Part shown: one piece after another, positions 1-64,000 of the stretch
How positions within the stretch are numbered: position 1 is the first letter of the stretch
Layout of the letters: the number at the start of each line of letters is the position of its first letter
IMG/VR virus record: IMGVR_UViG_3300044922_000290
Coordinates: 1 to 64,000 of that record
Length of the DNA: 64,000 nt
Source: a virus
Direction: 5' to 3' (one strand)
Program-made: the position numbers and the translations under genes
Notes under the pieces: generated by a model
What the model was told of the DNA's origin: nothing
Seen by the model: only the letters and a program-made list of their open reading frames with translations
Databases searched by the model: none

Positions 1-2
1 AT

Positions 3-3000
3 ACTCCCACAGCTTTAGATGCTGTTAAAACTATACCAGAAGGTATACAACAAAAACCAGGTGAGAAAAATAAAGTTGGTAATAGATACTTAGTATTACT
101 TGAAAATGGTAATTGGGCTGTACTTGAGCATAAAGAATTAACTTTAGCTGAATTTGAAACCGTATTTAAAGAACTTCTTGACCTACAAAAAAGAATTAAA
201 GAAGGTGAAAAAGTAGATAATGATACTTTAAATGAAATAAACGATAAAGTACAACAAGCTTATTATGTAGCTCAGGGAGAGCCTACAAAAGATTACCTTG
301 TAGCAAGACTATCAACTAAAGGTACATTTACTATACGAAATATAAACTATACTACAGGTAAAGAAAGTGGCAAACCTATTAAATCTGGTATACAAAAAAT
401 AGAAACTGTATATAACACTCTGTCTAAAGAAGGTACTATAAAAGGTAATGAAGAATCATTACGTTTAAAAGTAGGATTTAAAAATTCAGGGTTAAAAGTA
501 AACTACAACAATGCTATACCTGAAGCAGCTCAACCAAAAGAAGCTGTAACTTCCGTAGAAGTAGAAGATAAAATAGCTGAATTAAGAGCTAAAGAAGAAG
601 TAGAAGTTAAAAAGATTATACCTAACATAGATGATTATAAAGTTGGTGGTGTAATTAATAAAGATAAGGTATTAGAGGGTATAGAAGAAAGGAAGAAAGC
701 AGAATTAAAAAAAGCTGAAAGTACTACTACAGAAATTGTAGAAGAAACTGAACCTAATGGAAAAAAAGTATTTTTAGGCACTCCTTCAAAAGATGGCTAC
801 TTTATAAATAAAAATGTTAAAACTAAGTTTGATGAAGAAGAAAATGTTTATGAATTTATACTAACAAGTGATACAACTGCTAAGTTTAAAGTACATTCTC
901 ATCCAGAAGCGGTTAAATCAGCCCTTAAGTTTCCTGATAAAACTATTGACACAGTAAGTACTTCACTAAATGGATTTACTCCATCAGCTAATGGTATAAG
1001 AACTGTAAAATATGGGGAAGCTGTATTAGAAGGAGATAAATGGGTAGTTAAAAATAAAGCAGAAATTGAATACACAGGAGGTAATACTAAACCTGCTCAA
1101 GCTACATCAGGAACTTCTGTAGAAGCTACAAAAGCTGTAGAAGCTAAATACAAAGCCCAAGCAGATGCTTACAATGAAATATATGATAGGTATGATAAGC
1201 TAATAACAGGAGCTGCTAAAGGTACTTCTACTGAAACTAAAGCTACTGTAACCATACCTATTTTAACGACAGTTAAAGTTGATTTAGCTTCTTTAAGTAT
1301 AGATGAACTTAATAATGTAGCTAAGCAGCTTAGACAAAAAGCAGTTGATGCAAGACAAGCAGAAAAAGAAGGTAAAACTGTATTAGGAGGAAGTGTTTCT
1401 GTAGAAAGTGACTATCAGGCAGTTAAAAAATATATTGCGGAACTAGCTGCTTTAGAAACTAAAACAGAAGAAATAATTTCTACAACTCCTGAACAACTTA
1501 AAAAAGATGTTGCAGCTCTTTTAAACAAAGCTTTACAAGAATTAAAAGAAGCTAATGCTACTGGAAAGAATTTTATTTTAGGATTTCATGGTGGTAGAAC
1601 ATTTGATAAAGCAGATAGAACTAAACAATATACAGGAGAATTTAGAGACCCTGAAGTTAAAAGGGTAGCAGAATCAGCAGGGGCTAGATATGAAGGAGAA
1701 ATGTTATTCTTCACTGAAGATCTATCAGAAGAAGGTAATAAATTTACTTATGAAACAGCAATTCGTAGTGCTACTGCGTATGCTATTAAATATGGAGATG
1801 ATGCTCCCTCAATTCAAGCTTACTTAATACCTTTAAATGAAACACAGTTTGCAAATAAAGGGTTAGGAGAAGTTGGTGTTACTTATGATGATATTGAAGC
1901 TGATAGAATTAGAAAAATAGGTAGTGTAGATTTTACAAGAAAAATAGTTACAAAAGATACTACAGAAGCTCCTGTTACTGAACAACCCACCAGTGTAAGA
2001 GAAAGACGTAAAAATAAAAGCAATGAAATAAATAATGATATAAATGCAGAAGGGCCTTTTAAAGTAAGTGAACTACCCGCTGAAACAAAAATTAAATTTG
2101 AAGAGGCTTTAGCATATTTACGAAGTATATTACCTTTTGAAGTAGGAGATATTGATGCTATTGCTGATAGATTAACTAACAATGGTATTACTTTTGGTGC
2201 ATTTATAGATAATGTAATATATCTTAATAAGGCTGCTGAAGCAGGCACAGAATACCACGAAGCATTTCATGGTGTAATGAGTTTATTTAGCACAGAAGAA
2301 AGAGCAAAGTACCTAGAAGTAGCTAAGAAAGAACATAAAATTACTGACAAGGCAAGGGCAGAATTTGTTTTACAACGTCCTGTATACCAAAACTTATCCA
2401 AAGAAGCCTTAGATAAAGTAATGCTAGAAGAATATCTAGCTGATAAGTTTATGGCTTGGAAACAAGGTAAAAAAGAGCCTAATGGTTTTTTTGCCAAAAT
2501 GTTTGATAAAATCAAGAAATTTTTTGATGGTATAAAAGATTACTTTGGAGGTAACCTTGATTCTTTATTCCATAGAATAGATAGCGGTAAATACAAACAT
2601 AGAACTATAGGTGGAAACAAATTACCTATGTTTATGGCTTTGCCTTATAATACTGAAAAAATAAAAGGTACTGACGAAAAGATTATAAAAAAATTAAACA
2701 GTACAGAAGAGTCTGATTTAATTAATACTATAAGAGTTGAAGTAGGCGAACTTATTACAGAAAGTCTGGCTAGTAAAGATGTTTACACAATTAAACAAGC
2801 TTTTGATAAAGTACTTGAGATGCGTGATAATCTTTATTTAGATAAAGCTGATGAGTTATCTGAAGAAGAAGGTGATGAGTATTATCAAAAAAATTCAGGC
2901 TTATTTAAAATAACTGGTGTTAAAGAAGCTGTATTTGAAAAAGTAAAATCACAAATACAATTCTTACTTTCTGTAGATGAAGAAATTGCTGAACGTATTT

Positions 3001-6000
3001 TAAGTAAAGAAGAAGAAGAGGATTTAAGAAACTATGAAGCATCTGCTTTACAGAATACAGGTATAAGCAGTATGACACAGTATGTAAGAATACTTATTGC
3101 TACTGCACACATAAATGCAATAGATAAATATGGTGTGCCTTATAAGAAAGGTATTAATCCTTCTACTATATACAATAGCATTAGCAGGACACTACTAAAT
3201 ACAGCGCCTGAAAACTTTATGAGAAAGCTTGAAATTTTCTCAGAATACAATCCTGAAGTAAAAATATTTACTGATTACTTAAAAGATAAATTAAACTGGA
3301 ATAATGAAACTAACAATCCAGGATTAAATAATGATGGAGAATTAAAAAATGAACATATATGGAATGCCTTTAAAAAAGCCTTTCATAAATTTAAGGTAGA
3401 GTCTATGATGACTAGGTTATCTTCAAACGGTGAAACTAAAGTAAGTAGTAGTAATGCTAAAGACGTAGATACACAGCAAATAGAAAGATGGCAAATAGGT
3501 TATAGAAACTTTATAGAAAAGAACTTTACTAAATTAAATATTGCAGATTTTATTTACTTTAATGCAACTTCTCCAATTACTGATGAACAACTTGAAGAGG
3601 AATCAAAAAAAGCAAAAGCAACATTAGATAGTATAGGTATAAAACTATCTCCTTTATATTTACAATACTCTTTACTTGTAACAAAGAAAGAACGTACTGA
3701 TAAACAACAGGAGCTAATGGATTTGTATGAAAACTTCTACGGATTAAATGGAAGTGATGGTAAGTTTTTAAAAGAGCTTATAACAGATTTTATAAATACA
3801 GGACTTAATCCTTTTACCAAAGGAGATGAAGGTATGATGGCTAGGTTAAAAGCTCTAGCTATGGAAAATGCTTCATTTGATGAAACAGCAGGTAGCTCTA
3901 CTTTTCAAGCTGCTGATGGAGAACTTAGGGGAGATACTTCTTTAGGTTCATTCTTCTTAAAAAGAGTAGCACAACTACAAAAACCTGAAGCAAGGGCAGA
4001 AGATTTAGAAGAATTTACCAGATTCTACGCTAATCAAGAAGATGAATGGATGATTCCACTACATCATTTAGCTACTTTAGATAATCCTTTATATGAGCAT
4101 GCTGAAACATTTGATAAAAAGTTTGTATTTACAAACATTGATGGTATAAGAGCAACAGAATATGATGAGCAGGGCAATGAGATAAATAAACAAGAAGGTA
4201 CTGTATTTAAAAATATGGTTCCTTTGGAAAAACTACTTACTTTCATGTCTTTGTATTCTACTACAAAAGTAAAAACTACAAAAGAAGGAAAGAAAATAAA
4301 CTATGCCTACTATTACCCCCAAGTAATAGAAGCTGCAAGTACAGGTTATGCAATATTACTTCCTGTAAAACCTTATTATGATAAAGGATATAAACCTGCA
4401 TTTTACCAAGCATTACTAAGTTTTGTAAAGAATGAGCATGCACGTATTAAGTATGTACAAGAAAATAAAGATTTGCCTTCAATAAGAAACTTTAATGTTG
4501 GAGAAAAGAACGGATTAAAATTCTTTGAAAACTCTTGGATTTCACCTGAATTATCTGAAAAGCTAATAGCTTTAAATTCTGTAGATGAAATGTCTGTAGA
4601 GTTAAAGAAAGAGTTAAAAGATAACATTGATCAATTTGTACAACAAGACTACTTACTTACTGTAGATACATTAGTAAGAGAAGGAGCAATAATTGAAGTA
4701 GAAGGAGAATTTTACACAAGACTATTGCCAGAAGCTTTTAGAACTGATAAAAAAATAACAAAAGACGAAAAGACCTATCAAAAAGTAAATACAGAAAAGA
4801 TAAGGTCAATGCAGGCTAACTACCTCATTAATGGGCAAGCTTTTAATACTTTATTGCATGGAGACTTGGCTTACAAAATTAAAAGTCCTGAAGACCATGT
4901 AAAAAGGTTAAAAGGGGCACATGGAGCTTTAACTTCTTTATACGGAAGGCAAATAAAATTTAAAGTTATTCCTGACATAAAAAAAGATAAAAGAAAAATA
5001 GTAGTTGATGGGTTACCTAAATTTGTAGAAGTTACAGAAGCAGAAAAAGCAGAAGCAAGAGAAAAAATTATAGCAGGCAACCCTAATTTATCTGAAAAAG
5101 AGATAGTAAAGAAAATAAAAGAAAAACTTGAACTTGATGAACATAACCTTGCAGATGCACAGGCGTATACTACTTTAGACTTTCAAATTGCTCGTTTAAA
5201 AGAATTAGGTAAAACTTCACCTGCAATAGTTAAGATACTTGAAAAAGTAAGGAATGGTGTAGAAATTACAAGGAAAGAGCTTGAATTACTAGAAGGAGCT
5301 GACTCTTTACTTAATCCTAAAAAAGACTTAGCTTATGCACTTAACGCTAATTTAAAGATGTCTGTCCTTACACTAACTAGAGAACTTGTTTCATACAAAT
5401 CTAAAGGAGAGTGGCTTGCTATACCAGGGCGTGAAAAAGAGCATAAGATACTAAATGATATGGTAAAGAATACCATAGATTTAGTAGCCCATGAATCTGC
5501 AAGTAAAGGCACTACAATCATAGATGAAGTAAGAACTTTAAATGGGGAATACTATGGTGAGCAAGTATTAACTAAAGGAGTTAAACAGAAAATAACTGAT
5601 GGTACACAACAGCTAGCTTTAATTTGGTCAGAATTACCACAAGAACTTGAAAGCCTTGTAGAAAAACTAGACGAGGCTGAACAAAACAGGGTAATACAAT
5701 CAACAGAGTTTGCACTTTCTTTACTTAAAGAAAAAGATGAAACAACTCTTAAAAAAGTTTTACCTAACTGGTATAATAGTTTAGTATCTACAGGGGCTTC
5801 TCCACAATTATTAGAAATATTTAAACCTAATGCTGCTGGAGAACCTACATTAAATCCTAACATATCTATATCTGTAGCTAAATTTACTGCAATGTACTTA
5901 GCCCATTGGTCTAATCACGCTTTAAAACAAAAAGTTGCAGGCTCTAAATTTACTCTTGTAACTCCATTTAATGTAATGGTAGATAAAGATGATAATGTAG

Positions 6001-9000
6001 TAAGAGTAGATCAGTTTAAATCAGGTGCAAAATATACTAAACCAAGACCTCTGGCTTACAACAAAAGAGGTAAACTAAATGGTAGAGAAATAGTTTATTC
6101 AGAGTGTATTGTATCTGCTTATTACAAAGAATTGTATAATCTAAAAGAAGGTGATGAAATACCTGAAGATTTGGCTTATATGATGGGTTATCGTATTCCT
6201 ACAGAAGATAAAGCCTCTATGGGCGTACTTAAAGTAGTAGATTTCTTACCTGCAATATATGGTAATGCCATAATGATTCCTGAAGAATTGCAATACCTTT
6301 CAGGTGCTGACTTTGATATTGACTCTCTGTTTGTACAAAAATATGATATATACGAAAAAGATGGTAAGTTCTACAAATATGGTAGTGCCACAACTACTGA
6401 AGGTCAATTTGAAGAGTTTTTAAATTATGTAAAAGATGAGACTGATGTAGTTGATTACCAAAAAACTTTGTTAGAAGCTAACGAAGAATACCAAGATCTT
6501 TTAAAACAAGAAAAGGAACTACAAAAATTAATAGAAGCTAGGAATGAAAATATTGCAGAGTTAGACGAAAAACTAAGGGAGGCAAATGATTTTATACCTC
6601 TATCTTTATATGAAGAATCTGAAAAAGAGATTACAAGGTCTTGGGTACTCCCCGCAAAATCTAAAGAAATAGCTGAACAAAAAAGCTTAATAGAACAAGC
6701 AAAAGAAATACAACAAAGAAAGCAAGAAATAAAAGCTAATAAACTAGCAAGTGCCTTACGTTATTATGAATTACCTGCAAGTAAAACTGCTTGGGCAGCT
6801 GCTGTAAAAGAAGGTAAATATCCTGATGGTAAATTTAAAGCTGTTCTTAATAACGATTTGCTTACTTACAAATTAGAAATGTTAGGTAATGAAAAAGTAC
6901 AAAATACTTTGGCTTCTGAAAAAACATCTAACGAACCTTTATTAAAGCTACAAGAAACGCTAGCAATGCAATTTCCTGCTACATTTGATAGTGGTAAACA
7001 ATCATTAGGATTCTTTAGCTTTAATGATTTAGCAGTAGCTATGGCTAATAATGATGCAGGTTCTGATGGTATTGGCCCAGCAGCTGTATTTAATGTACTA
7101 TACCAATACTTAGCTAAACAAGGTGTAGGTATAAAAGATGCTCAAAGATTTGCAATAAAAGAAGGCTTTACTGTAAGAAAATATTATCAATTTAAAGGGT
7201 TTTCTTTTAAAAAGGACGGGGTATATAGAAATGCTGAAAACAAAAGGATTGTAAAAACCATTTCAGCAATCATTTCAGCAATGACTGATAATGCTAAAGA
7301 ACCTATTGCAGCAAAGTTAAATCTTAACTTAGAAACATTAGGGCCTGTACTTGTAATGTTAGGAACTGGTGTAAAACTAAGCACAGCTATAAAAATAGCA
7401 AACTCACCTAAAGTAAAACAACTATCGCAAGAAATACTACAAAGTAAGTCTAACTTTTCTGATGTATCTGCGTATAGTATTGTGCAGAATGCAAAAGCAG
7501 AAGTGGCTGATGTAGATTTTACACAAGAAACCACAGTATTAGACGAAGAGTTGCTAGACCTTTTATTAAAAGATGGAGAAGATATTGGAACAACATCTGA
7601 TATTGCATTAAAATTGTATTTAAATGCACGAGAAATATCAGAAGATATATTAAAAGGGCGTGATATACTTTCTCTACGCAAAGGTGTACCTGCTACTTTT
7701 GGTGAAGTAGATAAAATAATAACTTCTTTAAATAAACTAAGAGATGGAAAAACTCCTGCAACACTAGGATTAAGTAGATTACTAGACGTTAAACCTATTG
7801 AAGCCTTAACCAAAGCACTTGAAGATTTAAATAGTGTTGCACAACAGTTATTTACAATGCAACACCCATATATTAAAGAAACCTTTAATGTGGTAAAACA
7901 AGAAGTTAAAAGGTCAGAAAGTAAAGATGTATCAAATAAGATATATAGCGATTTAAGTTCTTTTATGAGTTTGTCAATTTTTAGAAAATACTTAGAAGAC
8001 TATGTTCCATCTAAAAAGAATGAAGTTAAATTTATAGAAACATTTAAAGAAGTATTTACAGAAGATGTTTTGTTTGAAAAAACATTACTAGAAGAAGTAG
8101 AAGATTTAAAAAAGAATGCTAAAAAGTATAATTTACAGAACAATAGGTTTTTAAAATATCTATCTACTGAATCAAGGTTAATAAAAAGAACTGTAGATAA
8201 AATAGAAGGTAATACACGCCAGTTAAGAGATTCGGATTACCAATTAGAACTTATTAATGGCTTTGATGATTTATACGCAAATCCTTTAACAAGAAAAACA
8301 GCTGTAAAACTATTTGCTTACATACTACTTAAAGATGGTGCTAGATATAGAAATGCTTCATTCCAATCTGAGATACCTTCTTACATGTTTAAGATATACT
8401 CAAACGCTTTAGATGCGTTTAGAAGTAATCCTAGTATGGTTGATGTAGTTAAACTTGGAAATGAATTTATAAAGTTATATAGTTTAAACCTGGATAACAG
8501 AAAAAGCCTGTATAAAATATCAAAAAGTAATCCTCTATTAGGTAAGGGTAAAAAAGATGGTTCATTCAAAGAAGAAGCAGGACAAGTAGCTATATCAAGG
8601 ATAGAAAATAGTGTGTTCCCAGAAATAGCTGCTGCTTATAACTTTGAATATAATTCAAAAGATGATGTATATAAACCTGTACCTTTCTTAATGGTTGGTA
8701 ATAATTTAAAGGTTATTTCAGAAATAAATGGAAAAGCTGTAACTAATTTATCTGATTTACGTGAAGGAGATAATTTTGTATATAAAGCTGCAAAAGATGT
8801 ATTTGGTATATACAGCCTTACCCCTTCAAAAAGAGGTATATCAGGTTATAGTTTCCCTTTAGAAAAAGCAATAGATTTATTTGGAGCTAAAGTTACAGAA
8901 GCAAAAGAAGAAGAAGAAGCTGAAAGTAGCGCAGGAATATCATTAGAAGAATTTTTACAGGCTAATAATTACTCTGATTTTAAAGAACCTGCTCCTGCTG

Positions 9001-9317
9001 AAAGAATAGTAACTGAGGCAGAATATAAGGAAATAAAAGCTGCTGAACCTGTTACTCCACCAACTGTAAAAGCTGCTCCTAAAGTTACCTCTGTATCAGA
9101 ACAGCTTAAAGAATGGGGTGTTACTTTTATAGAAGGAGTGGATCCATCTGGATTATTTCCTATGACAAAAGTAGAGTTTAATAAAAACACAGATCAGAGA
9201 GTAAAAGATATAGTAAATAGAAATTTAGATAGTGGTATTCTCTCACAAAGTGCTATCTTAGCAGATATTTTAAAAGCAGGAAAAACAGAAACACTTAAAA
9301 AAGCAATAGAATGTTAA
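3..9317 (+). CDS. Giant virion-associated DNA-dependent RNA polymerase / polyvalent ejection protein (5'-partial, >3100 aa)
   Basis: I translated 3-1700 by hand: the frame of the 1701 ORF is open with no stop, so the gene starts upstream of the window. Catalytic GADFDIDSLF (DFDID at 6309-6323) is preceded by YRIPTEDKASM, as in crAss-like two-barrel RNAPs. A zincin HEAFH motif lies at about 2256-2270. Confidence 0.92.
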   Translation, partial: TPTALDAVKTIPEGIQQKPGEKNKVGNRYLVLLENGNWAVLEHKELTLAEFETVFKELLDLQKRIKEGEKVDNDTLNEINDKVQQAYYVAQGEPTKDYLVARLSTKGTFTIRNINYTTGKESGKPIKSGIQKIETVYNTLSKEGTIKGNEESLRLKVGFKNSGLKVNYNNAIPEAAQPKEAVTSVEVEDKIAELRAKEEVEVKKIIPNIDDYKVGGVINKDKVLEGIEERKKAELKKAESTTTEIVEETEPNGKKVFLGTPSKDGYFINKNVKTKFDEEENVYEFILTSDTTAKFKVHSHPEAVKSALKFPDKTIDTVSTSLNGFTPSANGIRTVKYGEAVLEGDKWVVKNKAEIEYTGGNTKPAQATSGTSVEATKAVEAKYKAQADAYNEIYDRYDKLITGAAKGTSTETKATVTIPILTTVKVDLASLSIDELNNVAKQLRQKAVDARQAEKEGKTVLGGSVSVESDYQAVKKYIAELAALETKTEEIISTTPEQLKKDVAALLNKALQELKEANATGKNFILGFHGGRTFDKADRTKQYTGEFRDPEVKRVAESAGARYEGEMLFFTEDLSEEGNKFTYETAIRSATAYAIKYGDDAPSIQAYLIPLNETQFANKGLGEVGVTYDDIEADRIRKIGSVDFTRKIVTKDTTEAPVTEQPTSVRERRKNKSNEINNDINAEGPFKVSELPAETKIKFEEALAYLRSILPFEVGDIDAIADRLTNNGITFGAFIDNVIYLNKAAEAGTEYHEAFHGVMSLFSTEERAKYLEVAKKEHKITDKARAEFVLQRPVYQNLSKEALDKVMLEEYLADKFMAWKQGKKEPNGFFAKMFDKIKKFFDGIKDYFGGNLDSLFHRIDSGKYKHRTIGGNKLPMFMALPYNTEKIKGTDEKIIKKLNSTEESDLINTIRVEVGELITESLASKDVYTIKQAFDKVLEMRDNLYLDKADELSEEEGDEYYQKNSGLFKITGVKEAVFEKVKSQIQFLLSVDEEIAERILSKEEEEDLRNYEASALQNTGISSMTQYVRILIATAHINAIDKYGVPYKKGINPSTIYNSISRTLLNTAPENFMRKLEIFSEYNPEVKIFTDYLKDKLNWNNETNNPGLNNDGELKNEHIWNAFKKAFHKFKVESMMTRLSSNGETKVSSSNAKDVDTQQIERWQIGYRNFIEKNFTKLNIADFIYFNATSPITDEQLEEESKKAKATLDSIGIKLSPLYLQYSLLVTKKERTDKQQELMDLYENFYGLNGSDGKFLKELITDFINTGLNPFTKGDEGMMARLKALAMENASFDETAGSSTFQAADGELRGDTSLGSFFLKRVAQLQKPEARAEDLEEFTRFYANQEDEWMIPLHHLATLDNPLYEHAETFDKKFVFTNIDGIRATEYDEQGNEINKQEGTVFKNMVPLEKLLTFMSLYSTTKVKTTKEGKKINYAYYYPQVIEAASTGYAILLPVKPYYDKGYKPAFYQALLSFVKNEHARIKYVQENKDLPSIRNFNVGEKNGLKFFENSWISPELSEKLIALNSVDEMSVELKKELKDNIDQFVQQDYLLTVDTLVREGAIIEVEGEFYTRLLPEAFRTDKKITKDEKTYQKVNTEKIRSMQANYLINGQAFNTLLHGDLAYKIKSPEDHVKRLKGAHGALTSLYGRQIKFKVIPDIKKDKRKIVVDGLPKFVEVTEAEKAEAREKIIAGNPNLSEKEIVKKIKEKLELDEHNLADAQAYTTLDFQIARLKELGKTSPAIVKILEKVRNGVEITRKELELLEGADSLLNPKKDLAYALNANLKMSVLTLTRELVSYKSKGEWLAIPGREKEHKILNDMVKNTIDLVAHESASKGTTIIDEVRTLNGEYYGEQVLTKGVKQKITDGTQQLALIWSELPQELESLVEKLDEAEQNRVIQSTEFALSLLKEKDETTLKKVLPNWYNSLVSTGASPQLLEIFKPNAAGEPTLNPNISISVAKFTAMYLAHWSNHALKQKVAGSKFTLVTPFNVMVDKDDNVVRVDQFKSGAKYTKPRPLAYNKRGKLNGREIVYSECIVSAYYKELYNLKEGDEIPEDLAYMMGYRIPTEDKASMGVLKVVDFLPAIYGNAIMIPEELQYLSGADFDIDSLFVQKYDIYEKDGKFYKYGSATTTEGQFEEFLNYVKDETDVVDYQKTLLEANEEYQDLLKQEKELQKLIEARNENIAELDEKLREANDFIPLSLYEESEKEITRSWVLPAKSKEIAEQKSLIEQAKEIQQRKQEIKANKLASALRYYELPASKTAWAAAVKEGKYPDGKFKAVLNNDLLTYKLEMLGNEKVQNTLASEKTSNEPLLKLQETLAMQFPATFDSGKQSLGFFSFNDLAVAMANNDAGSDGIGPAAVFNVLYQYLAKQGVGIKDAQRFAIKEGFTVRKYYQFKGFSFKKDGVYRNAENKRIVKTISAIISAMTDNAKEPIAAKLNLNLETLGPVLVMLGTGVKLSTAIKIANSPKVKQLSQEILQSKSNFSDVSAYSIVQNAKAEVADVDFTQETTVLDEELLDLLLKDGEDIGTTSDIALKLYLNAREISEDILKGRDILSLRKGVPATFGEVDKIITSLNKLRDGKTPATLGLSRLLDVKPIEALTKALEDLNSVAQQLFTMQHPYIKETFNVVKQEVKRSESKDVSNKIYSDLSSFMSLSIFRKYLEDYVPSKKNEVKFIETFKEVFTEDVLFEKTLLEEVEDLKKNAKKYNLQNNRFLKYLSTESRLIKRTVDKIEGNTRQLRDSDYQLELINGFDDLYANPLTRKTAVKLFAYILLKDGARYRNASFQSEIPSYMFKIYSNALDAFRSNPSMVDVVKLGNEFIKLYSLNLDNRKSLYKISKSNPLLGKGKKDGSFKEEAGQVAISRIENSVFPEIAAAYNFEYNSKDDVYKPVPFLMVGNNLKVISEINGKAVTNLSDLREGDNFVYKAAKDVFGIYSLTPSKRGISGYSFPLEKAIDLFGAKVTEAKEEEEAESSAGISLEEFLQANNYSDFKEPAPAERIVTEAEYKEIKAAEPVTPPTVKAAPKVTSVSEQLKEWGVTFIEGVDPSGLFPMTKVEFNKNTDQRVKDIVNRNLDSGILSQSAILADILKAGKTETLKKAIEC

Positions 9318-12300
9318 TTTGCCCTTTAAATTCAAAAATAAACGAACTAACAGTATCATTAGGTAACTACTATGACGCTATGCAAGTGTATCTACTGTCT
9401 GAAGGTAAATACCCCTCAAAAGAAGATGCTTTAAAAATACGTAACAGGTTTAAAAATACACCTTTTTATTCTAGTATATCTCAGTACGAAGATAACTTAA
9501 GTATATATAAAAACTTTACTACAAATGGTGTGGTTCAGGGGTTAGATAAAGCAGAATTAGCTGAAGTAGAAAAGATATTTAGAAACAGGGGGTTTAAAAT
9601 TACTGTACCTTTACATAAAGTACAAGGTTCAAGAAAACTAAGAGATAGAGAATCTTGGATGTTTATAGCAGATACTCCTATGTATCAAGCAGTAGAAGTA
9701 AGTAGAGAAGAGCTTTTACAAGATGAGGGCTTAATAGACCAAGACAAAGCTGAAGATAAAATAGCATTTAATAAGACTGAATATCAGTTTAAAGCTGTAA
9801 ACATAATAACAGCAAATCTTACTAAAATATCTTCTCTATTTAAAAACTTAAAAGATACTGATGTATTTTGGAGTAAAATACAAAAAGACTTTCAGATACC
9901 TAAAGATCAAATAGAATTACTAAAACAATCAGAAGGAGCTACTATTGAAGAAAAACTAGCTTCTTTTGTAGCTAATTATAGTTATACAGTACAAACTGAA
10001 GTTACTAAAGAAAGAATATTTAAACGCCAAGCTTTTGACGGAGATGAAAGAGAATTTATAGATGATTATGGTAATAATTATATTGCTACTTCTTCTGCTA
10101 CCCATGAAGGATATGATTACTTTAAAAATGATGAAGAAATAACAGGAAATGATTTTCATGAAGCTTATGATAAACATATAGAGGAAAATAATGTAGAAAA
10201 TCAAAATACTGCAACTTATTCTAATCTAACTGTACCTGGAGGTACTAACTATACAGAGAATGAAATAAAAACTCCAGATATTACTCCTTCTATTAAAGGA
10301 CATGCTGAGTTTAGTTCTGATCAAGGTATAGGTTGGTTTAGAAGTGATGAACAAATCAGTAAAAAAGAAGATGTCTGGGAAGAAATAGATGATTGGGCAG
10401 GTAAAAGAAAAGAATACAAAGAAACTAAAAAATATGGCTCTAAAACCCGTAGAATACTAGAAGTACAATCTGATTTATTTCAGAAAGGTAGAGATAAAAA
10501 AGATTTAGTTACTTCTACTATAGTTTCTTCTAATGTTAGTCAAGGAATGGTCGGTAAAGCAGATATGCAAGAATATTTAGATGCTATGTTATATTCTTTA
10601 ACAGCTTATGAAGGATATTCTCAAAAAGATGCAGAAGATAAAGTAGAAGAAGAAAGAAAAAGATTATTAAGTCTAGTTCCTAGTAAAGAAAATAGTTCTG
10701 AAAATAAATTCCTACAACTTCTAAACAAAGATAATAACTGGGTAACATTTTTTGTTAAAAACATTATTCAAGATAGTGCTAAAAAAGGATATGAAAAAGT
10801 ATTATTTCCTTCTGGTAATACAGCAAGTAAGATTGAAAAACATGATACTTTAGAAGAATTTAAGGAACAGAAAGAAGATAGGATTAAAAATAGAGAAGAA
10901 TTTTTAACAGAATTAAAAAAAAGAGATAAACCTTGGGTAATATTAGATGATAGTAAACTATCTGATAAAGATAGAATATATTTTAATAGTGAAAGTGATG
11001 CCATTAAATACATTGAAGATAATGATAATCTAAACCTAAGATATACACTAAATGATCAAGCTTCTATATATAAAGAAATAGAAGATATAAATACTGAAAT
11101 AGCTCAACTTAAACAAGAACTTGAAAGAGTTAATGGCCCTGAAGGATTAGCAGCTTTAAAACCTATTTATAATTTTTATGAAAACACTATAGCAAATGTT
11201 TTAAAGAAACAAGGTTATAATGCTAAAGTTGTTACTGATGAATATGGTAACACATGGAATGAAGTTACTGTAGAACCTAATAGAGATTTAAAACCTATTG
11301 CATTTAATAAAACTACTTCTGTAGTAGATAAGGAAGCTAAAACTGCCGTAGTAAAGATGTTAGATAAGCTATCTAAAAGATTTGGAGTTAGCTACGAAAT
11401 AATAAATGCTAAGAAAGCTAAGAGTTTATATAACAATTATAATGGTGAAAAAGCTTTCTACTATAAAGGTAAAGTATACATATTAGAAGATGGAATTACT
11501 CTAGAGAATGCTTTACACGAGTTTTCTCACCCTTTCATAAGAGCTATAGCTCAAAAGAATGTAGAGCTTTTTACTAACATAGTAGAAGAAATACTTTCTA
11601 CACCTGAAGGTAAGGCTATATATAATCAAGTAAAAGAGTTATACCCTGAACATGTAGTTGATGGTGAATTAAATTATGAAGGATTTGAAGAAGTAGCTGT
11701 ACGTGCTTTAACAGCAGAAGCTCAAAAGCAGTATACTAATCCTTCTTTTGAAAGTGCTGTACAAAGGCTTATAAAAGCTATAAAGAACCTTCTTAGAGGA
11801 TTATTCTCTACTAATGCTGTAGATAGTATTGATAGTAATACTTCTTTAAAAGAACTTGCTGAAATATTGTTAGGTGATGATGCATATAGTTTAGATTTAA
11901 AAGATGGTACTTTTGCAGCAAATAAATCTGTTAAGTACGAAATATATAATGGATTACCATTTACCGAAGAATCTTTAGCAAGAATGAGTGATGGTGAAAA
12001 AAGGATTACAGTAAGAACCAAAGTACATCCAACAGGTATATATGAATATAATGGGCAGAGATTCAAAATACTTAATCTTGGTCAAAAAAATATAAAAGAC
12101 TTTAAAACTCCTGAAAGGGTAAAAAGAAAATTCAGAGAAGAGTATAAAAAAGGTATGTTCAAACATATAGATAGCTTTTTTGATGGAAAAACTAATTTAT
12201 TTGTGTATCAAATAGAAAAGATTGATAATTCTATAGTAAATGAATATGTAAAAGAAGAGCCTCTTGATGAAGATCTTGTATTTACTAATGCTACTACCAA

Positions 12301-15300
12301 TGCTACATTAAAGGCCATAAAAGATTGGTTAGTTTCTAAAAAAGATTCTGCGTTAAAACATAAATCTGATACAGGGCTATTATCTAAGATTAAAAAAGTA
12401 GAAGATATAGAAGAACAGCTTAAGCAATTAAGTTTAGCTGAAATTATGGGCAGTATAGTTGATGATGTATACAGTGCTCTTGCAGACCCCAATAACCCAA
12501 ATAGTTACTTATTGCAATTTAAAAAAATTATACAAGAAGTAGCTTCAGCAGAAACAAGAGAAGATGCTGAAAAGGTAGTAGAAAAAATAGGAGCTTACAA
12601 AGAGTATGTAGCAGGTTTAAAAATTATTGATGATTTACTTAACTACCAATTAGCAGAAGAAAAGCCGAATGAGGGCTCTACCCTTGCTAAACTAAATGGT
12701 ATAAAAAATGCTTTATTTGAACTTGATAAAAAAATAAAAGATACAGCTCCTTACGTATTAGCTATAGCTAACAAAGGTTCTATAAATGAAGAACTTCGTA
12801 AGAATATAGAAGCTTACTGGCCTATGATAAAAAAACTAGAGTCAGATATAAGAGAATTAGAAGCTAAAGGAGAGAAAATAAAAGCAGCTGCCCTTAAGTC
12901 TAAAAAAGAAGATTTAGAAAGAAAGTTAGGGTTTCCTTTGTTAGGAGATTTAACACAAATCTATTTAGAAGGAGGTAATGATATAAATTTCTTTGAAAGA
13001 ATGGTTAAAACTGTTGCTAATACCGCAGATGCTGCAATAGGATTGTTCTATAAAAGGTATAAAGAAGAAATAGATAAGGGAAGAAAAAAGATAAATGAAC
13101 TTACTAAATCTACTTACTACAAATACAAACAGTTTACAGAAGGTAAATCAATAGATAACTTTGAGCAGCTGTATGAAAAAATGACTGAAGATGTAGATGT
13201 TCTTAGATATAATGAAGATAGTGGGCAATATGAAACATTTACAGAAAAATGGTTTATATCAGATTTTGACCAAAATGCATATAATCTTAAAAGAAAACAA
13301 GCTTATGATTTAGCAGCGCTAGAAGAAAAGAAAGCCAGAGATGCAGCTGCAAATGGTGATAATGAGGGTTATAAAGAAGGAATGGCTACTGCAAGAAGAA
13401 TAAGGGCTAACTTTAGAAGAAATAATACTATAGCACAAGATAAGTTAGAAGGCAGGGATAAAGTAATAGAAATACTTCTACAAAAAGAAAAATTATTTGA
13501 TAACAGTGCGGAAGGTAAAAGTCAGTTTTATGCTTGGGTAACTAACCATCTTTACAACGAAGAGTTATATATAGAGTATGTTTCACAAGAAGATCCTACT
13601 AAAATTGCAGAGTATGGTAAAAGATTGCTAGATAGTTATGTACAAAATAAAGGTACTAAAGTATCAGGAATGTTTTTAGTACCTGATAAAACTAAATTTC
13701 CCAATGCTAAATATAATGCATTATCTATTGAAGATAGAAAATACTACGACCATCTTTTAAGTGTATACAAAGAATCTCAAAAGCTACTACCAGAATTTGA
13801 AAGACCTGGGCTAAGAGTACCTTCTGTAGAAAAAGACATTAAAGATATTCTTATTGAACAAAAAGATGTAAAAAAATCAGCAATTGCTACATGGGAAAGA
13901 AACTTTAAAAATCACGTAGAAGATGCTTCTAAAGGTATTGTCTACAAAGGGCAAACCAAAAGAATACCTATTTATTTTAACCAAAGTATGGCCGCTGATA
14001 CAGTAAGTATGAATCTTACCGATACAGTAATGAAATTTGCTGAAATGGCTGAACAGTTTAAAATAAACTCTTCTTTAGAATCTTTAGCTCTTCTTACCAA
14101 AGAAACAATAGCTGAAAGAACTGTAGAAAAAAAGACTTCAACAGGAAAGAAAATATTAAGTGCCTTACATAAAAAAATGTATGGAGAAGAAGTTGTGGAA
14201 CCAATAAAATTTGCAGAAACAGAAGCATATAAAATGTTTGAAAGCTGGTTAGACAGTAACTTCTACAATGAACGTAGGTATGCTGCAAATTTAGGTACAG
14301 TACGTTTAGATAAAGTAGTTGATACAATGATGGCTGCAAATGCTTTATCTGTACTAGGAGCTGATGGACTTAAAGCACTTTCTAACAGACTTACAGCAGG
14401 TGTAAATATTGCAATAGAATCTTTGGGTAATAAATATTTTACAACAAAAACACTTGCAAAAGGTAAAGCTAAAGTAGGTCAATTAATGTATGCAACAGCT
14501 GGTGAAGAAAATCTTTTAATGGATACATTGAGGGGTGTAAAAACAACACACTTTGGACAAATGCTAGACATATTCCAAGCTATACAAGGTGAGAATGATG
14601 CAGTAGAAGAAATAGGAGGTTCTATGGTAAAAAGACATGCTTCTACATCATTACTAATGGGAGGTTTATCAGCAGGTGAGTTTATAGCGCAAGCTAATAT
14701 GTTTGCAGCAATAGCCTATGATATTAAAATAAAAACAAAATCTGGTGAAGAAATAAGCCTATTAGATGCCTATGTAAAAGAAGCTGATGGTATAGTAAGA
14801 CTTCGTAAAGATGTAGAATTTACTGAAGAAGATGAACAACTTTTACGTAATAAAATTAACGCCATAAACAAAGAATTACATGGGGTCTACAATAAAATAG
14901 ATGAAGTAGAAGCCAAGAAAAATTGGGTTGGCAGAGCCTTAATACAATTTCGTAACTTCTTAGTACCAAATGTAGAAAGAAGATTTCAAGAGCTGCATGT
15001 AAACTTTGAAATGAATGATATAGTAGAAGGGTATTATAAAACTCTGTACAGAAAAATGGTTACAGAAAGAAACTTTAAAATTTGGCAAATATATAATGAT
15101 CCTTCTCTAACTGAAAATGAACGTAATAACCTTAAAAAGGCAGTAGTAGAATTAACCTCTTACTTTGTACTTGCAGCAATTGTTTCAATACTTGCAGGTA
15201 TGGGAGATGATGATGATGAACTAAAAGATAACTATGCATACAATGTAGCTCTTTATTCCGCCTTAAGACTAAAAGGTGAGATAGGATTCTTTATACCAGG

Positions 15301-15550
15301 TATTAATTTAAAAGAGGGTTATAGAATTATTAAATCTCCTTCTGCTATTAATACTCTGCTAGAAAGAAGTGTTAAGTTTGGGGGCCAACTAGTTACTGAT
15401 CCATTTGCAGAGTATGAAAGAAAATCAGGGCCTTGGGAAAAAGGAGATTCTAAACTGAAAGCTAGATTTTTAAAACTATTCTTTGGGTATAACGGATCAA
15501 ACCTAGATCCAAGTATTGCAGTAGAAAATTTTAAAGGACTTTCAAACTAG
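9311..15550 (+). CDS. Giant virion/ejection protein with polyvalent domains
   Basis: 2079 aa, directly after the RNAP gene. Has an RILEVQSD-type polyvalent domain, a zincin LHEFSHP...EEVAV motif, an ASCH-like GEKRITVR segment and a C-terminal hydrophobic helix followed by DDDDE. Confidence 0.75.
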   Translation: MLICPLNSKINELTVSLGNYYDAMQVYLLSEGKYPSKEDALKIRNRFKNTPFYSSISQYEDNLSIYKNFTTNGVVQGLDKAELAEVEKIFRNRGFKITVPLHKVQGSRKLRDRESWMFIADTPMYQAVEVSREELLQDEGLIDQDKAEDKIAFNKTEYQFKAVNIITANLTKISSLFKNLKDTDVFWSKIQKDFQIPKDQIELLKQSEGATIEEKLASFVANYSYTVQTEVTKERIFKRQAFDGDEREFIDDYGNNYIATSSATHEGYDYFKNDEEITGNDFHEAYDKHIEENNVENQNTATYSNLTVPGGTNYTENEIKTPDITPSIKGHAEFSSDQGIGWFRSDEQISKKEDVWEEIDDWAGKRKEYKETKKYGSKTRRILEVQSDLFQKGRDKKDLVTSTIVSSNVSQGMVGKADMQEYLDAMLYSLTAYEGYSQKDAEDKVEEERKRLLSLVPSKENSSENKFLQLLNKDNNWVTFFVKNIIQDSAKKGYEKVLFPSGNTASKIEKHDTLEEFKEQKEDRIKNREEFLTELKKRDKPWVILDDSKLSDKDRIYFNSESDAIKYIEDNDNLNLRYTLNDQASIYKEIEDINTEIAQLKQELERVNGPEGLAALKPIYNFYENTIANVLKKQGYNAKVVTDEYGNTWNEVTVEPNRDLKPIAFNKTTSVVDKEAKTAVVKMLDKLSKRFGVSYEIINAKKAKSLYNNYNGEKAFYYKGKVYILEDGITLENALHEFSHPFIRAIAQKNVELFTNIVEEILSTPEGKAIYNQVKELYPEHVVDGELNYEGFEEVAVRALTAEAQKQYTNPSFESAVQRLIKAIKNLLRGLFSTNAVDSIDSNTSLKELAEILLGDDAYSLDLKDGTFAANKSVKYEIYNGLPFTEESLARMSDGEKRITVRTKVHPTGIYEYNGQRFKILNLGQKNIKDFKTPERVKRKFREEYKKGMFKHIDSFFDGKTNLFVYQIEKIDNSIVNEYVKEEPLDEDLVFTNATTNATLKAIKDWLVSKKDSALKHKSDTGLLSKIKKVEDIEEQLKQLSLAEIMGSIVDDVYSALADPNNPNSYLLQFKKIIQEVASAETREDAEKVVEKIGAYKEYVAGLKIIDDLLNYQLAEEKPNEGSTLAKLNGIKNALFELDKKIKDTAPYVLAIANKGSINEELRKNIEAYWPMIKKLESDIRELEAKGEKIKAAALKSKKEDLERKLGFPLLGDLTQIYLEGGNDINFFERMVKTVANTADAAIGLFYKRYKEEIDKGRKKINELTKSTYYKYKQFTEGKSIDNFEQLYEKMTEDVDVLRYNEDSGQYETFTEKWFISDFDQNAYNLKRKQAYDLAALEEKKARDAAANGDNEGYKEGMATARRIRANFRRNNTIAQDKLEGRDKVIEILLQKEKLFDNSAEGKSQFYAWVTNHLYNEELYIEYVSQEDPTKIAEYGKRLLDSYVQNKGTKVSGMFLVPDKTKFPNAKYNALSIEDRKYYDHLLSVYKESQKLLPEFERPGLRVPSVEKDIKDILIEQKDVKKSAIATWERNFKNHVEDASKGIVYKGQTKRIPIYFNQSMAADTVSMNLTDTVMKFAEMAEQFKINSSLESLALLTKETIAERTVEKKTSTGKKILSALHKKMYGEEVVEPIKFAETEAYKMFESWLDSNFYNERRYAANLGTVRLDKVVDTMMAANALSVLGADGLKALSNRLTAGVNIAIESLGNKYFTTKTLAKGKAKVGQLMYATAGEENLLMDTLRGVKTTHFGQMLDIFQAIQGENDAVEEIGGSMVKRHASTSLLMGGLSAGEFIAQANMFAAIAYDIKIKTKSGEEISLLDAYVKEADGIVRLRKDVEFTEEDEQLLRNKINAINKELHGVYNKIDEVEAKKNWVGRALIQFRNFLVPNVERRFQELHVNFEMNDIVEGYYKTLYRKMVTERNFKIWQIYNDPSLTENERNNLKKAVVELTSYFVLAAIVSILAGMGDDDDELKDNYAYNVALYSALRLKGEIGFFIPGINLKEGYRIIKSPSAINTLLERSVKFGGQLVTDPFAEYERKSGPWEKGDSKLKARFLKLFFGYNGSNLDPSIAVENFKGLSN

Positions 15551-15569
15551 CTGGAAATTTTTTGATAAG

Positions 15570-15600
15570 AAGGGCTACTTTAAACGGTAGCCCTTTTCTT
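15570..15600. terminator. Probable bidirectional intrinsic terminator at the convergence of the two arms
   Basis: Stem AAGGGCTAC/GTAGCCCTT, followed by TTCTT and preceded by an A-rich run, between converging gene blocks. Confidence 0.8.
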
Positions 15601-15822
15601 TAATATCTCTAATTGTTCTTCTGTTAAAATACCTTTAGGTAAGTTATCTATTGCTTTTGGAATATCTCCACCTAACATTGTTTCTTCAAATAATATATCA
15701 AAAACACTTTTCCACTCAATAGGAACTACACAAGAAGATGAAATTCTTTCAATAAGTAATATCTTCTTCTTAGCCTTCTTAGCTAAATTCCTTTTTCTTT
15801 TCTTGTTTTGATAGCTATTCAT
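15580..15822 (-). CDS. Hypothetical protein
   Basis: ORF abuts its upstream neighbour; basic N-terminus. Confidence 0.55.
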   Translation of the reverse strand: MNSYQNKKRKRNLAKKAKKKILLIERISSSCVVPIEWKSVFDILFEETMLGGDIPKAIDNLPKGILTEEQLEILKKRATV

Positions 15823-16127
15823 TATACATTATCTTTAAACCATTTTATTATATCATAGCCTACCATAGGTTTATCAGTAAGTGTGCTAAAATCTTCATTA
15901 AACTTTTTTTCTAAAGCTTCCCAATCTTCGGGAGTTTCATCTAACCAATAACAATCTTCACAATTTTTAAGAAGAACTTCAGTATCTTCATCATAAAAGA
16001 GAGCTCCCTTTTTCTTATCTTCAAAAAACTCAGTACCTATATAAAAAGAATAACCATTTACTGTATATTTAATACATAGATAAGTCTCTAACTTAGGTAA
16101 TCTCTCACTAGCTTTTATCCATTTCAT
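15822..16127 (-). CDS. Small phage protein, DUF551-like N-terminus
   Basis: MKWIKASERLP start and a CYWLDE motif; apparent paralog of 16316-16519. Confidence 0.55.
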   Translation of the reverse strand: MKWIKASERLPKLETYLCIKYTVNGYSFYIGTEFFEDKKKGALFYDEDTEVLLKNCEDCYWLDETPEDWEALEKKFNEDFSTLTDKPMVGYDIIKWFKDNV

Positions 16128-16314
16128 ACTTAGTATATTTAATTATTTGTCCAGAAGAAGTTATAACAGCCATACTATCTTCAAACATTATAACATCTCC
16201 TACATTATGTATTGCTATGAAGTTACTGCCAAAAGGTATTACCCCTGTTTTCATAAAAGCTTTCTTTCTTTTATTAAGGTAGTAGTTATACGTAATGTTT
16301 TTTATCCAATTCAT
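16108..16314 (-). CDS. Hypothetical protein
   Basis: ORF in a tightly packed operon. Confidence 0.5.
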   Translation of the reverse strand: MNWIKNITYNYYLNKRKKAFMKTGVIPFGSNFIAIHNVGDVIMFEDSMAVITSSGQIIKYTKYEMDKS

Positions 16315-16315
16315 A

Positions 16316-16519
16316 TTATTCTTCTTTTAACCAATAACATTCTGTAAGTTCTTCCAAGCTATAAGTTTCTCCATCAAAAGCTTCTGAAAAATATTCCTTA
16401 CCTTTTTTATTATAATAATAACCTACAAGTTTTTCTTCTGCATTATTACCATAGTAAATCTTAAAAAAGTACTTTACACCTTCTTGTGGTTTTTCTTTAC
16501 TAACGTCTGTCCAATTCAT
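16316..16519 (-). CDS. Small phage protein, DUF551-like N-terminus
   Basis: MNWTDVSKEKP start and a CYWLKE end. Confidence 0.55.
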   Translation of the reverse strand: MNWTDVSKEKPQEGVKYFFKIYYGNNAEEKLVGYYYNKKGKEYFSEAFDGETYSLEELTECYWLKEE

Positions 16520-16688
16520 TTCTTAACTTTTATATCATTACCTTTTTGATATAGTCTAATAAACTGTTCTTCATAATACAATACTAAAGTACGTTTACTA
16601 AAATCATGCTTATTAATAACATCTAGTATCATACTTGTATATGTAGGATTATTTACAAACTTCTTAAATAAAGCTTCTTTATCTTTCA

Positions 16689-16934
16689 TTAGTTTATAAT
16701 TTTAACTCGTTCATTATTACTTAGTTTAACAATGTACACGCCATCATCTAATTTAGATACTTCTTTACCTACTACATCTGTAATAGATTCAATCTCTGGT
16801 ACCTCAATGTTAGGTGCTATAGAGTCTGTACAAGTATTCATATACCTTGTAGTTAGCTTTGGATTACCATTACAACAGATTCTACAAGATTGTAGTAAAA
16901 GTGTTGTTACAATTAATATTATTAGTTTTTTCAT
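16689..16934 (-). CDS. Small lipoprotein with a T9SS type-A sorting-domain-like C-terminus
   Basis: Signal peptide II-like MKKLIILIVTTLLLQS-C; tail ITDVVGKEVSKLDDGVYIVKLSNNERVKIIN. Confidence 0.6.
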   Translation of the reverse strand: MKKLIILIVTTLLLQSCRICCNGNPKLTTRYMNTCTDSIAPNIEVPEIESITDVVGKEVSKLDDGVYIVKLSNNERVKIIN

Positions 16935-17197
16935 TCTATTTCTATTTTATAAGTTTCTCTTGGTTCATTACATATATTAGCACATATAATGTTAGCTACC
17001 TTATTATGGAAATGCAAATCATTACGTAAATATAATTTACCATCTTCTTTTATTATTGTCCATATACACTTGGTAGGGTGTGCTAATAATACTTTAGCTT
17101 CAGGCCAAGTAGAAGGTACATATAATTGTTTAAGTCCTACCTCTGACTCATTAAGAATCAGAGGGTTAAACTTTTCTTTAAATTCTTTAAAATCCAT
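16931..17197 (-). CDS. Hypothetical protein
   Basis: ORF with overlapping start/stop packing. Confidence 0.55.
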   Translation of the reverse strand: MDFKEFKEKFNPLILNESEVGLKQLYVPSTWPEAKVLLAHPTKCIWTIIKEDGKLYLRNDLHFHNKVANIICANICNEPRETYKIEIE

Positions 17198-17388
17198 TAT
17201 AATTCTATAGCTTTATCTGAAATTATTCTTGATAATGCAAGAGCTTCCATTTTAGTTAAATATAATCTTTTACTACTATTATCTGCAACTTCTATTATTT
17301 CTAATACTAAAGTTCCAAATTCATCTTTTTTAATAATTACTTTCTGTTCTTCAGTATGTAATGTTGTTTCTATAACTGGTTCCATCAC
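17197..17388 (-). CDS. Hypothetical protein
   Basis: ORF with overlapping start/stop packing. Confidence 0.55.
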   Translation of the reverse strand: MMEPVIETTLHTEEQKVIIKKDEFGTLVLEIIEVADNSSKRLYLTKMEALALSRIISDKAIEL

Positions 17389-17591
17389 ATCTCTAGTTTA
17401 TTTCGTATATCAAATGTACAATTTTTTAACAACTTTACTTGATTTGAAGAAAAATGTTTTATCTCTCCTGTATGTTTTACTACTCCAACAAACACACTAT
17501 TCTCTAATGGGCCATAGTCTATAAATAGTATTAACCATACATCACCTAAACTTGTTTCAGCTTCTAATGGTTGTCTAAGTTCTAATATCAT
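17385..17591 (-). CDS. Hypothetical protein
   Basis: ORF with overlapping start/stop packing. Confidence 0.55.
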   Translation of the reverse strand: MILELRQPLEAETSLGDVWLILFIDYGPLENSVFVGVVKHTGEIKHFSSNQVKLLKNCTFDIRNKLEM

Positions 17592-17826
17592 CTCTGTAGT
17601 TATTTATTTCCAACTTATACTTATTTATAATTGCTTCTCTCAATTCTTTTATTTCATACTCAAATAACTCTGTTTCTATGGCTTCTTCATCCATAAATTC
17701 TACCTCAAAAGTACCATTATAATTGTGAGTAAGTACAAAGTTATACTGGGTATCTGCTATTTCTGCAAAACCTGAGAAATAAAGTTCTTTATTAAATGGT
17801 TCTGCTTCTAGTTCTATTTTAAACAT
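17575..17826 (-). CDS. Hypothetical acidic protein
   Basis: ORF in operon. Confidence 0.55.
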   Translation of the reverse strand: MFKIELEAEPFNKELYFSGFAEIADTQYNFVLTHNYNGTFEVEFMDEEAIETELFEYEIKELREAIINKYKLEINNYRDDIRT

Positions 17827-17828
17827 AT

Positions 17829-18680
17829 TTAAAATATATATCTTATGTTATTAATATTAAAGTATTTAGAATAAAGTTTTTTAAAATCTTCTACCATTTT
17901 AGCTTTAATCTGATACTTATACCTTATGTTATTATCAGCATAAGTTGAATTTTTAGATTCTTGTATATCTGGTTTCCAACATAACTTATTTACTTCTTCA
18001 GAATTATTAGTATAAGAAGTAACATTGTAAGTTAAAAATATACATTCACAAGGTACATCAATATTCTTTTCTTTCAAAGTTTTAAAAAGATTATCATACT
18101 CCTCTAACCAACCTTCTTCATAGATTATAGGACTAAAATTAATATGTACTTCCATATGTTCTTGTAACTTAGGGATACAATTAATTCTATCTTCTATTAA
18201 ATCTGTATTTGGTTCTAGAACAGTACTATACTTCTGGGGCATTAAACTTACTCTAATTCTATTTTTGTGTTTAATTAAAGAATACTTTTCTACTTTAAAC
18301 ATTGTAGGATACTTAGTAGCAAAAGTACTTTTAGCTCTAGCATGATAATTAAAGTAATTAAAAACTTTTTGCCAGTCATAATGCTTACTTAGTAAAGGTA
18401 CATCAGTTGAACAGCCAATGTCAAACGTATAATATTGATTATCAGTTTGATTAGGTACTTTAGGCCAAGGTTTATTTTCAATCCAATTATTTACAGATTT
18501 TAGTATAGATTCTGTATTCTGGTTTAAATAAACCTTATCCCTATTAAATCTTCCTACATAGCAGTAACTCTTCATACAACCTCCTAAACACCCGTATACA
18601 AAATTAGGAGTAATAGCATCTGCTGACCTTCCATTGTCTCGTGTAATAAGTGTTTTAGTTTTTTGTTTTATTAATTGCAT
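17829..18680 (-). CDS. Spore photoproduct lyase-family radical SAM protein
   Basis: NGRSADAITPNFVYGCLGGCMKSYCYV, FDIGCSTD, TFATKY, RIRVSLMPQ and EVHINFSPII are typical of SplB-like proteins. Confidence 0.8.
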   Translation of the reverse strand: MQLIKQKTKTLITRDNGRSADAITPNFVYGCLGGCMKSYCYVGRFNRDKVYLNQNTESILKSVNNWIENKPWPKVPNQTDNQYYTFDIGCSTDVPLLSKHYDWQKVFNYFNYHARAKSTFATKYPTMFKVEKYSLIKHKNRIRVSLMPQKYSTVLEPNTDLIEDRINCIPKLQEHMEVHINFSPIIYEEGWLEEYDNLFKTLKEKNIDVPCECIFLTYNVTSYTNNSEEVNKLCWKPDIQESKNSTYADNNIRYKYQIKAKMVEDFKKLYSKYFNINNIRYIF

Positions 18681-18952
18681 TTCCTTTTTAATATATTAAC
18701 AGGTTCTTTGCCTTTTTCTATTAACTTCTTATCTACAGCAATGGCTGCTTCCCTCTTATCAAGAAAATACTTACTCCATTTAAACCTTGATATACGTGCT
18801 TTAAAGAACTCTTTTTCTTTAATCTTATAGCCTAATACATACTTATAATCAGTTGTTCCTTGATACTTAGCTATACCAGCTAATTGACCTATAGACATAT
18901 TCTTAAATCCAAAGAAATCTCTTATAGCTCCAAGTTCATTTTGTTCTACCAT
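18671..18952 (-). CDS. Putative AP2-like DNA-binding protein
   Basis: FKARISRFKWSKYFLDKREAAIAVDK resembles the AP2 beta-sheet/helix pattern. Confidence 0.45.
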   Translation of the reverse strand: MVEQNELGAIRDFFGFKNMSIGQLAGIAKYQGTTDYKYVLGYKIKEKEFFKARISRFKWSKYFLDKREAAIAVDKKLIEKGKEPVNILKRKCN

Positions 18953-19638
18953 ATTATTTCAGTATTATTATTCTGTTTAAGTATCTTGTTTATTTCTACA
19001 AAATGATTACACTCCCAAGTACCACCTGTGTAACTAGCAGATGACGGATGTTTTGCTTTAAGTATGTAATTAAACTTAGGGTTAATATACTTTTCATATT
19101 GTTGTGCCTTAGCTCCCCATAAACAATAGATTACTCCTGTATTATACTCACTTAATGCTTTTAATACTTCCACAGTAAAAGGTTTCCATAAAGATAGATG
19201 ACTTTCAGGTTTACCATCTTCTACAGTCAAGGCTGTATTTAAAAGTAGTACACCTTGCTTTGCCCAACACTCTAAATTAGGCTCTTTATGTAACATAAGC
19301 CCTTTATACATAGTTCTTTCTACAGCTCCATATATTTGTACAAGGCTTGGTTGCATTCTTTTACCTAATTCTTGTGCATAGCTACAACTAAATGCTAGAC
19401 CATCTGCTACATCCTTAGTGTAGTAAGGGTCTTGACCAAGTATACAAATCTTAACTTCATTAAAAGGAGTGCTTCTAAACGCTTTAAAAACATTATCTGA
19501 AGAAGGATAAATAGCAGCCTCCTTACGAGAAGCTGCTATTTTATTACCTAAATCTTTAAACTCTTTTGTTTCTATATAATGGTTTAATCTATTGTACCAA
19601 CTCTGCGTAAATGTCTGAATCAACCATTGTTTTTCCAT
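18946..19638 (-). CDS. ung: Uracil-DNA glycosylase, family 1
   Basis: ILGQDPY, GLAFS, GVLLLNTALTV, LWG and HPS motifs. Confidence 0.95.
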   Translation of the reverse strand: MEKQWLIQTFTQSWYNRLNHYIETKEFKDLGNKIAASRKEAAIYPSSDNVFKAFRSTPFNEVKICILGQDPYYTKDVADGLAFSCSYAQELGKRMQPSLVQIYGAVERTMYKGLMLHKEPNLECWAKQGVLLLNTALTVEDGKPESHLSLWKPFTVEVLKALSEYNTGVIYCLWGAKAQQYEKYINPKFNYILKAKHPSSASYTGGTWECNHFVEINKILKQNNNTEIIW

Positions 19639-20344
19639 CTTCTATCTCTATATAATCTTTTATAAATTTATGTAACTCTGTATGCTTCTTAATGTAATTA
19701 ACTGGTGAAGATTCTTTCAATGCAAATGTACCATAATTGTAGAACTCCCACAAAGAGTCTTTTGCACCATAATCAAATGTTGGTGTAATAATCTCATTAC
19801 GTACTGTTGCTACTTGATTTGGTAGAAGGATTTCTTTCTCTATGTAAAGCCTACCTAACAACTCAGCTTTTGTACGTAAATCTAAGGTTACTTGTTTAAA
19901 CAAATCTCTATCTTGCTTTAGTTGCTCAAACTCTTCTTGTACAGAATTGATAGCTTCACTAATCTTCAGAGTTAGTTCTGTTTGTACAGTACCCATATGT
20001 TTCCTTTTGTAAGAACTTAATGTACCTGAAATAGCACCATTACTACATACAAATACTCTAGCACCTGCTGCATAACCTACAGTCATAGATTTATCATAAC
20101 TATTAGTAAAAGCTAACATAATCTCCATTTCTGAATCTAAACTCTGTATACCATACTTAGCTATAATCCTTTGCCCATTACTAGATGTATTATACTGACG
20201 TGTAGTTACATATAAATTATTCTTATCTAATTCTTCCAAGGTAGTTTCTATAAGTTGTTTATGGCTTACAGGTACATACTTACCTTCTTTTGCTGGTAGT
20301 GGAATACTAATCAGCTCTAATTCTTGTTTATTAAAATTGTTCAT
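19589..20344 (-). CDS. DUF932-like phage protein
   Basis: FTNSYDKS...GARVFVCSNG...KRKH and SLWEFYN pattern. Confidence 0.7.
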   Translation of the reverse strand: MNNFNKQELELISIPLPAKEGKYVPVSHKQLIETTLEELDKNNLYVTTRQYNTSSNGQRIIAKYGIQSLDSEMEIMLAFTNSYDKSMTVGYAAGARVFVCSNGAISGTLSSYKRKHMGTVQTELTLKISEAINSVQEEFEQLKQDRDLFKQVTLDLRTKAELLGRLYIEKEILLPNQVATVRNEIITPTFDYGAKDSLWEFYNYGTFALKESSPVNYIKKHTELHKFIKDYIEIEDGKTMVDSDIYAELVQ

Positions 20345-20484
20345 CTTTTTCTCTATCTAATGTATATTTAAGAATTTTAATTTCATCTAAATGCTCAAGT
20401 AGGTATTCTACTACTTGTTCAGAGTTTTCCCTGAAGAAACTGCTGTCTTTGATTATCTCATTAACAGCAGTAATTAATTCTTCT

Positions 20485-21156
20485 TTACTCATTCTCAAAG
20501 TTTTTGTTTAATTCTATCTTTGTTTTCTTATACCTTACCTTTTCTAACTTATATACTTCATTTTCAGTTGGTAGTGAAAATAATTCCTGGTCACCCAAAT
20601 CAACCCTACTTAATGTTTTAGTAGATGTACTTCTGAAATACAATTCTTCAGTCCAGTTACTTAGATTATATTCTATAACTTCTTTAAGAGGTTCTAGCTT
20701 ATTAAGAACAGGAAATAGTAGATTACAGAAATCTATTCTATGATTCTCTTCTTTAACTATATATAATCCTCTCAAAGGGTCTTCATAACCTAATTCATAG
20801 CACCTAAGTACTTGCATTTTATAAGTATTACTGAATTGACTATACTTACCTTCTTTAAACAACTCATATTCTTCTTTGTAGTTTTCAGGAACAGAGAAAC
20901 AATATAATATATCATCTCCTGCATGAATATCTTTAACAAAGTTTCTTCTTTCCATAAGTCCTGCTTCAAGTTGTAAGAACTCTTTCTTAGGACTGTATTT
21001 ATAATGTAAAAAGAAATGGTTATTTAGTTCAGGTTCTATATCTACTCCAATATAAGTATTCTTGAATAGTTGACCACCAACACCTAGTCCAGATGCTTTT
21101 AAATGAAGTATAGGTAACAGAAAGAGGCAACTATGGTTGTAAGGGAATACCTTCAT
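20485..21156 (-). CDS. Conserved hypothetical phage protein
   Basis: 223-aa ORF in the replication operon with FKEGKYSQFS motif. Confidence 0.6.
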   Translation of the reverse strand: MKVFPYNHSCLFLLPILHLKASGLGVGGQLFKNTYIGVDIEPELNNHFFLHYKYSPKKEFLQLEAGLMERRNFVKDIHAGDDILYCFSVPENYKEEYELFKEGKYSQFSNTYKMQVLRCYELGYEDPLRGLYIVKEENHRIDFCNLLFPVLNKLEPLKEVIEYNLSNWTEELYFRSTSTKTLSRVDLGDQELFSLPTENEVYKLEKVRYKKTKIELNKNFENE

Positions 21157-21433
21157 ATATAGCTTTCATTTCTTTGTATATTGCTAAATCTTCATCAGTA
21201 AGACTATCTTCTGTTATTTTTACTACACGGTAATTTCTGTCCCAAGAATTAATATAGTTTTTGTACGTATTCTTAACACCATTTTTTTTAAAATCTTGTA
21301 AGGTATATTTACGTACTTCATAATATTGTACACTAACTCCTGTATTTTTATGATAAATAGAAGGAAATGTACAGTTTCTATAGGCTACAGCAATTAAATC
21401 TCCTGGTTTTAATTTATTTATTATGTTGCTCAT
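21131..21433 (-). CDS. Hypothetical protein
   Basis: ORF overlapping neighbours. Confidence 0.55.
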   Translation of the reverse strand: MSNIINKLKPGDLIAVAYRNCTFPSIYHKNTGVSVQYYEVRKYTLQDFKKNGVKNTYKNYINSWDRNYRVVKITEDSLTDEDLAIYKEMKAIYEGIPLQP

Positions 21434-22376
21434 ACAATTTAGTTTCTACAATACTACCTTCCAAAGGATAGTACCAATTATTAGTTTCTTCTCTTACTTT
21501 AGCTTCATTAGCTAAAGCTTCTACTCTTTGTTTTGCCACTACAAAGTCTTCTTTACTTACTTTCCATAACATAGGATATTCAGGGTAAGAAGCATTTACT
21601 ACAAGGAATTGAAAGTAGTCCATTGTATTAGTATTATAATGGTCTTCTTCTATACCTATACCTGTACCAAATAAAGCAGCTTGTATATCATAGTTAAACA
21701 TCTTTATGTTATTTTGAAAGTCCATAAGATTATTTGTAACCATCTTTAAATCAGTTACAATAGTTCTATCTCCTAAACTTACAAAGTCAGGACAGAACTT
21801 ACAACCACCAAGATATTCAGAATAATACATCTTTTGTTTATCATGCAATAATATGGAAGCAGTCATAGGATTATCCTTTAAGCATTGCAACACATACTGA
21901 GCTTTTTGATACTCTTGTGGTGTTATAATATCTTTCTCTTGACTTTCTAAAAGTACATCAAAGTATTCTCTTGCTTCTTTTTCAAACCTTTCTCTAATAA
22001 CAATTAAAGTATCTGATTTACGTCCAAATCCTACTTTGTTATAAGCATACTCTTCTGCTGTTTCTTCATACAATAAACCTGGATTTAAAGTTGCCTCTAA
22101 AAGGTTCTCACAATAACTCTGCATTTGAGGTTTAGGAATTTTATAAGATTTAATAATATACTGCTCCTCTACTTTATCAGGATTAGAAATAATTAAATCA
22201 ACTAAGCTCCCCATAATCATAGCTCTTGTCTTAGGAATAGAAACATGTTCTTTATCTACATACTTCTTCTTATACAACATTCTGTCTTTAGCAAAGAGAG
22301 AAAGCCTGGAATAACTCCAGGCATCCATCTCTCTAAACTCTTTTTGTTCTAATTCTCTAATCATTCCAAAAATCAT
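21414..22376 (-). CDS. PD-(D/E)XK nuclease, exonuclease VIII/RecE-like
   Basis: SYSRL start, KFCPDF...TDLK...YDIQAALF motifs. Confidence 0.75.
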   Translation of the reverse strand: MIFGMIRELEQKEFREMDAWSYSRLSLFAKDRMLYKKKYVDKEHVSIPKTRAMIMGSLVDLIISNPDKVEEQYIIKSYKIPKPQMQSYCENLLEATLNPGLLYEETAEEYAYNKVGFGRKSDTLIVIRERFEKEAREYFDVLLESQEKDIITPQEYQKAQYVLQCLKDNPMTASILLHDKQKMYYSEYLGGCKFCPDFVSLGDRTIVTDLKMVTNNLMDFQNNIKMFNYDIQAALFGTGIGIEEDHYNTNTMDYFQFLVVNASYPEYPMLWKVSKEDFVVAKQRVEALANEAKVREETNNWYYPLEGSIVETKLYEQHNK

Positions 22377-23280
22377 TTGAATCGTAAGCTAAATGCTTCA
22401 TTTGAATTTCTTCGTTTATTACTCCAATAACTTCATACTCACAAGCCCTACCTTTCATATTGTTATAATCTGAAGGGATTGCCACTACATCTCTTGGATT
22501 TACCTTAACCATAATTAGAGTATTACCACTATAAGTAGAAGCATAGCCCCATGAAGCAAAATGCAGACCATTGGAACAAGTTTGGTTTCTATTGTTATCT
22601 ACAGCTTGTCTAGGCATACTAACTATTTGACCAACACTATTATCCATAGTACCTGTATAGTTATCTACTAGTTTAAATTCTTTGTTAGAATTTTCCAACC
22701 AAGCTTTAAATCTTGCTTTTATTTCTCCACCAACAAATAAACCTTTTGCACCTCTACAGTTACCTGCTTTATCAAAGTATAACCCTGCAAATTCTTCAGG
22801 AACTTCTGCTGTATGGTCTACTTTATCTACTTTCTTGTAAGACACAAAACAACCATCACTAGTAATAGGAAGGCCATTATGCTCCAAGAATAAATAAAGC
22901 TCTTCAATAGCTCTAAATTCTGGATTTAGTTGACAATTTTCCCAGAACTTAATTAAAGCATCAATAGGCAATTCATCATCTAAGAAAGACATAATTCTCT
23001 TTTGCAGTACTTCAGGTAAAGGTCTTTCTATTCCTTTAACAAATAGTTTACCTAAATCTTCTACATATTCTATACGTCCATCTACTTTATGTGCTACACG
23101 TTTATATGGAGTTAAGGCAATCCATAATTCCTCTAAATTCTCTGCACTTTCTTCTTTTTGACATTCAGTCAATAATCTTATAATATAATTCCTATGGTCT
23201 TTAGATTTAATCTTTATTAACCTGGGAGCACCATTAATGTTAATGGTAATTGTTTGTTCACTTGCAATGTAACTAATCAT
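22357..23280 (-). CDS. rIIB: rIIB-like protein
   Basis: LPITSDGCFVSYKKV, MPRQAVDNNRNQTCSNGLH, VKVNPRDVVAIPSDYNNMKGRACEYEV. Confidence 0.9.
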   Translation of the reverse strand: MISYIASEQTITININGAPRLIKIKSKDHRNYIIRLLTECQKEESAENLEELWIALTPYKRVAHKVDGRIEYVEDLGKLFVKGIERPLPEVLQKRIMSFLDDELPIDALIKFWENCQLNPEFRAIEELYLFLEHNGLPITSDGCFVSYKKVDKVDHTAEVPEEFAGLYFDKAGNCRGAKGLFVGGEIKARFKAWLENSNKEFKLVDNYTGTMDNSVGQIVSMPRQAVDNNRNQTCSNGLHFASWGYASTYSGNTLIMVKVNPRDVVAIPSDYNNMKGRACEYEVIGVINEEIQMKHLAYDSNDFWND

Positions 23281-25390
23281 TGATTTCTTCTAGTTTTAGT
23301 TGATTTGTAGGTACTTCTTCTTTTAACTTACCTTTTTCCCGTAAATAATCTTTTACTAAAGGTAGTGATTCTGCTGTTAACTCTACATACTTAAATAACT
23401 CTGCACCTTTCATAAAGTTATTATAATGATAAACAAGATTAATATCTCTATTATACCAACCATTCTTAAGTCCTATGTCTTTAAGTTCGTCTAATAGTTC
23501 AAAATCACTTAATCTTGTAGTAGGAACATTCTCTAACTTACGCATTATATTAGCATAATAAGGATTCAAACTATTCATAAATCCATTATGTTTAACCCAT
23601 TGGCTCCTTATACCATTCTTATTGACAAACTCTCTTAAAACAGCTCTGGTGACTAATTCTCTTAATACTGGATGATCTTTCATAACATCTTTAATGTGTA
23701 TTGCTCTTCTCTGTGTAAAATGTTTTATGTTAGGGACTGAAATGATATAACCTTTGTATTGCTTATCTAATAATCCTCTACATAACTTAAGAAAAGCATC
23801 TAATCTTGGTTTATCCTCCTGGTTACCAACAAATACATAATCTGCAAAGTCTTTCTCAGTAAGTTTAACATCAGCTCTATTCCATATTAAATCATCATCA
23901 GACCAACGTGGATAATTAACTTCTACAGCAGGATATACACCATTCTGACGAACATTAGCTACTTTACCTAACTTCCTTTGTTCTTTACGCCAAGTAAGAA
24001 ACTCATCTCTCTTTTCACTTAGCTTAGGAAGAGCATCTACTTCTTTCATTACATCTTCACAGAAATACACAAGGTCAGAAACTAACTCTTGTTTAGGAGT
24101 TATAGCAGGTATATCTACCTTTATAGCTCTTGCATTCAGTCCTAACCATTCTTGCATTTCTTTATCCCATACACCATCTTCTTGGTATAATGTATAAAGA
24201 TTAGGTTCATAATGATGGCTGTAAAAGTTTGTAGAAGAAGTATAAGCTCTACGAGAACTAGTATTCCAGTAATTACTGTTTACTTTATTAACTATCTGTG
24301 CATAATAACCTTCTTCTATTAGCATAAAAGGTCTGTAGTTATTAAATACTACATCTTCAAAGTCAGACCATACAAAGATTTTACTATTATCATACTTATT
24401 AATCTGTACTTTAGGCTTGATCTGCTTTTCCAAAAGATTATTAAATTCTCTGAAAGTTGTACAGTTCTTGATAGATTCTACATAACCTTCTTTAAGCTTC
24501 TCTTTTACTTTGGCAAACTTAGCTTTTAATAACTCTATTGTTTTACCTGTATAGTCTAAATCTTCCCTTGATAAAGTAACTTTTACTTCTCCTATGTTAC
24601 ATTTAACTACAACACCATCTAAATTACGTAGATTACTAAATTCTTCTAACTGAGGATTACGTAAATCTATGTTGTAAAGTATTTTACCATTAAGTAAACG
24701 TAAATCTTCACTTCTGTTGGTAAGAATAAAATCATCATCTTCATATGTAACTTCTTTCTTTAAGTCTACTGATAGATTCTTAGTTTCTATGTTACAAAAT
24801 AGTAACTGATTAGTAATGGCTTGTTCAAATAAATACTTATCTCTTTGTTTTACAGGTATGATAATTTCAGTACCATTTCCCCTTTGCGTAGGTTGACTAA
24901 ACATCAGAGTAATACTACCTAAATCATCTTCATCTATATAACAATTATACTGATACTCTGTACCATCATAATACGTCTTTACATAGTAACTATCTGTATA
25001 AGAAAATGCTGATTTACTTCCTATACCGAAGCCACCTATTGAATTATTATCAGTTCTTTTAGTAGAACTAAGGTACTTACCAAATATATTGGTTACTCTA
25101 TCTTCACTTAAACCTATTCCGAAGTCTCTGATAATTAACTGAGTATCAATACCTAACAATTCTGAAGCATCAACCCATTCTATTTCTACAGGTTTATCTA
25201 CTCCATACTCTGTATGTGCATCAATGGCATTACTTACATATTCTCTAATGATGGTATACTCTTTATTCTGATACAGATTATCTCGTAACATCTTAAACAG
25301 AAGTCCAAAGTTATCTGAATCTATACTATATTTAATACTCTTTAATTCTTCTGATTTTATTACGTCCTTACTTTCTTTATCTATAATCAT
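23273..25390 (-). CDS. rIIA: rIIA-like protein with GHKL ATPase domain
   Basis: IREYVSNAIDA, IRDFGIGL, GGFGIGSKS and GNGTEI GHKL motifs; adjacent to rIIB. Confidence 0.88.
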   Translation of the reverse strand: MIIDKESKDVIKSEELKSIKYSIDSDNFGLLFKMLRDNLYQNKEYTIIREYVSNAIDAHTEYGVDKPVEIEWVDASELLGIDTQLIIRDFGIGLSEDRVTNIFGKYLSSTKRTDNNSIGGFGIGSKSAFSYTDSYYVKTYYDGTEYQYNCYIDEDDLGSITLMFSQPTQRGNGTEIIIPVKQRDKYLFEQAITNQLLFCNIETKNLSVDLKKEVTYEDDDFILTNRSEDLRLLNGKILYNIDLRNPQLEEFSNLRNLDGVVVKCNIGEVKVTLSREDLDYTGKTIELLKAKFAKVKEKLKEGYVESIKNCTTFREFNNLLEKQIKPKVQINKYDNSKIFVWSDFEDVVFNNYRPFMLIEEGYYAQIVNKVNSNYWNTSSRRAYTSSTNFYSHHYEPNLYTLYQEDGVWDKEMQEWLGLNARAIKVDIPAITPKQELVSDLVYFCEDVMKEVDALPKLSEKRDEFLTWRKEQRKLGKVANVRQNGVYPAVEVNYPRWSDDDLIWNRADVKLTEKDFADYVFVGNQEDKPRLDAFLKLCRGLLDKQYKGYIISVPNIKHFTQRRAIHIKDVMKDHPVLRELVTRAVLREFVNKNGIRSQWVKHNGFMNSLNPYYANIMRKLENVPTTRLSDFELLDELKDIGLKNGWYNRDINLVYHYNNFMKGAELFKYVELTAESLPLVKDYLREKGKLKEEVPTNQLKLEEIND

Positions 25391-25394
25391 AATT

Positions 25395-25664
25395 TTACTT
25401 TAAAGAATCTCCAAATTCATATTTTAAAACAGTAGAAACATACGTATGATATATGTATGCCCTTCTTTTATAACCATCTAAATCACTTGCCCAAACAGTT
25501 ATATCTTTTACCTCTTCAAAATCACAATCTGGCTTTAACTCATTCATTCTACTCTTTAAATAATCTGCTACATCTCTATAAGGAGCTGTAGCTAACATAT
25601 CTAGCACCTCATATCCATATGTAACCACAATAAGGTCTTTAAGCTCCTGTTTTATCTCTATCAT
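25395..25664 (-). CDS. Hypothetical protein
   Basis: ORF in operon. Confidence 0.55.
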   Translation of the reverse strand: MIEIKQELKDLIVVTYGYEVLDMLATAPYRDVADYLKSRMNELKPDCDFEEVKDITVWASDLDGYKRRAYIYHTYVSTVLKYEFGDSLK

Positions 25665-26102
25665 CTATTCTTTTCTATTATTAATCCCCTTGAAAAAACG
25701 TGCCATTATATTACCATTAAATGCATCTGTACTAAGTACATCATACTGCACCTGCACCACCATTTCTCTGTACGAGAGATGTTGTTTACTATGGCAAAAT
25801 TCTAGTATTTCTCTTTTAAACTCTTTTTCTTTACCTTCAGCAATCATAGCAGAAATTTCCTTGTTTGAACCAAAATATGTTTCCCAATTAGACTGCTTTA
25901 CAGTAGTTTTAAAGGTCTTTCTAGTCTTAGTAGCTACTTTCTCCTTCTTAGATATTTTAGTACGTCTCTTAGCTTGTAGAAGCTTTTTTCCTATGTATAT
26001 TCTAGAACTGGGTTTATGTGTAATTTTATAGATAAATCCACATGCCCATTCTGGAATATCTTCAGGAGTTATAGGCTTTCCATTATAATACCATTTACTC
26101 AT
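25665..26102 (-). CDS. GIY-YIG endonuclease (Seg-like)
   Basis: GFIYKIT...RIYIGKK, YFGS, REIL and FNGNI motifs. Confidence 0.85.
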   Translation of the reverse strand: MSKWYYNGKPITPEDIPEWACGFIYKITHKPSSRIYIGKKLLQAKRRTKISKKEKVATKTRKTFKTTVKQSNWETYFGSNKEISAMIAEGKEKEFKREILEFCHSKQHLSYREMVVQVQYDVLSTDAFNGNIMARFFKGINNRKE

Positions 26103-26522
26103 CTATTCAAAATTAAATTTAATTATATCAGAAGGTTTAGCATTACTCCACATCTCTATAAGCTTATTATACTCTTCTTCTATCTTCTTATCTTGCTTTT
26201 TCATTTGCTTAGTATAAGTATCTTCCCAATAGTTTTCAAAGGCTTGTACAAAATTTTCTTTGTTGTCTATAGCTTTTCTTATACTTCTAAAATCAATGTC
26301 AATTGGAAAAATTTGAACAGTATATGAAGAACCAATAAGGTAATTAATAGTAAAAGAAGAATAATAATCTACATCTTTAATATTTTCTATATAATATTGT
26401 TTACTTTCATATACAAAACCTATTTTACCTTTGTACCCTTTTAATCTATTAGTTTTATTTAATATACTTATAGAACTGACTAAAGATAAATCTATGTAGT
26501 CTTTATTTACTAATACTTTCAT
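26103..26522 (-). CDS. Hypothetical protein
   Basis: ORF in operon. Confidence 0.55.
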   Translation of the reverse strand: MKVLVNKDYIDLSLVSSISILNKTNRLKGYKGKIGFVYESKQYYIENIKDVDYYSSFTINYLIGSSYTVQIFPIDIDFRSIRKAIDNKENFVQAFENYWEDTYTKQMKKQDKKIEEEYNKLIEMWSNAKPSDIIKFNFE

Positions 26523-26523
26523 A

Positions 26524-26769
26524 CTACTGTATATTAGATTCTGGGTAAGCGCTTGTTACACTATGTACATCTACATAAGGTTCATTATGTGTCCAAGGGT
26601 ATTGATGAAATGCTTTAGCATTTTCAGCAGCAGCTTCAAGAGCCCTTTTAACATGAAGTTTAGCAAATTCTACAGCTCCTTCTGCTAAGTCAGGGTAAAC
26701 ATAATTAATACCTCTCGGTAAATAATCTTCCATAAATTCTGAAGCTGTTGGTATTTTATTTTCTTCCAT
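26524..26769 (-). CDS. Hypothetical phage protein
   Basis: EFAKLHVKRALEAAAE...SAYPESNI pattern. Confidence 0.55.
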   Translation of the reverse strand: MEENKIPTASEFMEDYLPRGINYVYPDLAEGAVEFAKLHVKRALEAAAENAKAFHQYPWTHNEPYVDVHSVTSAYPESNIQ

Positions 26770-27733
26770 TTATTAAGTTATTTATCATTTCAAATCCTTC
26801 TTCTTTGTATTTCTTTACTAAATCTGAAGGGTCTTTAGGTTCGCCTGTTTCATTGTGTATATAATCTATTTCATACTCCTCTGACTGTCTTTTGGCAAAC
26901 TTAATTCCCTCTTCATCATTATTCAAGTAAAGCAATACCTTAGTAAACCTTTGTTTTAGTTCTGTAATTACTTCATCTTTTATGTATGTATTCTCTGAAG
27001 GTGGAGCAATACTTACATATCCTAACTTACTTAATATTATTCTATCTTTCCTAGAGCTTGTTATTATCAGCAAATCACCTTTTTCTGGTAGTTTATTATA
27101 CCCATCAATACAACTGCTATTCCAATTCATACGCCACTTATTGTACTTAGTAGCCTTTGGTATATATATCTTCTTTTTATCATCAAAATAATAACAGTAA
27201 GCCACGTTATTATACTTAGGAAGATAGTTGTAGTATATGTACCCATCAATCAAACATTGTTGTATTGGCAGAGTATCTTCTAACTCTCCTATTGTAATTA
27301 AGTATTGACTCCAAAAATCTATATCCTGTTGTGTAAACTCACGAGTAGTTACTTCAATAGATACAGGTAATTTAGGAGCAGGAGAAATCCTTGTTCCAGT
27401 AATGATAGGTTCCTTTATCATTCTTAAAGGTGGTTCTCCTGCTAATCCTAAATTAAAATCAACATTAATTTGGGCTAAGGCTTGATAATAATTTAATCCT
27501 AATAATTTCATTACAAAGTTTACACAATCCATTTGTGGGCCATCTCCAAAATCCTTACATCTCAATCCACTTTGTGTATTTGTAATAACAAAACTAGGGT
27601 CTGTATCTCTTCTCCAAGGACTTCTATACTTTCTATCTAATACAAATCTACCAAAGTAATTCAAGAATATATCATATTCTGTTACTCTGCTAAATACATT
27701 CTCTCTTGTTAGTTCTTCCTTGAATATGAACAT
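26756..27733 (-). CDS. DNA primase (crAss-type TOPRIM)
   Basis: SPWRRDTDPSF...KDFG N-terminal domain, ITSSRKD, APPSE, LNNDEEG and KDPSD motifs. Confidence 0.85.
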   Translation of the reverse strand: MFIFKEELTRENVFSRVTEYDIFLNYFGRFVLDRKYRSPWRRDTDPSFVITNTQSGLRCKDFGDGPQMDCVNFVMKLLGLNYYQALAQINVDFNLGLAGEPPLRMIKEPIITGTRISPAPKLPVSIEVTTREFTQQDIDFWSQYLITIGELEDTLPIQQCLIDGYIYYNYLPKYNNVAYCYYFDDKKKIYIPKATKYNKWRMNWNSSCIDGYNKLPEKGDLLIITSSRKDRIILSKLGYVSIAPPSENTYIKDEVITELKQRFTKVLLYLNNDEEGIKFAKRQSEEYEIDYIHNETGEPKDPSDLVKKYKEEGFEMINNLINGRK

Positions 27734-27743
27734 TCTTTAAAAT

Positions 27744-27774
27744 AAAAAAGGGGTACAGATTTCTCCATACCCCT
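27744..27774 (-). terminator. Intrinsic terminator after the 27790-28341 gene
   Basis: Minus strand AGGGGTA...TACCCCT followed by a T run. Confidence 0.8.
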
Positions 27775-27789
27775 CTTGGGTTAAGTTAA

Positions 27790-28341
27790 TTAAAATGGTG
27801 ATACAGCATCTACAGGAGTAGCTGTTTCTTCTCCTTCTTTCTTAGGTTTGTAGTTATCAAATATTTCTTGAAGTTTATTAATTTCTTCAAGCTCTTTTGA
27901 TGACCAAGACAAACTTTCTTTTGTAGGCGAAGCAAATCCATAGTAAGGAATTTCTGGGTAAACTACCCCTTTATCTTCATTAAGAATGCCTTTAATACGC
28001 ATATAAGCTTTAGTTCCAGAAAGAGCAGTAATATACTTCATAAAAGTAGGCCCATCTACTTGTCCCGTTAAATCTACATCTAAAAAAGCTTTAATAAGCC
28101 CCTTTACACGAGCTAAAACTTTGTCTGTACTTGAAGCATCTTTACCTCGCAATACAAACCATTTTTGAAAATTACCTTCTTCTGAGGTAAACTTACAATG
28201 TAACTGTGGAGTACCTGTTGTACTTTCAGTTATTTCTGCTGACTCTAAGGTGAATAAAGCAATTGTACCTGGGCGAAGAGCTTTGTTTTTAGAACCTTCT
28301 GATTCTACTGCGTTTGTGAAATCTAAATTTAAATCTGTCAT
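27790..28341 (-). CDS. Putative ssDNA-binding protein (DUF669-like)
   Basis: Lies next to the AAA ATPase; acidic tail ending in PF; followed by a terminator. Confidence 0.5.
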   Translation of the reverse strand: MTDLNLDFTNAVESEGSKNKALRPGTIALFTLESAEITESTTGTPQLHCKFTSEEGNFQKWFVLRGKDASSTDKVLARVKGLIKAFLDVDLTGQVDGPTFMKYITALSGTKAYMRIKGILNEDKGVVYPEIPYYGFASPTKESLSWSSKELEEINKLQEIFDNYKPKKEGEETATPVDAVSPF

Positions 28342-28343
28342 TG

Positions 28344-28550
28344 TTATTTGTTTTTAATTGTTTTGTTATATTTAAAAAATTCTATTCTTGTGTAAGAACT
28401 GTTCTTAATAATTGTTAATAATGATATTGGCTCTTCTTTTGAAGCTATATCTAATTCTAATAGATTAAAGTTAAACTTATAAGCTGTTAAAACTATTGAT
28501 ATAATACAAAATTGCCATCTACTAGTACCAAATCTTAGTGTTAATCCCAT
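28344..28550 (-). CDS. Hypothetical protein
   Basis: ORF filling the gap exactly. Confidence 0.45.
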   Translation of the reverse strand: MGLTLRFGTSRWQFCIISIVLTAYKFNFNLLELDIASKEEPISLLTIIKNSSYTRIEFFKYNKTIKNK

Positions 28551-29254
28551 TATTCATTGTAGTATTTATAGATTGTTTCTTTTACATACCCTAAATCATT
28601 AGGAATGTATTTATCTGCAAACATACCTACAGGTGATTTACAGGTGCTTTCTCCATCTGTTTGAGTCATAAACTGATACTTCATTTTACCTGTCTTAAAA
28701 TCTTCTAAAATAGGTCGTGCATAAAGTATTGTAGTAAATAAACCATCTAAATATATGGAATTGTCAATTAGCTTGCCGCTTGTCTTAATCTTTAATTTAC
28801 CATCTTCACCCTTCTCTTGGTGAAACAGGCAAAATACATCTACATTTTCAGGCAACTTACGTAGTTTATCTACTATCTTCCACATTTTTTGTGCTACTTC
28901 CGTAAATTTCTCGTAACCTTTGTCTTTAGCCTTAGCCATCATATCAAAAGCCATAAGATAATTTCCGTCATCAATCACATAATTTACTATATCTTTACGA
29001 TTTGTAGAGCAGTAGTCTATTAGTTTAAGGATTTCATCCATATTATCCCCTTGATAATAATTACCTCCTTCAGATATTTTCTTATCTTTTGGATACATTT
29101 TGTTAGCTCCTCTTGCAGGAATAGGTTTTGCTGATACATTGATATAAAGTGTTTCGGCAGGATTTAATCCTATTATTCCTATATCTGCGTTAGGAAAAAT
29201 ACTTGTTGATTTTCCGTCACCTGATGAACCCACTATACCTATTAAATTTGCCAT
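28550..29254 (-). CDS. AAA_24/Sak4-like ATPase
   Basis: Walker A GSSGDGKST, Walker B YVIDD, KIKTSGK and CKSPVGMF. Confidence 0.85.
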   Translation of the reverse strand: MANLIGIVGSSGDGKSTSIFPNADIGIIGLNPAETLYINVSAKPIPARGANKMYPKDKKISEGGNYYQGDNMDEILKLIDYCSTNRKDIVNYVIDDGNYLMAFDMMAKAKDKGYEKFTEVAQKMWKIVDKLRKLPENVDVFCLFHQEKGEDGKLKIKTSGKLIDNSIYLDGLFTTILYARPILEDFKTGKMKYQFMTQTDGESTCKSPVGMFADKYIPNDLGYVKETIYKYYNE

Positions 29255-29473
29255 GTTTTTAATTTATCTTTTTCATATTTTAATGTTAATACTTTTACTT
29301 TAAATTTATCTAAACTATTTTTAAAATCATTATATGACCTTATGTCATAGTAATAATCATCTTGGCTTTTAAGTCTTTGTAAAGATTTTTTATATTCTAT
29401 ATACTCTCTAAGCTTTTGACAATAATTACAACCACAAAAGGAATTATGATTTTTAAGTTGGTGGTTAAATAAA

Positions 29474-29857
29474 TTAATTATTACTTGTTGGTGAGTTCTC
29501 TTGTTTACCTCCTGAAGTAAGTCCTGATAGTTTATCATAATCTTGCTGTAAGTTATTAGCCAAACAATCTTCAAATACTTTTTGTAGTTGTTCTAGTTTA
29601 GATTTTAACCCAGTAACAGCTTGAAACTTTTTTTCAGAATATTGAGAAACTTTAGAACCATCTGGATTAACTAACACAGAATCAGGCTTATCTTCTTTTT
29701 TTATTTCTTTTTGTAAATTATCAATAGCACCTACTGCCTTAATAAGAATATTAGACCTACGTTCTATTTCCTGATTTACAAAATGGCTTATTAAAGAATC
29801 TTTGATTACTTCTGATTGTGTAGCCAATTTCTCTGCCACAGCTAGTTTAACATCCAT
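29474..29857 (-). CDS. Hypothetical coiled-coil protein
   Basis: 127-aa helical ORF. Confidence 0.6.
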   Translation of the reverse strand: MDVKLAVAEKLATQSEVIKDSLISHFVNQEIERRSNILIKAVGAIDNLQKEIKKEDKPDSVLVNPDGSKVSQYSEKKFQAVTGLKSKLEQLQKVFEDCLANNLQQDYDKLSGLTSGGKQENSPTSNN

Positions 29858-30120
29858 TATTGAATAAAGTTTACAAAGTTAATTAATTTACCTTTAAGAA
29901 ATTGAATCTCTTCATCTGTCCAAATAGATGTTTCTACTAACTGATTGTTACCTTTACCATCTTTCATCCAATACTTAAGTTTAATACCTAACGTAGTGTT
30001 AAGTACATCAACTGCCTGTAATAGATTTTCAGGTGTGTTTACGTTAGTAAATTTATCCAAACTTGGATCAAATTTTACATTCTCCTGTACTGGTTGTTCT
30101 GTTACTTGTGTTTCTTCCAT
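29857..30120 (-). CDS. Hypothetical protein
   Basis: ORF in operon. Confidence 0.6.
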   Translation of the reverse strand: MEETQVTEQPVQENVKFDPSLDKFTNVNTPENLLQAVDVLNTTLGIKLKYWMKDGKGNNQLVETSIWTDEEIQFLKGKLINFVNFIQ

Positions 30121-30129
30121 TTTTAATTG

Positions 30130-31221
30130 TTATTTATTTGTTAATGATTTTTTCCATTCTTTAAACTTAATATAATTTACTTCTTTTGGAGAAGGTAATT
30201 CAAAGAAATTACAACAATCGCCTACAAATCCTAAATCTAGATTAGTAGAACCTCTACCATTCCTGTTTAAGATTATAGAGAGCTCTCTGTAATTATCTCT
30301 CATTACATCTATGTTATACCCAGCATACTCAGCTAAATTGTATCTTACAGGCGAGAATAGGCCAATTAGCAAATTACAATCTCTGACTGTAGTCTTACAG
30401 TCTGCCAAACCATCTTGTGAAGGTCTTAGCTTTTCTACAATACTATCACCTTTAAAAGTAAACTGCTGCTGTTCTTGTGAACCTACTTGTTGCTGTATAT
30501 TAACTACTGTATAACCAAAATTATCTCTCATCTTTAACCCATAATTACTACTATAATCCTGCATAGCATCTCTTAGTGTACCCCCATTTTCTGTCCCTAA
30601 CAAACTTAAATGGTCAGTAATTACTATTACATATTCATCAGGATCATTGGGCTTATAAGTATCATAAATAGTAGTTGTAGGATCAACCTTTGAACCTTTG
30701 AAATAAAATGTACCATTTGCTTTTGCATATTCTCTTACATGTTTATAAATCCCTGTAGGATTTTTGATGTGTCCAATAACTTCAACTGTACTTTCAAATA
30801 ATTCAAAATATTCTTTCTCTGCTTCTATCTTTTTAATTACATCTTCATTTATAGTGTAATCTTTAAAGTAAGAATAGAGATTCTCTGGACTTACTGTAAT
30901 ATTATATACTTCATTAAGTCTTTTAGAAATAACTTGTAAACATAATTCCTCTTTACTAATCTCCAAAGAAAAGTAGAATATCTTAAGTTTAATATATGGA
31001 TTCTGTAATTTATACTTAAGTGGTTGATACATAAATAAAAAGTTGGCTATCATTGATTTACCTACCTTTGATGAAGCAGTAACTATAACCATTCTTTTCT
31101 TCTGTATTCCTGGAATTACGCTATTCAGTTTAGGCAAATCTAACCAAGGTATACCTAGTAGTTTACCTGATTCTTTAATCTCCTTATTCTTCTTTATTGT
31201 ATCTACTACTTCTTTAAACAT
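30130..31221 (-). CDS. DnaB-like replicative helicase
   Basis: Walker A ASSKVGKS, YFSLE, VITDHL, IQQQ and LNRNG motifs. Confidence 0.88.
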   Translation of the reverse strand: MFKEVVDTIKKNKEIKESGKLLGIPWLDLPKLNSVIPGIQKKRMVIVTASSKVGKSMIANFLFMYQPLKYKLQNPYIKLKIFYFSLEISKEELCLQVISKRLNEVYNITVSPENLYSYFKDYTINEDVIKKIEAEKEYFELFESTVEVIGHIKNPTGIYKHVREYAKANGTFYFKGSKVDPTTTIYDTYKPNDPDEYVIVITDHLSLLGTENGGTLRDAMQDYSSNYGLKMRDNFGYTVVNIQQQVGSQEQQQFTFKGDSIVEKLRPSQDGLADCKTTVRDCNLLIGLFSPVRYNLAEYAGYNIDVMRDNYRELSIILNRNGRGSTNLDLGFVGDCCNFFELPSPKEVNYIKFKEWKKSLTNK

Positions 31222-31730
31222 TATAGTCTGTCTTCTTCTACTTTATTAACAATAATATCATCTAAATACTTCTCATAAGTCCTTCTATTAAGCCAAGTAT
31301 TTACATCTTGCATAAAAGGTAAACTGTTACCAGCTCTTCTATAATCTAACTCTCTATCTAAAGCAGCTATTACTGTATCTTTATCAGCAGGAAGCTTTTC
31401 AAACTTCTTTCTGCATTCTTCAGCTTCTTTAGTATCTAGTCCTTTAGATTTAAGTATTCTATAACCTGGCCCTCTACCATTAGGTACTTTAATAGGATAT
31501 TTAGTCCAGAATAAAGCAAACTTATCTCCTTTATCAAAGAATAGGTCTAAAGCTTTTTCACGAAGAATTATTCCTTCAGTAAGTACCTTTATGTAACCTT
31601 TTTCTTCTAATCTTGAACTAGACCAATCTAATACATATCCTTCTGTATCTTGATTGTTAGCTCTCAAAAAGAGATAAGAATAGTCATCAGGACTTATTCC
31701 TAAGTCTCTTACTTTATGTAATATGTCCAT
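31221..31730 (-). CDS. Putative replication initiator / helicase-loader-like protein
   Basis: FALFWTKYP...TWLNRRTYE pattern; directly upstream of the helicase. Confidence 0.55.
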   Translation of the reverse strand: MDILHKVRDLGISPDDYSYLFLRANNQDTEGYVLDWSSSRLEEKGYIKVLTEGIILREKALDLFFDKGDKFALFWTKYPIKVPNGRGPGYRILKSKGLDTKEAEECRKKFEKLPADKDTVIAALDRELDYRRAGNSLPFMQDVNTWLNRRTYEKYLDDIIVNKVEEDRL

Positions 31731-31732
31731 AT

Positions 31733-32047
31733 TTACTTACTTTTAAGATAACTTACAACACATTGCCATACTGCTAAGATAGGATTGTCGTTAGAGGCTT
31801 GTTCTGAATTGGTTTGGTCGTCAAGCATTGAAAAGTCCCATTTGCCCTTAACTATGCTGCCAAAGAAATGACTTGGCGCAAAATGACAACAACTGCTGTT
31901 CTCGTCAAGTATCTTCATTAAGACAGGCATTAGCCTATCCCAACTTTCGTGATATTTTGGCAAAACTCCCCTGTGTTTTATTTCAGGATTTAATCCCTCG
32001 TATTGAAGGATTAATTTATTACCCTCAATTATTTGTTGTTCCATCAA
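31733..32047 (-). CDS. Hypothetical phage protein
   Basis: KYHESWDRLMPV motif. Confidence 0.55.
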   Translation of the reverse strand: MMEQQIIEGNKLILQYEGLNPEIKHRGVLPKYHESWDRLMPVLMKILDENSSCCHFAPSHFFGSIVKGKWDFSMLDDQTNSEQASNDNPILAVWQCVVSYLKSK

Positions 32048-32247
32048 AATAAATCTTTTTTCTTTTTAAATAAATCCTTGAAATAGAACTTACCTATATT
32101 ATAACCTACATATACATTAGGTATCTTGTCGTATCTTTTCAGATATTTGACATAAATACCACCTTCATCTTTACCTATTTCGTATATCCAAAAGTGCCAT
32201 TCTTTCCATAGCAAATATACAAAAATTGCTCCTACTATCCAAATCAT
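32044..32247 (-). CDS. Small membrane protein
   Basis: Hydrophobic N-terminus. Confidence 0.5.
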   Translation of the reverse strand: MIWIVGAIFVYLLWKEWHFWIYEIGKDEGGIYVKYLKRYDKIPNVYVGYNIGKFYFKDLFKKKKDLF

Positions 32248-32669
32248 ACTATCAATTTATCTAATTCATCTAACAACTCTATTGACTTGGTTTCCAATGC
32301 TTTATTAGTAATAAATAAGTTTTCATAAGCTTCCCAAGAATGGTCAGCCAAACAATGAGATTTACCAATTAACCTCATTACTTCATTGTTACTTGAAACT
32401 TTACTTCCAAAAGCATTACCTGCTGGAAGTTGCATTTTAGCTGAAATACCTTTCTTAACTAATAAAGCTCTGAATAACCAAACATATTGTTGTCTTATCT
32501 GTACTACCTCTCTCTTTCTTGTAGAAGATTTCAGAGTATCTATAGAAACATTATTCTTGGCACAAACAAACCTTAATACAGTACTTGCATTAATGTGGCC
32601 TGTCTTTGCACCATAAGTAAAAGAACTTCTATATACATCATTTAACCCTACAAATATCTCATACTTCAT
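32244..32669 (-). CDS. DnaA C-terminal-like DNA-binding protein
   Basis: VCAKNNVSIDTLKSSTRKREVVQIRQQYVW resembles DnaA domain IV. Confidence 0.55.
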   Translation of the reverse strand: MKYEIFVGLNDVYRSSFTYGAKTGHINASTVLRFVCAKNNVSIDTLKSSTRKREVVQIRQQYVWLFRALLVKKGISAKMQLPAGNAFGSKVSSNNEVMRLIGKSHCLADHSWEAYENLFITNKALETKSIELLDELDKLIV

Positions 32670-32992
32670 ATTTTGCTTAAAATTTCATTAACTTTTTCTT
32701 CATTGCACATATGCCAACAATTTATCATATTTCTTTTTTGGCACTCCAAAGAATAACTATCCTCAATTTGATCCCCAACTCCACCATTAATTATTAAATT
32801 GTAGTTTCCAAAGTACCTGTCTTCTACAGGAATAGGTCTGGGATTTTTAGGGTGGGTTATAAAAGAATACATTCTTTTAAAAATAAATATAGAGTTACCA
32901 TTTAACTCTACGCTAGTTATATAAAACAAAGGCTCATCCTCTAATGGTATACAGCTAGTAAAAGGATAAAAAGTTAAATCTTTGACTGTCAT
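32666..32992 (-). CDS. Hypothetical protein
   Basis: ORF in operon. Confidence 0.5.
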   Translation of the reverse strand: MTVKDLTFYPFTSCIPLEDEPLFYITSVELNGNSIFIFKRMYSFITHPKNPRPIPVEDRYFGNYNLIINGGVGDQIEDSYSLECQKRNMINCWHMCNEEKVNEILSKI

Positions 32993-33213
32993 AACCTGTT
33001 ATAAATTAATCTTAAATCTTCTTCATCTTCTTCTACTGTAGGCTCTAATACCTGTTGTAGTTCTTCTTTTGTAACTTCCTTATCAAATACTGTCCTGAAA
33101 TACAAAACCAGAGACTCCACATTATTAGTAATCTCTGGTTTACGTAAACTTGCTAAACTATGTAATGCTAAGATTTCTTCTCTTTGCATATTTCTATTAA
33201 TTTTACTAAACAA
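32989..33213 (-). CDS. Hypothetical protein
   Basis: ORF in operon; real start may be the second Met. Confidence 0.5.
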   Translation of the reverse strand: MFSKINRNMQREEILALHSLASLRKPEITNNVESLVLYFRTVFDKEVTKEELQQVLEPTVEEDEEDLRLIYNRL

Positions 33214-33665
33214 GCTAATTGAGCTTCTTCGTAAGTTTTAAGAGTATCACTCTCTAAACAATCTAATTCTCCTTCCTTTTTTGGATTATTTAAATTATTA
33301 ATAGAAAACCTATAATCACGATATACATTAGCCCAATAAACTGAGTTTTCTAATTTATATTTTTTTCTAAAGAAATCAAACGCTTGTTGCCAAAGTGGTG
33401 CAGCAGTAAAAGGATTATCTAAAAAGAATTTCAACAACATAGGATTATGTGCAGCCTGAAAATTTGCAGGATTGTTCAAATCACTATTATAAATCCACTC
33501 TTTAGTATCTTCTATATAAGGAAGATTATCTGCATACTCGCTTTTAGGGTAGTCAAAAGGATTTCTTAGTCTTCCTTCATTATCATAGGTAGTAAAACAA
33601 GGTTCGTTAAAACCTAATTCTTTTAAAGCTACTGCAATCTCATAAGGTACAAAATTATTTTCCAT
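33168..33665 (-). CDS. Conserved phage hypothetical protein
   Basis: FVPYEIAVALKELGFNEPC...APLWQQAFDFFR...TYEEAQLACL pattern. Confidence 0.65.
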   Translation of the reverse strand: MENNFVPYEIAVALKELGFNEPCFTTYDNEGRLRNPFDYPKSEYADNLPYIEDTKEWIYNSDLNNPANFQAAHNPMLLKFFLDNPFTAAPLWQQAFDFFRKKYKLENSVYWANVYRDYRFSINNLNNPKKEGELDCLESDTLKTYEEAQLACLVKLIEICKEKKS

Positions 33666-33791
33666 TAACTACAGGTTTAGGTGTACATACATGACCATCA
33701 CTCCATTTAATACCTGGAGGAGGAGTTGTTTCTGGTGAAGTATATTTAGTACCACAACCACTACATATAAATTGATTCATATTATTAGTTT

Positions 33792-34043
33792 TTAAAATTC
33801 ATATTCAGGTTTCCACGTATAAGAATGTAACTTATAATCTCTACCAAACTTACTTGGCATATCCTTACTTATAAATACAGGCTCTTTCAATTCTTCAGGA
33901 GGATAAGTAGATACACCTTTCTCACCTACTACATTAACTTGTAAAGTAGTATTGTTTTTAATAGCATCTTCTACATCATAACTACGAATATCTATACAAC
34001 CTCTAAATATCTTTTTTACTGTTAATGTTTTCATATTATTCAC
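33792..34043 (-). CDS. Hypothetical protein
   Basis: ORF in operon. Confidence 0.55.
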   Translation of the reverse strand: MNNMKTLTVKKIFRGCIDIRSYDVEDAIKNNTTLQVNVVGEKGVSTYPPEELKEPVFISKDMPSKFGRDYKLHSYTWKPEYEF

Positions 34044-34332
34044 TTAACCATTTAAATAATTCTTTGTATGTATCAAATTCGTATACTTTAACTTCTGAGT
34101 TAACTAAAGAAGTTACTAATTCAGAAAGAGATTCAGTAGTTTCTGCGTAGTAACCATTACCCGCTGTAACCCCATATGTACATAAAACTATATAATCTCC
34201 TGACTCATATTCACTTCTGGTTATAAACCCCCTATCTCCAGCATTATCAAGAACTCCATAATATTTATTTGGAGAAACTTTTGAAGCTTCTATTGTTTTT
34301 AGTTTAGTTTTTACTGTTATTACTTCTTTCAT
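34036..34332 (-). CDS. Hypothetical protein
   Basis: ORF in operon. Confidence 0.55.
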   Translation of the reverse strand: MKEVITVKTKLKTIEASKVSPNKYYGVLDNAGDRGFITRSEYESGDYIVLCTYGVTAGNGYYAETTESLSELVTSLVNSEVKVYEFDTYKELFKWLSE

Positions 34333-34333
34333 T

Positions 34334-35362
34334 TTAGATATATTTTATACGTTTTGAATCTACCCCCTGAAGGGCGCTAGCTAACCAAACTTCATCTTGA
34401 GTATCTTTAGCTACTGTAATGTAAATCTGAGCTTTCTTATCTCCTTCAAGATTACAAGTCCTTAGTATTTTCTGTACTTGCAATTCTTCATTAGATTGTA
34501 TTTGGTGTATTACAGCATGTTTTAGTCCTACTCCTGTAAAACCCATACTCAACATGCCAATACAACTTAGTTTATTTACTTTCTTTTTTTGAAATAACTC
34601 TAAACTATCTTCTTTAGATTTACTATGATAAGAATGTTTACAGAGTTTATCAGCTACTTCAGTTAGTGTAGTAAATACTAATACTCTCTTTAAAGGCTTT
34701 ATAAGGTTCTGTGCTGCTTTTAATTTACTTTCTAATCTATAGATATACTGAGCTCTTTTTAATGCAGCATTGTTCTTTACATGCACATATTTAGCATCAG
34801 AGAATGATAGCATTTTAAAGTATTCAAAAGTTTTAGTAAGTTTATTGTAAGCTGTTCTTTCTTCAGGAGTTAATGTAACTTCTTTTATGAATATTTCATA
34901 GTCACTTATAATGTTGTGGTCTATGGCTTGCTCTATACTATAATCATACTTAACAGTTAGCCCTAGTTCTTGCCTTATTTTCTGTTTATTCTTATTACCC
35001 AAAGTACCTGTTGCACCAACAATTCTCTTTGGTTTTCTACTTTTAATGACTTTATACTGATTATCTGAAATCTGATGGCACTCATCTATTATGAGTAAAT
35101 CTAAATCCATTGGAAGCTCTTCTGAAGACCTTATATTAAGTAATGTAGGAGTAAATCCTAAATCCCATTTAAGTATTTCAGCTCTCCAGGAATCTAAGAT
35201 AGAATTAAAAGGAGCTACAACAGCTATCTTTTTATCTTCTTTACCTCGTATAGAATCTATTAAAAGCTTTGTCTTTCCTACTCTACAAGCTACTACTATC
35301 AAACAATTATAATTATTATCTTTAATAGCCTGAACAGCTTCTGCTTGAATTTTATTCCTCAT
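34334..35362 (-). CDS. Superfamily 2 DExH helicase
   Basis: RVGKT, IIDECH, GATGT and QKILR motifs. Confidence 0.85.
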   Translation of the reverse strand: MRNKIQAEAVQAIKDNNYNCLIVVACRVGKTKLLIDSIRGKEDKKIAVVAPFNSILDSWRAEILKWDLGFTPTLLNIRSSEELPMDLDLLIIDECHQISDNQYKVIKSRKPKRIVGATGTLGNKNKQKIRQELGLTVKYDYSIEQAIDHNIISDYEIFIKEVTLTPEERTAYNKLTKTFEYFKMLSFSDAKYVHVKNNAALKRAQYIYRLESKLKAAQNLIKPLKRVLVFTTLTEVADKLCKHSYHSKSKEDSLELFQKKKVNKLSCIGMLSMGFTGVGLKHAVIHQIQSNEELQVQKILRTCNLEGDKKAQIYITVAKDTQDEVWLASALQGVDSKRIKYI

Positions 35363-35551
35363 TTCCTAAACTACAGTGTTTTGCTTTATTTTTTCTTTTT
35401 TATATTCATACCTACTACACTCAAGCCAATTATCTGTTATATTTTCTTTTCCATTCAAGGTTTTATATAATCTAACAGTTGGGCAAGGATTAGGTTTTTC
35501 TTTGATTATTTCACAAAGAGGTTGATTGTCTTTTATTGTACTCATGTTTAG

Positions 35552-37387
35552 TTATTTTTCCCAGTAGTCCGAAATCTTGCAATCTACTTCAAAGGGTACA
35601 TTTTTTACAATTGCTTCAGCAGCTTCAATCATTAACTTATTAAGAACTTCTTTCCATTCTTCTGCTTTTTCTGCAATAACTTCTGTTTGTATCTCATCAT
35701 AAACAGATAGCAATATATAAGCTGGGTAGTTGTTACTATCTATATATTCCTGTATTTTTATTAAAGCAAGTTTGATAGCATCCGCATTTGCACCTTGGAT
35801 AGGTGTGTTCATTGATGCTCTTTCTATTTCACCTTGCCTTGTAAAGTTATTTTTATCTTGCCAGCCTTCAAACCACCTTACTCTTCTAAATGGAGCAGGA
35901 GTTCTTATGTAACCTCTTGTTTTACCAAGAGTACCTAGCATTTTAAGAAATTTATCTACACCAGGAACAATCTTAAAAAACTTTTTAATAATCTTATCAG
36001 CTTGGTCTACAGATATTTGCATAGTATCTGCCAACTTAAATTTTGACATGCCATATGCTAATCCAAAGTTTACAGTCTTCTGCACATCTCTGTATGTAAC
36101 ACCAGGTTTAAAAGGAGTTTCTTTCTTTACATCAGTAATAGGTATATCAAAAGTAGCTGCACAAAGAACACTATGTAAATCTTCTTTATTCTTAAAAGAG
36201 TTAACCCATAAAGGGTCTTCACTAAATTCAGCTATAATTCTTAATTCGGCTCCTGAGAAATCTCCACCAACTATTTTATACCCGTCTCTAGGTATAAAGC
36301 AACTTCTAATCTTTTTTGCTAATTCTCCTTTACTTGGTATTTGATTAAGATTAGGCTCACTTACTGAAATTCTGCCAGTTGATAGAAGTTGCCATATGTT
36401 ACAATGTATTCTACCTGTCTTTTTGTTTATAAACTTAAGAAAATCTCTACCAAAAGAAGAAGCCAGCTTATTGTTTTTGTTGTATTCAATAAGCTTTGCT
36501 ATAATAGGATGATTACTTTTATTTGTTTGTAAAAACCTATCACCTGTTGTATCAGTAGCAAAGCCTAACTTTCTTACTATTTCTAGTTTCTGCTTTGCTG
36601 AAGCCCAATTTATATCAAGTGTCCTTTCTTCAAAGCCAAATAAGTTACCTTGAGTATATCTAGGTACATAAGATTTAAGTTTTGGTTCAGCCATAAGTAA
36701 AGTATCTAATTCTTCCTCACCTTGTTTAGTAAGAGCTTCAGTTACTTCACATACTTCCAGCCATTTCTTTTCATCTAACCTAATTCCGTTAAATTCTAAC
36801 TTGGCAAACACTTTAGTAACTTCATTTTCTAGCCATACAAGATTGCCTAAATCCCATTTTTCTAGTTCTACAAGTTGTTTATCTCTAATATCTTGTAACA
36901 AGAGAACATCTTTAGCTGCATATTCTATTACCCTATCACTAAGTTTCTCTGAATGTATTACACCTCGTATAGATTTATCTAATACAGTTGTAGTATATTT
37001 TAAAGCTAATGCAGCTAATCCTAATGCTCTATCTTCTATACCTGTTGTAAGTATACATTCAGCCAGGAATGTATCGTAGAGTATTGTAGGATATATACCA
37101 ACGCTATAAAAGAATTTTAAATCATACTTGGCATTTTGTAGAAGTAAGAACTTGTTTTCTAACAGGTCTTTAAACAACCTAATATCATTACAAGTACAAT
37201 CTATGACATATTGATTATATCTATCACCCAACTGTAAAGTAAGTACATAGCCATCTATAAATCCACCTACAGTTTCTGTGTCAACTTGTACTTCAAACTT
37301 ATCCTCAAAATAATCCAATACATCTTGACAAGTAGCTAATTTATAGGTATCTGTATCAAACAATCTATTACTTACTAAGTATATCAT
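35552..37387 (-). CDS. polA: DNA polymerase family A with 3'-5' exonuclease
   Basis: VDTET, QNAKYD, TGRISVSEPNLNQIP, DFSGAELR, KTVNFGLAYG, NTPIQG and VYDE. Start placed at MIYLV (37387), which overlaps the upstream TGA as ATGA. Confidence 0.95.
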   Translation of the reverse strand: MIYLVSNRLFDTDTYKLATCQDVLDYFEDKFEVQVDTETVGGFIDGYVLTLQLGDRYNQYVIDCTCNDIRLFKDLLENKFLLLQNAKYDLKFFYSVGIYPTILYDTFLAECILTTGIEDRALGLAALALKYTTTVLDKSIRGVIHSEKLSDRVIEYAAKDVLLLQDIRDKQLVELEKWDLGNLVWLENEVTKVFAKLEFNGIRLDEKKWLEVCEVTEALTKQGEEELDTLLMAEPKLKSYVPRYTQGNLFGFEERTLDINWASAKQKLEIVRKLGFATDTTGDRFLQTNKSNHPIIAKLIEYNKNNKLASSFGRDFLKFINKKTGRIHCNIWQLLSTGRISVSEPNLNQIPSKGELAKKIRSCFIPRDGYKIVGGDFSGAELRIIAEFSEDPLWVNSFKNKEDLHSVLCAATFDIPITDVKKETPFKPGVTYRDVQKTVNFGLAYGMSKFKLADTMQISVDQADKIIKKFFKIVPGVDKFLKMLGTLGKTRGYIRTPAPFRRVRWFEGWQDKNNFTRQGEIERASMNTPIQGANADAIKLALIKIQEYIDSNNYPAYILLSVYDEIQTEVIAEKAEEWKEVLNKLMIEAAEAIVKNVPFEVDCKISDYWEK

Positions 37388-37596
37388 ACACTTCCATTTA
37401 TTATATAAGGTATAGCAGCAGCAAGAAAAGTTCCTAAAATGACTACTATTATAGCTCCTGCTGACCAAGATAATATAGCATCATCAGTAGCAAACCAAGA
37501 CCGCATTACAAACCTACCTATCCAATAAGGTACAAATATAATAGCAGCTATACTGACTATTACAATTATCGTTCTTTCTATCATAACTTTAAACAT
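37384..37596 (-). CDS. Small two-TM membrane protein
   Basis: Two hydrophobic stretches. Confidence 0.55.
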   Translation of the reverse strand: MFKVMIERTIIVIVSIAAIIFVPYWIGRFVMRSWFATDDAILSWSAGAIIVVILGTFLAAAIPYIINGSV

Positions 37597-37868
37597 TTAT
37601 TACAGTAATACTTTTCTCCTTCTTCTAATGGTTCCCCATTAAACCTTTTACTACACCATTCGCATTGTAAAGGCTTTAATTTGATTCCAAGATGTTCTTC
37701 AGTATTCTTATCCCAATGTTCCAATAAAGTCTTTCTAAGCTCTTGTATTTGCCTTACAATTAATAATTCAGAAGGAGTAAAGCTAGACATATTAAATGTT
37801 AATCCAGATACTCTAGCTTTAGACCAATTTCTTTCTCTTGCTTTACTCATCTTTAAGCATTTCATCAA
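37581..37868 (-). CDS. Hypothetical protein with C-terminal Zn-finger
   Basis: CEWC...CNKC. Confidence 0.55.
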   Translation of the reverse strand: MMKCLKMSKARERNWSKARVSGLTFNMSSFTPSELLIVRQIQELRKTLLEHWDKNTEEHLGIKLKPLQCEWCSKRFNGEPLEEGEKYYCNKCLKL

Positions 37869-38089
37869 AACCTACTCCACCATTACCTTTCCACCAAGTT
37901 TCTTCTAATTTCTTTTTAACAAGAGTTCTTAGACTTTCCATAGTATGGTCATGTGCAATTAATTCCTTAACTGCATTAAGTATTTCTTCAGTTGTTTTTT
38001 CTATCATTTCTCTTCTTTTAAAATTATAAATATTGTAGGTAATACTACAAATATAAATATACAAGCACCTAGTAGTAGTATTTTCATTC

Positions 38090-38281
38090 TTAAACTTTAT
38101 TTAACTGTGACTCTTTGTCCATTGTGCTATTGTAACTTTTAACAAGTTTTTCAGCAAATTGTAAATCTGTTGTTGTTAAAATTAAGTTTCTATTTTGCAA
38201 AATTTCTCCTCTGTGTATTTCATATTGTGTCGGATACTTACGTTTAAGTAAGATAAGAATATCTTTAGTGTGCGGTTGCAT
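38090..38281 (-). CDS. Hypothetical protein
   Basis: ORF in operon. Confidence 0.5.
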   Translation of the reverse strand: MQPHTKDILILLKRKYPTQYEIHRGEILQNRNLILTTTDLQFAEKLVKSYNSTMDKESQLNKV

Positions 38282-38283
38282 TG

Positions 38284-38484
38284 TTATTCTAATGGTTTAA
38301 AATTAGCTTCTATTATAGCATACAATGTTCTGTATATTACAATAACAGGTAGGCAAATTAGGTATATAATTATAGGAAATATGTGTGTAGGTTTTATTTT
38401 TTCGCCCCTATTAGCTAATGGTCTTATACACCATCCATAAATTATAAATACAATAGCAGTTAATATTATTTTTGTTAGTGTCAT
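38284..38484 (-). CDS. Small membrane protein
   Basis: Two hydrophobic segments. Confidence 0.5.
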   Translation of the reverse strand: MTLTKIILTAIVFIIYGWCIRPLANRGEKIKPTHIFPIIIYLICLPVIVIYRTLYAIIEANFKPLE

Positions 38485-38657
38485 ATTTTTATTTGTTAAA
38501 GTTGGTTAAAATTATATGTTTATTTCTAAAAATGTAAGGTCTGCCCTAATGCTTGCATCGGTTTTATAGGGTAGTTTCCATCCGTCAAAGACTATACAGG
38601 TGTTCCACCAACTTATCGGTGCAAAACATATAAATCTTATGTAAAATCTTGGTTTCA

Positions 38658-38939
38658 TTATTTGGTGTTAGAGTTGGTTTCGTAGTGTTTATATAATTCA
38701 GCACGCTTGTACTGCACTTGTGTATCTATGTGTGTAAAAAAATCATTACCATTGGAGTAAAAATTATCTTCTACCCATTTTATAGCATTTAAAACCTCTT
38801 GCTCTATCTGTTCACGCTCTTTGGGGAGTAACTCTGTAAGCATTTCTATTACCTCATCATAGGTAACGTAATCTTTATTCTTATCATTTTCTTTTGCTGT
38901 TTTTGCATTTGCTATAGCTTCCTGTAACGCTGTTTCCAT
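38658..38939 (-). CDS. Hypothetical protein
   Basis: METALQ...LLPKEREQI pattern. Confidence 0.55.
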   Translation of the reverse strand: METALQEAIANAKTAKENDKNKDYVTYDEVIEMLTELLPKEREQIEQEVLNAIKWVEDNFYSNGNDFFTHIDTQVQYKRAELYKHYETNSNTK

Positions 38940-38940
38940 G

Positions 38941-39339
38941 TTAGTTAGATTTGGTAATTAGTTCTGTTCCTGTAAGGGTGAAGTATAGGTTTTGAAGTTG
39001 GTGTAAGTACTTATAGTTTAATGGTTTCCCAAAATCAACACTTAATAATCCATCATCAAAAGTTACAATTAACATTCCATTGCCTATTGAGTAAGACGAC
39101 TGTTTAAATCCATCTTTTTTATCGGTAATTTTCTCAAACCCCGACCTTAGTAGTATATCTTCTGTAAGGGGGATAGGTTGATACCAAGCAACCGTATTTT
39201 TACCGTTTACTATCAGTTCGTGTTCAATGCTTTCTACCTTGCATATATCAAAATGCTCTTTTTCATCGGGCGTACCAGGTACTCTTGTGTAATAGTGATG
39301 GTAAATTAAATTACCAATTCTAAGTTCTTTCGCTGTCAT
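38941..39339 (-). CDS. Conserved Bacteroidota-phage hypothetical protein
   Basis: ELRIGN...PIPLTEDIL...YLHQLQNLYFTLTGTEL signature. Confidence 0.7.
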   Translation of the reverse strand: MTAKELRIGNLIYHHYYTRVPGTPDEKEHFDICKVESIEHELIVNGKNTVAWYQPIPLTEDILLRSGFEKITDKKDGFKQSSYSIGNGMLIVTFDDGLLSVDFGKPLNYKYLHQLQNLYFTLTGTELITKSN

Positions 39340-39350
39340 TTCTTCTATCT

Positions 39351-39710
39351 TTAAAACTTGTTAATACTTAGGTATTGCTTGATGGCTTCGGCTGCTTTTT
39401 GGGCTTCATGTTCTGTTTTAAAGCAGTTACCAGCTAATATTCTTGGGTTGTCTAAATCGTGGTGAGTATAATTTGTTTTCCTAACCTTAAACCAATCATT
39501 TATATAGTAATAATCCTCAAGTAATTTTGGTTGCCACCTCTGCTCTGTTTCAATTGGTGCTTGCTCTGTTGTATCAATAGGCTGATAGGTTTCTTGTCCT
39601 TTAGAAAAGTATAAGTCCTCTAATCTTTTAAGCCTTTCATTCATATCGGATATTAGACATTCTACTTGCGTTAATAATTTAGCATTATCCTGTTCTATTA
39701 AGTCAGTCAT
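39351..39710 (-). CDS. Hypothetical phage protein
   Basis: WQPK...YYYI...GNCFKTEHEA pattern. Confidence 0.6.
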   Translation of the reverse strand: MTDLIEQDNAKLLTQVECLISDMNERLKRLEDLYFSKGQETYQPIDTTEQAPIETEQRWQPKLLEDYYYINDWFKVRKTNYTHHDLDNPRILAGNCFKTEHEAQKAAEAIKQYLSINKF

Positions 39711-39981
39711 TTGATGTGGGTTTAAGGGTTTGTAGTTCGGTTAGAAGTTCTAAGTATAAATCATAGTTTACTAAAAAACTTGGCAATATTTCTATTCTTG
39801 CTGCTATATCCTCTATTGGTTTCATTTTACTTTTCAGCAATCGCTCTACTGCTTGCTTATAGGCTGTTGCGCCATCAATAAAACCGTGTGTATAGGTTAT
39901 TTTATGTGGCGGGGTATATGTTGCTTCTTGAAACTCGCTTGACTTTTCAGCTTCTTGCTGCCATTCTTTCGGTAGTGTCAT
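39703..39981 (-). CDS. Hypothetical protein
   Basis: ORF with GFIDGA motif. Confidence 0.5.
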   Translation of the reverse strand: MTLPKEWQQEAEKSSEFQEATYTPPHKITYTHGFIDGATAYKQAVERLLKSKMKPIEDIAARIEILPSFLVNYDLYLELLTELQTLKPTSND

Positions 39982-39991
39982 GGTGTTTGTT

Positions 39992-40432
39992 TTAAAGGGT
40001 TAGTTTTATCCAGTTATACTCAATCATTTTTTCTACTGATAAGCCCATAAATGGTAAGGCGTAACCTTTAGAGCGTAGGTAAGAGCTTACCCATTCACCT
40101 GTTCCTGCTCCAAAACCACAGTATCCGCCTTTTAAATATAAGCATGAAAGAGCACAATCTTTGCCTTGTTTTATTTCATCTTGTATTTTTAATTTATAAT
40201 GATTATGATGACCTTCGTTGTATAAAACTTTTCTATATACAGCAATAGCATCCTTATGTGTTATTGATGAAAGGGGCTTTAATTCCAAATAATCAGTTTG
40301 TAACTTTTCTTTAGGGGTAAAATCATCAAAGCCAACATGTAGTTTAGGCTCGTTTGATTTTCTTATGCAAAGGACTTTCTGACCATAATACAGGGCAAAA
40401 AAACGGGCTTTGTTATCTAAGGTGTTCTCCAT
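39992..40432 (-). CDS. Hypothetical phage protein
   Basis: LELKPLSSIT...YLRSKGYALPFMGLSVE pattern. Confidence 0.6.
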   Translation of the reverse strand: MENTLDNKARFFALYYGQKVLCIRKSNEPKLHVGFDDFTPKEKLQTDYLELKPLSSITHKDAIAVYRKVLYNEGHHNHYKLKIQDEIKQGKDCALSCLYLKGGYCGFGAGTGEWVSSYLRSKGYALPFMGLSVEKMIEYNWIKLTL

Positions 40433-40435
40433 CTT

Positions 40436-40729
40436 TTAAAGGGTTATTCCGCAATCTTGCAGGGTTAAACGTATTCTAACCATAGCTGCTGGCGGTGGAG
40501 GATTTTTTGTTTCTTTAGTTTTATTGTATATTTCTTTTAAAAGTTCAGCTAACCTCTCCTTATCGGAATTGGCTTTTGCTAACTGGGTTGTTAGGTCTGC
40601 TGTTTGTTGGGTAGCGTAGGTTACCATAGCCTTAATAGTTCCCTTATACACAAGACCTTGTTTGCTAATTATATTAGACACACCTTTGTGTTTAAAGTTT
40701 TCGTCTAATACTTCTTTTGCTGTTTTCAT
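40436..40729 (-). CDS. Hypothetical protein
   Basis: ORF in operon. Confidence 0.5.
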   Translation of the reverse strand: MKTAKEVLDENFKHKGVSNIISKQGLVYKGTIKAMVTYATQQTADLTTQLAKANSDKERLAELLKEIYNKTKETKNPPPPAAMVRIRLTLQDCGITL

Positions 40730-40747
40730 TCTATTTGTTGTGTTTGG

Positions 40748-41044
40748 TTAAAGATTTTTTTCTATTGCTTTATCAATAATATCATTAAGTGTTTTTATCT
40801 GCTCTTTCAACTCCTCATTCTCCTTTTGATACTTTTCAATAGTAAATATCTGGGCTTCGTTTACTTCTTTTAACAAGGTGTTTTCCTCTTTAAGGGCTTG
40901 GTAATTGTTGCAAGCGGTTACTATAAATTCAGCCGTTTCTGTTTCAAATGTTTCAATAATAAAATTATCATTAATATCACAAATGCTACATTCATTTTTT
41001 TCGCTTATTCTCAAAGGTAATTTTAGTGTGTGTTTATTCTCCAT
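40748..41044 (-). CDS. Hypothetical coiled-coil protein
   Basis: AEFIVTACNNY followed by a coiled coil. Confidence 0.55.
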   Translation of the reverse strand: MENKHTLKLPLRISEKNECSICDINDNFIIETFETETAEFIVTACNNYQALKEENTLLKEVNEAQIFTIEKYQKENEELKEQIKTLNDIIDKAIEKNL

Positions 41045-41080
41045 TGTTAGTGTTGTTACTTGGTTTTAGATAGTTTGTGT

Positions 41081-41272
41081 TTAAAGTAATAAATATAATA
41101 CTATTATTCCTAATAATATTACTAATATTACTAATCTTTTAGCTTCTTTCTTATGTTTCAATAAGTATCTTTCAGCTTTATATCCTTGAGAATTTAAACT
41201 CATAGAATGAAACCATACTCCTCTTATTATAATGTAACATATAATAGCTGTTATTATTAATAGTAATTTCAT
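41081..41272 (-). CDS. Small two-TM membrane protein
   Basis: Start reassigned to MKLLLII because the upstream extension is hairpin-rich, apparently non-coding sequence. Confidence 0.5.
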   Translation of the reverse strand: MKLLLIITAIICYIIIRGVWFHSMSLNSQGYKAERYLLKHKKEAKRLVILVILLGIIVLYLLL

Positions 41273-41461
41273 AATTCTTTTATAAAAAACTTCTATAGTA
41301 CATCTTATAGAAGTTATTGATAATTCCAGTTTCACATAAGGAATTATTAAACAGGTTAAAGAACTGTCAATATGCACCCTGTTTTAATGCTCAAAGATAA
41401 AACTGGGTTGGGTTAGTAAGAAATAAAATTCTTAGTGTTGCAGTTTTTCTTTGATTATTAG

Positions 41462-41535
41462 TCTCCCTGACAAGATTCTAACTTGTGACTTTCCCATTAG
41501 AAGTGGGATACTCTATACAGCTGAGTTACAGGGAG
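41462..41535 (-). tRNA. tRNA-Arg (UCU)
   Basis: Minus strand CTCCCTG TA ACTC AGCTGTATA GAGT A TCCCA CT-TCT-AA TGGGA AAGTC ACAAG TTAGAAT CTTGT CAGGGAG A. All four stems pair perfectly; no encoded CCA. Confidence 0.92.
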
Positions 41536-41549
41536 ATATATAATATTAC

Positions 41550-42113
41550 TTAAAGTATCTCTTTAATAAGAGAATCCAATTGTACTTCAATATCTTTTCC
41601 AAAGATAAGTGTTTTATTTGCTTTTATCAAATCTAAATCGTATTCTGAAAGATTATTATCAGTTAAAGGATTAGTAATTTCTACTACTATTAATTCATCT
41701 TCACAATCATTATCTATACAATTAGCCAAAGCAAAATGTTCACTATCAAATCTTAAATCAGATACAATCACAAAAGAAGGTTTAGTTTCCCAAATATCTC
41801 CTGTACTTACTTGAAAATCATAATCTTTAATTTTCTTTACAAGCTCTTCAGCAAAAACATTAGTACTAAATGCAGATTTTATAGCATCAGCAGTAGTTTC
41901 TAATAAATTTCTACCAACTTCTTTTTCATCTCTATTCTCCCAATTAAGAGGAGATTTTTTAGGAAAAAATGCTTTATCTACTATCTTCTTCAAAGGTTCA
42001 GCAAAAGATAATACTTTATTACTAATACCTTTTTCATCTAATTTCTTAGCCAACATAGCTGCTACTGTGGATTTACCTGAGCCATTTTTGCCTTTTAGTG
42101 CTATTATTTTCAT
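41550..42113 (-). CDS. Deoxynucleoside monophosphate kinase-like protein
   Basis: GKNGSGKST, SFAEPLK and VSDLRF motifs. Confidence 0.8.
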   Translation of the reverse strand: MKIIALKGKNGSGKSTVAAMLAKKLDEKGISNKVLSFAEPLKKIVDKAFFPKKSPLNWENRDEKEVGRNLLETTADAIKSAFSTNVFAEELVKKIKDYDFQVSTGDIWETKPSFVIVSDLRFDSEHFALANCIDNDCEDELIVVEITNPLTDNNLSEYDLDLIKANKTLIFGKDIEVQLDSLIKEIL

Positions 42114-42304
42114 GCTTCTGTATCTAAATTAGTTACATATTTTACAGGAACTTTCTGTACTATGTTAATTACACCTTTAAGATATACATAATGCCCATAT
42201 AATTCAGCTCTATGTTCATCAGTAATTACTTCTTTCAACTCTCTGTTTAATAGAACTTGTAACTTTTTATGTAATTGTCTTTTATACCTAGTAAGTTTGT
42301 CCAT
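42110..42304 (-). CDS. Hypothetical protein
   Basis: ORF in operon. Confidence 0.5.
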   Translation of the reverse strand: MDKLTRYKRQLHKKLQVLLNRELKEVITDEHRAELYGHYVYLKGVINIVQKVPVKYVTNLDTEA

Positions 42305-42420
42305 AATAATAGTATAAAAAGCAAGCCAAGTACCATCTAATCAGTTAAATACCTACAGTGTGCAGTAACTGTTTTTGTTAGTAAATAATTTCTCAGCTTG
42401 GCTTGCTTTATAGTTTTTAA

Positions 42421-42804
42421 TTAAGCTTTCTTTTCAGCAGGAACTGAATAAATTGCTGCTTCGTCAGCCTTAAACTCTGCAATTTCTTCTTGCAAAGCTG
42501 CAATTTGGTTTTCATAACCCAAGATTACATTACGTTTAGCACGTACTTGTTTTAGGTAAGTAACACAATAGCTTTCTGCACCTTCTGTAGTGTTTACACT
42601 ATCAGGATTTACATTAAGGATTGTTTCGTTAAGATCTTCTTTGGCATCAACAATCTTTTCTTCAAGAGTTTCAATTTGATCCTCACGCATAGAAATTTGT
42701 TTAGCCAGATGTTTATCTAACTTACCTTCAAAACGAGTTAGTTTTGCTTCATCACCGCCTTTAAGAAAGGCTAATACACGGTCTTTTAAATTTGACTTTT
42801 TCAT
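42421..42804 (-). CDS. Hypothetical coiled-coil protein
   Basis: 127-aa helical ORF. Confidence 0.65.
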   Translation of the reverse strand: MKKSNLKDRVLAFLKGGDEAKLTRFEGKLDKHLAKQISMREDQIETLEEKIVDAKEDLNETILNVNPDSVNTTEGAESYCVTYLKQVRAKRNVILGYENQIAALQEEIAEFKADEAAIYSVPAEKKA

Positions 42805-42814
42805 TGTTTGTTGT

Positions 42815-44743
42815 TTATAAATTGATTATTGATTTCTTTTTGTACTTTTTAACTATTGGTAAATCTAATTGTTGATTAATTGGTTTAGCTAAATACTCTA
42901 CTTCACTAAACTGATACTTTTGCTTTTTAGGCTCTACAAAAGTAAAACAATCTTCTGGAACTAAAGGATATTTATCTACAAATTCTTGTTTAGGAGAACT
43001 TATAATTTCTGCATACTTTCCATTTGCATAAAGAAATCCTGGAGTTTGCCCAGTTCCTACTTCTTGGTTAGAATACTTCTGTATTTCTCCTTGTAAAGTA
43101 CATTCTCCATAAGTAGCTTCTCCATGATGACTTAAAGGTATTACAGTATCTCCTTCTTTGTAACGAAGCCTACAATAATGTAATATTCTATCTATACTTG
43201 CAGTAGAACTAGGTTCACTTGGTTGTAAATGTTTATCTGGTAAAGGTACATTATAACCTTGAACTTTAGCTATTTCTTCTGGAGTTGCTTTACGCAGGTC
43301 TTTTATTTCTATCCAACCATTTCCATCGTATTTAAGCTCTCTATTAAACATACGAACTGCTATACTACCATCAAGAGTTTCAATCTGATAAGCTTCACCA
43401 ATATTTCTATCATGGCTAGTATTATCATTTAATGGTACAACCCAATCTCCTACTTTAAATTCTTCTGAAGTATTAGTTTTAGGTTCTGATACTATTTCTG
43501 CCCATTTACTCAACTTTTTATCATAAAGTACTCTTTCATAGTTAGTATTTCCATATTTACTATTAGTTGAGTGGGATTGTTGCTTATCTGTATAAGCAAT
43601 TATATCTCCATCTTTATCAGCTTTAATGTAAAAGTGATTTGTAACTACACAATACATGTCATCATCCAACTTTATTTGTACATGAGCAGGAATAAACTTA
43701 GTACCTATTGGATAACGTTGTTTAGCTTGAGAAATTAAATCTTCTTCAATAGACTCTTCTTTAACTTCTTGTTTATAACCTATTAAAGTACATAATTCTG
43801 ATAAAGATAGTTGTTTTTCAGCACCCTGTTTATTATTATCTACACCAAAAGATTGTTCTAGCCCTTTAGTACCATCTTCAATGAAAAAATACTGGTTACT
43901 TTCAAAACTTTGATAAGTATTATCTGTAATAGTTCTCCATGTGCGAGGTAAAGATATATTCTTATTACACCATTCTTTTAGTTTATTAAATATATCCTCT
44001 GTAAAATCAGGTTCATATTTAACATAAAAAGAATGTTTTTCTTTAACTTCATTAGGATTAAATCCAACAGGCATTACTTCAAACTTAGGTAAATGAACTA
44101 CTTCAATACCAAATCCCGTATGATTATCTCTAACTCTAGTTACATCGTATGTATTACCCTGATGATTATACTTAGTTATAAGTAAATATTCTCCTATATC
44201 CATACCTATACATACAGGATTATTAACTAAAGCTTTCAAGTACCTACCAACTAAAGTTTCTTTAGGATTTTGTTGAGCATCAAATGAAGTTTTATCAGAG
44301 ATTTTATAATCAGTACATAAACTTCCTGAATTTCCATCAAATGTAATAGAAGCAATAGAACCTTGAAAACCTTTTAATTTAAGTCTTTCTGTTTTAGGAT
44401 TATAGCTTTCTACTTCATATATTTTACCTACAACATTAAAATCATTAACAGATAAATCAGTATTAGAACCTTTAATACATTCTACATATTCTGGAATAAC
44501 TTCATATACATTTAAATCAAATTTGCCATCATCTCCTATTCTATAATAATTAGTACTAATATAGGCACCATCTGCTTTTATCCAATTTACTTGCACCCAA
44601 AGATATTTAGGTGTAGTAGGAAAATGAGTTTCATTATCAACAATTACACCATACTCAGCACCTATTCCCTGACCTGCAAATTGAGAATCTTTATCTAATA
44701 ATACTTTTAAGCCTACTACGGCATTTTCTTTTGTTACTTTCAT
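42815..44743 (-). CDS. Multi-module hypothetical protein
   Basis: 642 aa made of short beta-rich modules (QRYPIGTKF...WAEIVS; LRYKEGDTV...YAEIIS; FKVGDWV...RKATPEEI). Confidence 0.7.
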   Translation of the reverse strand: MKVTKENAVVGLKVLLDKDSQFAGQGIGAEYGVIVDNETHFPTTPKYLWVQVNWIKADGAYISTNYYRIGDDGKFDLNVYEVIPEYVECIKGSNTDLSVNDFNVVGKIYEVESYNPKTERLKLKGFQGSIASITFDGNSGSLCTDYKISDKTSFDAQQNPKETLVGRYLKALVNNPVCIGMDIGEYLLITKYNHQGNTYDVTRVRDNHTGFGIEVVHLPKFEVMPVGFNPNEVKEKHSFYVKYEPDFTEDIFNKLKEWCNKNISLPRTWRTITDNTYQSFESNQYFFIEDGTKGLEQSFGVDNNKQGAEKQLSLSELCTLIGYKQEVKEESIEEDLISQAKQRYPIGTKFIPAHVQIKLDDDMYCVVTNHFYIKADKDGDIIAYTDKQQSHSTNSKYGNTNYERVLYDKKLSKWAEIVSEPKTNTSEEFKVGDWVVPLNDNTSHDRNIGEAYQIETLDGSIAVRMFNRELKYDGNGWIEIKDLRKATPEEIAKVQGYNVPLPDKHLQPSEPSSTASIDRILHYCRLRYKEGDTVIPLSHHGEATYGECTLQGEIQKYSNQEVGTGQTPGFLYANGKYAEIISSPKQEFVDKYPLVPEDCFTFVEPKKQKYQFSEVEYLAKPINQQLDLPIVKKYKKKSIINL

Positions 44744-44828
44744 AGTCTTGTTATAAAAATAAACCTCTCTAAAAATTCTTCATCCGCATAAAGAACCAAA
44801 CTTGAGGTTTGTATAGTTTAAATTATAA

Positions 44829-45377
44829 TTACGCTTCTTGCAAGCCTAATGCTTCTACTGATGTAGATTCAGCACGTAGGAATGTATGAGAAGGTTTACC
44901 AAATACAAGAGAAGTATGACGGTAAACTTCTTTACCATTAGCCATTACTACTTCACCTGTAGAAGGATTAATCTTTGGGTCAATAGTAAGAGGTTCACCT
45001 GCTGCATTACGAGCAATAATAGAACCATTCATACGGTAAGGAGAGTTATTCTCTGTACACTGAATGTTTACTTCAACAGGAGCACCTGCTAGTTTAGCAT
45101 ACAAATCTTCAGCAAACAAAACTTCGTCTTTCTCAATGTAATCTTGTACTTTAACACCTGCTGAATAAGCTACACCTGATTTAGCAGATATAACTACAGT
45201 TAGTTTTTGGGTGTTTTTAATACCTTGCAATAACAGAGATGGATTTACCGCCTCAGAGTTATTTTGGATTTGTTGTACTAATTGGATACCAAGTTGATTC
45301 TTTGTAGAACCTTCATTTACCCATACTTTACGAATTAATGCTTTGCCTGTTGCTAAAGCTGTTTCAAAATTTGTCAT
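44829..45377 (-). CDS. Conserved hypothetical early protein
   Basis: 182-aa ORF with PKINPSTGEV...GKEVYRHT motif. Confidence 0.65.
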   Translation of the reverse strand: MTNFETALATGKALIRKVWVNEGSTKNQLGIQLVQQIQNNSEAVNPSLLLQGIKNTQKLTVVISAKSGVAYSAGVKVQDYIEKDEVLFAEDLYAKLAGAPVEVNIQCTENNSPYRMNGSIIARNAAGEPLTIDPKINPSTGEVVMANGKEVYRHTSLVFGKPSHTFLRAESTSVEALGLQEA

Positions 45378-45485
45378 AAAAATAAAAATTAAAATATAAA
45401 AAATTGTTCAACTGCTATTCAATATCCAGCAGTCCATATACTTGAGTTATTACGTTACACAAGTTTTAACGTACTTTAGCTTTAC

Positions 45486-45845
45486 TTAATCCTCTGCTAC
45501 AATAGCTTTTTTCTGAGATAGGATAAGTTTTTCAGCTAATTTTGTTGTTTCCTTAACTGTAAAGTCAGGATTAATAAGAAATAATATATCTTTCTTTTCA
45601 GCAAGACTATTATCTTTAAAGAGTAAAGAAAAGAACAATCTGTCTATGGATTGATTCCTAAAGGCTTTTTCATTCTCCAGGATAGAACGCCATTCAGAAC
45701 CTAATAAACTTCCATAGTACTTGTCATCAACTAAAAATCTTGTTAGTAATCGTTCTATTTCCGAATTTAGTAAGAATCTTACAGGCACAAACTTTCCATT
45801 AGCATCTAGCCAACAGAGTTTTCTATCATTAGAGTGGTTTCTCAT
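45486..45845 (-). CDS. Hypothetical protein
   Basis: ORF coupled to the ParB-like gene. Confidence 0.55.
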   Translation of the reverse strand: MRNHSNDRKLCWLDANGKFVPVRFLLNSEIERLLTRFLVDDKYYGSLLGSEWRSILENEKAFRNQSIDRLFFSLLFKDNSLAEKKDILFLINPDFTVKETTKLAEKLILSQKKAIVAED

Positions 45846-46606
45846 AGTAGTTGTTTAAATGTTGTTTCTAAAGCACCAGGTTCTTGTGTTGCAAATACAA
45901 ATGAATCTTTAATCTTCAATAGCTTTGCCAAGAACTTAGTGTGGTCATATTTACTACCAACTTTAGATAAGAAATTAAGATACTCTGAACAAGCATATTT
46001 ATTTTCTGACCTGTTCATGCGAGGTAAGATTTTAAATACATCAGTAAGATAATCTAATTTCTTCTTGGCTCCCGCTTCATCGTAAATAGTAAAAGTACCA
46101 TCTTTAATGTATTTTGAGATAGAAGAGCCACCTGCACTAACATTAATAGTCCTATCAGATAGTATAGAAGCTATAATAGATAATTCAAAATCGTAGATTT
46201 CAAAATACCTATTAAGTTTCTTGTAATCATCTTTTATTGAAGCCCAAGAAGTAATAAAATCTAATAGACACCAAGATTTACTACTTGCATTTAGCGAAGC
46301 AATCTTTTCTATTAATTCTTGTTGGTTTTTTATTGCAATAAAAGTACAAGGAATGTCTATACCAAGACGTAAACAAGCAGTATAAAGATGTTGTCCATCA
46401 ATAATGTAAAGCTTTTCTATACCATCAATAAATGATATTTTAGCTACTACAACAGGACGTATAATTTTACCTATTCTCATAATAGCATTAGCTATTTTAG
46501 TAACATGGCCAGGGCCTACAGCTCTGTTTATACCTGCTAAAAAATGTAGTCCCTTTTTACTTGTTGGTTTAAGAATCAGGTCTACGGTTAAAGGTAGTAT
46601 GTTCAT
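45842..46606 (-). CDS. ParB/Srx N-terminal-like domain protein
   Basis: NRAV...HV..I, PVVV, YIIDGQHLYTAC and LN...KSW match the ParB-like fold. Confidence 0.7.
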   Translation of the reverse strand: MNILPLTVDLILKPTSKKGLHFLAGINRAVGPGHVTKIANAIMRIGKIIRPVVVAKISFIDGIEKLYIIDGQHLYTACLRLGIDIPCTFIAIKNQQELIEKIASLNASSKSWCLLDFITSWASIKDDYKKLNRYFEIYDFELSIIASILSDRTINVSAGGSSISKYIKDGTFTIYDEAGAKKKLDYLTDVFKILPRMNRSENKYACSEYLNFLSKVGSKYDHTKFLAKLLKIKDSFVFATQEPGALETTFKQLL

Positions 46607-46860
46607 TATAATGTAGTTATAAAAACATTAAACCTTGGTTTTGATTTAGCCAAATCAGCTAACAGCTGTAATTGGTTAGATTTGTAGTTAGCATTTAACT
46701 TTGCTAGCTTATGGTGCAGTTTCTCTAACTTTAACTCTGCTTTTTCAGCAGTAGTCTTAGTAAAGTCTACAGATGTAACAGGTGGATGCCATAGTTCGTG
46801 CTCTATCATCCATTGAGCTGACCAACTCTTGATTGGTTCTACTTTGTTTTTATGGTTCAT
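46606..46860 (-). CDS. Hypothetical protein
   Basis: ORF in operon. Confidence 0.5.
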   Translation of the reverse strand: MNHKNKVEPIKSWSAQWMIEHELWHPPVTSVDFTKTTAEKAELKLEKLHHKLAKLNANYKSNQLQLLADLAKSKPRFNVFITTL

Positions 46861-47144
46861 TTTGTTTTGTTTATTAAGTGTTTAATAAATTTTATTCTTG
46901 GAGCTTTAACATCCATTGGCCACCAATATCCTCTTTTATACCTATATTTATTTTTAAATATAAATAATGTATTTTTAAATAATTTGGGCCTTTCTGAATT
47001 AAAATGGTTTAATAAAGCATAGTATTCTTCCATTGTTATTTTACTAAACCATTTTAAATCTATTATAGCGCAACAAATACCAGAATGATCATTTGTTTCA
47101 AATTCTATTAAAAGTAATTTGTACAATTCGTTTAAAGTTTTCAT
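46857..47144 (-). CDS. Hypothetical phage protein
   Basis: GICCAI...YWWP...RIKFI pattern. Confidence 0.55.
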   Translation of the reverse strand: MKTLNELYKLLLIEFETNDHSGICCAIIDLKWFSKITMEEYYALLNHFNSERPKLFKNTLFIFKNKYRYKRGYWWPMDVKAPRIKFIKHLINKTK

Positions 47145-47355
47145 ATTGTTTAAATAAAAATGGGTACTTGGCTACACTCTAAACAAACATAGCCTTTCCC
47201 CATAATGTTAATAAGTAAAAGTGACAATGTATTTATCACCTTCATATCGTAGTTTGTTGATTACAGCACCATATAGCTTTTGTAATCTGTCCATAAATGG
47301 TTTAAGTGTAGACCATTTGTCAAAATAGAGTGTTCTTTTTTTCATTGTTGTTTAT

Positions 47356-47544
47356 TTAGTAATAATTAGTTACACGATAAGCTACAGTTCTGTTTAACTT
47401 AGCTTTAGCTTTAATTCTACTAAGTATATTCATCTGTTCTGTAACAGTAATATACTTTCTGGCTTCTAATACTCTTTCAAGTAGTTTTTTATTAACCCCC
47501 TGATGTATTATATCCATTCCTGTATTATCATTTAGTTTTAACAT
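47356..47544 (-). CDS. Hypothetical protein
   Basis: Small ORF. Confidence 0.4.
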   Translation of the reverse strand: MLKLNDNTGMDIIHQGVNKKLLERVLEARKYITVTEQMNILSRIKAKAKLNRTVAYRVTNYY

Positions 47545-47749
47545 AAACTGTATCTATTTTTTGTTCAAATTTAGTGTACTTAATAAGTTCTCTAAGAATA
47601 GTTGGGTAATTTAATCCTGTTACTACCAAAGATGGGCTAATAACAACTATTACAAAGAGAATTATTTTAAATGTCCAAACATATTATCTTCATTACTTTC
47701 AGGGTGTTTATAATTACCTGAACCTTCTATTTTTATCATAATTAATAAG

Positions 47750-48004
47750 TTAACCTATTATTCTTCTAATAGGTATAAAGTATGAAGAAGATTCTCCTAA
47801 TATAGCCTCTTCTTGAAACCACTCCTCTTCCATATAAGTTTGAGATTCAGGCCATTCTACTAAAGAATAACCATTTTGAGCAGTTTCTATAAATAAATTA
47901 ACATTATCTAAAGTTTCTTTATCTTCAGGGTTATTTTTATCTAATCCTAATTCATCTATTCCTTGTCCTATTACTTCTATTGTATCTTCTAATTTTGTTT
48001 GCAT
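47750..48004 (-). CDS. Acidic hypothetical protein
   Basis: VEWPESQTYMEEEWF...SSYFIP pattern. Confidence 0.6.
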   Translation of the reverse strand: MQTKLEDTIEVIGQGIDELGLDKNNPEDKETLDNVNLFIETAQNGYSLVEWPESQTYMEEEWFQEEAILGESSSYFIPIRRIIG

Positions 48005-48373
48005 GTTGTCGTTATTTAATAAGTATAATTAGGTGGTAAAGTAAACTCTGCTGGATTAGTATAATAAGCATATATATCTCCATCACTTTTTGGTTTAGGA
48101 AAATTAGCTCTACCAGTATTTGTTAAAATATTATACCACCAATCTAATGCTTTTTTCATAGTTGTATTATTTAATAAGTTAAAAACTATACTGAACAGTT
48201 TGTGGGTTTTCTGCGTATTTCCATACTAACCATCCATTAACTGTTTTGCGGTTATCTATCAGTATAGTTTATTGTTTAGGTCGAGGCCAACAATATTTAA
48301 AGTATTTTAACAGCAATATATAGTAATACTATAATTACTCCTATTATTTTCATTGAAATATTTGTTTTCATAG

Positions 48374-48592
48374 TTATATTAAATTTAATACTGGTGTAAT
48401 ACTATCACATACTTTTTTACCTAAAGGAGTTATGTAATAATATATATTTTCAGAATCAGTTCTATCAATAAATTCTTTTTCTTTTAAATATACTATTATA
48501 TTTGAATCAAATTTATCTCTTATTTGAACTGTATTGTATTTATGTCCTTTATTTTTTATAAATAATAAGGCTAAAAATTGTTCTTCATTCAT
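48374..48592 (-). CDS. Small winged-helix-like protein
   Basis: YLKEKEFI...YYITPLGK wing motif. Confidence 0.5.
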   Translation of the reverse strand: MNEEQFLALLFIKNKGHKYNTVQIRDKFDSNIIVYLKEKEFIDRTDSENIYYYITPLGKKVCDSITPVLNLI

Positions 48593-48630
48593 AGTTAATA
48601 AGTTTATTTAAATCTTAAAAGCCATTTTAA

Positions 48631-48855
48631 CTAAAAATATGAATTTACTACTAAAAATCCTATAAATTCATAATTATCTCCAGTAGTCTCTGCTTCAACA
48701 GTATAATTATTAGTAACTGATAAAGTTTGATAATGTTGATAAATCCATTTTTTAATAGAATCTTCAGTAAATTCTATATTAATTGTAAGCTCTTCAGTAA
48801 AATTAAATTTACCTCTAGGCTTATAGAATGTTATTTTTAGTTTAAATTCCTTCAT
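48631..48855 (-). CDS. Hypothetical protein
   Basis: Small ORF. Confidence 0.5.
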   Translation of the reverse strand: MKEFKLKITFYKPRGKFNFTEELTINIEFTEDSIKKWIYQHYQTLSVTNNYTVEAETTGDNYEFIGFLVVNSYF

Positions 48856-48880
48856 AATAATAGTCTTTGAGGTTTGAATG

Positions 48881-49084
48881 TTATTTGTCTATTACTTGTT
48901 CATAATAATCAGCTGCTACTATTCCTGATGTCCACCAACCTATTAATACAGTATAAGCGTAGAACCAATTAGGGTCAGTAATAACTGATTGATAGTTAAA
49001 CCATAACATACCAAATAATGATAGTATGAAGAATAAAGCTGCAAATACAGCTATAAAGATAATGAATAAGATGAAGTATTTCAC
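48881..49084 (-). CDS. Small two-TM membrane protein
   Basis: Probable GTG start at 49084 after an A-rich leader; two hydrophobic helices. Confidence 0.5.
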   Translation of the reverse strand: MKYFILFIIFIAVFAALFFILSLFGMLWFNYQSVITDPNWFYAYTVLIGWWTSGIVAADYYEQVIDK

Positions 49085-49280
49085 GTTGTTTGTTTTTAGA
49101 GTTAATAAAAATAAAGTATCTGTGCTATTATTCATAGTATGAACCTATACACCAAGTTTCCTGATACTTTATGCATTAATGTTCGCCATTTATGCTTAAC
49201 GGTCTGTAACCTTTAGATTCTCCAAAGGTAGTGTTTCTAATGTATGTTATATAACAGACTTTCCATATACATTAGCTAGA

Positions 49281-49586
49281 TTATTGCTCTGTTGATTGAT
49301 TCTCAAAAGCATTAAGGTCAGATTCATCTAAATAAAGAGAATAAAAATGAGCTTCTACAATCATTGAGGCTTCATCATAAGCCCATTGAAGTATATGGCT
49401 AGCATTATTATAATCCTTCATCTTTTTTAAGATAGATAAATAAGGCGCAAAGTCTTTTTGTTCAAATTTATGAGCATTAAATGCCATATTTTGTACAAGA
49501 ACACTTGCTGTAATAACCATATTCCATTTATAAAGGTCGCCTAAATCTCTAAGCAACTCTTCTAATTTTGTTAATTCTTGTTTCAC
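49281..49586 (-). CDS. Hypothetical protein
   Basis: GTG start with A-rich leader. Confidence 0.55.
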   Translation of the reverse strand: MKQELTKLEELLRDLGDLYKWNMVITASVLVQNMAFNAHKFEQKDFAPYLSILKKMKDYNNASHILQWAYDEASMIVEAHFYSLYLDESDLNAFENQSTEQ

Positions 49587-49863
49587 GTTTCTGTTTGTTT
49601 GAGTTAGTAATAAAATAAACTATAGTACTATCAACAGTCTTCAAGTTACTTTATGAAGCTCTAAGTTTAAGCTGAAGAATATACCAATGGTTATACTCTT
49701 GTCATACTATAGTAGTAATTGTAATTCTATCGTACTCTAAATGGAACTTCAATCCACGTCTCTGAGCATACAATAGTTTTCATAGGTTATTTAAGCCTAC
49801 TATTACAAGTAAGAAAGTTCACCCAAAACTGACATTACATCAATCTCAGGTGAACTCAAAGAG

Positions 49864-50214
49864 TTAATTTTCTAAGTGAGATATATGCTCTTTATACATC
49901 ATTTGATCATATACATCTGTTGAAGTACGAGTTTTTAAATAAATCAAGGCTTTATTTTTTAAGTTCTCTTTTTCATTAGATATATCTAAGTTCAAATGCT
50001 CTTTTAACTGTTTACTTGTTAGTAATCCCTGATATTTACCATTTCGGTAGATTTCAGCAGCTAGAAAAGGTTTTGATATAAAAGCAAATTGTTCTTCTCC
50101 ACTTAACCAGTCTTTCCAAATATGTTCTTGGTACGTATGAACTGGTAATAATAGACTTAAAACTATTTTAAGGTCTATATCATTTTTTGGTTGGATTGTT
50201 TCTGTAAAAGTCAT
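49864..50214 (-). CDS. Hypothetical early protein
   Basis: Probable start at MTFTET (50214) after an A-rich leader. Confidence 0.55.
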   Translation of the reverse strand: MTFTETIQPKNDIDLKIVLSLLLPVHTYQEHIWKDWLSGEEQFAFISKPFLAAEIYRNGKYQGLLTSKQLKEHLNLDISNEKENLKNKALIYLKTRTSTDVYDQMMYKEHISHLEN

Positions 50215-50298
50215 TGTTATGTTTTTTGAGTTTGAGCTACCATGCACTCCTTGTATTTATCATTGTTTATACTCTATGAAAGGAACATAAAAGAGTTA

Positions 50299-50409
50299 AT
50301 AATCCCTCTGCACTCAGTTGTAATACACGAGACTATCCGACCTGTCTCTCACGGTTTGATGTATTACAACTGCTCACCCTTGGGAAGTGAGTTATGGTGC
50401 ATTAATTAT
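50299..50409 (-). ncRNA. Twister ribozyme (type-P1, with long P5 insertion)
   Basis: P1 AUAAU/AUUAU; L1 UAA and GAGGG; P2 UGCA/UGCA; P4 CUCAC/GUGAG with loop UUCCCAAGG; T2 CCC:GGG; T1 CC:GG; P5 CAGUUGUAAUACA/UGUAUUACAACUG. Confidence 0.8.
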
Positions 50410-50574
50410 GAAGGTTATCTGAACACCTACAAACGCCAGTAGCTTACTGGATAGACACGAGGTTAAAGGAATCGTGACAATACTTTATTGCTATAATATT
50501 ATAAGATAAACAGGGTAAAATACTACAGTTTTCAGGATGTTGGAAAGGATAGTTGGTAATCCATTATAACAAAT

Positions 50575-50590
50575 TGTTCCACGTGAAACA
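50575..50590. promoter_or_regulatory. parS (ParB/Spo0J-binding) site
   Basis: TGTTCCACGTGAAACA, an exact match to the TGTTNCACGTGAAACA consensus, in non-coding DNA. Confidence 0.8.
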
Positions 50591-50760
50591 TTACATAATG
50601 TATTGACTATCAACACTTTCAGAAGAAAATTAATAAACTATAGCATTAGTAGTGGCCTTGATTATATCTAACATCATTTCACCGTTAAATATAAATGTAC
50701 CCTCCTAAAACACCTAATACTATAGTCTATTAATAGTGTAGCACATAGTGCTTAGAGAAG

Positions 50761-50782
50761 AATAAACTCCCCGTAGGGAGTT
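50761..50782 (-). terminator. Intrinsic terminator after the first leftward gene
   Basis: Minus strand AACTCCC TACG GGGAGTT followed by TATT. Confidence 0.65.
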
Positions 50783-50805
50783 ATATCTCAAGATGATTAA
50801 AGGGA

Positions 50806-51084
50806 CTATTCGTCCCTTTTCATCATCAATGTGTTGCAGGTAACCTCTTTTACCTCACCATTATCATCTGTAATCTCTACCTGTCTTGGGATTACAGTGA
50901 AATGTGCTACATTAATGTCCATTGTAGCACCCTTATTTTCCTGATTATCCAATGAAATGTAGAAGGTTAGTTTACGTGAGATACTGTTATTCTCACCTAC
51001 TTTCTGAGTAGTGTTAGTAACAATCTTGGTGAAAAACTTACCTGAAAGGTCTGACTTGCGTGAAAATTCTACTGTAAATAGCAT
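50806..51084 (-). CDS. Hypothetical beta-rich protein, first gene of the leftward arm
   Basis: 92-aa ORF. Confidence 0.6.
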   Translation of the reverse strand: MLFTVEFSRKSDLSGKFFTKIVTNTTQKVGENNSISRKLTFYISLDNQENKGATMDINVAHFTVIPRQVEITDDNGEVKEVTCNTLMMKRDE

Positions 51085-51325
51085 AAGCTGCGGATTTATT
51101 AAGTTTGTTTATAGAACACGGTGGATGAGTTTCCCCGCTGAACTTATGAGGGGGTGTTGTTTGGGGCTGGAACTTAATTCACTACACATACACCATTTCA
51201 AAAAATATTTCCAAAAATTTTTAGTGGGGGGTATCAAATATCCTATATAAACATGGGGGGTATGTTTTTTATTTTAGTAACTTTTTTGTACCTTGCAAGT
51301 ATAATTGCTATAAAATAATAAGCGA

Positions 51326-51670
51326 ATGCACAAATTACATATACCTATATACGAAATACCTTTATTTGTGTATATAGGATACCCACCTGAAGGTATTAGA
51401 AAGAAGTATAATATAGATCCAGGGTTAGATGCAGTAGCTGCTGTACATGAAATAGAAGGTGCACTTTTAGTATGGTTTCACCCAACAGAATTTATACCAT
51501 CTTTAGTAGCACATGAAGTAATACATCTTAAGAACTTGATATTCACACATATATCTTTTAAACAAGATCCTACAAATGATGAAGCAGAAGCTTATCTTGT
51601 AGAATACTTAGTAAAAGAAATAGAGAAAGTTTTCAAAAAATACAACCTTTCTCAGAAAAAAGTAGTATAA
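51326..51670 (+). CDS. Small zincin-like metallopeptidase
   Basis: VAHEVIH...EAEAYL motif. Confidence 0.7.
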   Translation: MHKLHIPIYEIPLFVYIGYPPEGIRKKYNIDPGLDAVAAVHEIEGALLVWFHPTEFIPSLVAHEVIHLKNLIFTHISFKQDPTNDEAEAYLVEYLVKEIEKVFKKYNLSQKKVV

Positions 51671-51871
51671 TTGCACCAATATAACTTCAATCCCCTATTA
51701 AAAGTCGGAAGATTGTTGGATCAGGTAAATTGATAATCAGTTACTTAATAACTTTAGAAGTTTAGTTTTGACTTCTCCATTTAAGGTTTTGACCCCTTCC
51801 CTTAAATTGGTTCTTTTTAAAGGGGTTTTTCTTAACAATCTGTTTTTTCTGCGAAAAAACTTATAAATTCC

Positions 51872-51902
51872 CTTGTTTATCTAAAAATAATACCTATATT
51901 TG
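51872..51902 (+). promoter_or_regulatory. Bacteroidota sigma-70-type promoter upstream of groEL
   Basis: TATATTTG (51895-51902) matches the -7 consensus TAnnTTTG; TTG lies about 20 bp upstream. Confidence 0.6.
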
Positions 51903-51919
51903 CTCAAAACAATTCAAAA

Positions 51920-53485
51920 ATGAGCAAAATAATAGAATTTCACACAAGATCCCTCCAGAAAGGTGCTAACATTTTAGCAAATGCAGTAAAAGGTACTCTT
52001 GGCCCACAAGGAAGGAATGTAATTCTTTCACGTCAATTCAATGCACCACACATTACTAAAGATGGTGTTAGTGTAGCTTCTTCAATAAAGCTTGAAGATC
52101 CAAATGAAAATCTTGGAGCACAACTTTTACAGGAGATAGCTAACAAAACACTAGAAGTCTCAGGAGATGGTACTACTACAAGTATTGTTTTAGCACAAAC
52201 CATTCTTAATGAAGGACTAAGACTAATAGCTGAAGGCACAAATCCTGTAAAACTAAAGAAAGGTATAGAGCTAGCAACAGTAGAAGCTATACAATCTATT
52301 AAATCACAATCACTACTATTACAATCAGATTCTATTCTTAATGTAGCTACTATATCAGCTAATAATGACTTTACTATAGGTAAACTAATAGCTGATGCTG
52401 TAAATCTAGTAGGAGAAGAAGGTTTAATTACAGTTGAAGAATCAAGGTCTACTGAAACATACATAGAAGTTACAGAAGGACTAAAGATAGATAAAGGGTA
52501 CATTTCACCTTACTTTGTTACTGATCCTAATAAGATGGTAGTAGAATACCAGAATGCACTTATCCTGATTACAGATGAGAAGATAACAGCTACTACTCAA
52601 ATACTTAAGTACTTAGAAGCTTGTGTAAAAGAACAAAGAGCTCTTATTATTATCTGTGAAGACTTATTAGATGAAGCTCTTTCTACTCTTGTAGTAAACA
52701 GAATGAAAGGTATCAAAGTAGCAGCTATCAAAGCTCCTGCACATGGTGACCACAAGAAAGAACTATTACAGGATATAGCTACAATAACTGGTGGTCTATA
52801 TATTACTCAAGATAAAGGATTATCACTAGAATCTTCTCAACTATCTTCTTTAGGACAATCAGATGTTAAAATCTTTAAAGACTCTACCACTCTTATTAAT
52901 GGTAAAGGCAAGAAAGAAGACATACTTATCAGAGTATCTCAAATTAAAGAACAAGCTAAACACGCTGAATTACAGTTTGACCAAGATAGGCTAACCAAGA
53001 GAGCACAGAAACTTTCAGGAGGAGCAGCTGTATTATATGTAGGAGCAACAACTGAAACAGAGTTAAAAGAAAAAGCTGATAGAATAGATGATGCACTTTG
53101 TGCTACAAAAGCTGCAATAGCTGAAGGTATAGTACCAGGAGGAGGAACAGCATTTATAAAAGCAATAGCTTCTATCTCTTCTTCAAAAGATAAAGACATT
53201 CAGTCAGGTATTGACTTAATAAAGAAAGCATTAGAAGCACCTCTTCGTCAAATACTTCAAAATGCAGGACTAGAAGAAGATACTATTATTTCTAAAGTAA
53301 AGAAAGGCAAACAGTTTAATGCCAAGTCAGAACAATATGAAGATCTATTAGTTTCAGGAGTAATAGACCCAACAAAAGTAGTAAGAGTAGCCTTGGAAAA
53401 CGCATCATCAGTATGTGCACTATTCCTAACTACTTCTTGTGTAGTAGCAGAAAAATATATAGAAACCCCAATGAACTTTAATTAA
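51920..53485 (+). CDS. groEL: Chaperonin GroEL
   Basis: TLGPQGRNV, ITKDGVSVA, GDGTTT, GIVPGGG and GVIDPTKV motifs. Confidence 0.97.
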   Translation: MSKIIEFHTRSLQKGANILANAVKGTLGPQGRNVILSRQFNAPHITKDGVSVASSIKLEDPNENLGAQLLQEIANKTLEVSGDGTTTSIVLAQTILNEGLRLIAEGTNPVKLKKGIELATVEAIQSIKSQSLLLQSDSILNVATISANNDFTIGKLIADAVNLVGEEGLITVEESRSTETYIEVTEGLKIDKGYISPYFVTDPNKMVVEYQNALILITDEKITATTQILKYLEACVKEQRALIIICEDLLDEALSTLVVNRMKGIKVAAIKAPAHGDHKKELLQDIATITGGLYITQDKGLSLESSQLSSLGQSDVKIFKDSTTLINGKGKKEDILIRVSQIKEQAKHAELQFDQDRLTKRAQKLSGGAAVLYVGATTETELKEKADRIDDALCATKAAIAEGIVPGGGTAFIKAIASISSSKDKDIQSGIDLIKKALEAPLRQILQNAGLEEDTIISKVKKGKQFNAKSEQYEDLLVSGVIDPTKVVRVALENASSVCALFLTTSCVVAEKYIETPMNFN

Positions 53486-53490
53486 TTAAT

Positions 53491-53766
53491 ATGAAAACAT
53501 CAAATGTAACACCAGTACCTCTTGGAGAAAGAGTTATAGTAGAACCAATAGTAGAAAAACAAGAATCAGAGTTATTCTTAGCTGAAACTAAACTACCGCC
53601 TGCAACACAAGGTATAATAAAAGCTGTATCAGAACAAGTAACTACTTTAAAAGTAGGAGATGTAGTACAGTTTAGTCCTAATACAGGAGTACCTTTACTT
53701 ATGGTAGATAATGCCTACCTATTAATGAGAGTAGGAGATATAATTTGTAAATTTGTTGAACTTTAA
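53491..53766 (+). CDS. groES: Co-chaperonin GroES
   Basis: PLGERVIVE...GIIKAV...LKVGDVVQF...YLLMRVGDII. Confidence 0.9.
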   Translation: MKTSNVTPVPLGERVIVEPIVEKQESELFLAETKLPPATQGIIKAVSEQVTTLKVGDVVQFSPNTGVPLLMVDNAYLLMRVGDIICKFVEL

Positions 53767-54133
53767 AAATATAACTATGAAAGAGATAACCCCAAAAGAA
53801 TACATGGAATCTTTTCTACATTTTGATAACTATAAAATAGAATATACAGATTCTTATGAATCTGACTTCTATAGGTTTAACATTAAAGTAGTGAAAAAAG
53901 ATGAAACATCTTTCGATGTACCTCATTATGCAACTAACGCATATTTAATTAGGAATACATCTTTAGAAACAATTTTAAAAGATTGTCCTTACATTTTAGC
54001 AGATGTAATAAGTTTTACAGTAAATGCCATAATAAAAGATACTGTGGAAAACCCAACATATCAAAAAGACTGTGAAACACCAAAAGTTACGTTGGAAGAT
54101 ACAGATTTTGATAAACTAACCTTTGAATTGTAA
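53753..54133 (+). CDS. Hypothetical protein
   Basis: ORF ending before a terminator. Confidence 0.55.
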   Translation: MLNFKNITMKEITPKEYMESFLHFDNYKIEYTDSYESDFYRFNIKVVKKDETSFDVPHYATNAYLIRNTSLETILKDCPYILADVISFTVNAIIKDTVENPTYQKDCETPKVTLEDTDFDKLTFEL

Positions 54134-54142
54134 TTAAGAAAG

Positions 54143-54165
54143 GAGCTACGAAAGTAGCTCTTTTT
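54143..54165 (+). terminator. Intrinsic terminator
   Basis: GAGCTAC GAAA GTAGCTC TTTTT. Confidence 0.9.
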
Positions 54166-54206
54166 GCTTTTGCAACTAATTAAAAACTATTTCGTATATT
54201 TACCCT

Positions 54207-54389
54207 ATGACAATGCCAAGAGTTTTTTCTATAGAATGTGAATCAGTAACAGGACTTATCAAAGCTACGCTTAATGTAGAGAAGATATTTCAAACCTGTA
54301 TGCTTGAAGGTGAGCATTACCTTACAGAAACTTTTAGCTTAGAGGATAAACACTTTTTAGTTGTTACAGTATGGAACTCAGAGGAATAA
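54207..54389 (+). CDS. Hypothetical protein
   Basis: Follows a promoter-like TTTCGTATATTTAC. Confidence 0.5.
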   Translation: MTMPRVFSIECESVTGLIKATLNVEKIFQTCMLEGEHYLTETFSLEDKHFLVVTVWNSEE

Positions 54390-54667
54390 CAGACCTATAT
54401 AATACAAAGCTAACAGAAGAAGGGCCAAAAGAGTTTCTTGTAAAAAGAAATGCATCTTTTAAAATCTACTGTGAACCTTTTCATTTGGGAGCACATGCTG
54501 AAGTACTTAACATACGCACAGGTAAAGTGTTTAAAGACAGGTGTCAGGTACATATAGAAAATATGGGAGTAGTTGTAGTTAAAATAGCTGCTACCAAACT
54601 AAATGAACTGAAAAAGCAACATTCACAAAATAAGACAGTAGGATTTCATGCGCACAAAGGTAATTAG
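54371..54667 (+). CDS. Hypothetical protein
   Basis: ORF in the late operon. Confidence 0.6.
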   Translation: MELRGITDLYNTKLTEEGPKEFLVKRNASFKIYCEPFHLGAHAEVLNIRTGKVFKDRCQVHIENMGVVVVKIAATKLNELKKQHSQNKTVGFHAHKGN

Positions 54668-55070
54668 GAACTACTTTGAAGACTACAATAGCCTGGAAAA
54701 GTTTAAAGTAGAATTTCTACAAGAGCTGGATAATTGGAAAGATGAAATGATGTTGCATGATTTACATTACGTAGTATTAGAAGAAATCTACTTACAGGAA
54801 ACAGAACCTTCTTATACTTTGCAATACGAGTTTTATTTGCAGGGAAGATATAAATACCACCTATCTTTCTCACAAATAAAAGAACACTCTTTACAAGAAA
54901 AGAAGAATATACCTGTAAAGGTATTTGTCACAATGGCAGAGTTTAAAGATTTATTGCTTGCATATATGACAGAATATCCTGATATTTGTCCAGACAAGAA
55001 TAAATTAGTAGTAAACGGAGTTACATTTAAACTCTACTTAGAAGAAATAAACAATGGTAAAACCATTTAA
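54648..55070 (+). CDS. Hypothetical protein
   Basis: ORF in the late operon. Confidence 0.55.
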   Translation: MRTKVIRNYFEDYNSLEKFKVEFLQELDNWKDEMMLHDLHYVVLEEIYLQETEPSYTLQYEFYLQGRYKYHLSFSQIKEHSLQEKKNIPVKVFVTMAEFKDLLLAYMTEYPDICPDKNKLVVNGVTFKLYLEEINNGKTI

Positions 55071-55542
55071 TATAAAAGTAAAGAATAAACAAGAATTGTT
55101 TTTAGCTTACCTTAAAGCAATAAATTGGACTTTGCCTGAACAGTTAACTGATTCAGAGTTAGAAGTCCTGTCGTATCTTGTGTATTATAATAACTTCTAT
55201 GCAGCTGAAATAAAGTCAGATGAAATAAGGTATGATTTACTATTCTCTTCTTCAACAAAAAAGAAGATAAGGGAAGAGTTTGATATAGATGCACAAAAGT
55301 TTGAGACTTACTTAAATAAACTACGTAAAAAAGGTATTATCACAAATAATACTTTATCTAAACAAGTAGTAATAACAATGGAAGATAAATTAGAAATACG
55401 TTTTACAATGGCTGTAAAAGAAGAACCAAAACCAACAGAAAATGAAAGACCTTCTTTTGATGCCTTTGTAGATGAAGCAATAGAAGTACCTGAATTAAAA
55501 GCAGTAACTTTTATAGATGATGATGACTTAGATATATTATAA
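55054..55542 (+). CDS. Winged-HTH DNA-binding protein
   Basis: LTDSELEVL...KIREEFDI...YLNKLRKKGII. Confidence 0.65.
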   Translation: MVKPFNIKVKNKQELFLAYLKAINWTLPEQLTDSELEVLSYLVYYNNFYAAEIKSDEIRYDLLFSSSTKKKIREEFDIDAQKFETYLNKLRKKGIITNNTLSKQVVITMEDKLEIRFTMAVKEEPKPTENERPSFDAFVDEAIEVPELKAVTFIDDDDLDIL

Positions 55543-55790
55543 TGAAACTGGATTATAGATTAGAAAGATTAGTAGAGAAACATGCCAAAAGGTGCGGTAT
55601 AACTAAAGCAGAAGCTTTGGAAGTAGTATCTGCTTATTTTACTAACATAAAAGATAAGATTACAGGCTCCTCTTATGAAGAAGGGTTTGTGGAAATATAC
55701 ATGCCTAAGTTAGGAGAGTTTTGTCCTAACTATCAAAAAATAGAAAAAGTACATGAAGTTATTGAAGCTAGAAAACAACAACCTTTGTAG
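55542..55790 (+). CDS. HU/IHF-like protein
   Basis: AKRCGITKAEALEVV...IYMPKLGEF, as in crAss-type IHF homologs near the terminase. Confidence 0.6.
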   Translation: MKLDYRLERLVEKHAKRCGITKAEALEVVSAYFTNIKDKITGSSYEEGFVEIYMPKLGEFCPNYQKIEKVHEVIEARKQQPL

Positions 55791-56298
55791 CATTACTCCT
55801 GAAGCATTAGGATTAAAAGCTTTTAGGGATATATGGGAAAGGGATAAAACCAAAAATAAAGACAGGGCTAAACTAGATTTAGCCTTTGTATATTTTTACG
55901 CTGACTGGACTTCTGTATTCAAACTATTTGAGAAGCAGCTAAAGATAGAAAAGTTAGAAGAAGAAATATACGACAAAAAGTATAAGTGTGATGAACTTGT
56001 ATTAGCTGCATGCGAATTGTACGAAGTAATACAAAATGAATCTTCTTTCTCCTTAAAATTCTTAAACTCAATAAAAGAGTCTGCTGTAAATATATCTAAC
56101 TATCTAAAGACCATAAGATTAGAAGAAAGAACTAAGCTAGGTGGACAGGTTTATAATGTAGCACAAATACAAAAAGCCATTTCAGATTTTCCTGAAACAA
56201 TAAAAAAGATTACTGAAATGGAGAAAGTAGTAGAAGCAGAACTAACTCAAAAAGATAACTTAAGAGGCGGGGCTGAAAAATCAACATTTGAGGATTAA
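55753..56298 (+). CDS. Conserved protein upstream of terminase (small terminase candidate)
   Basis: Directly upstream of terL; RDKTKNK...FVYF and C-terminal RGG...FED. Confidence 0.55.
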   Translation: MKLLKLENNNLCSITPEALGLKAFRDIWERDKTKNKDRAKLDLAFVYFYADWTSVFKLFEKQLKIEKLEEEIYDKKYKCDELVLAACELYEVIQNESSFSLKFLNSIKESAVNISNYLKTIRLEERTKLGGQVYNVAQIQKAISDFPETIKKITEMEKVVEAELTQKDNLRGGAEKSTFED

Positions 56299-58307
56299 TG
56301 CTTACGAAAGAAGACATACATAATTTTACTGAAGTAAGAAGACACTTTGAAGAATATAACTCTTATTGCCCCTTTCCCGAATCTCGTACACCTAACTCAC
56401 GTTGGATGCAATTCTGGAATAGAGAGCAAGAAAGAATATTAAAGGGTTACTACTACACAGAAGATAAATTTATTACAGGAGAACTATACTATTATTTCAA
56501 TTATAGTATAATGGATAAGACTGTAGAAGAAGGTGGAATGACTTTTTCCATTAATGGATTTCCAGTAACTTGGGATGGTACTATTGAAGTAGATGGGTAT
56601 TATCAAGAGGCACATAGAAATAAAAAAGATTGCTTCATACTCAAAGGTCGTAGGAAAGGTTTATCTTACTATGCAGCAGCATTAGCTTCTAGAATATACC
56701 ATTTTAAAAGAAACAGTAATGTATTTATTGTAGCAGCAACAAAACAATATATTTTAGGTGCTGACTCTACAATGACTAAGGTACTTCAGAATGTTGACCA
56801 CATGTCTTTACATACACCTTTTGGTAAACTACGTCAAAAGATTAATAAAGCTGACCACATACGTGCAAGTTATCTAGAGAATGTAAAAGGGCAGATAATA
56901 GAAAAAGGTTACAAATCTAATATAGCTGCAATAGTTTTAGATGACCCACAAAAGTTACGTGGTAAAAGCGCAGATTTAATTATAGTAGAAGAAGCTGGTT
57001 CATTCCCTAATTTACTAGATGCAATACCTATTATAAGAAAATCAGTACAGGAAGGTATATTAAAGAAAGGTACAATATTAGCATTTGGTACAGGTGGTGA
57101 TGAAGGGCCAGGTTTTGCAGCAATGGAAACTGTATTCTACAAACCTGATGCATACGGATTTCAAGATGTAAAGAATATATGGGAAGAAGCTAAAGTTACC
57201 CAACCTTGTTGTTTCTTCTTCCCTGCTTACAAAAACTACTTGGGTTTTATAGATGAGAATGGTAACTCTTTAGAGAAAGAAGCAAAAGATTATATACTAC
57301 AGCAAAGGCTAGATAAAAAGAAATTAGGTGTGGATAATAAGACGCTGTTAAAAATGGCAGCGGAAGATCCAATTACACCTGAAGAAGCAATGCTTCGTAC
57401 AAAGGGTACTTACTTTCCGATAACTGAAGCAAAGAAAAGATTATCAGAACTATACACAGACAAAGAGTTATCAAAGCACAATGTTGGTAGATTAGAGTAT
57501 AATGAAGATAAAGTAATTAAATGGGTTGATGTACAGGATGCACAACCTCAAAGAGAATGGCCTATATTAGACCCAACCATAAATTACATAGAAGTATTTG
57601 AACTGCCTCAACAAGATAAAAACACACTTGTAGTACCTCGTAACAGATACATAGGAGGTATTGACCCGTACAATCAAGACCAGACAACAAACTCTGAATC
57701 AGTTGGTTGTATGTTTATAATGGACTTATGGACTGACAGGATTGTATGTGAGTATACAGCTCGTCCTGAAAGAGCAGAAGATTTCTATGAAACTTGTAGA
57801 CGTATTTTAGTTTGGTACAATGCAACAGCAATGTATGAAGCTTCTGTAACCCTGATGTATAAATTCTTTGAGAGAAAACAACAATTGTATTTATTGGCAG
57901 ATACTCCTTCTTACTTAAGAGATAGAAATACTTGGAGAGAAGGGTTAGATACTTCAAAAGGTATAAAGCCAACTGAAGATGTAAACAAAAGAGGAAGAGA
58001 ATCACAAAAAACCTGGATGCTATCCGACTTAGATGTAACTACAGGTTCCAAAAAAATAGATACCATAAGATCTGTAGGTTACTTAAAAGAAGTTATAAAC
58101 TGGAATAAGGATGGTAACTTTGATAGAGTATCTGCAATGAACATGCTATTCTTGTATAGAGAAGACCTTACAGATGATGTTGCAGAAGAAAGGAAAAAAC
58201 CTAAGTCAAATAAATTCGGTAACTTTTTTACCAAATTTAAAGTACAAAGGAAGTTAACAGACATTTTCGATAAAGAAGATTTTGAAACATTTGAGAAATA
58301 CAGATAA
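56298..58307 (+). CDS. terL: Terminase large subunit
   Basis: LKGRRKGLSY, IVEEAG, FGTGG, GGIDPY and NFDRVSA motifs. Confidence 0.93.
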   Translation: MLTKEDIHNFTEVRRHFEEYNSYCPFPESRTPNSRWMQFWNREQERILKGYYYTEDKFITGELYYYFNYSIMDKTVEEGGMTFSINGFPVTWDGTIEVDGYYQEAHRNKKDCFILKGRRKGLSYYAAALASRIYHFKRNSNVFIVAATKQYILGADSTMTKVLQNVDHMSLHTPFGKLRQKINKADHIRASYLENVKGQIIEKGYKSNIAAIVLDDPQKLRGKSADLIIVEEAGSFPNLLDAIPIIRKSVQEGILKKGTILAFGTGGDEGPGFAAMETVFYKPDAYGFQDVKNIWEEAKVTQPCCFFFPAYKNYLGFIDENGNSLEKEAKDYILQQRLDKKKLGVDNKTLLKMAAEDPITPEEAMLRTKGTYFPITEAKKRLSELYTDKELSKHNVGRLEYNEDKVIKWVDVQDAQPQREWPILDPTINYIEVFELPQQDKNTLVVPRNRYIGGIDPYNQDQTTNSESVGCMFIMDLWTDRIVCEYTARPERAEDFYETCRRILVWYNATAMYEASVTLMYKFFERKQQLYLLADTPSYLRDRNTWREGLDTSKGIKPTEDVNKRGRESQKTWMLSDLDVTTGSKKIDTIRSVGYLKEVINWNKDGNFDRVSAMNMLFLYREDLTDDVAEERKKPKSNKFGNFFTKFKVQRKLTDIFDKEDFETFEKYR

Positions 58308-60758
58308 ATGTTAGGACAAGTAAAATTACTCCCAGACCAAATGGTGTCTGATGAAAAGAAAGCTACCAAAGAATGGCAGAAGAATAATTTAGATGCTTTT
58401 GAAAACATTATTATGTTTGAGAATCGTCAATTACGACCTACCTTATATAATAAGTTTAACAACTATAATCTAAAGAGAGGGGTAATAAACCAAGCAGATT
58501 TTGAGAAAATACTAGACCCACAGGGACTAGGATTAAATTCTTTCCCTGCAAGATTAGAACATATGGGTTTTGGTAATGCCAAAATAGACCTACTTGTAGG
58601 GGAACATATGAACCGTAGGTTTGATTGGAGAGTAACACTTTCTAATAATGATGCTGAAGGTATTTCAGGAAAAGAACAAAGAATGATGGGTAGGGTAAAG
58701 CAAGAACTTGTAGATATGTTACAAGGGAACCTACCTGAAGAAGAAGCACAAGCAAGACTACAAAGGCTTTCTGATTACATGAACTATGAATGGCAAGATG
58801 TAGCAGAATCAGGAGCTCAAAAGATATTAAAGTATTATTACAAACAACAGGATTTAGATACAATATTTAACAGGGCATTTGAAGATGCTCTGATTGCAGG
58901 TGAACAAATAGTATTTACAGAAGCACTAGGTAAAGAACTCTTTATAAGAAAAGGAGACCCAACAAAAATCTTTACCATTATGTCTGCTGAATCAATAGAT
59001 GAATCAGGACTTGAGGCACTAGTAGAGGTAAGCTACCAAACAGTATCAAATGTACTAGACAATTTCCATCCTTACTTAGATACAGAAGCCATAGCTAAAC
59101 TACAAGCCTTTAAAGGTATCTCACCTTTTGGTGGTACATCTGGTTGGACTTACCCTACTTATGGGCCTGTAGGTGAACTTGCAGTACCTGATAATTCTAT
59201 TACAGCTTCAGGTATATTTCCTGTATCTGAATTAGAAAGAACACTATTTGCAACAAACATAGATGTGAATGGTAATATGCGTGTTGTGCATTGCTTGTGG
59301 AAATCAAAAAGAAAAGTAAAACTACTTAAGTCTTTCAACGAAGAAACAGGACTGGAAGAAGAAAAATATGTACATCAAAAGTACAAAGCTAACAAACTTT
59401 TGGGAGAAGAAGTAGTAAAAGAAATGTGGGTAAATGAATGGTGGAGAGGTTTTAAGATTGGGTATGATATATACGTAAAGATAGAACCTGTACCATTCCT
59501 TTCTACATCACTAGACAATATCTCACGTCAAGAACCACCTGTTACTATACAGATATATAATACAAATACTTCAAAGGCACAATCCTTAATGGATATTTGT
59601 AAACCCTTTGATTATATGTTAGATGTACTTTACTTTAAAAAGAAACATTTAACATCACTTATGTTACCTGACGTGTTGGTATTTCCTACTTCAATGATGC
59701 CTGATAACATGAATCTTGAAGAGTTCATCAATTATATACAGACTACTGCAATCATGCCTTTAGATCCTACTGCTGAAATAGACAATGGAGCATTGGCAGG
59801 TAAAGCAGCAGGACAAATAAACAATACAGTAGGAGCACAAATAGTATCAGCAGCTCAAAATGGCCCACTATCAGTAATAGGTTCACTTATAGATACTACT
59901 TTACAAAGTATGGATCAGGTAACTGGCATTACACAACAAAGACAAGGCGCTATACAAAATAGAGAATTAGTAGGTAACGTAGAAAGGTCTGTAACACAAT
60001 CTTCTCATATAACAGAGAAATGGTTTAGGCTGAATGATAAATTTAAACTAAGGACGTTACGTAAAGTAATGAATATTTCTATTCAGCAATTCAAGGAGAA
60101 CCCAAAGAAATTCCAATACATATTAGACGACCTTACAACATTAGTCTTATCAGATGAAGAACTTACAGCAATACAAGCTTCTGAATTTGACTTGCATGTA
60201 ACCAACTCTACTAATGATGCACTAATAATGCAGAAGATAGAAGGCTTATTCCAAGTTGCAATGCAAAATGGTACAGCTACTCTTTCTGATGTACTTGAAA
60301 TCTACCAAAATGAATCTATTGCTAATGCAACTGCCAAACTTAAACTACGTGAAAAACAAAGACAAGAGAAAGCAGCTGAAGCAGAGAAACAACAAATAGA
60401 AATCAAAAAACAACTTGATTTAGCTGCACAAGAAATAGAAGATAGAAAAGTAAGGTTAGAAGCTGCACGTCTAGAACTAGAAAGATATAAGATAGATACA
60501 GACAGAGAAACTAAACTGGAAGTAGCTCAACTACAAGCTCAATCATTTGACCCTGAAAAGGATTATAATAATAACAATGAGCCTGACTATTTAGAAATGA
60601 GAAAACTAGATTTAGAACAACAGAAGATAGAATTACAACGTCAATCTGAATCTATAAGAGTTTCACTAGAACAACTAAAAGAGAAGAATAAGAAAGAGAT
60701 AGCTCAACAAAAGCTAGAAGTAGATAAAATAAAAGCAAGAAAAGGTGGAAGTAAGTAA
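58308..60758 (+). CDS. Portal protein
   Basis: 816 aa right after terL; KIDLLVGE, TGITQQRQG...VGNVERSV and a coiled-coil C-terminus, typical of crAss portals. Confidence 0.88.
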   Translation: MLGQVKLLPDQMVSDEKKATKEWQKNNLDAFENIIMFENRQLRPTLYNKFNNYNLKRGVINQADFEKILDPQGLGLNSFPARLEHMGFGNAKIDLLVGEHMNRRFDWRVTLSNNDAEGISGKEQRMMGRVKQELVDMLQGNLPEEEAQARLQRLSDYMNYEWQDVAESGAQKILKYYYKQQDLDTIFNRAFEDALIAGEQIVFTEALGKELFIRKGDPTKIFTIMSAESIDESGLEALVEVSYQTVSNVLDNFHPYLDTEAIAKLQAFKGISPFGGTSGWTYPTYGPVGELAVPDNSITASGIFPVSELERTLFATNIDVNGNMRVVHCLWKSKRKVKLLKSFNEETGLEEEKYVHQKYKANKLLGEEVVKEMWVNEWWRGFKIGYDIYVKIEPVPFLSTSLDNISRQEPPVTIQIYNTNTSKAQSLMDICKPFDYMLDVLYFKKKHLTSLMLPDVLVFPTSMMPDNMNLEEFINYIQTTAIMPLDPTAEIDNGALAGKAAGQINNTVGAQIVSAAQNGPLSVIGSLIDTTLQSMDQVTGITQQRQGAIQNRELVGNVERSVTQSSHITEKWFRLNDKFKLRTLRKVMNISIQQFKENPKKFQYILDDLTTLVLSDEELTAIQASEFDLHVTNSTNDALIMQKIEGLFQVAMQNGTATLSDVLEIYQNESIANATAKLKLREKQRQEKAAEAEKQQIEIKKQLDLAAQEIEDRKVRLEAARLELERYKIDTDRETKLEVAQLQAQSFDPEKDYNNNNEPDYLEMRKLDLEQQKIELQRQSESIRVSLEQLKEKNKKEIAQQKLEVDKIKARKGGSK

Positions 60759-61107
60759 ATTTATTGGAAGATTATTCCATGCACGTGATACAGCACATCT
60801 ATATCATTTATCATTAGAAGGCCCAGGAGCATATGCAGCACATGTAGCAGCAGAAGCCTTTTATGATAAACTATTAGATTTTACTGATACTCTAATAGAA
60901 TCACATCAAGGTAAGTACGGGCTATTATCTTTAACTATACAAGCTTCCTATACAGAAGTAAGTAAAGATTTTATCTCTTATCTTAAAGCACTATTGACTT
61001 ATATTGAAACAGAATGTCCCTTTACAGACTCTGATGAACTCAATATTATAGACGAAATAAAGACTCTTACTAAACAAACCTTATATAAATTAACGTACTT
61101 GAAGTAG
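60745..61107 (+). CDS. Ferritin/Dps-like four-helix protein (DUF5856-like)
   Basis: HLYH...YAAHVA...FYD...D..IE..QGKYG...LYKLTYL. Confidence 0.7.
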   Translation: MEVSKFIGRLFHARDTAHLYHLSLEGPGAYAAHVAAEAFYDKLLDFTDTLIESHQGKYGLLSLTIQASYTEVSKDFISYLKALLTYIETECPFTDSDELNIIDEIKTLTKQTLYKLTYLK

Positions 61108-61209
61108 GTTTTATATACAAGTTATATATAATTGCTATATATGCCTATAATTTTAATTTTAATTAATGCAACAAATAGTTAATATTTGTGCGTTTAAAAC
61201 ACATATTTT

Positions 61210-62355
61210 ATGGAAATAGAAAATTTAGAAGTTATTCCTTTTGACCAGATTGGTAAAGAACCAGAAGTAAAAAAGGAAAAAACAGCAGCAGAAGAAGAAC
61301 CAAAGAAAACTGAAGTAACATCAGACGATGGTCTTATTGCTTTTGATGACTTAATGAAGCCATCAGATGAACCTGTGGAAGGTAAAGAAGCTCCAAAGAA
61401 AGTAGAAGAAAATACTAATGTACTTTCTAAAACCCTTAAAGCTCTTTACGAGAAAGAAGGACTAGAGTTTAATGAAGAAGAGTTTGATGGTACTATAGAA
61501 AGTTATCTTTCTCTGCAAGAAGATTTATCTGACAGAAAAGCACAAGTAAAACTAGACTCTCATATACAGAACAACCTTAACCCTCTTAATAAGAAGTTCA
61601 TTGAGTTAGTTGATAGTGGTGTACCAGTTGAAGATGCAGCAGATTTAATGAAATCTCTAAAGACTATCTCACAAATTAACAAAGATGATATTGCTTCAGA
61701 TTTAGAGTTAGCTGAAAAGATACAAAAAGAATACTTGCGTAATACAACTAACTTTTCTCCTGATAAAATAGACAGGGAAATTAAGAAGTCTAAAGAGGCA
61801 GGTGTATTAATGGAAGAAGCTGAATCTAACTATGATGAGTTAGTTGAAGTAGTAAATAATTACGAAGCACAGCTAAAACAAGAAGTAGCTAAACAAAGCC
61901 AATACCAACAAGCTCAAGCACAAAGGCAACTACAAGACTTACAAGACTTTATTGAAAGTACTGAAGAAATTGGTGGAATAAAGTTATCTAAGAAACTTAA
62001 AGAATCTTGGACTAAGGAATACCAAACAGTTGAAGCTAATGGTCAGAAAGTAAATCCAATATTTGCTACCCGCCAAAAAGATGAAGCTAAGTTTGATGCT
62101 CTTTTACGTTTCTATCATACCATTGGTTTATTTAAATATGACACTCGCAAAAAGGATTTTATTCCTGATTTAAGTGTTCTTAAAAATGTAGGTAAAGCTG
62201 ATGTAATAAAAGAACTAGAAGCAGCTATAACTAATAACAACCAGAAAAGCATAAACAAATCATTTGGTACTACCTCTACAGATACTATGGAACAGGTAAT
62301 AAATGATGGTTATGCCAAACTAGCAGAAGCAGTAAAAAACAAAAAAATAAAATAA
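61210..62355 (+). CDS. Acidic head-assembly protein (probable scaffold)
   Basis: Acidic and helical; directly upstream of the capsid gene. Confidence 0.65.
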   Translation: MEIENLEVIPFDQIGKEPEVKKEKTAAEEEPKKTEVTSDDGLIAFDDLMKPSDEPVEGKEAPKKVEENTNVLSKTLKALYEKEGLEFNEEEFDGTIESYLSLQEDLSDRKAQVKLDSHIQNNLNPLNKKFIELVDSGVPVEDAADLMKSLKTISQINKDDIASDLELAEKIQKEYLRNTTNFSPDKIDREIKKSKEAGVLMEEAESNYDELVEVVNNYEAQLKQEVAKQSQYQQAQAQRQLQDLQDFIESTEEIGGIKLSKKLKESWTKEYQTVEANGQKVNPIFATRQKDEAKFDALLRFYHTIGLFKYDTRKKDFIPDLSVLKNVGKADVIKELEAAITNNNQKSINKSFGTTSTDTMEQVINDGYAKLAEAVKNKKIK

Positions 62356-62379
62356 CAACTAAAAAACAAATAATTTAAA

Positions 62380-63903
62380 ATGATTGAAAATTTTGGAACC
62401 CTCTCAAAACTAGGCCCTAAAAGTTACATTGGGCCTTTGAAAGTACCTCACTTGGGTGAACTAGGTGAGAAATTTGGCTACGATGTAGAAAAAATGGTCT
62501 ATCGCAGATTGTTTCAATATCTACCTGCTGATGATTATATCGCATTTATGCGTGAATTTCCAGTACATGCCTTAGACACTAGCAATGATTATTTCTTCTG
62601 GCGTCTTGGCGGTACTAATCAAAAGGTAGTAACTCTACTTGACTGGTCTGACTTAGCAGGTGCTAAACCTTCTAAAGTAGGTCAAAATAACGCTCAATGG
62701 TATATGTACTTTGCTGAGCCTCTATTTAAGGTTGGTGATGTAGTTCTTGGTGATACACCTCTTGACTACAATATCATGGTTAAAGATTTTACAGAGGTTT
62801 CTAAAGACAAATATGAGTACCGTGTAGAACTTATTAATCAAGGTTCTCCTCTAATGTCTGTACCTGATTCAGAATTAACTGTAGGTTCAAACTGGTCTAA
62901 AGGCTGGCAATTGTCTCCTAACGAGCGTTCTTACCAAGGTACTGATTTTTATATGAATACCTTTGTTGAGCTTAAAGCCCCTACTTCATTGCACCGTATG
63001 CAATACAAAGTAGATGGTAACATGATTGAGCAAAACAAACCAATGCCTTTTGGTATGGTATTTAAAGATGATGCAGGTGCTAAAATCTCTGTAGGTGCTT
63101 ATGTAAACTACTTTGATGCTCTTGCTATCCATCAGTTTGAAATGCAAGCTGCCCGTGCTTTCATTCTTTCTCAAAAGAACTATGATAGCTCTGATATGGT
63201 TTATAACATTGACGAGAAAAACAAATGTGTTATTAAATCATTCCCAGGTTTCTTCAAACAAATTGCTGCAACAAACACTATTCCTCAAAACTCTATTAAC
63301 TTAGACCAAATAGTTGACATTGCACAAGACTTGAACTTGGCTTACAAATATGATGAGCAACTTTACCTAGTAATTGAAACAGGTTACTATGGTTACCAAG
63401 AAGCTTCTAAATGGCTAGAAAACCGTTCAACTACTTACACTCCTAACTGGACTTTACATCGCATTCAAGAGAATGGTGATATGGGTGGTCAAGGTTTAAC
63501 TTACCAAGGTGTATTCACTCGTTTCCGTTCTTACAATGGTGTAAACATTGAAATACGTTTCCGTAAGTTCTTTGATGATCCTGAATTGTGGAAACAAAAA
63601 GATCCTTCAGGCTTAGGTCTAGTATCTTCTCGCCACATGTTAATCCGTTCAGGTGTTAAAGCTGATGGTCAATTCCTAGGTGATAGTGGTATTAAACGTC
63701 TATCTGTGAAAGCTTACGAAGATGGTATCTTCCGTTACATTCCAGGTATGCGTAACCCATTCTCTCCAGGTGGTACAGGTTGGGCAGGTAAATCTTCTAC
63801 AGTATCTCCTGAAGATGCTTATGAAGTACATGGTATGATGTATAATGGTTGCGTTATCGAAGACCCAACTAAAATACTATTCTTGCCACGTAACGTAGCT
63901 TAA
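62380..63903 (+). CDS. Major capsid protein
   Basis: 507 aa in terL-portal-scaffold-MCP synteny; biased codon use; RYIPGMRNPFSP motif; followed by a hairpin. Confidence 0.85.
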   Translation: MIENFGTLSKLGPKSYIGPLKVPHLGELGEKFGYDVEKMVYRRLFQYLPADDYIAFMREFPVHALDTSNDYFFWRLGGTNQKVVTLLDWSDLAGAKPSKVGQNNAQWYMYFAEPLFKVGDVVLGDTPLDYNIMVKDFTEVSKDKYEYRVELINQGSPLMSVPDSELTVGSNWSKGWQLSPNERSYQGTDFYMNTFVELKAPTSLHRMQYKVDGNMIEQNKPMPFGMVFKDDAGAKISVGAYVNYFDALAIHQFEMQAARAFILSQKNYDSSDMVYNIDEKNKCVIKSFPGFFKQIAATNTIPQNSINLDQIVDIAQDLNLAYKYDEQLYLVIETGYYGYQEASKWLENRSTTYTPNWTLHRIQENGDMGGQGLTYQGVFTRFRSYNGVNIEIRFRKFFDDPELWKQKDPSGLGLVSSRHMLIRSGVKADGQFLGDSGIKRLSVKAYEDGIFRYIPGMRNPFSPGGTGWAGKSSTVSPEDAYEVHGMMYNGCVIEDPTKILFLPRNVA

Positions 63904-63916
63904 ATTTAATTAAACA

Positions 63917-63955
63917 TTTTGGGGCTAGTATAAATTTCGTATATTAGCCCCAAAA
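63917..63955 (+). terminator. Hairpin after the capsid gene, with a promoter-like loop
   Basis: TTTTGGGGCTA/TAGCCCCAAAA inverted repeat; contains TTTCGTATATT, also seen near 54190. Confidence 0.6.
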
Positions 63956-63963
63956 TTATTTTT

Positions 63964-64000
63964 ATGGAAAAAGAAACAAAAACAAAATCAGCTCCTGCTG
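63964..64000 (+). CDS. Start of the next structural gene (3'-partial)
   Basis: ATG GAA AAA GAA..., open to the window end. Confidence 0.5.
   Translation, partial: MEKETKTKSAPA

Follow-up and report, generated by a model that had tools for sequence, protein, structure and literature searches.

A probable twister-class ribozyme with a rewired second pseudoknot in uncultured crAss-like phages

The locus analysed here raises the question of whether a 111-base element, which lies on the minus strand (50409..50299) of an uncultured crAss-like phage, 5' of a small gene, encodes a self-cleaving RNA and, if so, of what class. Twisters are among the fastest natural ribozymes, and to our knowledge it has yet to be established what they do in bacteria and phages. 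The window, by which we mean the whole stretch of DNA that was analysed, is 64,000 nucleotides long (positions 1 to 64,000 of the IMG/VR record IMGVR_UViG_3300044922_000290). A sequence-only reading had proposed a type-P1 twister at this site, and the letters and layout of the minus strand are exactly those it gave, namely AUAAU-UAA-UGCA-CC-AUAA-CUCAC-UUCCCAAGG-GUGAG-(13-bp stem plus inner hairpin)-AG-UGCA-GAGGG-AUUAU. Our results make it likely that the element is a type-P1 twister-class self-cleaving ribozyme, a member of an uncatalogued sub-family of uncultured crAss-like phages, with a predicted cut at U50404|A50403. This bond, which the sequence-only reading had also chosen, would correspond to the position at which twisters cleave, 5' of the conserved A in L1 (PMC8501958, PMC5408937). 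The minimum free energy of the element is -36.1 kcal/mol (z = -3.7 vs shuffles). The copy in the window is intact at every conserved position; its P1 has 5 bp, the 13-bp stem of its P5 is perfect, and the P5 insert is located between the 3' strand of P4 and the 3' strand of P2, which is the P5 position of twisters. The parts of the element and of its surroundings are collected in Table 1.

Table 1. Parts of the candidate ribozyme and of its surroundings (positions in the window, except where a family locus is named)
Feature	Position	Strand	Remarks
92-aa ORF	51084-50806	-	first in minus-strand order before the element
Terminator-like hairpin	50782-50765	-	between the 92-aa ORF and the leader
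Conserved leader	50436..50488	-	AGUAUUGU, hairpin A, hairpin B
Hairpin A	50476-50472 / 50460-50456	-	CACGA/UCGUG, loop UUCCUUUAACC
Hairpin B	50450-50436	-	CCAGUA-AGC-UACUGG
P1 5' strand AUAAU	50405..50409	-	pairs with 50299-50303; from the letters
L1 5' strand U-AA	50402..50404	-	predicted scissile bond U50404|A50403; A50403 at the general-acid adenine position
P2 5' strand UGCA and C50397	50397..50401	-	C50397 as fifth pair, with G50313; covariation
C50396	50396	-	could form the sole remaining long-range (T2-like) pair, with L4 G50379
L2 5' junction AUAA, without P3	50392..50395	-	family variants AUAA, ACAA, AUU, AUC
P4	50373..50391	-	CUCAC 50391-50387 / GUGAG 50377-50373, around L4 UUCCCAAGG 50386-50378
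L4 motif UCCCAA	50385-50380	-	from the letters
L4 CCC, strand of pseudoknot T1	50382..50384	-	partners G50304-G50306; compensatory changes
P5 insert	50315..50372	-	perfect 13-bp stem 50372-50360 with 50327-50315, inner hairpin
A50314 and G50313 (AG)	50313..50314	-	A50314 unpaired, invariant; G50313 pairs with C50397
P2 3' strand UGCA	50309..50312	-	letters and covariation
L1 3' strand GAGGG	50304..50308	-	G50308 at the catalytic guanine position (G45 of Osa-1-4, PMC5408937); GGG as T1 partner
P1 3' strand AUUAU	50299..50303	-	from the letters
Downstream gene	49864..50214	-	116 aa from ATG at 50214, 85 nt past the element; no family match
Second terminator-like hairpin	49857-49815	-	20-pair stem
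tRNA-Arg (anticodon TCT)	41461-41535	-	no other Rfam family reaches the gathering threshold in the window
T1 first pair, changed copy	L009:7450		U-A
T1 second pair, changed copies	L045:618, L052:5125		A-U
T1 third pair, changed copy	L045:2533		A-U

We used a descriptor of the fold to estimate how often such an arrangement occurs by chance. The descriptor comprised a P1 of at least 4 bp, N-AA, a 4-bp P2, a dinucleotide able to pair with the two bases that follow UCCCAA, a P4 of at least 4 bp and GAGGG. It matched the 96,431-bp genome a single time and had no match when 40 Mb of first-order Markov sequence were searched, while relaxed versions gave 1 to 11 matches in the same 40 Mb; from these counts the strict chance expectation per genome is far below 1e-3. 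The catalogue searches were negative. The sequence-only reading had named a search with the Rfam twister models as a check of its assignment, and this search went against it: Rfam 15 gave no twister-family match at the gathering threshold over the whole window, the four twister models (RF03160, RF02684, RF02682 and RF02681) did not detect the element when a 411-nt stretch centred on this region was searched at E<=10, and RF03160 searched over the whole genome did not match it either. The family member at locus L090, which has a 10-nt P5, was likewise without a twister-family match in Rfam, even at E<=10, so a long insert alone does not explain the miss. A blastn search of the element against GenBank phages matched nothing, and neither did one with the 3 kb around it. 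An exact-pattern scan of 185,579 prokaryotic species genomes gave 0 matches, and hence no prophage copies at that stringency. In the early region (1-12,000) of phi14:2, a cultured crAss-like phage, we found no match to our family model and no Rfam family.

The viral metagenomes gave a different picture. An exact-pattern scan of IMG/VR, with only UAA, CC, UUCCCAAGG and GAGGG as fixed letters, matched at least 119 stretches; among the matches listed (119 stretches), about 15 are random, and the remainder comprise at least 98 unique copies with at least 94 unique cores. A covariance model (R1), built from 40 copies and including no pseudoknots, gave 98 matches in 100 loci, some of them second or third copies overlooked by the pattern scan. 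Whole phage records mostly hold one copy each. Multiple or tandem copies are seen at L045 (420-521, 618-769 and 2533-2605) and also at L001, L035, L115 and L137. Conservation in related genomes, which the sequence-only reading had looked to as a further check, is incomplete at this site, as four close relatives of the 116-aa downstream gene (82-93% aa identity) carry no element at this junction; the element is thus not essential for that gene.

Decayed or recombined remnants, in which the 3' half is retained and the 5' half is lost or L4 carries deletions, are found at L127, L128 and L129-L131, and they indicate that the element undergoes turnover. Such remnants, together with the absence from this junction in the four relatives, are what could be said for a chance resemblance or a decaying remnant that has no function in this genome. 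We give this reading hardly any credence: in the window's own genome R1 makes exactly one match, at 97.7 bits, to an intact copy that has kept its 5-bp P1 and perfect 13-bp P5, and with a chance expectation that the descriptor counts place below about 1e-4 per genome the reading is strongly disfavoured.

The comparison of copies draws its strength from paired changes. In the alignments fitted to the model, standard pairs make up 88-91% of cells, and of the 31-32 pairs 26 have changes on either side; none of 500 shuffles reached any of the observed measures, and partners slid out of register were paired in 28-49%. All five pairs of P4 covary, with 99% of cells paired. P2 changes on both sides at three of its five pairs (variants UGCA/UGCA, UGUA/UACA and UGUG/CACA), and P5, whose length ranges from 10 to about 140 nt across the family, covaries at 8-9 of 10 pairs above an invariant basal CA...UG. 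The inner pairs of P1 covary as well. Of the 98 copies, 41 have a P1 of at least three contiguous base pairs, whereas shuffling the partners gives about 12%, and in more than half of the family copies P1 is weak or absent. This short P1 agrees with reports that P1 is dispensable in twisters (PMC5408937, PMC11662667). In many loci (for example L011, L024, L037 and L122) a strong hairpin stands immediately 5' of P1; it is absent from the copy in the window. Some of these hairpins resemble intrinsic terminators, with the U-run supplying the 5' strand of P1, and they may represent the optional P0 stem of twisters.

All but one of the 98 copies keep the UAA of the L1 5' strand. The positions of the catalytic A (50403) and G (50308) are invariant across the family alignment, and GAGGG and the L4 motif UCCCAA are invariant except for compensated changes in T1. 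In published twisters the helix formed by the CCC of L4 and the GGG of L1 is T1, and T2 is the 2-bp helix between L2 and L4 (PMC5408937); a 2024 study names the same helices PK2 (T1) and PK1 (T2) (PMC11662667). The sequence-only reading had recognised the CCC:GGG pairing and had called it T2. The pairing holds and the name does not: T1 shows compensatory double changes at all three of its pairs (Table 1), with 98-100% of cells paired, in alignments fitted to a model that contains no pseudoknot. With the covarying stems and the conservation in the family, the type-P1 layout of UAA and GAGGG in L1 and UCCCAA in L4 that had been proposed is borne out. These patterns show that the RNA structure of the element is under selection and that it retains the twister active-site architecture, consisting of P1, L1, P2, P4 with UCCCAA in L4, and T1. 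Of all the evidence for the twister assignment, we consider that the CCC:GGG pseudoknot matters most.

The other pseudoknot differs from that of known twisters. The sequence-only reading had described a compensatory CC:GG helix, under the name T1, in place of the usual GC:GC; in the literature this helix is T2, and CC stays within the known consensus, since published descriptors write the L2 strand as 'NC' and so leave its first base free (PMC11662667). The CC and GG are able to pair, yet the first C covaries with the G that precedes the 3' strand of P2. The alignment columns concerned (column 15 for C50397 and column 171 for G50313) hold C-G in 46 and U-A in 9 distinct copies, with none unpaired or mixed, and all ten copies that have A at the G50313 position have U at the C50397 position. 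When mixed forms of this pair were sought in IMG/VR scans, no intact ones were found, only decayed remnants. This perfect covariation argues for a local pair, C50397-G50313, as the fifth of P2 (UGCAC/GUGCA); by covariation P2 thus has five pairs and not four, the outer pair of the CC:GG helix is without covariation support, and with C50397 engaged in P2 only C50396 is free to pair with a G of L4. Copies of the U-A subtype mostly occur as a second copy beside a C-G copy.

What stands of the proposed helix is therefore one possible C-G pair: C50396 and G50379 of L4 are invariant in all copies and compatible with pairing, which leaves at most one long-range pair. IMG/VR scans in which the GG of L4 or the CC of L2 was freed gave only random matches or decayed remnants, and from this T2 is constant except for C to U at the first position. 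The loop that T2 reaches is also altered. The innermost Watson-Crick pair of P4 varies freely (C-G, A-U, U-A, U.G), so the essentially invariant G-C pair that canonically closes L4 is absent. Its place on the G side is taken by U50386, which is invariant and with G50378 can form only a U.G pair. Both bases are invariant, and U50386.G50378 may close L4. The sequence-only reading had counted one extra U in this loop; the invariant U is there, but with a U.G closure none would be extra, and L4 would instead lack one nucleotide on the 3' side, as the loss of the outer T2 pair would predict. P5 occupies the place of the A-rich 3' strand of L2, and the A after P5 is invariant.

Several observations speak against a self-cleaving twister: the Rfam models miss the element, T2 has at most one invariant pair, the G-C pair of L4 is absent, P2 has five pairs, and P1 is weak or missing in more than half of the copies. 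The reduced T2, the lost L4 closing pair and the longer P2 touch features that are important in canonical twisters (PMC5408937, PMC11662667), where the 2-bp T2 is sensitive to disruption (PMC11662667), the G-C pair that closes L4 beside the U.A trans pair is 'essentially invariant', and the length of P2 is thought to be important (PMC5408937). The element could accordingly be a twister-derived fold that no longer cleaves and acts as a structured 5' leader, for example one that binds protein or stabilises RNA. We judge this rather unlikely. The catalytic and active-site nucleotides are invariant in more than 90 diverged copies, and T1 has been kept by compensatory change, a pattern that is expected of a preserved active site. 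Loss of P1 does not impair twisters (PMC11662667), which are also indifferent to P5 and variable in L2 (PMC11662667). The element moreover co-occurs with Hatchet ribozymes: two loci have an Rfam Hatchet match on the strand of the element and some 1.2 kb upstream of it, at L115:460-597 (+) with 81 bits and at L007:6387-6553 (+) with 79 bits. No Hatchet ribozyme was found in ten further loci, and no hatchet, hammerhead, pistol or twister-sister ribozyme in the window. Self-cleaving ribozyme classes are known to cluster, and twisters to be associated with phages (PMC6765202). Taking both sides together, the element is probably a real twister variant and probably active.

The genomic setting suggests where such a ribozyme might act. 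The phage is a distant crAss-like virus, with about 35% identity between its large terminase and those of Crassvirales, and it contains PHROG families for portal, major head protein, DNA polymerase and rIIA. The C-terminal third (about 600 aa) of a 2079-aa ORF at 9311-15547 (+) is about 25% identical, by tblastn, to the crAss 'putative RNA-polymerase subunit'; the PHROGs gave no match to this ORF or to the preceding ORF of more than 2500 aa. The phage thus encodes a homologue of the giant crAss-type RNAP; the view of the sequence-only reading that an injected RNAP probably makes this RNA is an inference. The non-structural arm, on the minus strand, diverges at about 51.1-51.3 kb from a plus-strand arm with GroEL/GroES, terminase, portal and capsid genes, and the element is found about 0.9 kb into the minus-strand arm. 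By eye, the structural arm opens with a GroEL-like ORF of 521 aa at 51920-53485 (+), followed by a GroES-like ORF of 91 aa at 53491-53766 (+). In ribozyme-carrying relatives the tRNA model has matches that span 111 nt (L014:11695-11805) and 158 nt (L029:10332-10489), which may be tRNA genes that carry inserts.

A place near the arm head, which the sequence-only reading had given for this copy, is found across the family. Copies are always intergenic and co-oriented with their neighbours, and most loci with sufficient flank have a divergent strand switch 0.6-4.3 kb upstream, so the position near the arm head is conserved while the exact junction is not. The downstream genes are diverse (53 clusters among 82). 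The downstream and upstream proteins together form more than 50 clusters, among which we found no informative Pfam or PHROG family and no specific partner gene. A scan for sigma-70-type promoters gave sites no commoner than in shuffles. A plus-strand ORF of 66 aa (50242..50442) overlaps the element; it had been dismissed earlier as spurious, and most likely it is, because it is not conserved across the family copies.

Upstream of the element the window carries a leader with two hairpins (Table 1), and terminator-like hairpins flank the unit of leader, ribozyme and 116-aa gene on both sides. The leader is common to 13 copies, and both of its stems covary (for example CUGGUA/UGCCAG in L008 and UUGCC/GGCAA in L038). 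In L001 the block corresponding to window 50488-50372 occurs at 93% identity at a different gene junction, placed after the 116-aa gene and followed by a second copy of the element. A leader that accompanies the ribozyme in this way and has moved with it as a single block in L001 could mean that an active ribozyme serves chiefly to make the 3' end of the leader, hairpins A and B (50488-50436) being freed as a small RNA with a cyclic phosphate and the trimming of the mRNA being secondary; in phi14:2, early intergenic RNAs exceed most mRNAs in abundance (bioRxiv 10.1101/2020.03.07.982082). This reading seems to us very unlikely. About 85 of 98 members have no such leader and show unrelated hairpins or a gene end upstream instead, and the start codons downstream are often only 27-100 nt away, which fits processing of the mRNA 5' end equally well.

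For the twister-class ribozyme that we favour, the following course of events can be proposed. By analogy with the class (PMC5408937, PMC8501958), the T1 pseudoknot CCC:GGG would build the active site and the minus-strand RNA would cut itself between U50404 and A50403. The leader fragment would then end in a 2',3'-cyclic phosphate, and the mRNA for the 116-aa protein would start with a 5'-OH and a compact fold, since it would keep almost the whole ribozyme. As the context suggests, cleavage would in this way separate the leader and its hairpins from the coding part, at a site close to where the non-structural arm begins. A more far-reaching version can be put forward only tentatively and is, on balance, doubtful. 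It holds that the family is a structurally distinct twister sub-class in which half of T2 has become local and L4 has been re-closed while cleavage is retained, that it is fixed at the (probably early) arm head of environmental crAss-like phages, and that it yields 5'-OH, ribozyme-capped mRNAs, possibly made by the virion RNAP, together with a small RNA from the leader hairpins. In phi14:2 the virion enzyme transcribes the early genes, and no motif common to early promoters was found (bioRxiv 10.1101/2020.03.07.982082).

The ribozyme class itself is known; what is new with respect to the catalogue is the fixed rewiring of T2 and L4, the obligatory P5, the size of the family and its restriction to phages. 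The family provides a natural experiment on how much rewiring a double-pseudoknot core tolerates, with more than 90 diverged sequences that have compensatory changes built in. Its consistent placement at the start of an arm in crAss-like phages makes the role of cleavage in phage transcripts testable. The family also shows that annotation based on Rfam overlooks probable ribozymes that form a large group in viral metagenomes.

Among known systems the closest is the type-P1 twister (Roth et al. 2014; RF03160; Oryza sativa Osa-1-4, PDB 4OJI), whose published form reads P1|UAA|P2(4)|GC|(P3)|P4|G-UCCCAA-GC|C-P4'|RUAAA|P2'|GAGGG|P1' (PMC8501958 Table 1). The element shares with it the order P1-L1-P2-L2-P4-L4, the U|AA opposite GAGGG, the UCCCAA of L4, the three-pair T1 beside the (here predicted) cleavage site and the positions of the catalytic A and G; like Osa-1-4, it is without P3. 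It differs in that P2 has, by covariation, five pairs and a local pair stands in for the outer T2 pair, in that L4 is flanked by U...G and not by the near-invariant G-C, in that the 3' strand of L2 (RUAAA) is replaced by P5 with its invariant CA...UG base followed by A, and in that it escapes RF03160 even at E<=10. A hairpin between the 3' strands of P4 and P2 is also found in P5-bearing twisters and in the type-P5 permutation (RF02684), P5 being present in about 1% of twisters (PMC6154101); in our family, by contrast, P5 is universal, its base is conserved in sequence, and the RNA opens at P1 and not at P5. The T-variant twisters of Schistosoma mansoni (PMC8501958) resemble the family in their P1, which is poorly paired or variable and draws its 5' strand from flanking sequence, and in the place of the ribozyme at the 5' end of the unit, from where it stays on the downstream RNA after cleavage, as is predicted here. 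They are, however, elements of eukaryotic retrotransposons with a canonical GC:GC T2 and a P3, whereas the present family belongs to phages and has a rewired T2. With the Hatchet, hammerhead, pistol and twister-sister ribozymes of phage-related regions (PMC6765202) the element shares its setting, intergenic and co-oriented among small phage genes, although the folds of those ribozymes are unrelated to its own.

Follow-up and report, generated by a model that had tools for sequence, protein, structure and literature searches.

A candidate host-type parS site in a variable intergenic cassette of a distant crAss-like phage

Results

A single chromosomal-type parS near the junction of the transcription arms

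At positions 50575-50590 (plus strand) of the window, by which we mean the whole 64-kb stretch of viral DNA analysed here, lies TGTTCCACGTGAAACA, a chromosomal-type parS sequence that matches TGTTNCACGTGAAACA at 16/16 positions. The minus strand across the same positions reads TGTTTCACGTGGAACA, and the dyad symmetry of the 16-mer is such that 7/8 pairs are palindromic. The 16-mer sits within an extended 20-mer, AATTGTTCCACGTGAAACAT (50572-50591), whose A/T flanks fit the AAA-parS-TTT preference seen in a flank logo of other viral sites, and it is the single site within two mismatches of TGTTNCACGTGAAACA in the whole 96,431-bp record, with no repeats. It falls in an ORF-free gap (50248-50805), among the largest non-coding stretches of the genome, at the head of the leftward arm between its first ORF (50806-51084, minus strand, 92 aa) and its second (49864-50247, minus strand, 127 aa), neither of which matched a known family. 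The first leftward ORF starts at 51084, 494 bp from the site, and the first rightward ORF (51326-51670) is about 735 bp away from it. The minimum of the cumulative GC skew is located here, at the divergence point of both transcription arms. The preliminary description of this DNA, which had placed an exact 16-bp match in intergenic DNA about 500 bp from the arm divergence, is confirmed by these positions. A 41-codon frame runs across parS and is broken by stops in two related contigs, L002 and L003; the DNA at parS was therefore taken to be non-coding, and a small protein encoded over the site was ruled out.

The same gap holds a terminator-like hairpin (50765-50782, minus strand), downstream of ORF 50806-51084, and a perfect 13-bp inverted repeat (50315-50327 and 50360-50372). 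The minus-strand RNA of 50505-50790 is predicted to fold at -77.6 kcal/mol (z = -4.9, 0/200 shuffles as stable), compared with z = -1.5 for the plus strand, and in this fold the 16-mer forms its own 6-bp hairpin, in which the lone non-palindromic pair turns into a G-U pair. In the crAss-like phage phi14:2, the early region is headed by long intergenic segments that give rise to very highly transcribed non-coding RNAs (10.1101/2020.03.07.982082), which the stretch 50505-50790 resembles. At gathering thresholds the sole Rfam match in the phage was a tRNA-Arg, and a permissive Rfam scan of 49000-51500 (E <= 5) returned two chance-level matches only, with no twister ribozyme on the minus strand at 50299-50409.

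Ending 65 nt before parS is a promoter-like 25-nt motif, TTATTGCTATAATATTATAAGATAA (50485-50509, plus strand), with a perfect TGnTATAAT; the extended -10 element inside it is TGCTATAAT. The motif, with which all the cassettes compared here open, is identical across the window, L002, L003 and L005 despite diverged flanks and is slightly different in L006. A second copy, 89% identical, lies at 51302-51322 (plus strand), 4 nt ahead of the ATG that begins the first rightward ORF. The 25-nt motif is probably a sigma-70-type promoter, like the middle promoters of phi14:2, which are of the sigma-70 type (10.1101/2020.03.07.982082).

Homology between the window and L006, the corresponding locus of the sister genome G005, stops at 50485 and is back at 50733, with unrelated sequence in between, so that parS is carried in a variable cassette (50485-50733). 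A metagenome scan with the 25-nt motif matched only a contig that was already known and therefore gave no further cassette relatives in the scanned metagenomes. The replacement cassette of L006 contains, at 3378-3397, a lambda-operator-like palindrome, TTATCAC-N6-GTGATAA, and TTATCAC also occurs within the degenerate counterpart of parS in L003.

The phage, its probable host and its lack of partition genes

The record (IMGVR_UViG_3300044922_000290), whose first 64 kb make up the window, is an uncultured metagenome assembly with an estimated completeness of 95%, classed by IMG/VR as linear without terminal repeats; the G+C of the phage genome is 32%. Two giant ORFs occupy 3-9317 and 9311-15550, and the rightward arm encodes, in this order, TerL (phrog_6681), the portal protein (phrog_6547) and the major capsid protein (MCP). 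GenBank matches of the MCP were to Crassvirales only, at about 24% identity, and the hosts of those phages are Bacteroides and Cellulophaga. Judged by these genes, the phage is a distant, environmental crAss-like phage and, since the MCP homologues are all from Crassvirales with Bacteroidota hosts, a member of the Bacteroidota is most probably its host. An 81-aa, lipoprotein-like ORF (16689-16934, minus strand) matches the T9SS type A sorting domain (TIGR04183) only below threshold, with 17.4 bits vs a cut-off of 23, which may be read as a weak hint at a Bacteroidota host. The second gene of the rightward arm (51920-53485, plus strand) codes for a GroEL that is full-length and bona fide, scoring 622 bits against TIGR02348 (above the equivalog cut-off), and that is 93-100% identical in five related contigs. 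Comparison of the 3.5-kb region with GenBank phages by megablast gave no match.

An HMM search of all six frames found no ParB_N, HTH_ParB or tyrosine integrase, and the ParA-type HMMs AAA_31 and CbiA gave nothing above cut-off in the phage. This agrees with the preliminary description, which had seen neither parA nor an integrase. With no partition genes in the phage, the site could therefore work only through host proteins. A weak ParA-like match at 42009-42113 was rejected as belonging instead to a dNMP kinase (phrog_139, E = 4.5e-19); the kinase ORF (41550-42113, minus strand, 187 aa, with a P-loop) adjoins tRNA-Arg(TCT) and is the phage's only P-loop match.

The same sequence in Bacteroidota chromosomes

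In chromosomal ParABS systems, parS is bound by ParB/Spo0J, which loads in a CTP-dependent manner and recruits SMC. Exact copies of the site were present in 101/151 Bacteroidota genomes of an even sample, with one to five per genome, usually clustered, and in 0/151 for the reversed control; the 16-mer is thus, as had been claimed for it, an exact match to the widely conserved ParB/Spo0J loading sequence. Both the C and the T variants of the site occur among Bacteroidota genomes, and the exact 20-mer was found in chromosomes of Flavobacteriaceae, Crocinitomicaceae, Saprospiraceae, Chitinophagaceae, Parabacteroides and Porphyromonas. A single ParB_N protein was encoded by all five Bacteroidota genomes checked. 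Given the sites in 101/151 genomes and ParB_N in 5/5, the phage sequence is expected to be one that a Bacteroidota ParB would recognise.

Many Bacteroidota chromosomes, G139, G147, G119 and G055 among them, have a pair of perfect palindromic parS sites separated by about 1.9 kb. In G139, G147 and G119 the single parB lies hundreds of kb from this pair and does not adjoin it.

Expectation by chance

From base composition, 3.1e-5 exact copies of the 16-mer would be expected on both strands of the record, and a first-order Markov model lowers this number to 8e-6; for the N-containing pattern the corresponding values are 2.0e-4 and 5e-5. A chance match is therefore very unlikely for this genome taken singly, as first proposed. 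This expectation is not decisive alone because about 250,000 windows had been scanned, over which a few chance 16-mers of such a kind are expected, and it is the comparative evidence that carries the case.

The site is conserved in one close relative and absent from most

Close relatives were defined as the five contigs with a GroEL 93-100% identical to that of the phage. The exact site is present in one of the five, L002. The sister genome G005 (94 kb, 92% complete, with GroEL 100% and TerL 92% identical) has no site within two mismatches anywhere, and among the four contigs besides G005, which are partial records, three are without the site. L003 has a homologous cassette that matches at 14/20 positions of the site and is not palindromic there, while L005 is the same as the window up to 50543 and unrelated beyond.

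Between L002 and the window the 20-mer is identical at 20/20 positions, whereas outside the 25-nt motif and the 20-mer only 51/107 positions (48%) agree, with a random expectation of about 28%. The spacing from motif to parS is 65 nt in both. The neutral probability of a 20/20 match with such flanks is about 4e-7, which argues that purifying selection acts on the parS motif in genomes that have it; judged by its distribution among the relatives, it is dispensable to the lineage as a whole. The parS here is a sporadic accessory cassette and no general crAss feature.

Distant relatives and reference Crassvirales

Two further IMG/VR contigs with the exact 20-mer, G024 and G037, carry a related TerL. 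G024, a 32-kb fragment, encodes a phrog_6681 TerL that is 29-31% identical to that of the window, followed by the portal protein, and shares the two-arm layout. In G024 the site (1861-1876) falls within the 320-bp gap that separates the first leftward ORF from the second, beside the divergence point and 6.57 kb upstream of TerL, compared with 5.7 kb in the window. The chance that the G024 site would fall at the equivalent position is about 10-15%, and its positional support is modest because non-coding DNA is concentrated in that region. A search of G024 and G037 for the MCP gave no match, so kinship of both with the phage is based on TerL and portal only.

G037 is a complete 95.9-kb genome with direct terminal repeats. 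Its copy of the 20-mer (C1 4604-4619, L326) is within a 273-aa ORF, and its distant TerL match is split, with one in-frame TAA.

A profile search of the TerL clade gave 80 loci, 27 of them with more than 5 kb of upstream DNA. parS was present in 2 of these 27 (control pattern 0); of the roughly 24 more distant loci where the upstream DNA was long enough, 1 carries it. Nine reference Crassvirales (crAss001, crAss002, DAC15, phi14:2, cr85_1, cr106_1, cr126_1, Kolpuevirus 'frurule' and Rudgehvirus 'jaberico') gave 0/9 with a site within one mismatch. Two parts of the initial proposal did not survive these comparisons. The proposal in its strong form had been staked beforehand on positional conservation of the site in close relatives, and what was found is a site in 1/5 contigs and in about 1/24 distant TerL loci. 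A general mechanism for the crAss-like carrier state finds no support in the nine reference genomes or in the sister G005.

Orphan parS sites across sequenced phages

The exact 20-mer occurs in 69 IMG/VR contigs, in 44 distinct and unrelated flank contexts that range in G+C from 0.28 to 0.58, and the reversed 20-mer occurs in none. ParB_N was above cut-off in only 1/40 contigs of distinct context, a 195-kb provirus; 11 of those 40 contigs are at least 90% complete, several with terminal repeats. Only 15 of the 44 sites fall within an ORF of at least 80 aa, against an ORF coverage of the loci of 81% (P = 1.3e-11). The 16-mer, which was used for the flank statistics, is present in at least 119 IMG/VR contigs, and among the matches listed none is related to the phage.

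GenBank phage records matching a 30-mer around the site numbered 415, compared with 8 for the reversed control. The carriers include the phi29 family, Listeria P100-like and Lactobacillus myoviruses, phages of Pseudomonas and Stenotrophomonas, and Microviridae; phi29-like podoviruses of Clostridium perfringens have 3-6 matching places each, and positions 50573-50594 of the window are identical over 22 nt to one known phi29 site, within gene 16. By these counts, orphan host-type parS is about 50-fold over-represented in sequenced phages and is mostly outside genes.

Several individual placements were recorded among the carriers. Some phages of Pseudomonas and Stenotrophomonas have exact parS within their terminal repeats, and exact copies are found at 383-399 of phiPsa347 and at 3820-3835 of Stenotrophomonas phage Salva. 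In gut microviruses, exact or near-exact (88-100%) matches are within replication-initiator genes.

Discussion

The phage site is most likely a selected but dispensable candidate loading site for host ParB. Some involvement of ParB seems to us probable, and that the site serves partition or positioning of the phage DNA is, in our judgement, evenly poised between true and false. If it does so, clamps of host ParB-CTP would load at parS and spread over the neighbouring few kb, covering the junction of the two transcription arms. Unintegrated phage DNA would thereby gain a partition complex for host ParA and possibly SMC, and during slow or stalled lytic growth, as in a carrier state or pseudolysogeny, the phage genomes could be positioned and inherited by daughter cells. 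The phage lineage would keep parS under selection as an optional, cassette-borne cis element. This proposal parallels the use of Spo0J and parS by phi29 for entry into the prespore. Against the partition reading, there is one site where phi29 has five, and it is within a stretch that is probably heavily transcribed and foldable as minus-strand RNA, a setting that might impede the loading of ParB or indicate a different role. The original suggestion that the phage may capture the host ParABS machinery is supported in part, favoured by selection on the motif and by the experimental precedent of phi29, and weakened by the absence of the site from most relatives.

Host ParB might bind the site for a benefit other than partition, namely silencing or timing of promoters, recruitment of SMC for replicating DNA, or titration of ParB itself, and this we consider unlikely. 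For silencing, ParB spreading from a parS placed 65 nt downstream of the promoter-like motif would affect the promoters of the arm junction; that spacing is fixed in the window and L002, a second copy of the motif is found about 730 bp away at the first rightward gene, and dispensability of the site in sister genomes suits a modulatory role. The G024 site, however, lies in the equivalent gap in the opposite orientation, and on inspection of its printed flanks the 25-nt motif was not seen. Chromosomal ParB is not generally known as a strong silencer, which also counts against this option. For titration, many phage copies would deplete host ParB and disturb segregation of the host chromosome, a role that one site per genome could fill only at a very high copy number.

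It is distinctly unlikely that the 16-mer is a chance palindrome and no ParB site, at most a small hairpin in a structured minus-strand non-coding RNA at the head of the early arm. The fold of the minus strand (z = -4.9), in which the 16-mer is its own hairpin, and the abundance of early-region intergenic non-coding RNAs in phi14:2 (10.1101/2020.03.07.982082) speak for an RNA element, as the few chance 16-mers that about 250,000 windows should yield do for coincidence. A hairpin would have no need of 16/16 identity to parS, however, and in L002 every base of the sequence is unchanged, without compensatory substitutions, amid flanks near saturation. The homologous stretch of L003 is not palindromic, so the hairpin is not a conserved RNA feature, and no Rfam family matches it. 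Chance, for its part, would have to account for the same 20-mer in 44 unrelated viral contexts with none for the control. That the site is an operator, coinciding with parS in sequence, for a DNA-binding protein other than ParB, whether encoded by the phage or not, is improbable. Its palindromic form, its intergenic position beside a promoter-like motif and the different palindrome that L006 has at the corresponding place would suit an operator, but such a reading demands exact coincidence with a 16-bp consensus (about 3e-5 per genome), leaves the same 20-mer in dozens of unrelated phages unexplained, and finds no ParB-type HTH in the phage. Least credible of all is a passive remnant of captured host DNA without function in the phage. 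The region is a mosaic of exchanged cassettes and the site is missing from most relatives, as a remnant might be, but a neutral remnant would not stay identical at 20/20 positions with its flanks at 48%. No bacterial or viral match extends beyond 25-27 nt around the site, and recent capture of host DNA was rejected on this ground.

The question addressed here is how crAss-like and other non-temperate phages persist in dividing hosts without integration. By borrowing the host centromere a phage would obtain a partition device at the lowest possible cost, 16 bp and no genes. One environmental crAss-like lineage has a selected-looking site, and this is no general answer for Crassvirales; the worth of follow-up lies in the class-wide excess of orphan, intergenic, host-type parS. 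We suggest, with more doubt than conviction, that virulent phages across bacterial phyla may widely carry orphan chromosomal-type parS as a cis element, repeatedly gained and mostly intergenic. If this were true, unintegrated phage DNA would ride on host ParABS/SMC, and the spore-entrapment trick of phi29 would become a general route to the carrier state without lysogeny genes. The cultured carriers (phi29 relatives and phages of Listeria, Lactobacillus and Pseudomonas) make the idea directly testable.

Comparison with known systems

The phage site shares with chromosomal ParABS an identical 16 bp and a comparable setting, in that it lies at a GC-skew minimum and strand switch while chromosomal sites lie near oriC. 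It differs in being a single copy on a virus, with no parAB on the replicon and no conservation in close relatives. Phage-plasmids such as P1, N15 and the actinophages of cluster A with parABS resemble it in having a centromere-like site in a phage that possibly persists without integration. P1, N15 and cluster A phages, however, encode their own ParA and ParB and have different parS repeats of their own, whereas this phage has neither protein, and the arrangement typical of phage-plasmids, with ParA/ParB genes beside centromere repeats, is represented here by neither genes nor repeats. The paper on the phage-plasmid lifestyle of the prototypic crAssphage names no partition system (PMC10983915). 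Another parallel is SGI1, which hijacks the parABS of its IncC helper plasmid by means of its own parS copies (PMC10954446): it too is a mobile element with the cis site only that borrows the ParA and ParB of another replicon. SGI1 borrows from a helper plasmid and not from the chromosome, and is an integrative element and not a phage.

In the literature searched, the coverage of which is incomplete, neither a paper dealing with parS in crAss-like phages nor a survey of orphan phage parS turned up, and discussion of orphan parS was limited to phi29. That phage bears host-type parS at five places, and segregation of its genome into the prespore is aided by Spo0J, according to the account of Meijer et al. 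(2005) given in PMC2731898. The idea is less new than the preliminary description assumed. The present phage differs from phi29 in having a single site where phi29 has five, without the several sites towards the genome ends that mark the phi29 type. Lin and Grossman (1998) reportedly found that one parS confers Spo0J-dependent stability on an unstable plasmid. In Pseudomonas aeruginosa, a single chromosomal parS is sufficient, as the title of PMC4368675 states. The two phages differ also in genome, which is 19 kb and protein-primed in phi29 vs 96 kb and crAss-like here, and in the benefit to be had, since phi29 profits from becoming trapped in the prespore of its spore-forming Firmicute host, and Bacteroidota form no spores. 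phi29 uses host ParB to move phage DNA, and the phage described here may do the same. What they have in common is that both are phages of lytic type that bear a host chromosomal parS with no ParA or ParB of their own, and on this likeness the phi29-type class of orphan parS would gain a member, the first known to us in a crAss-like phage.
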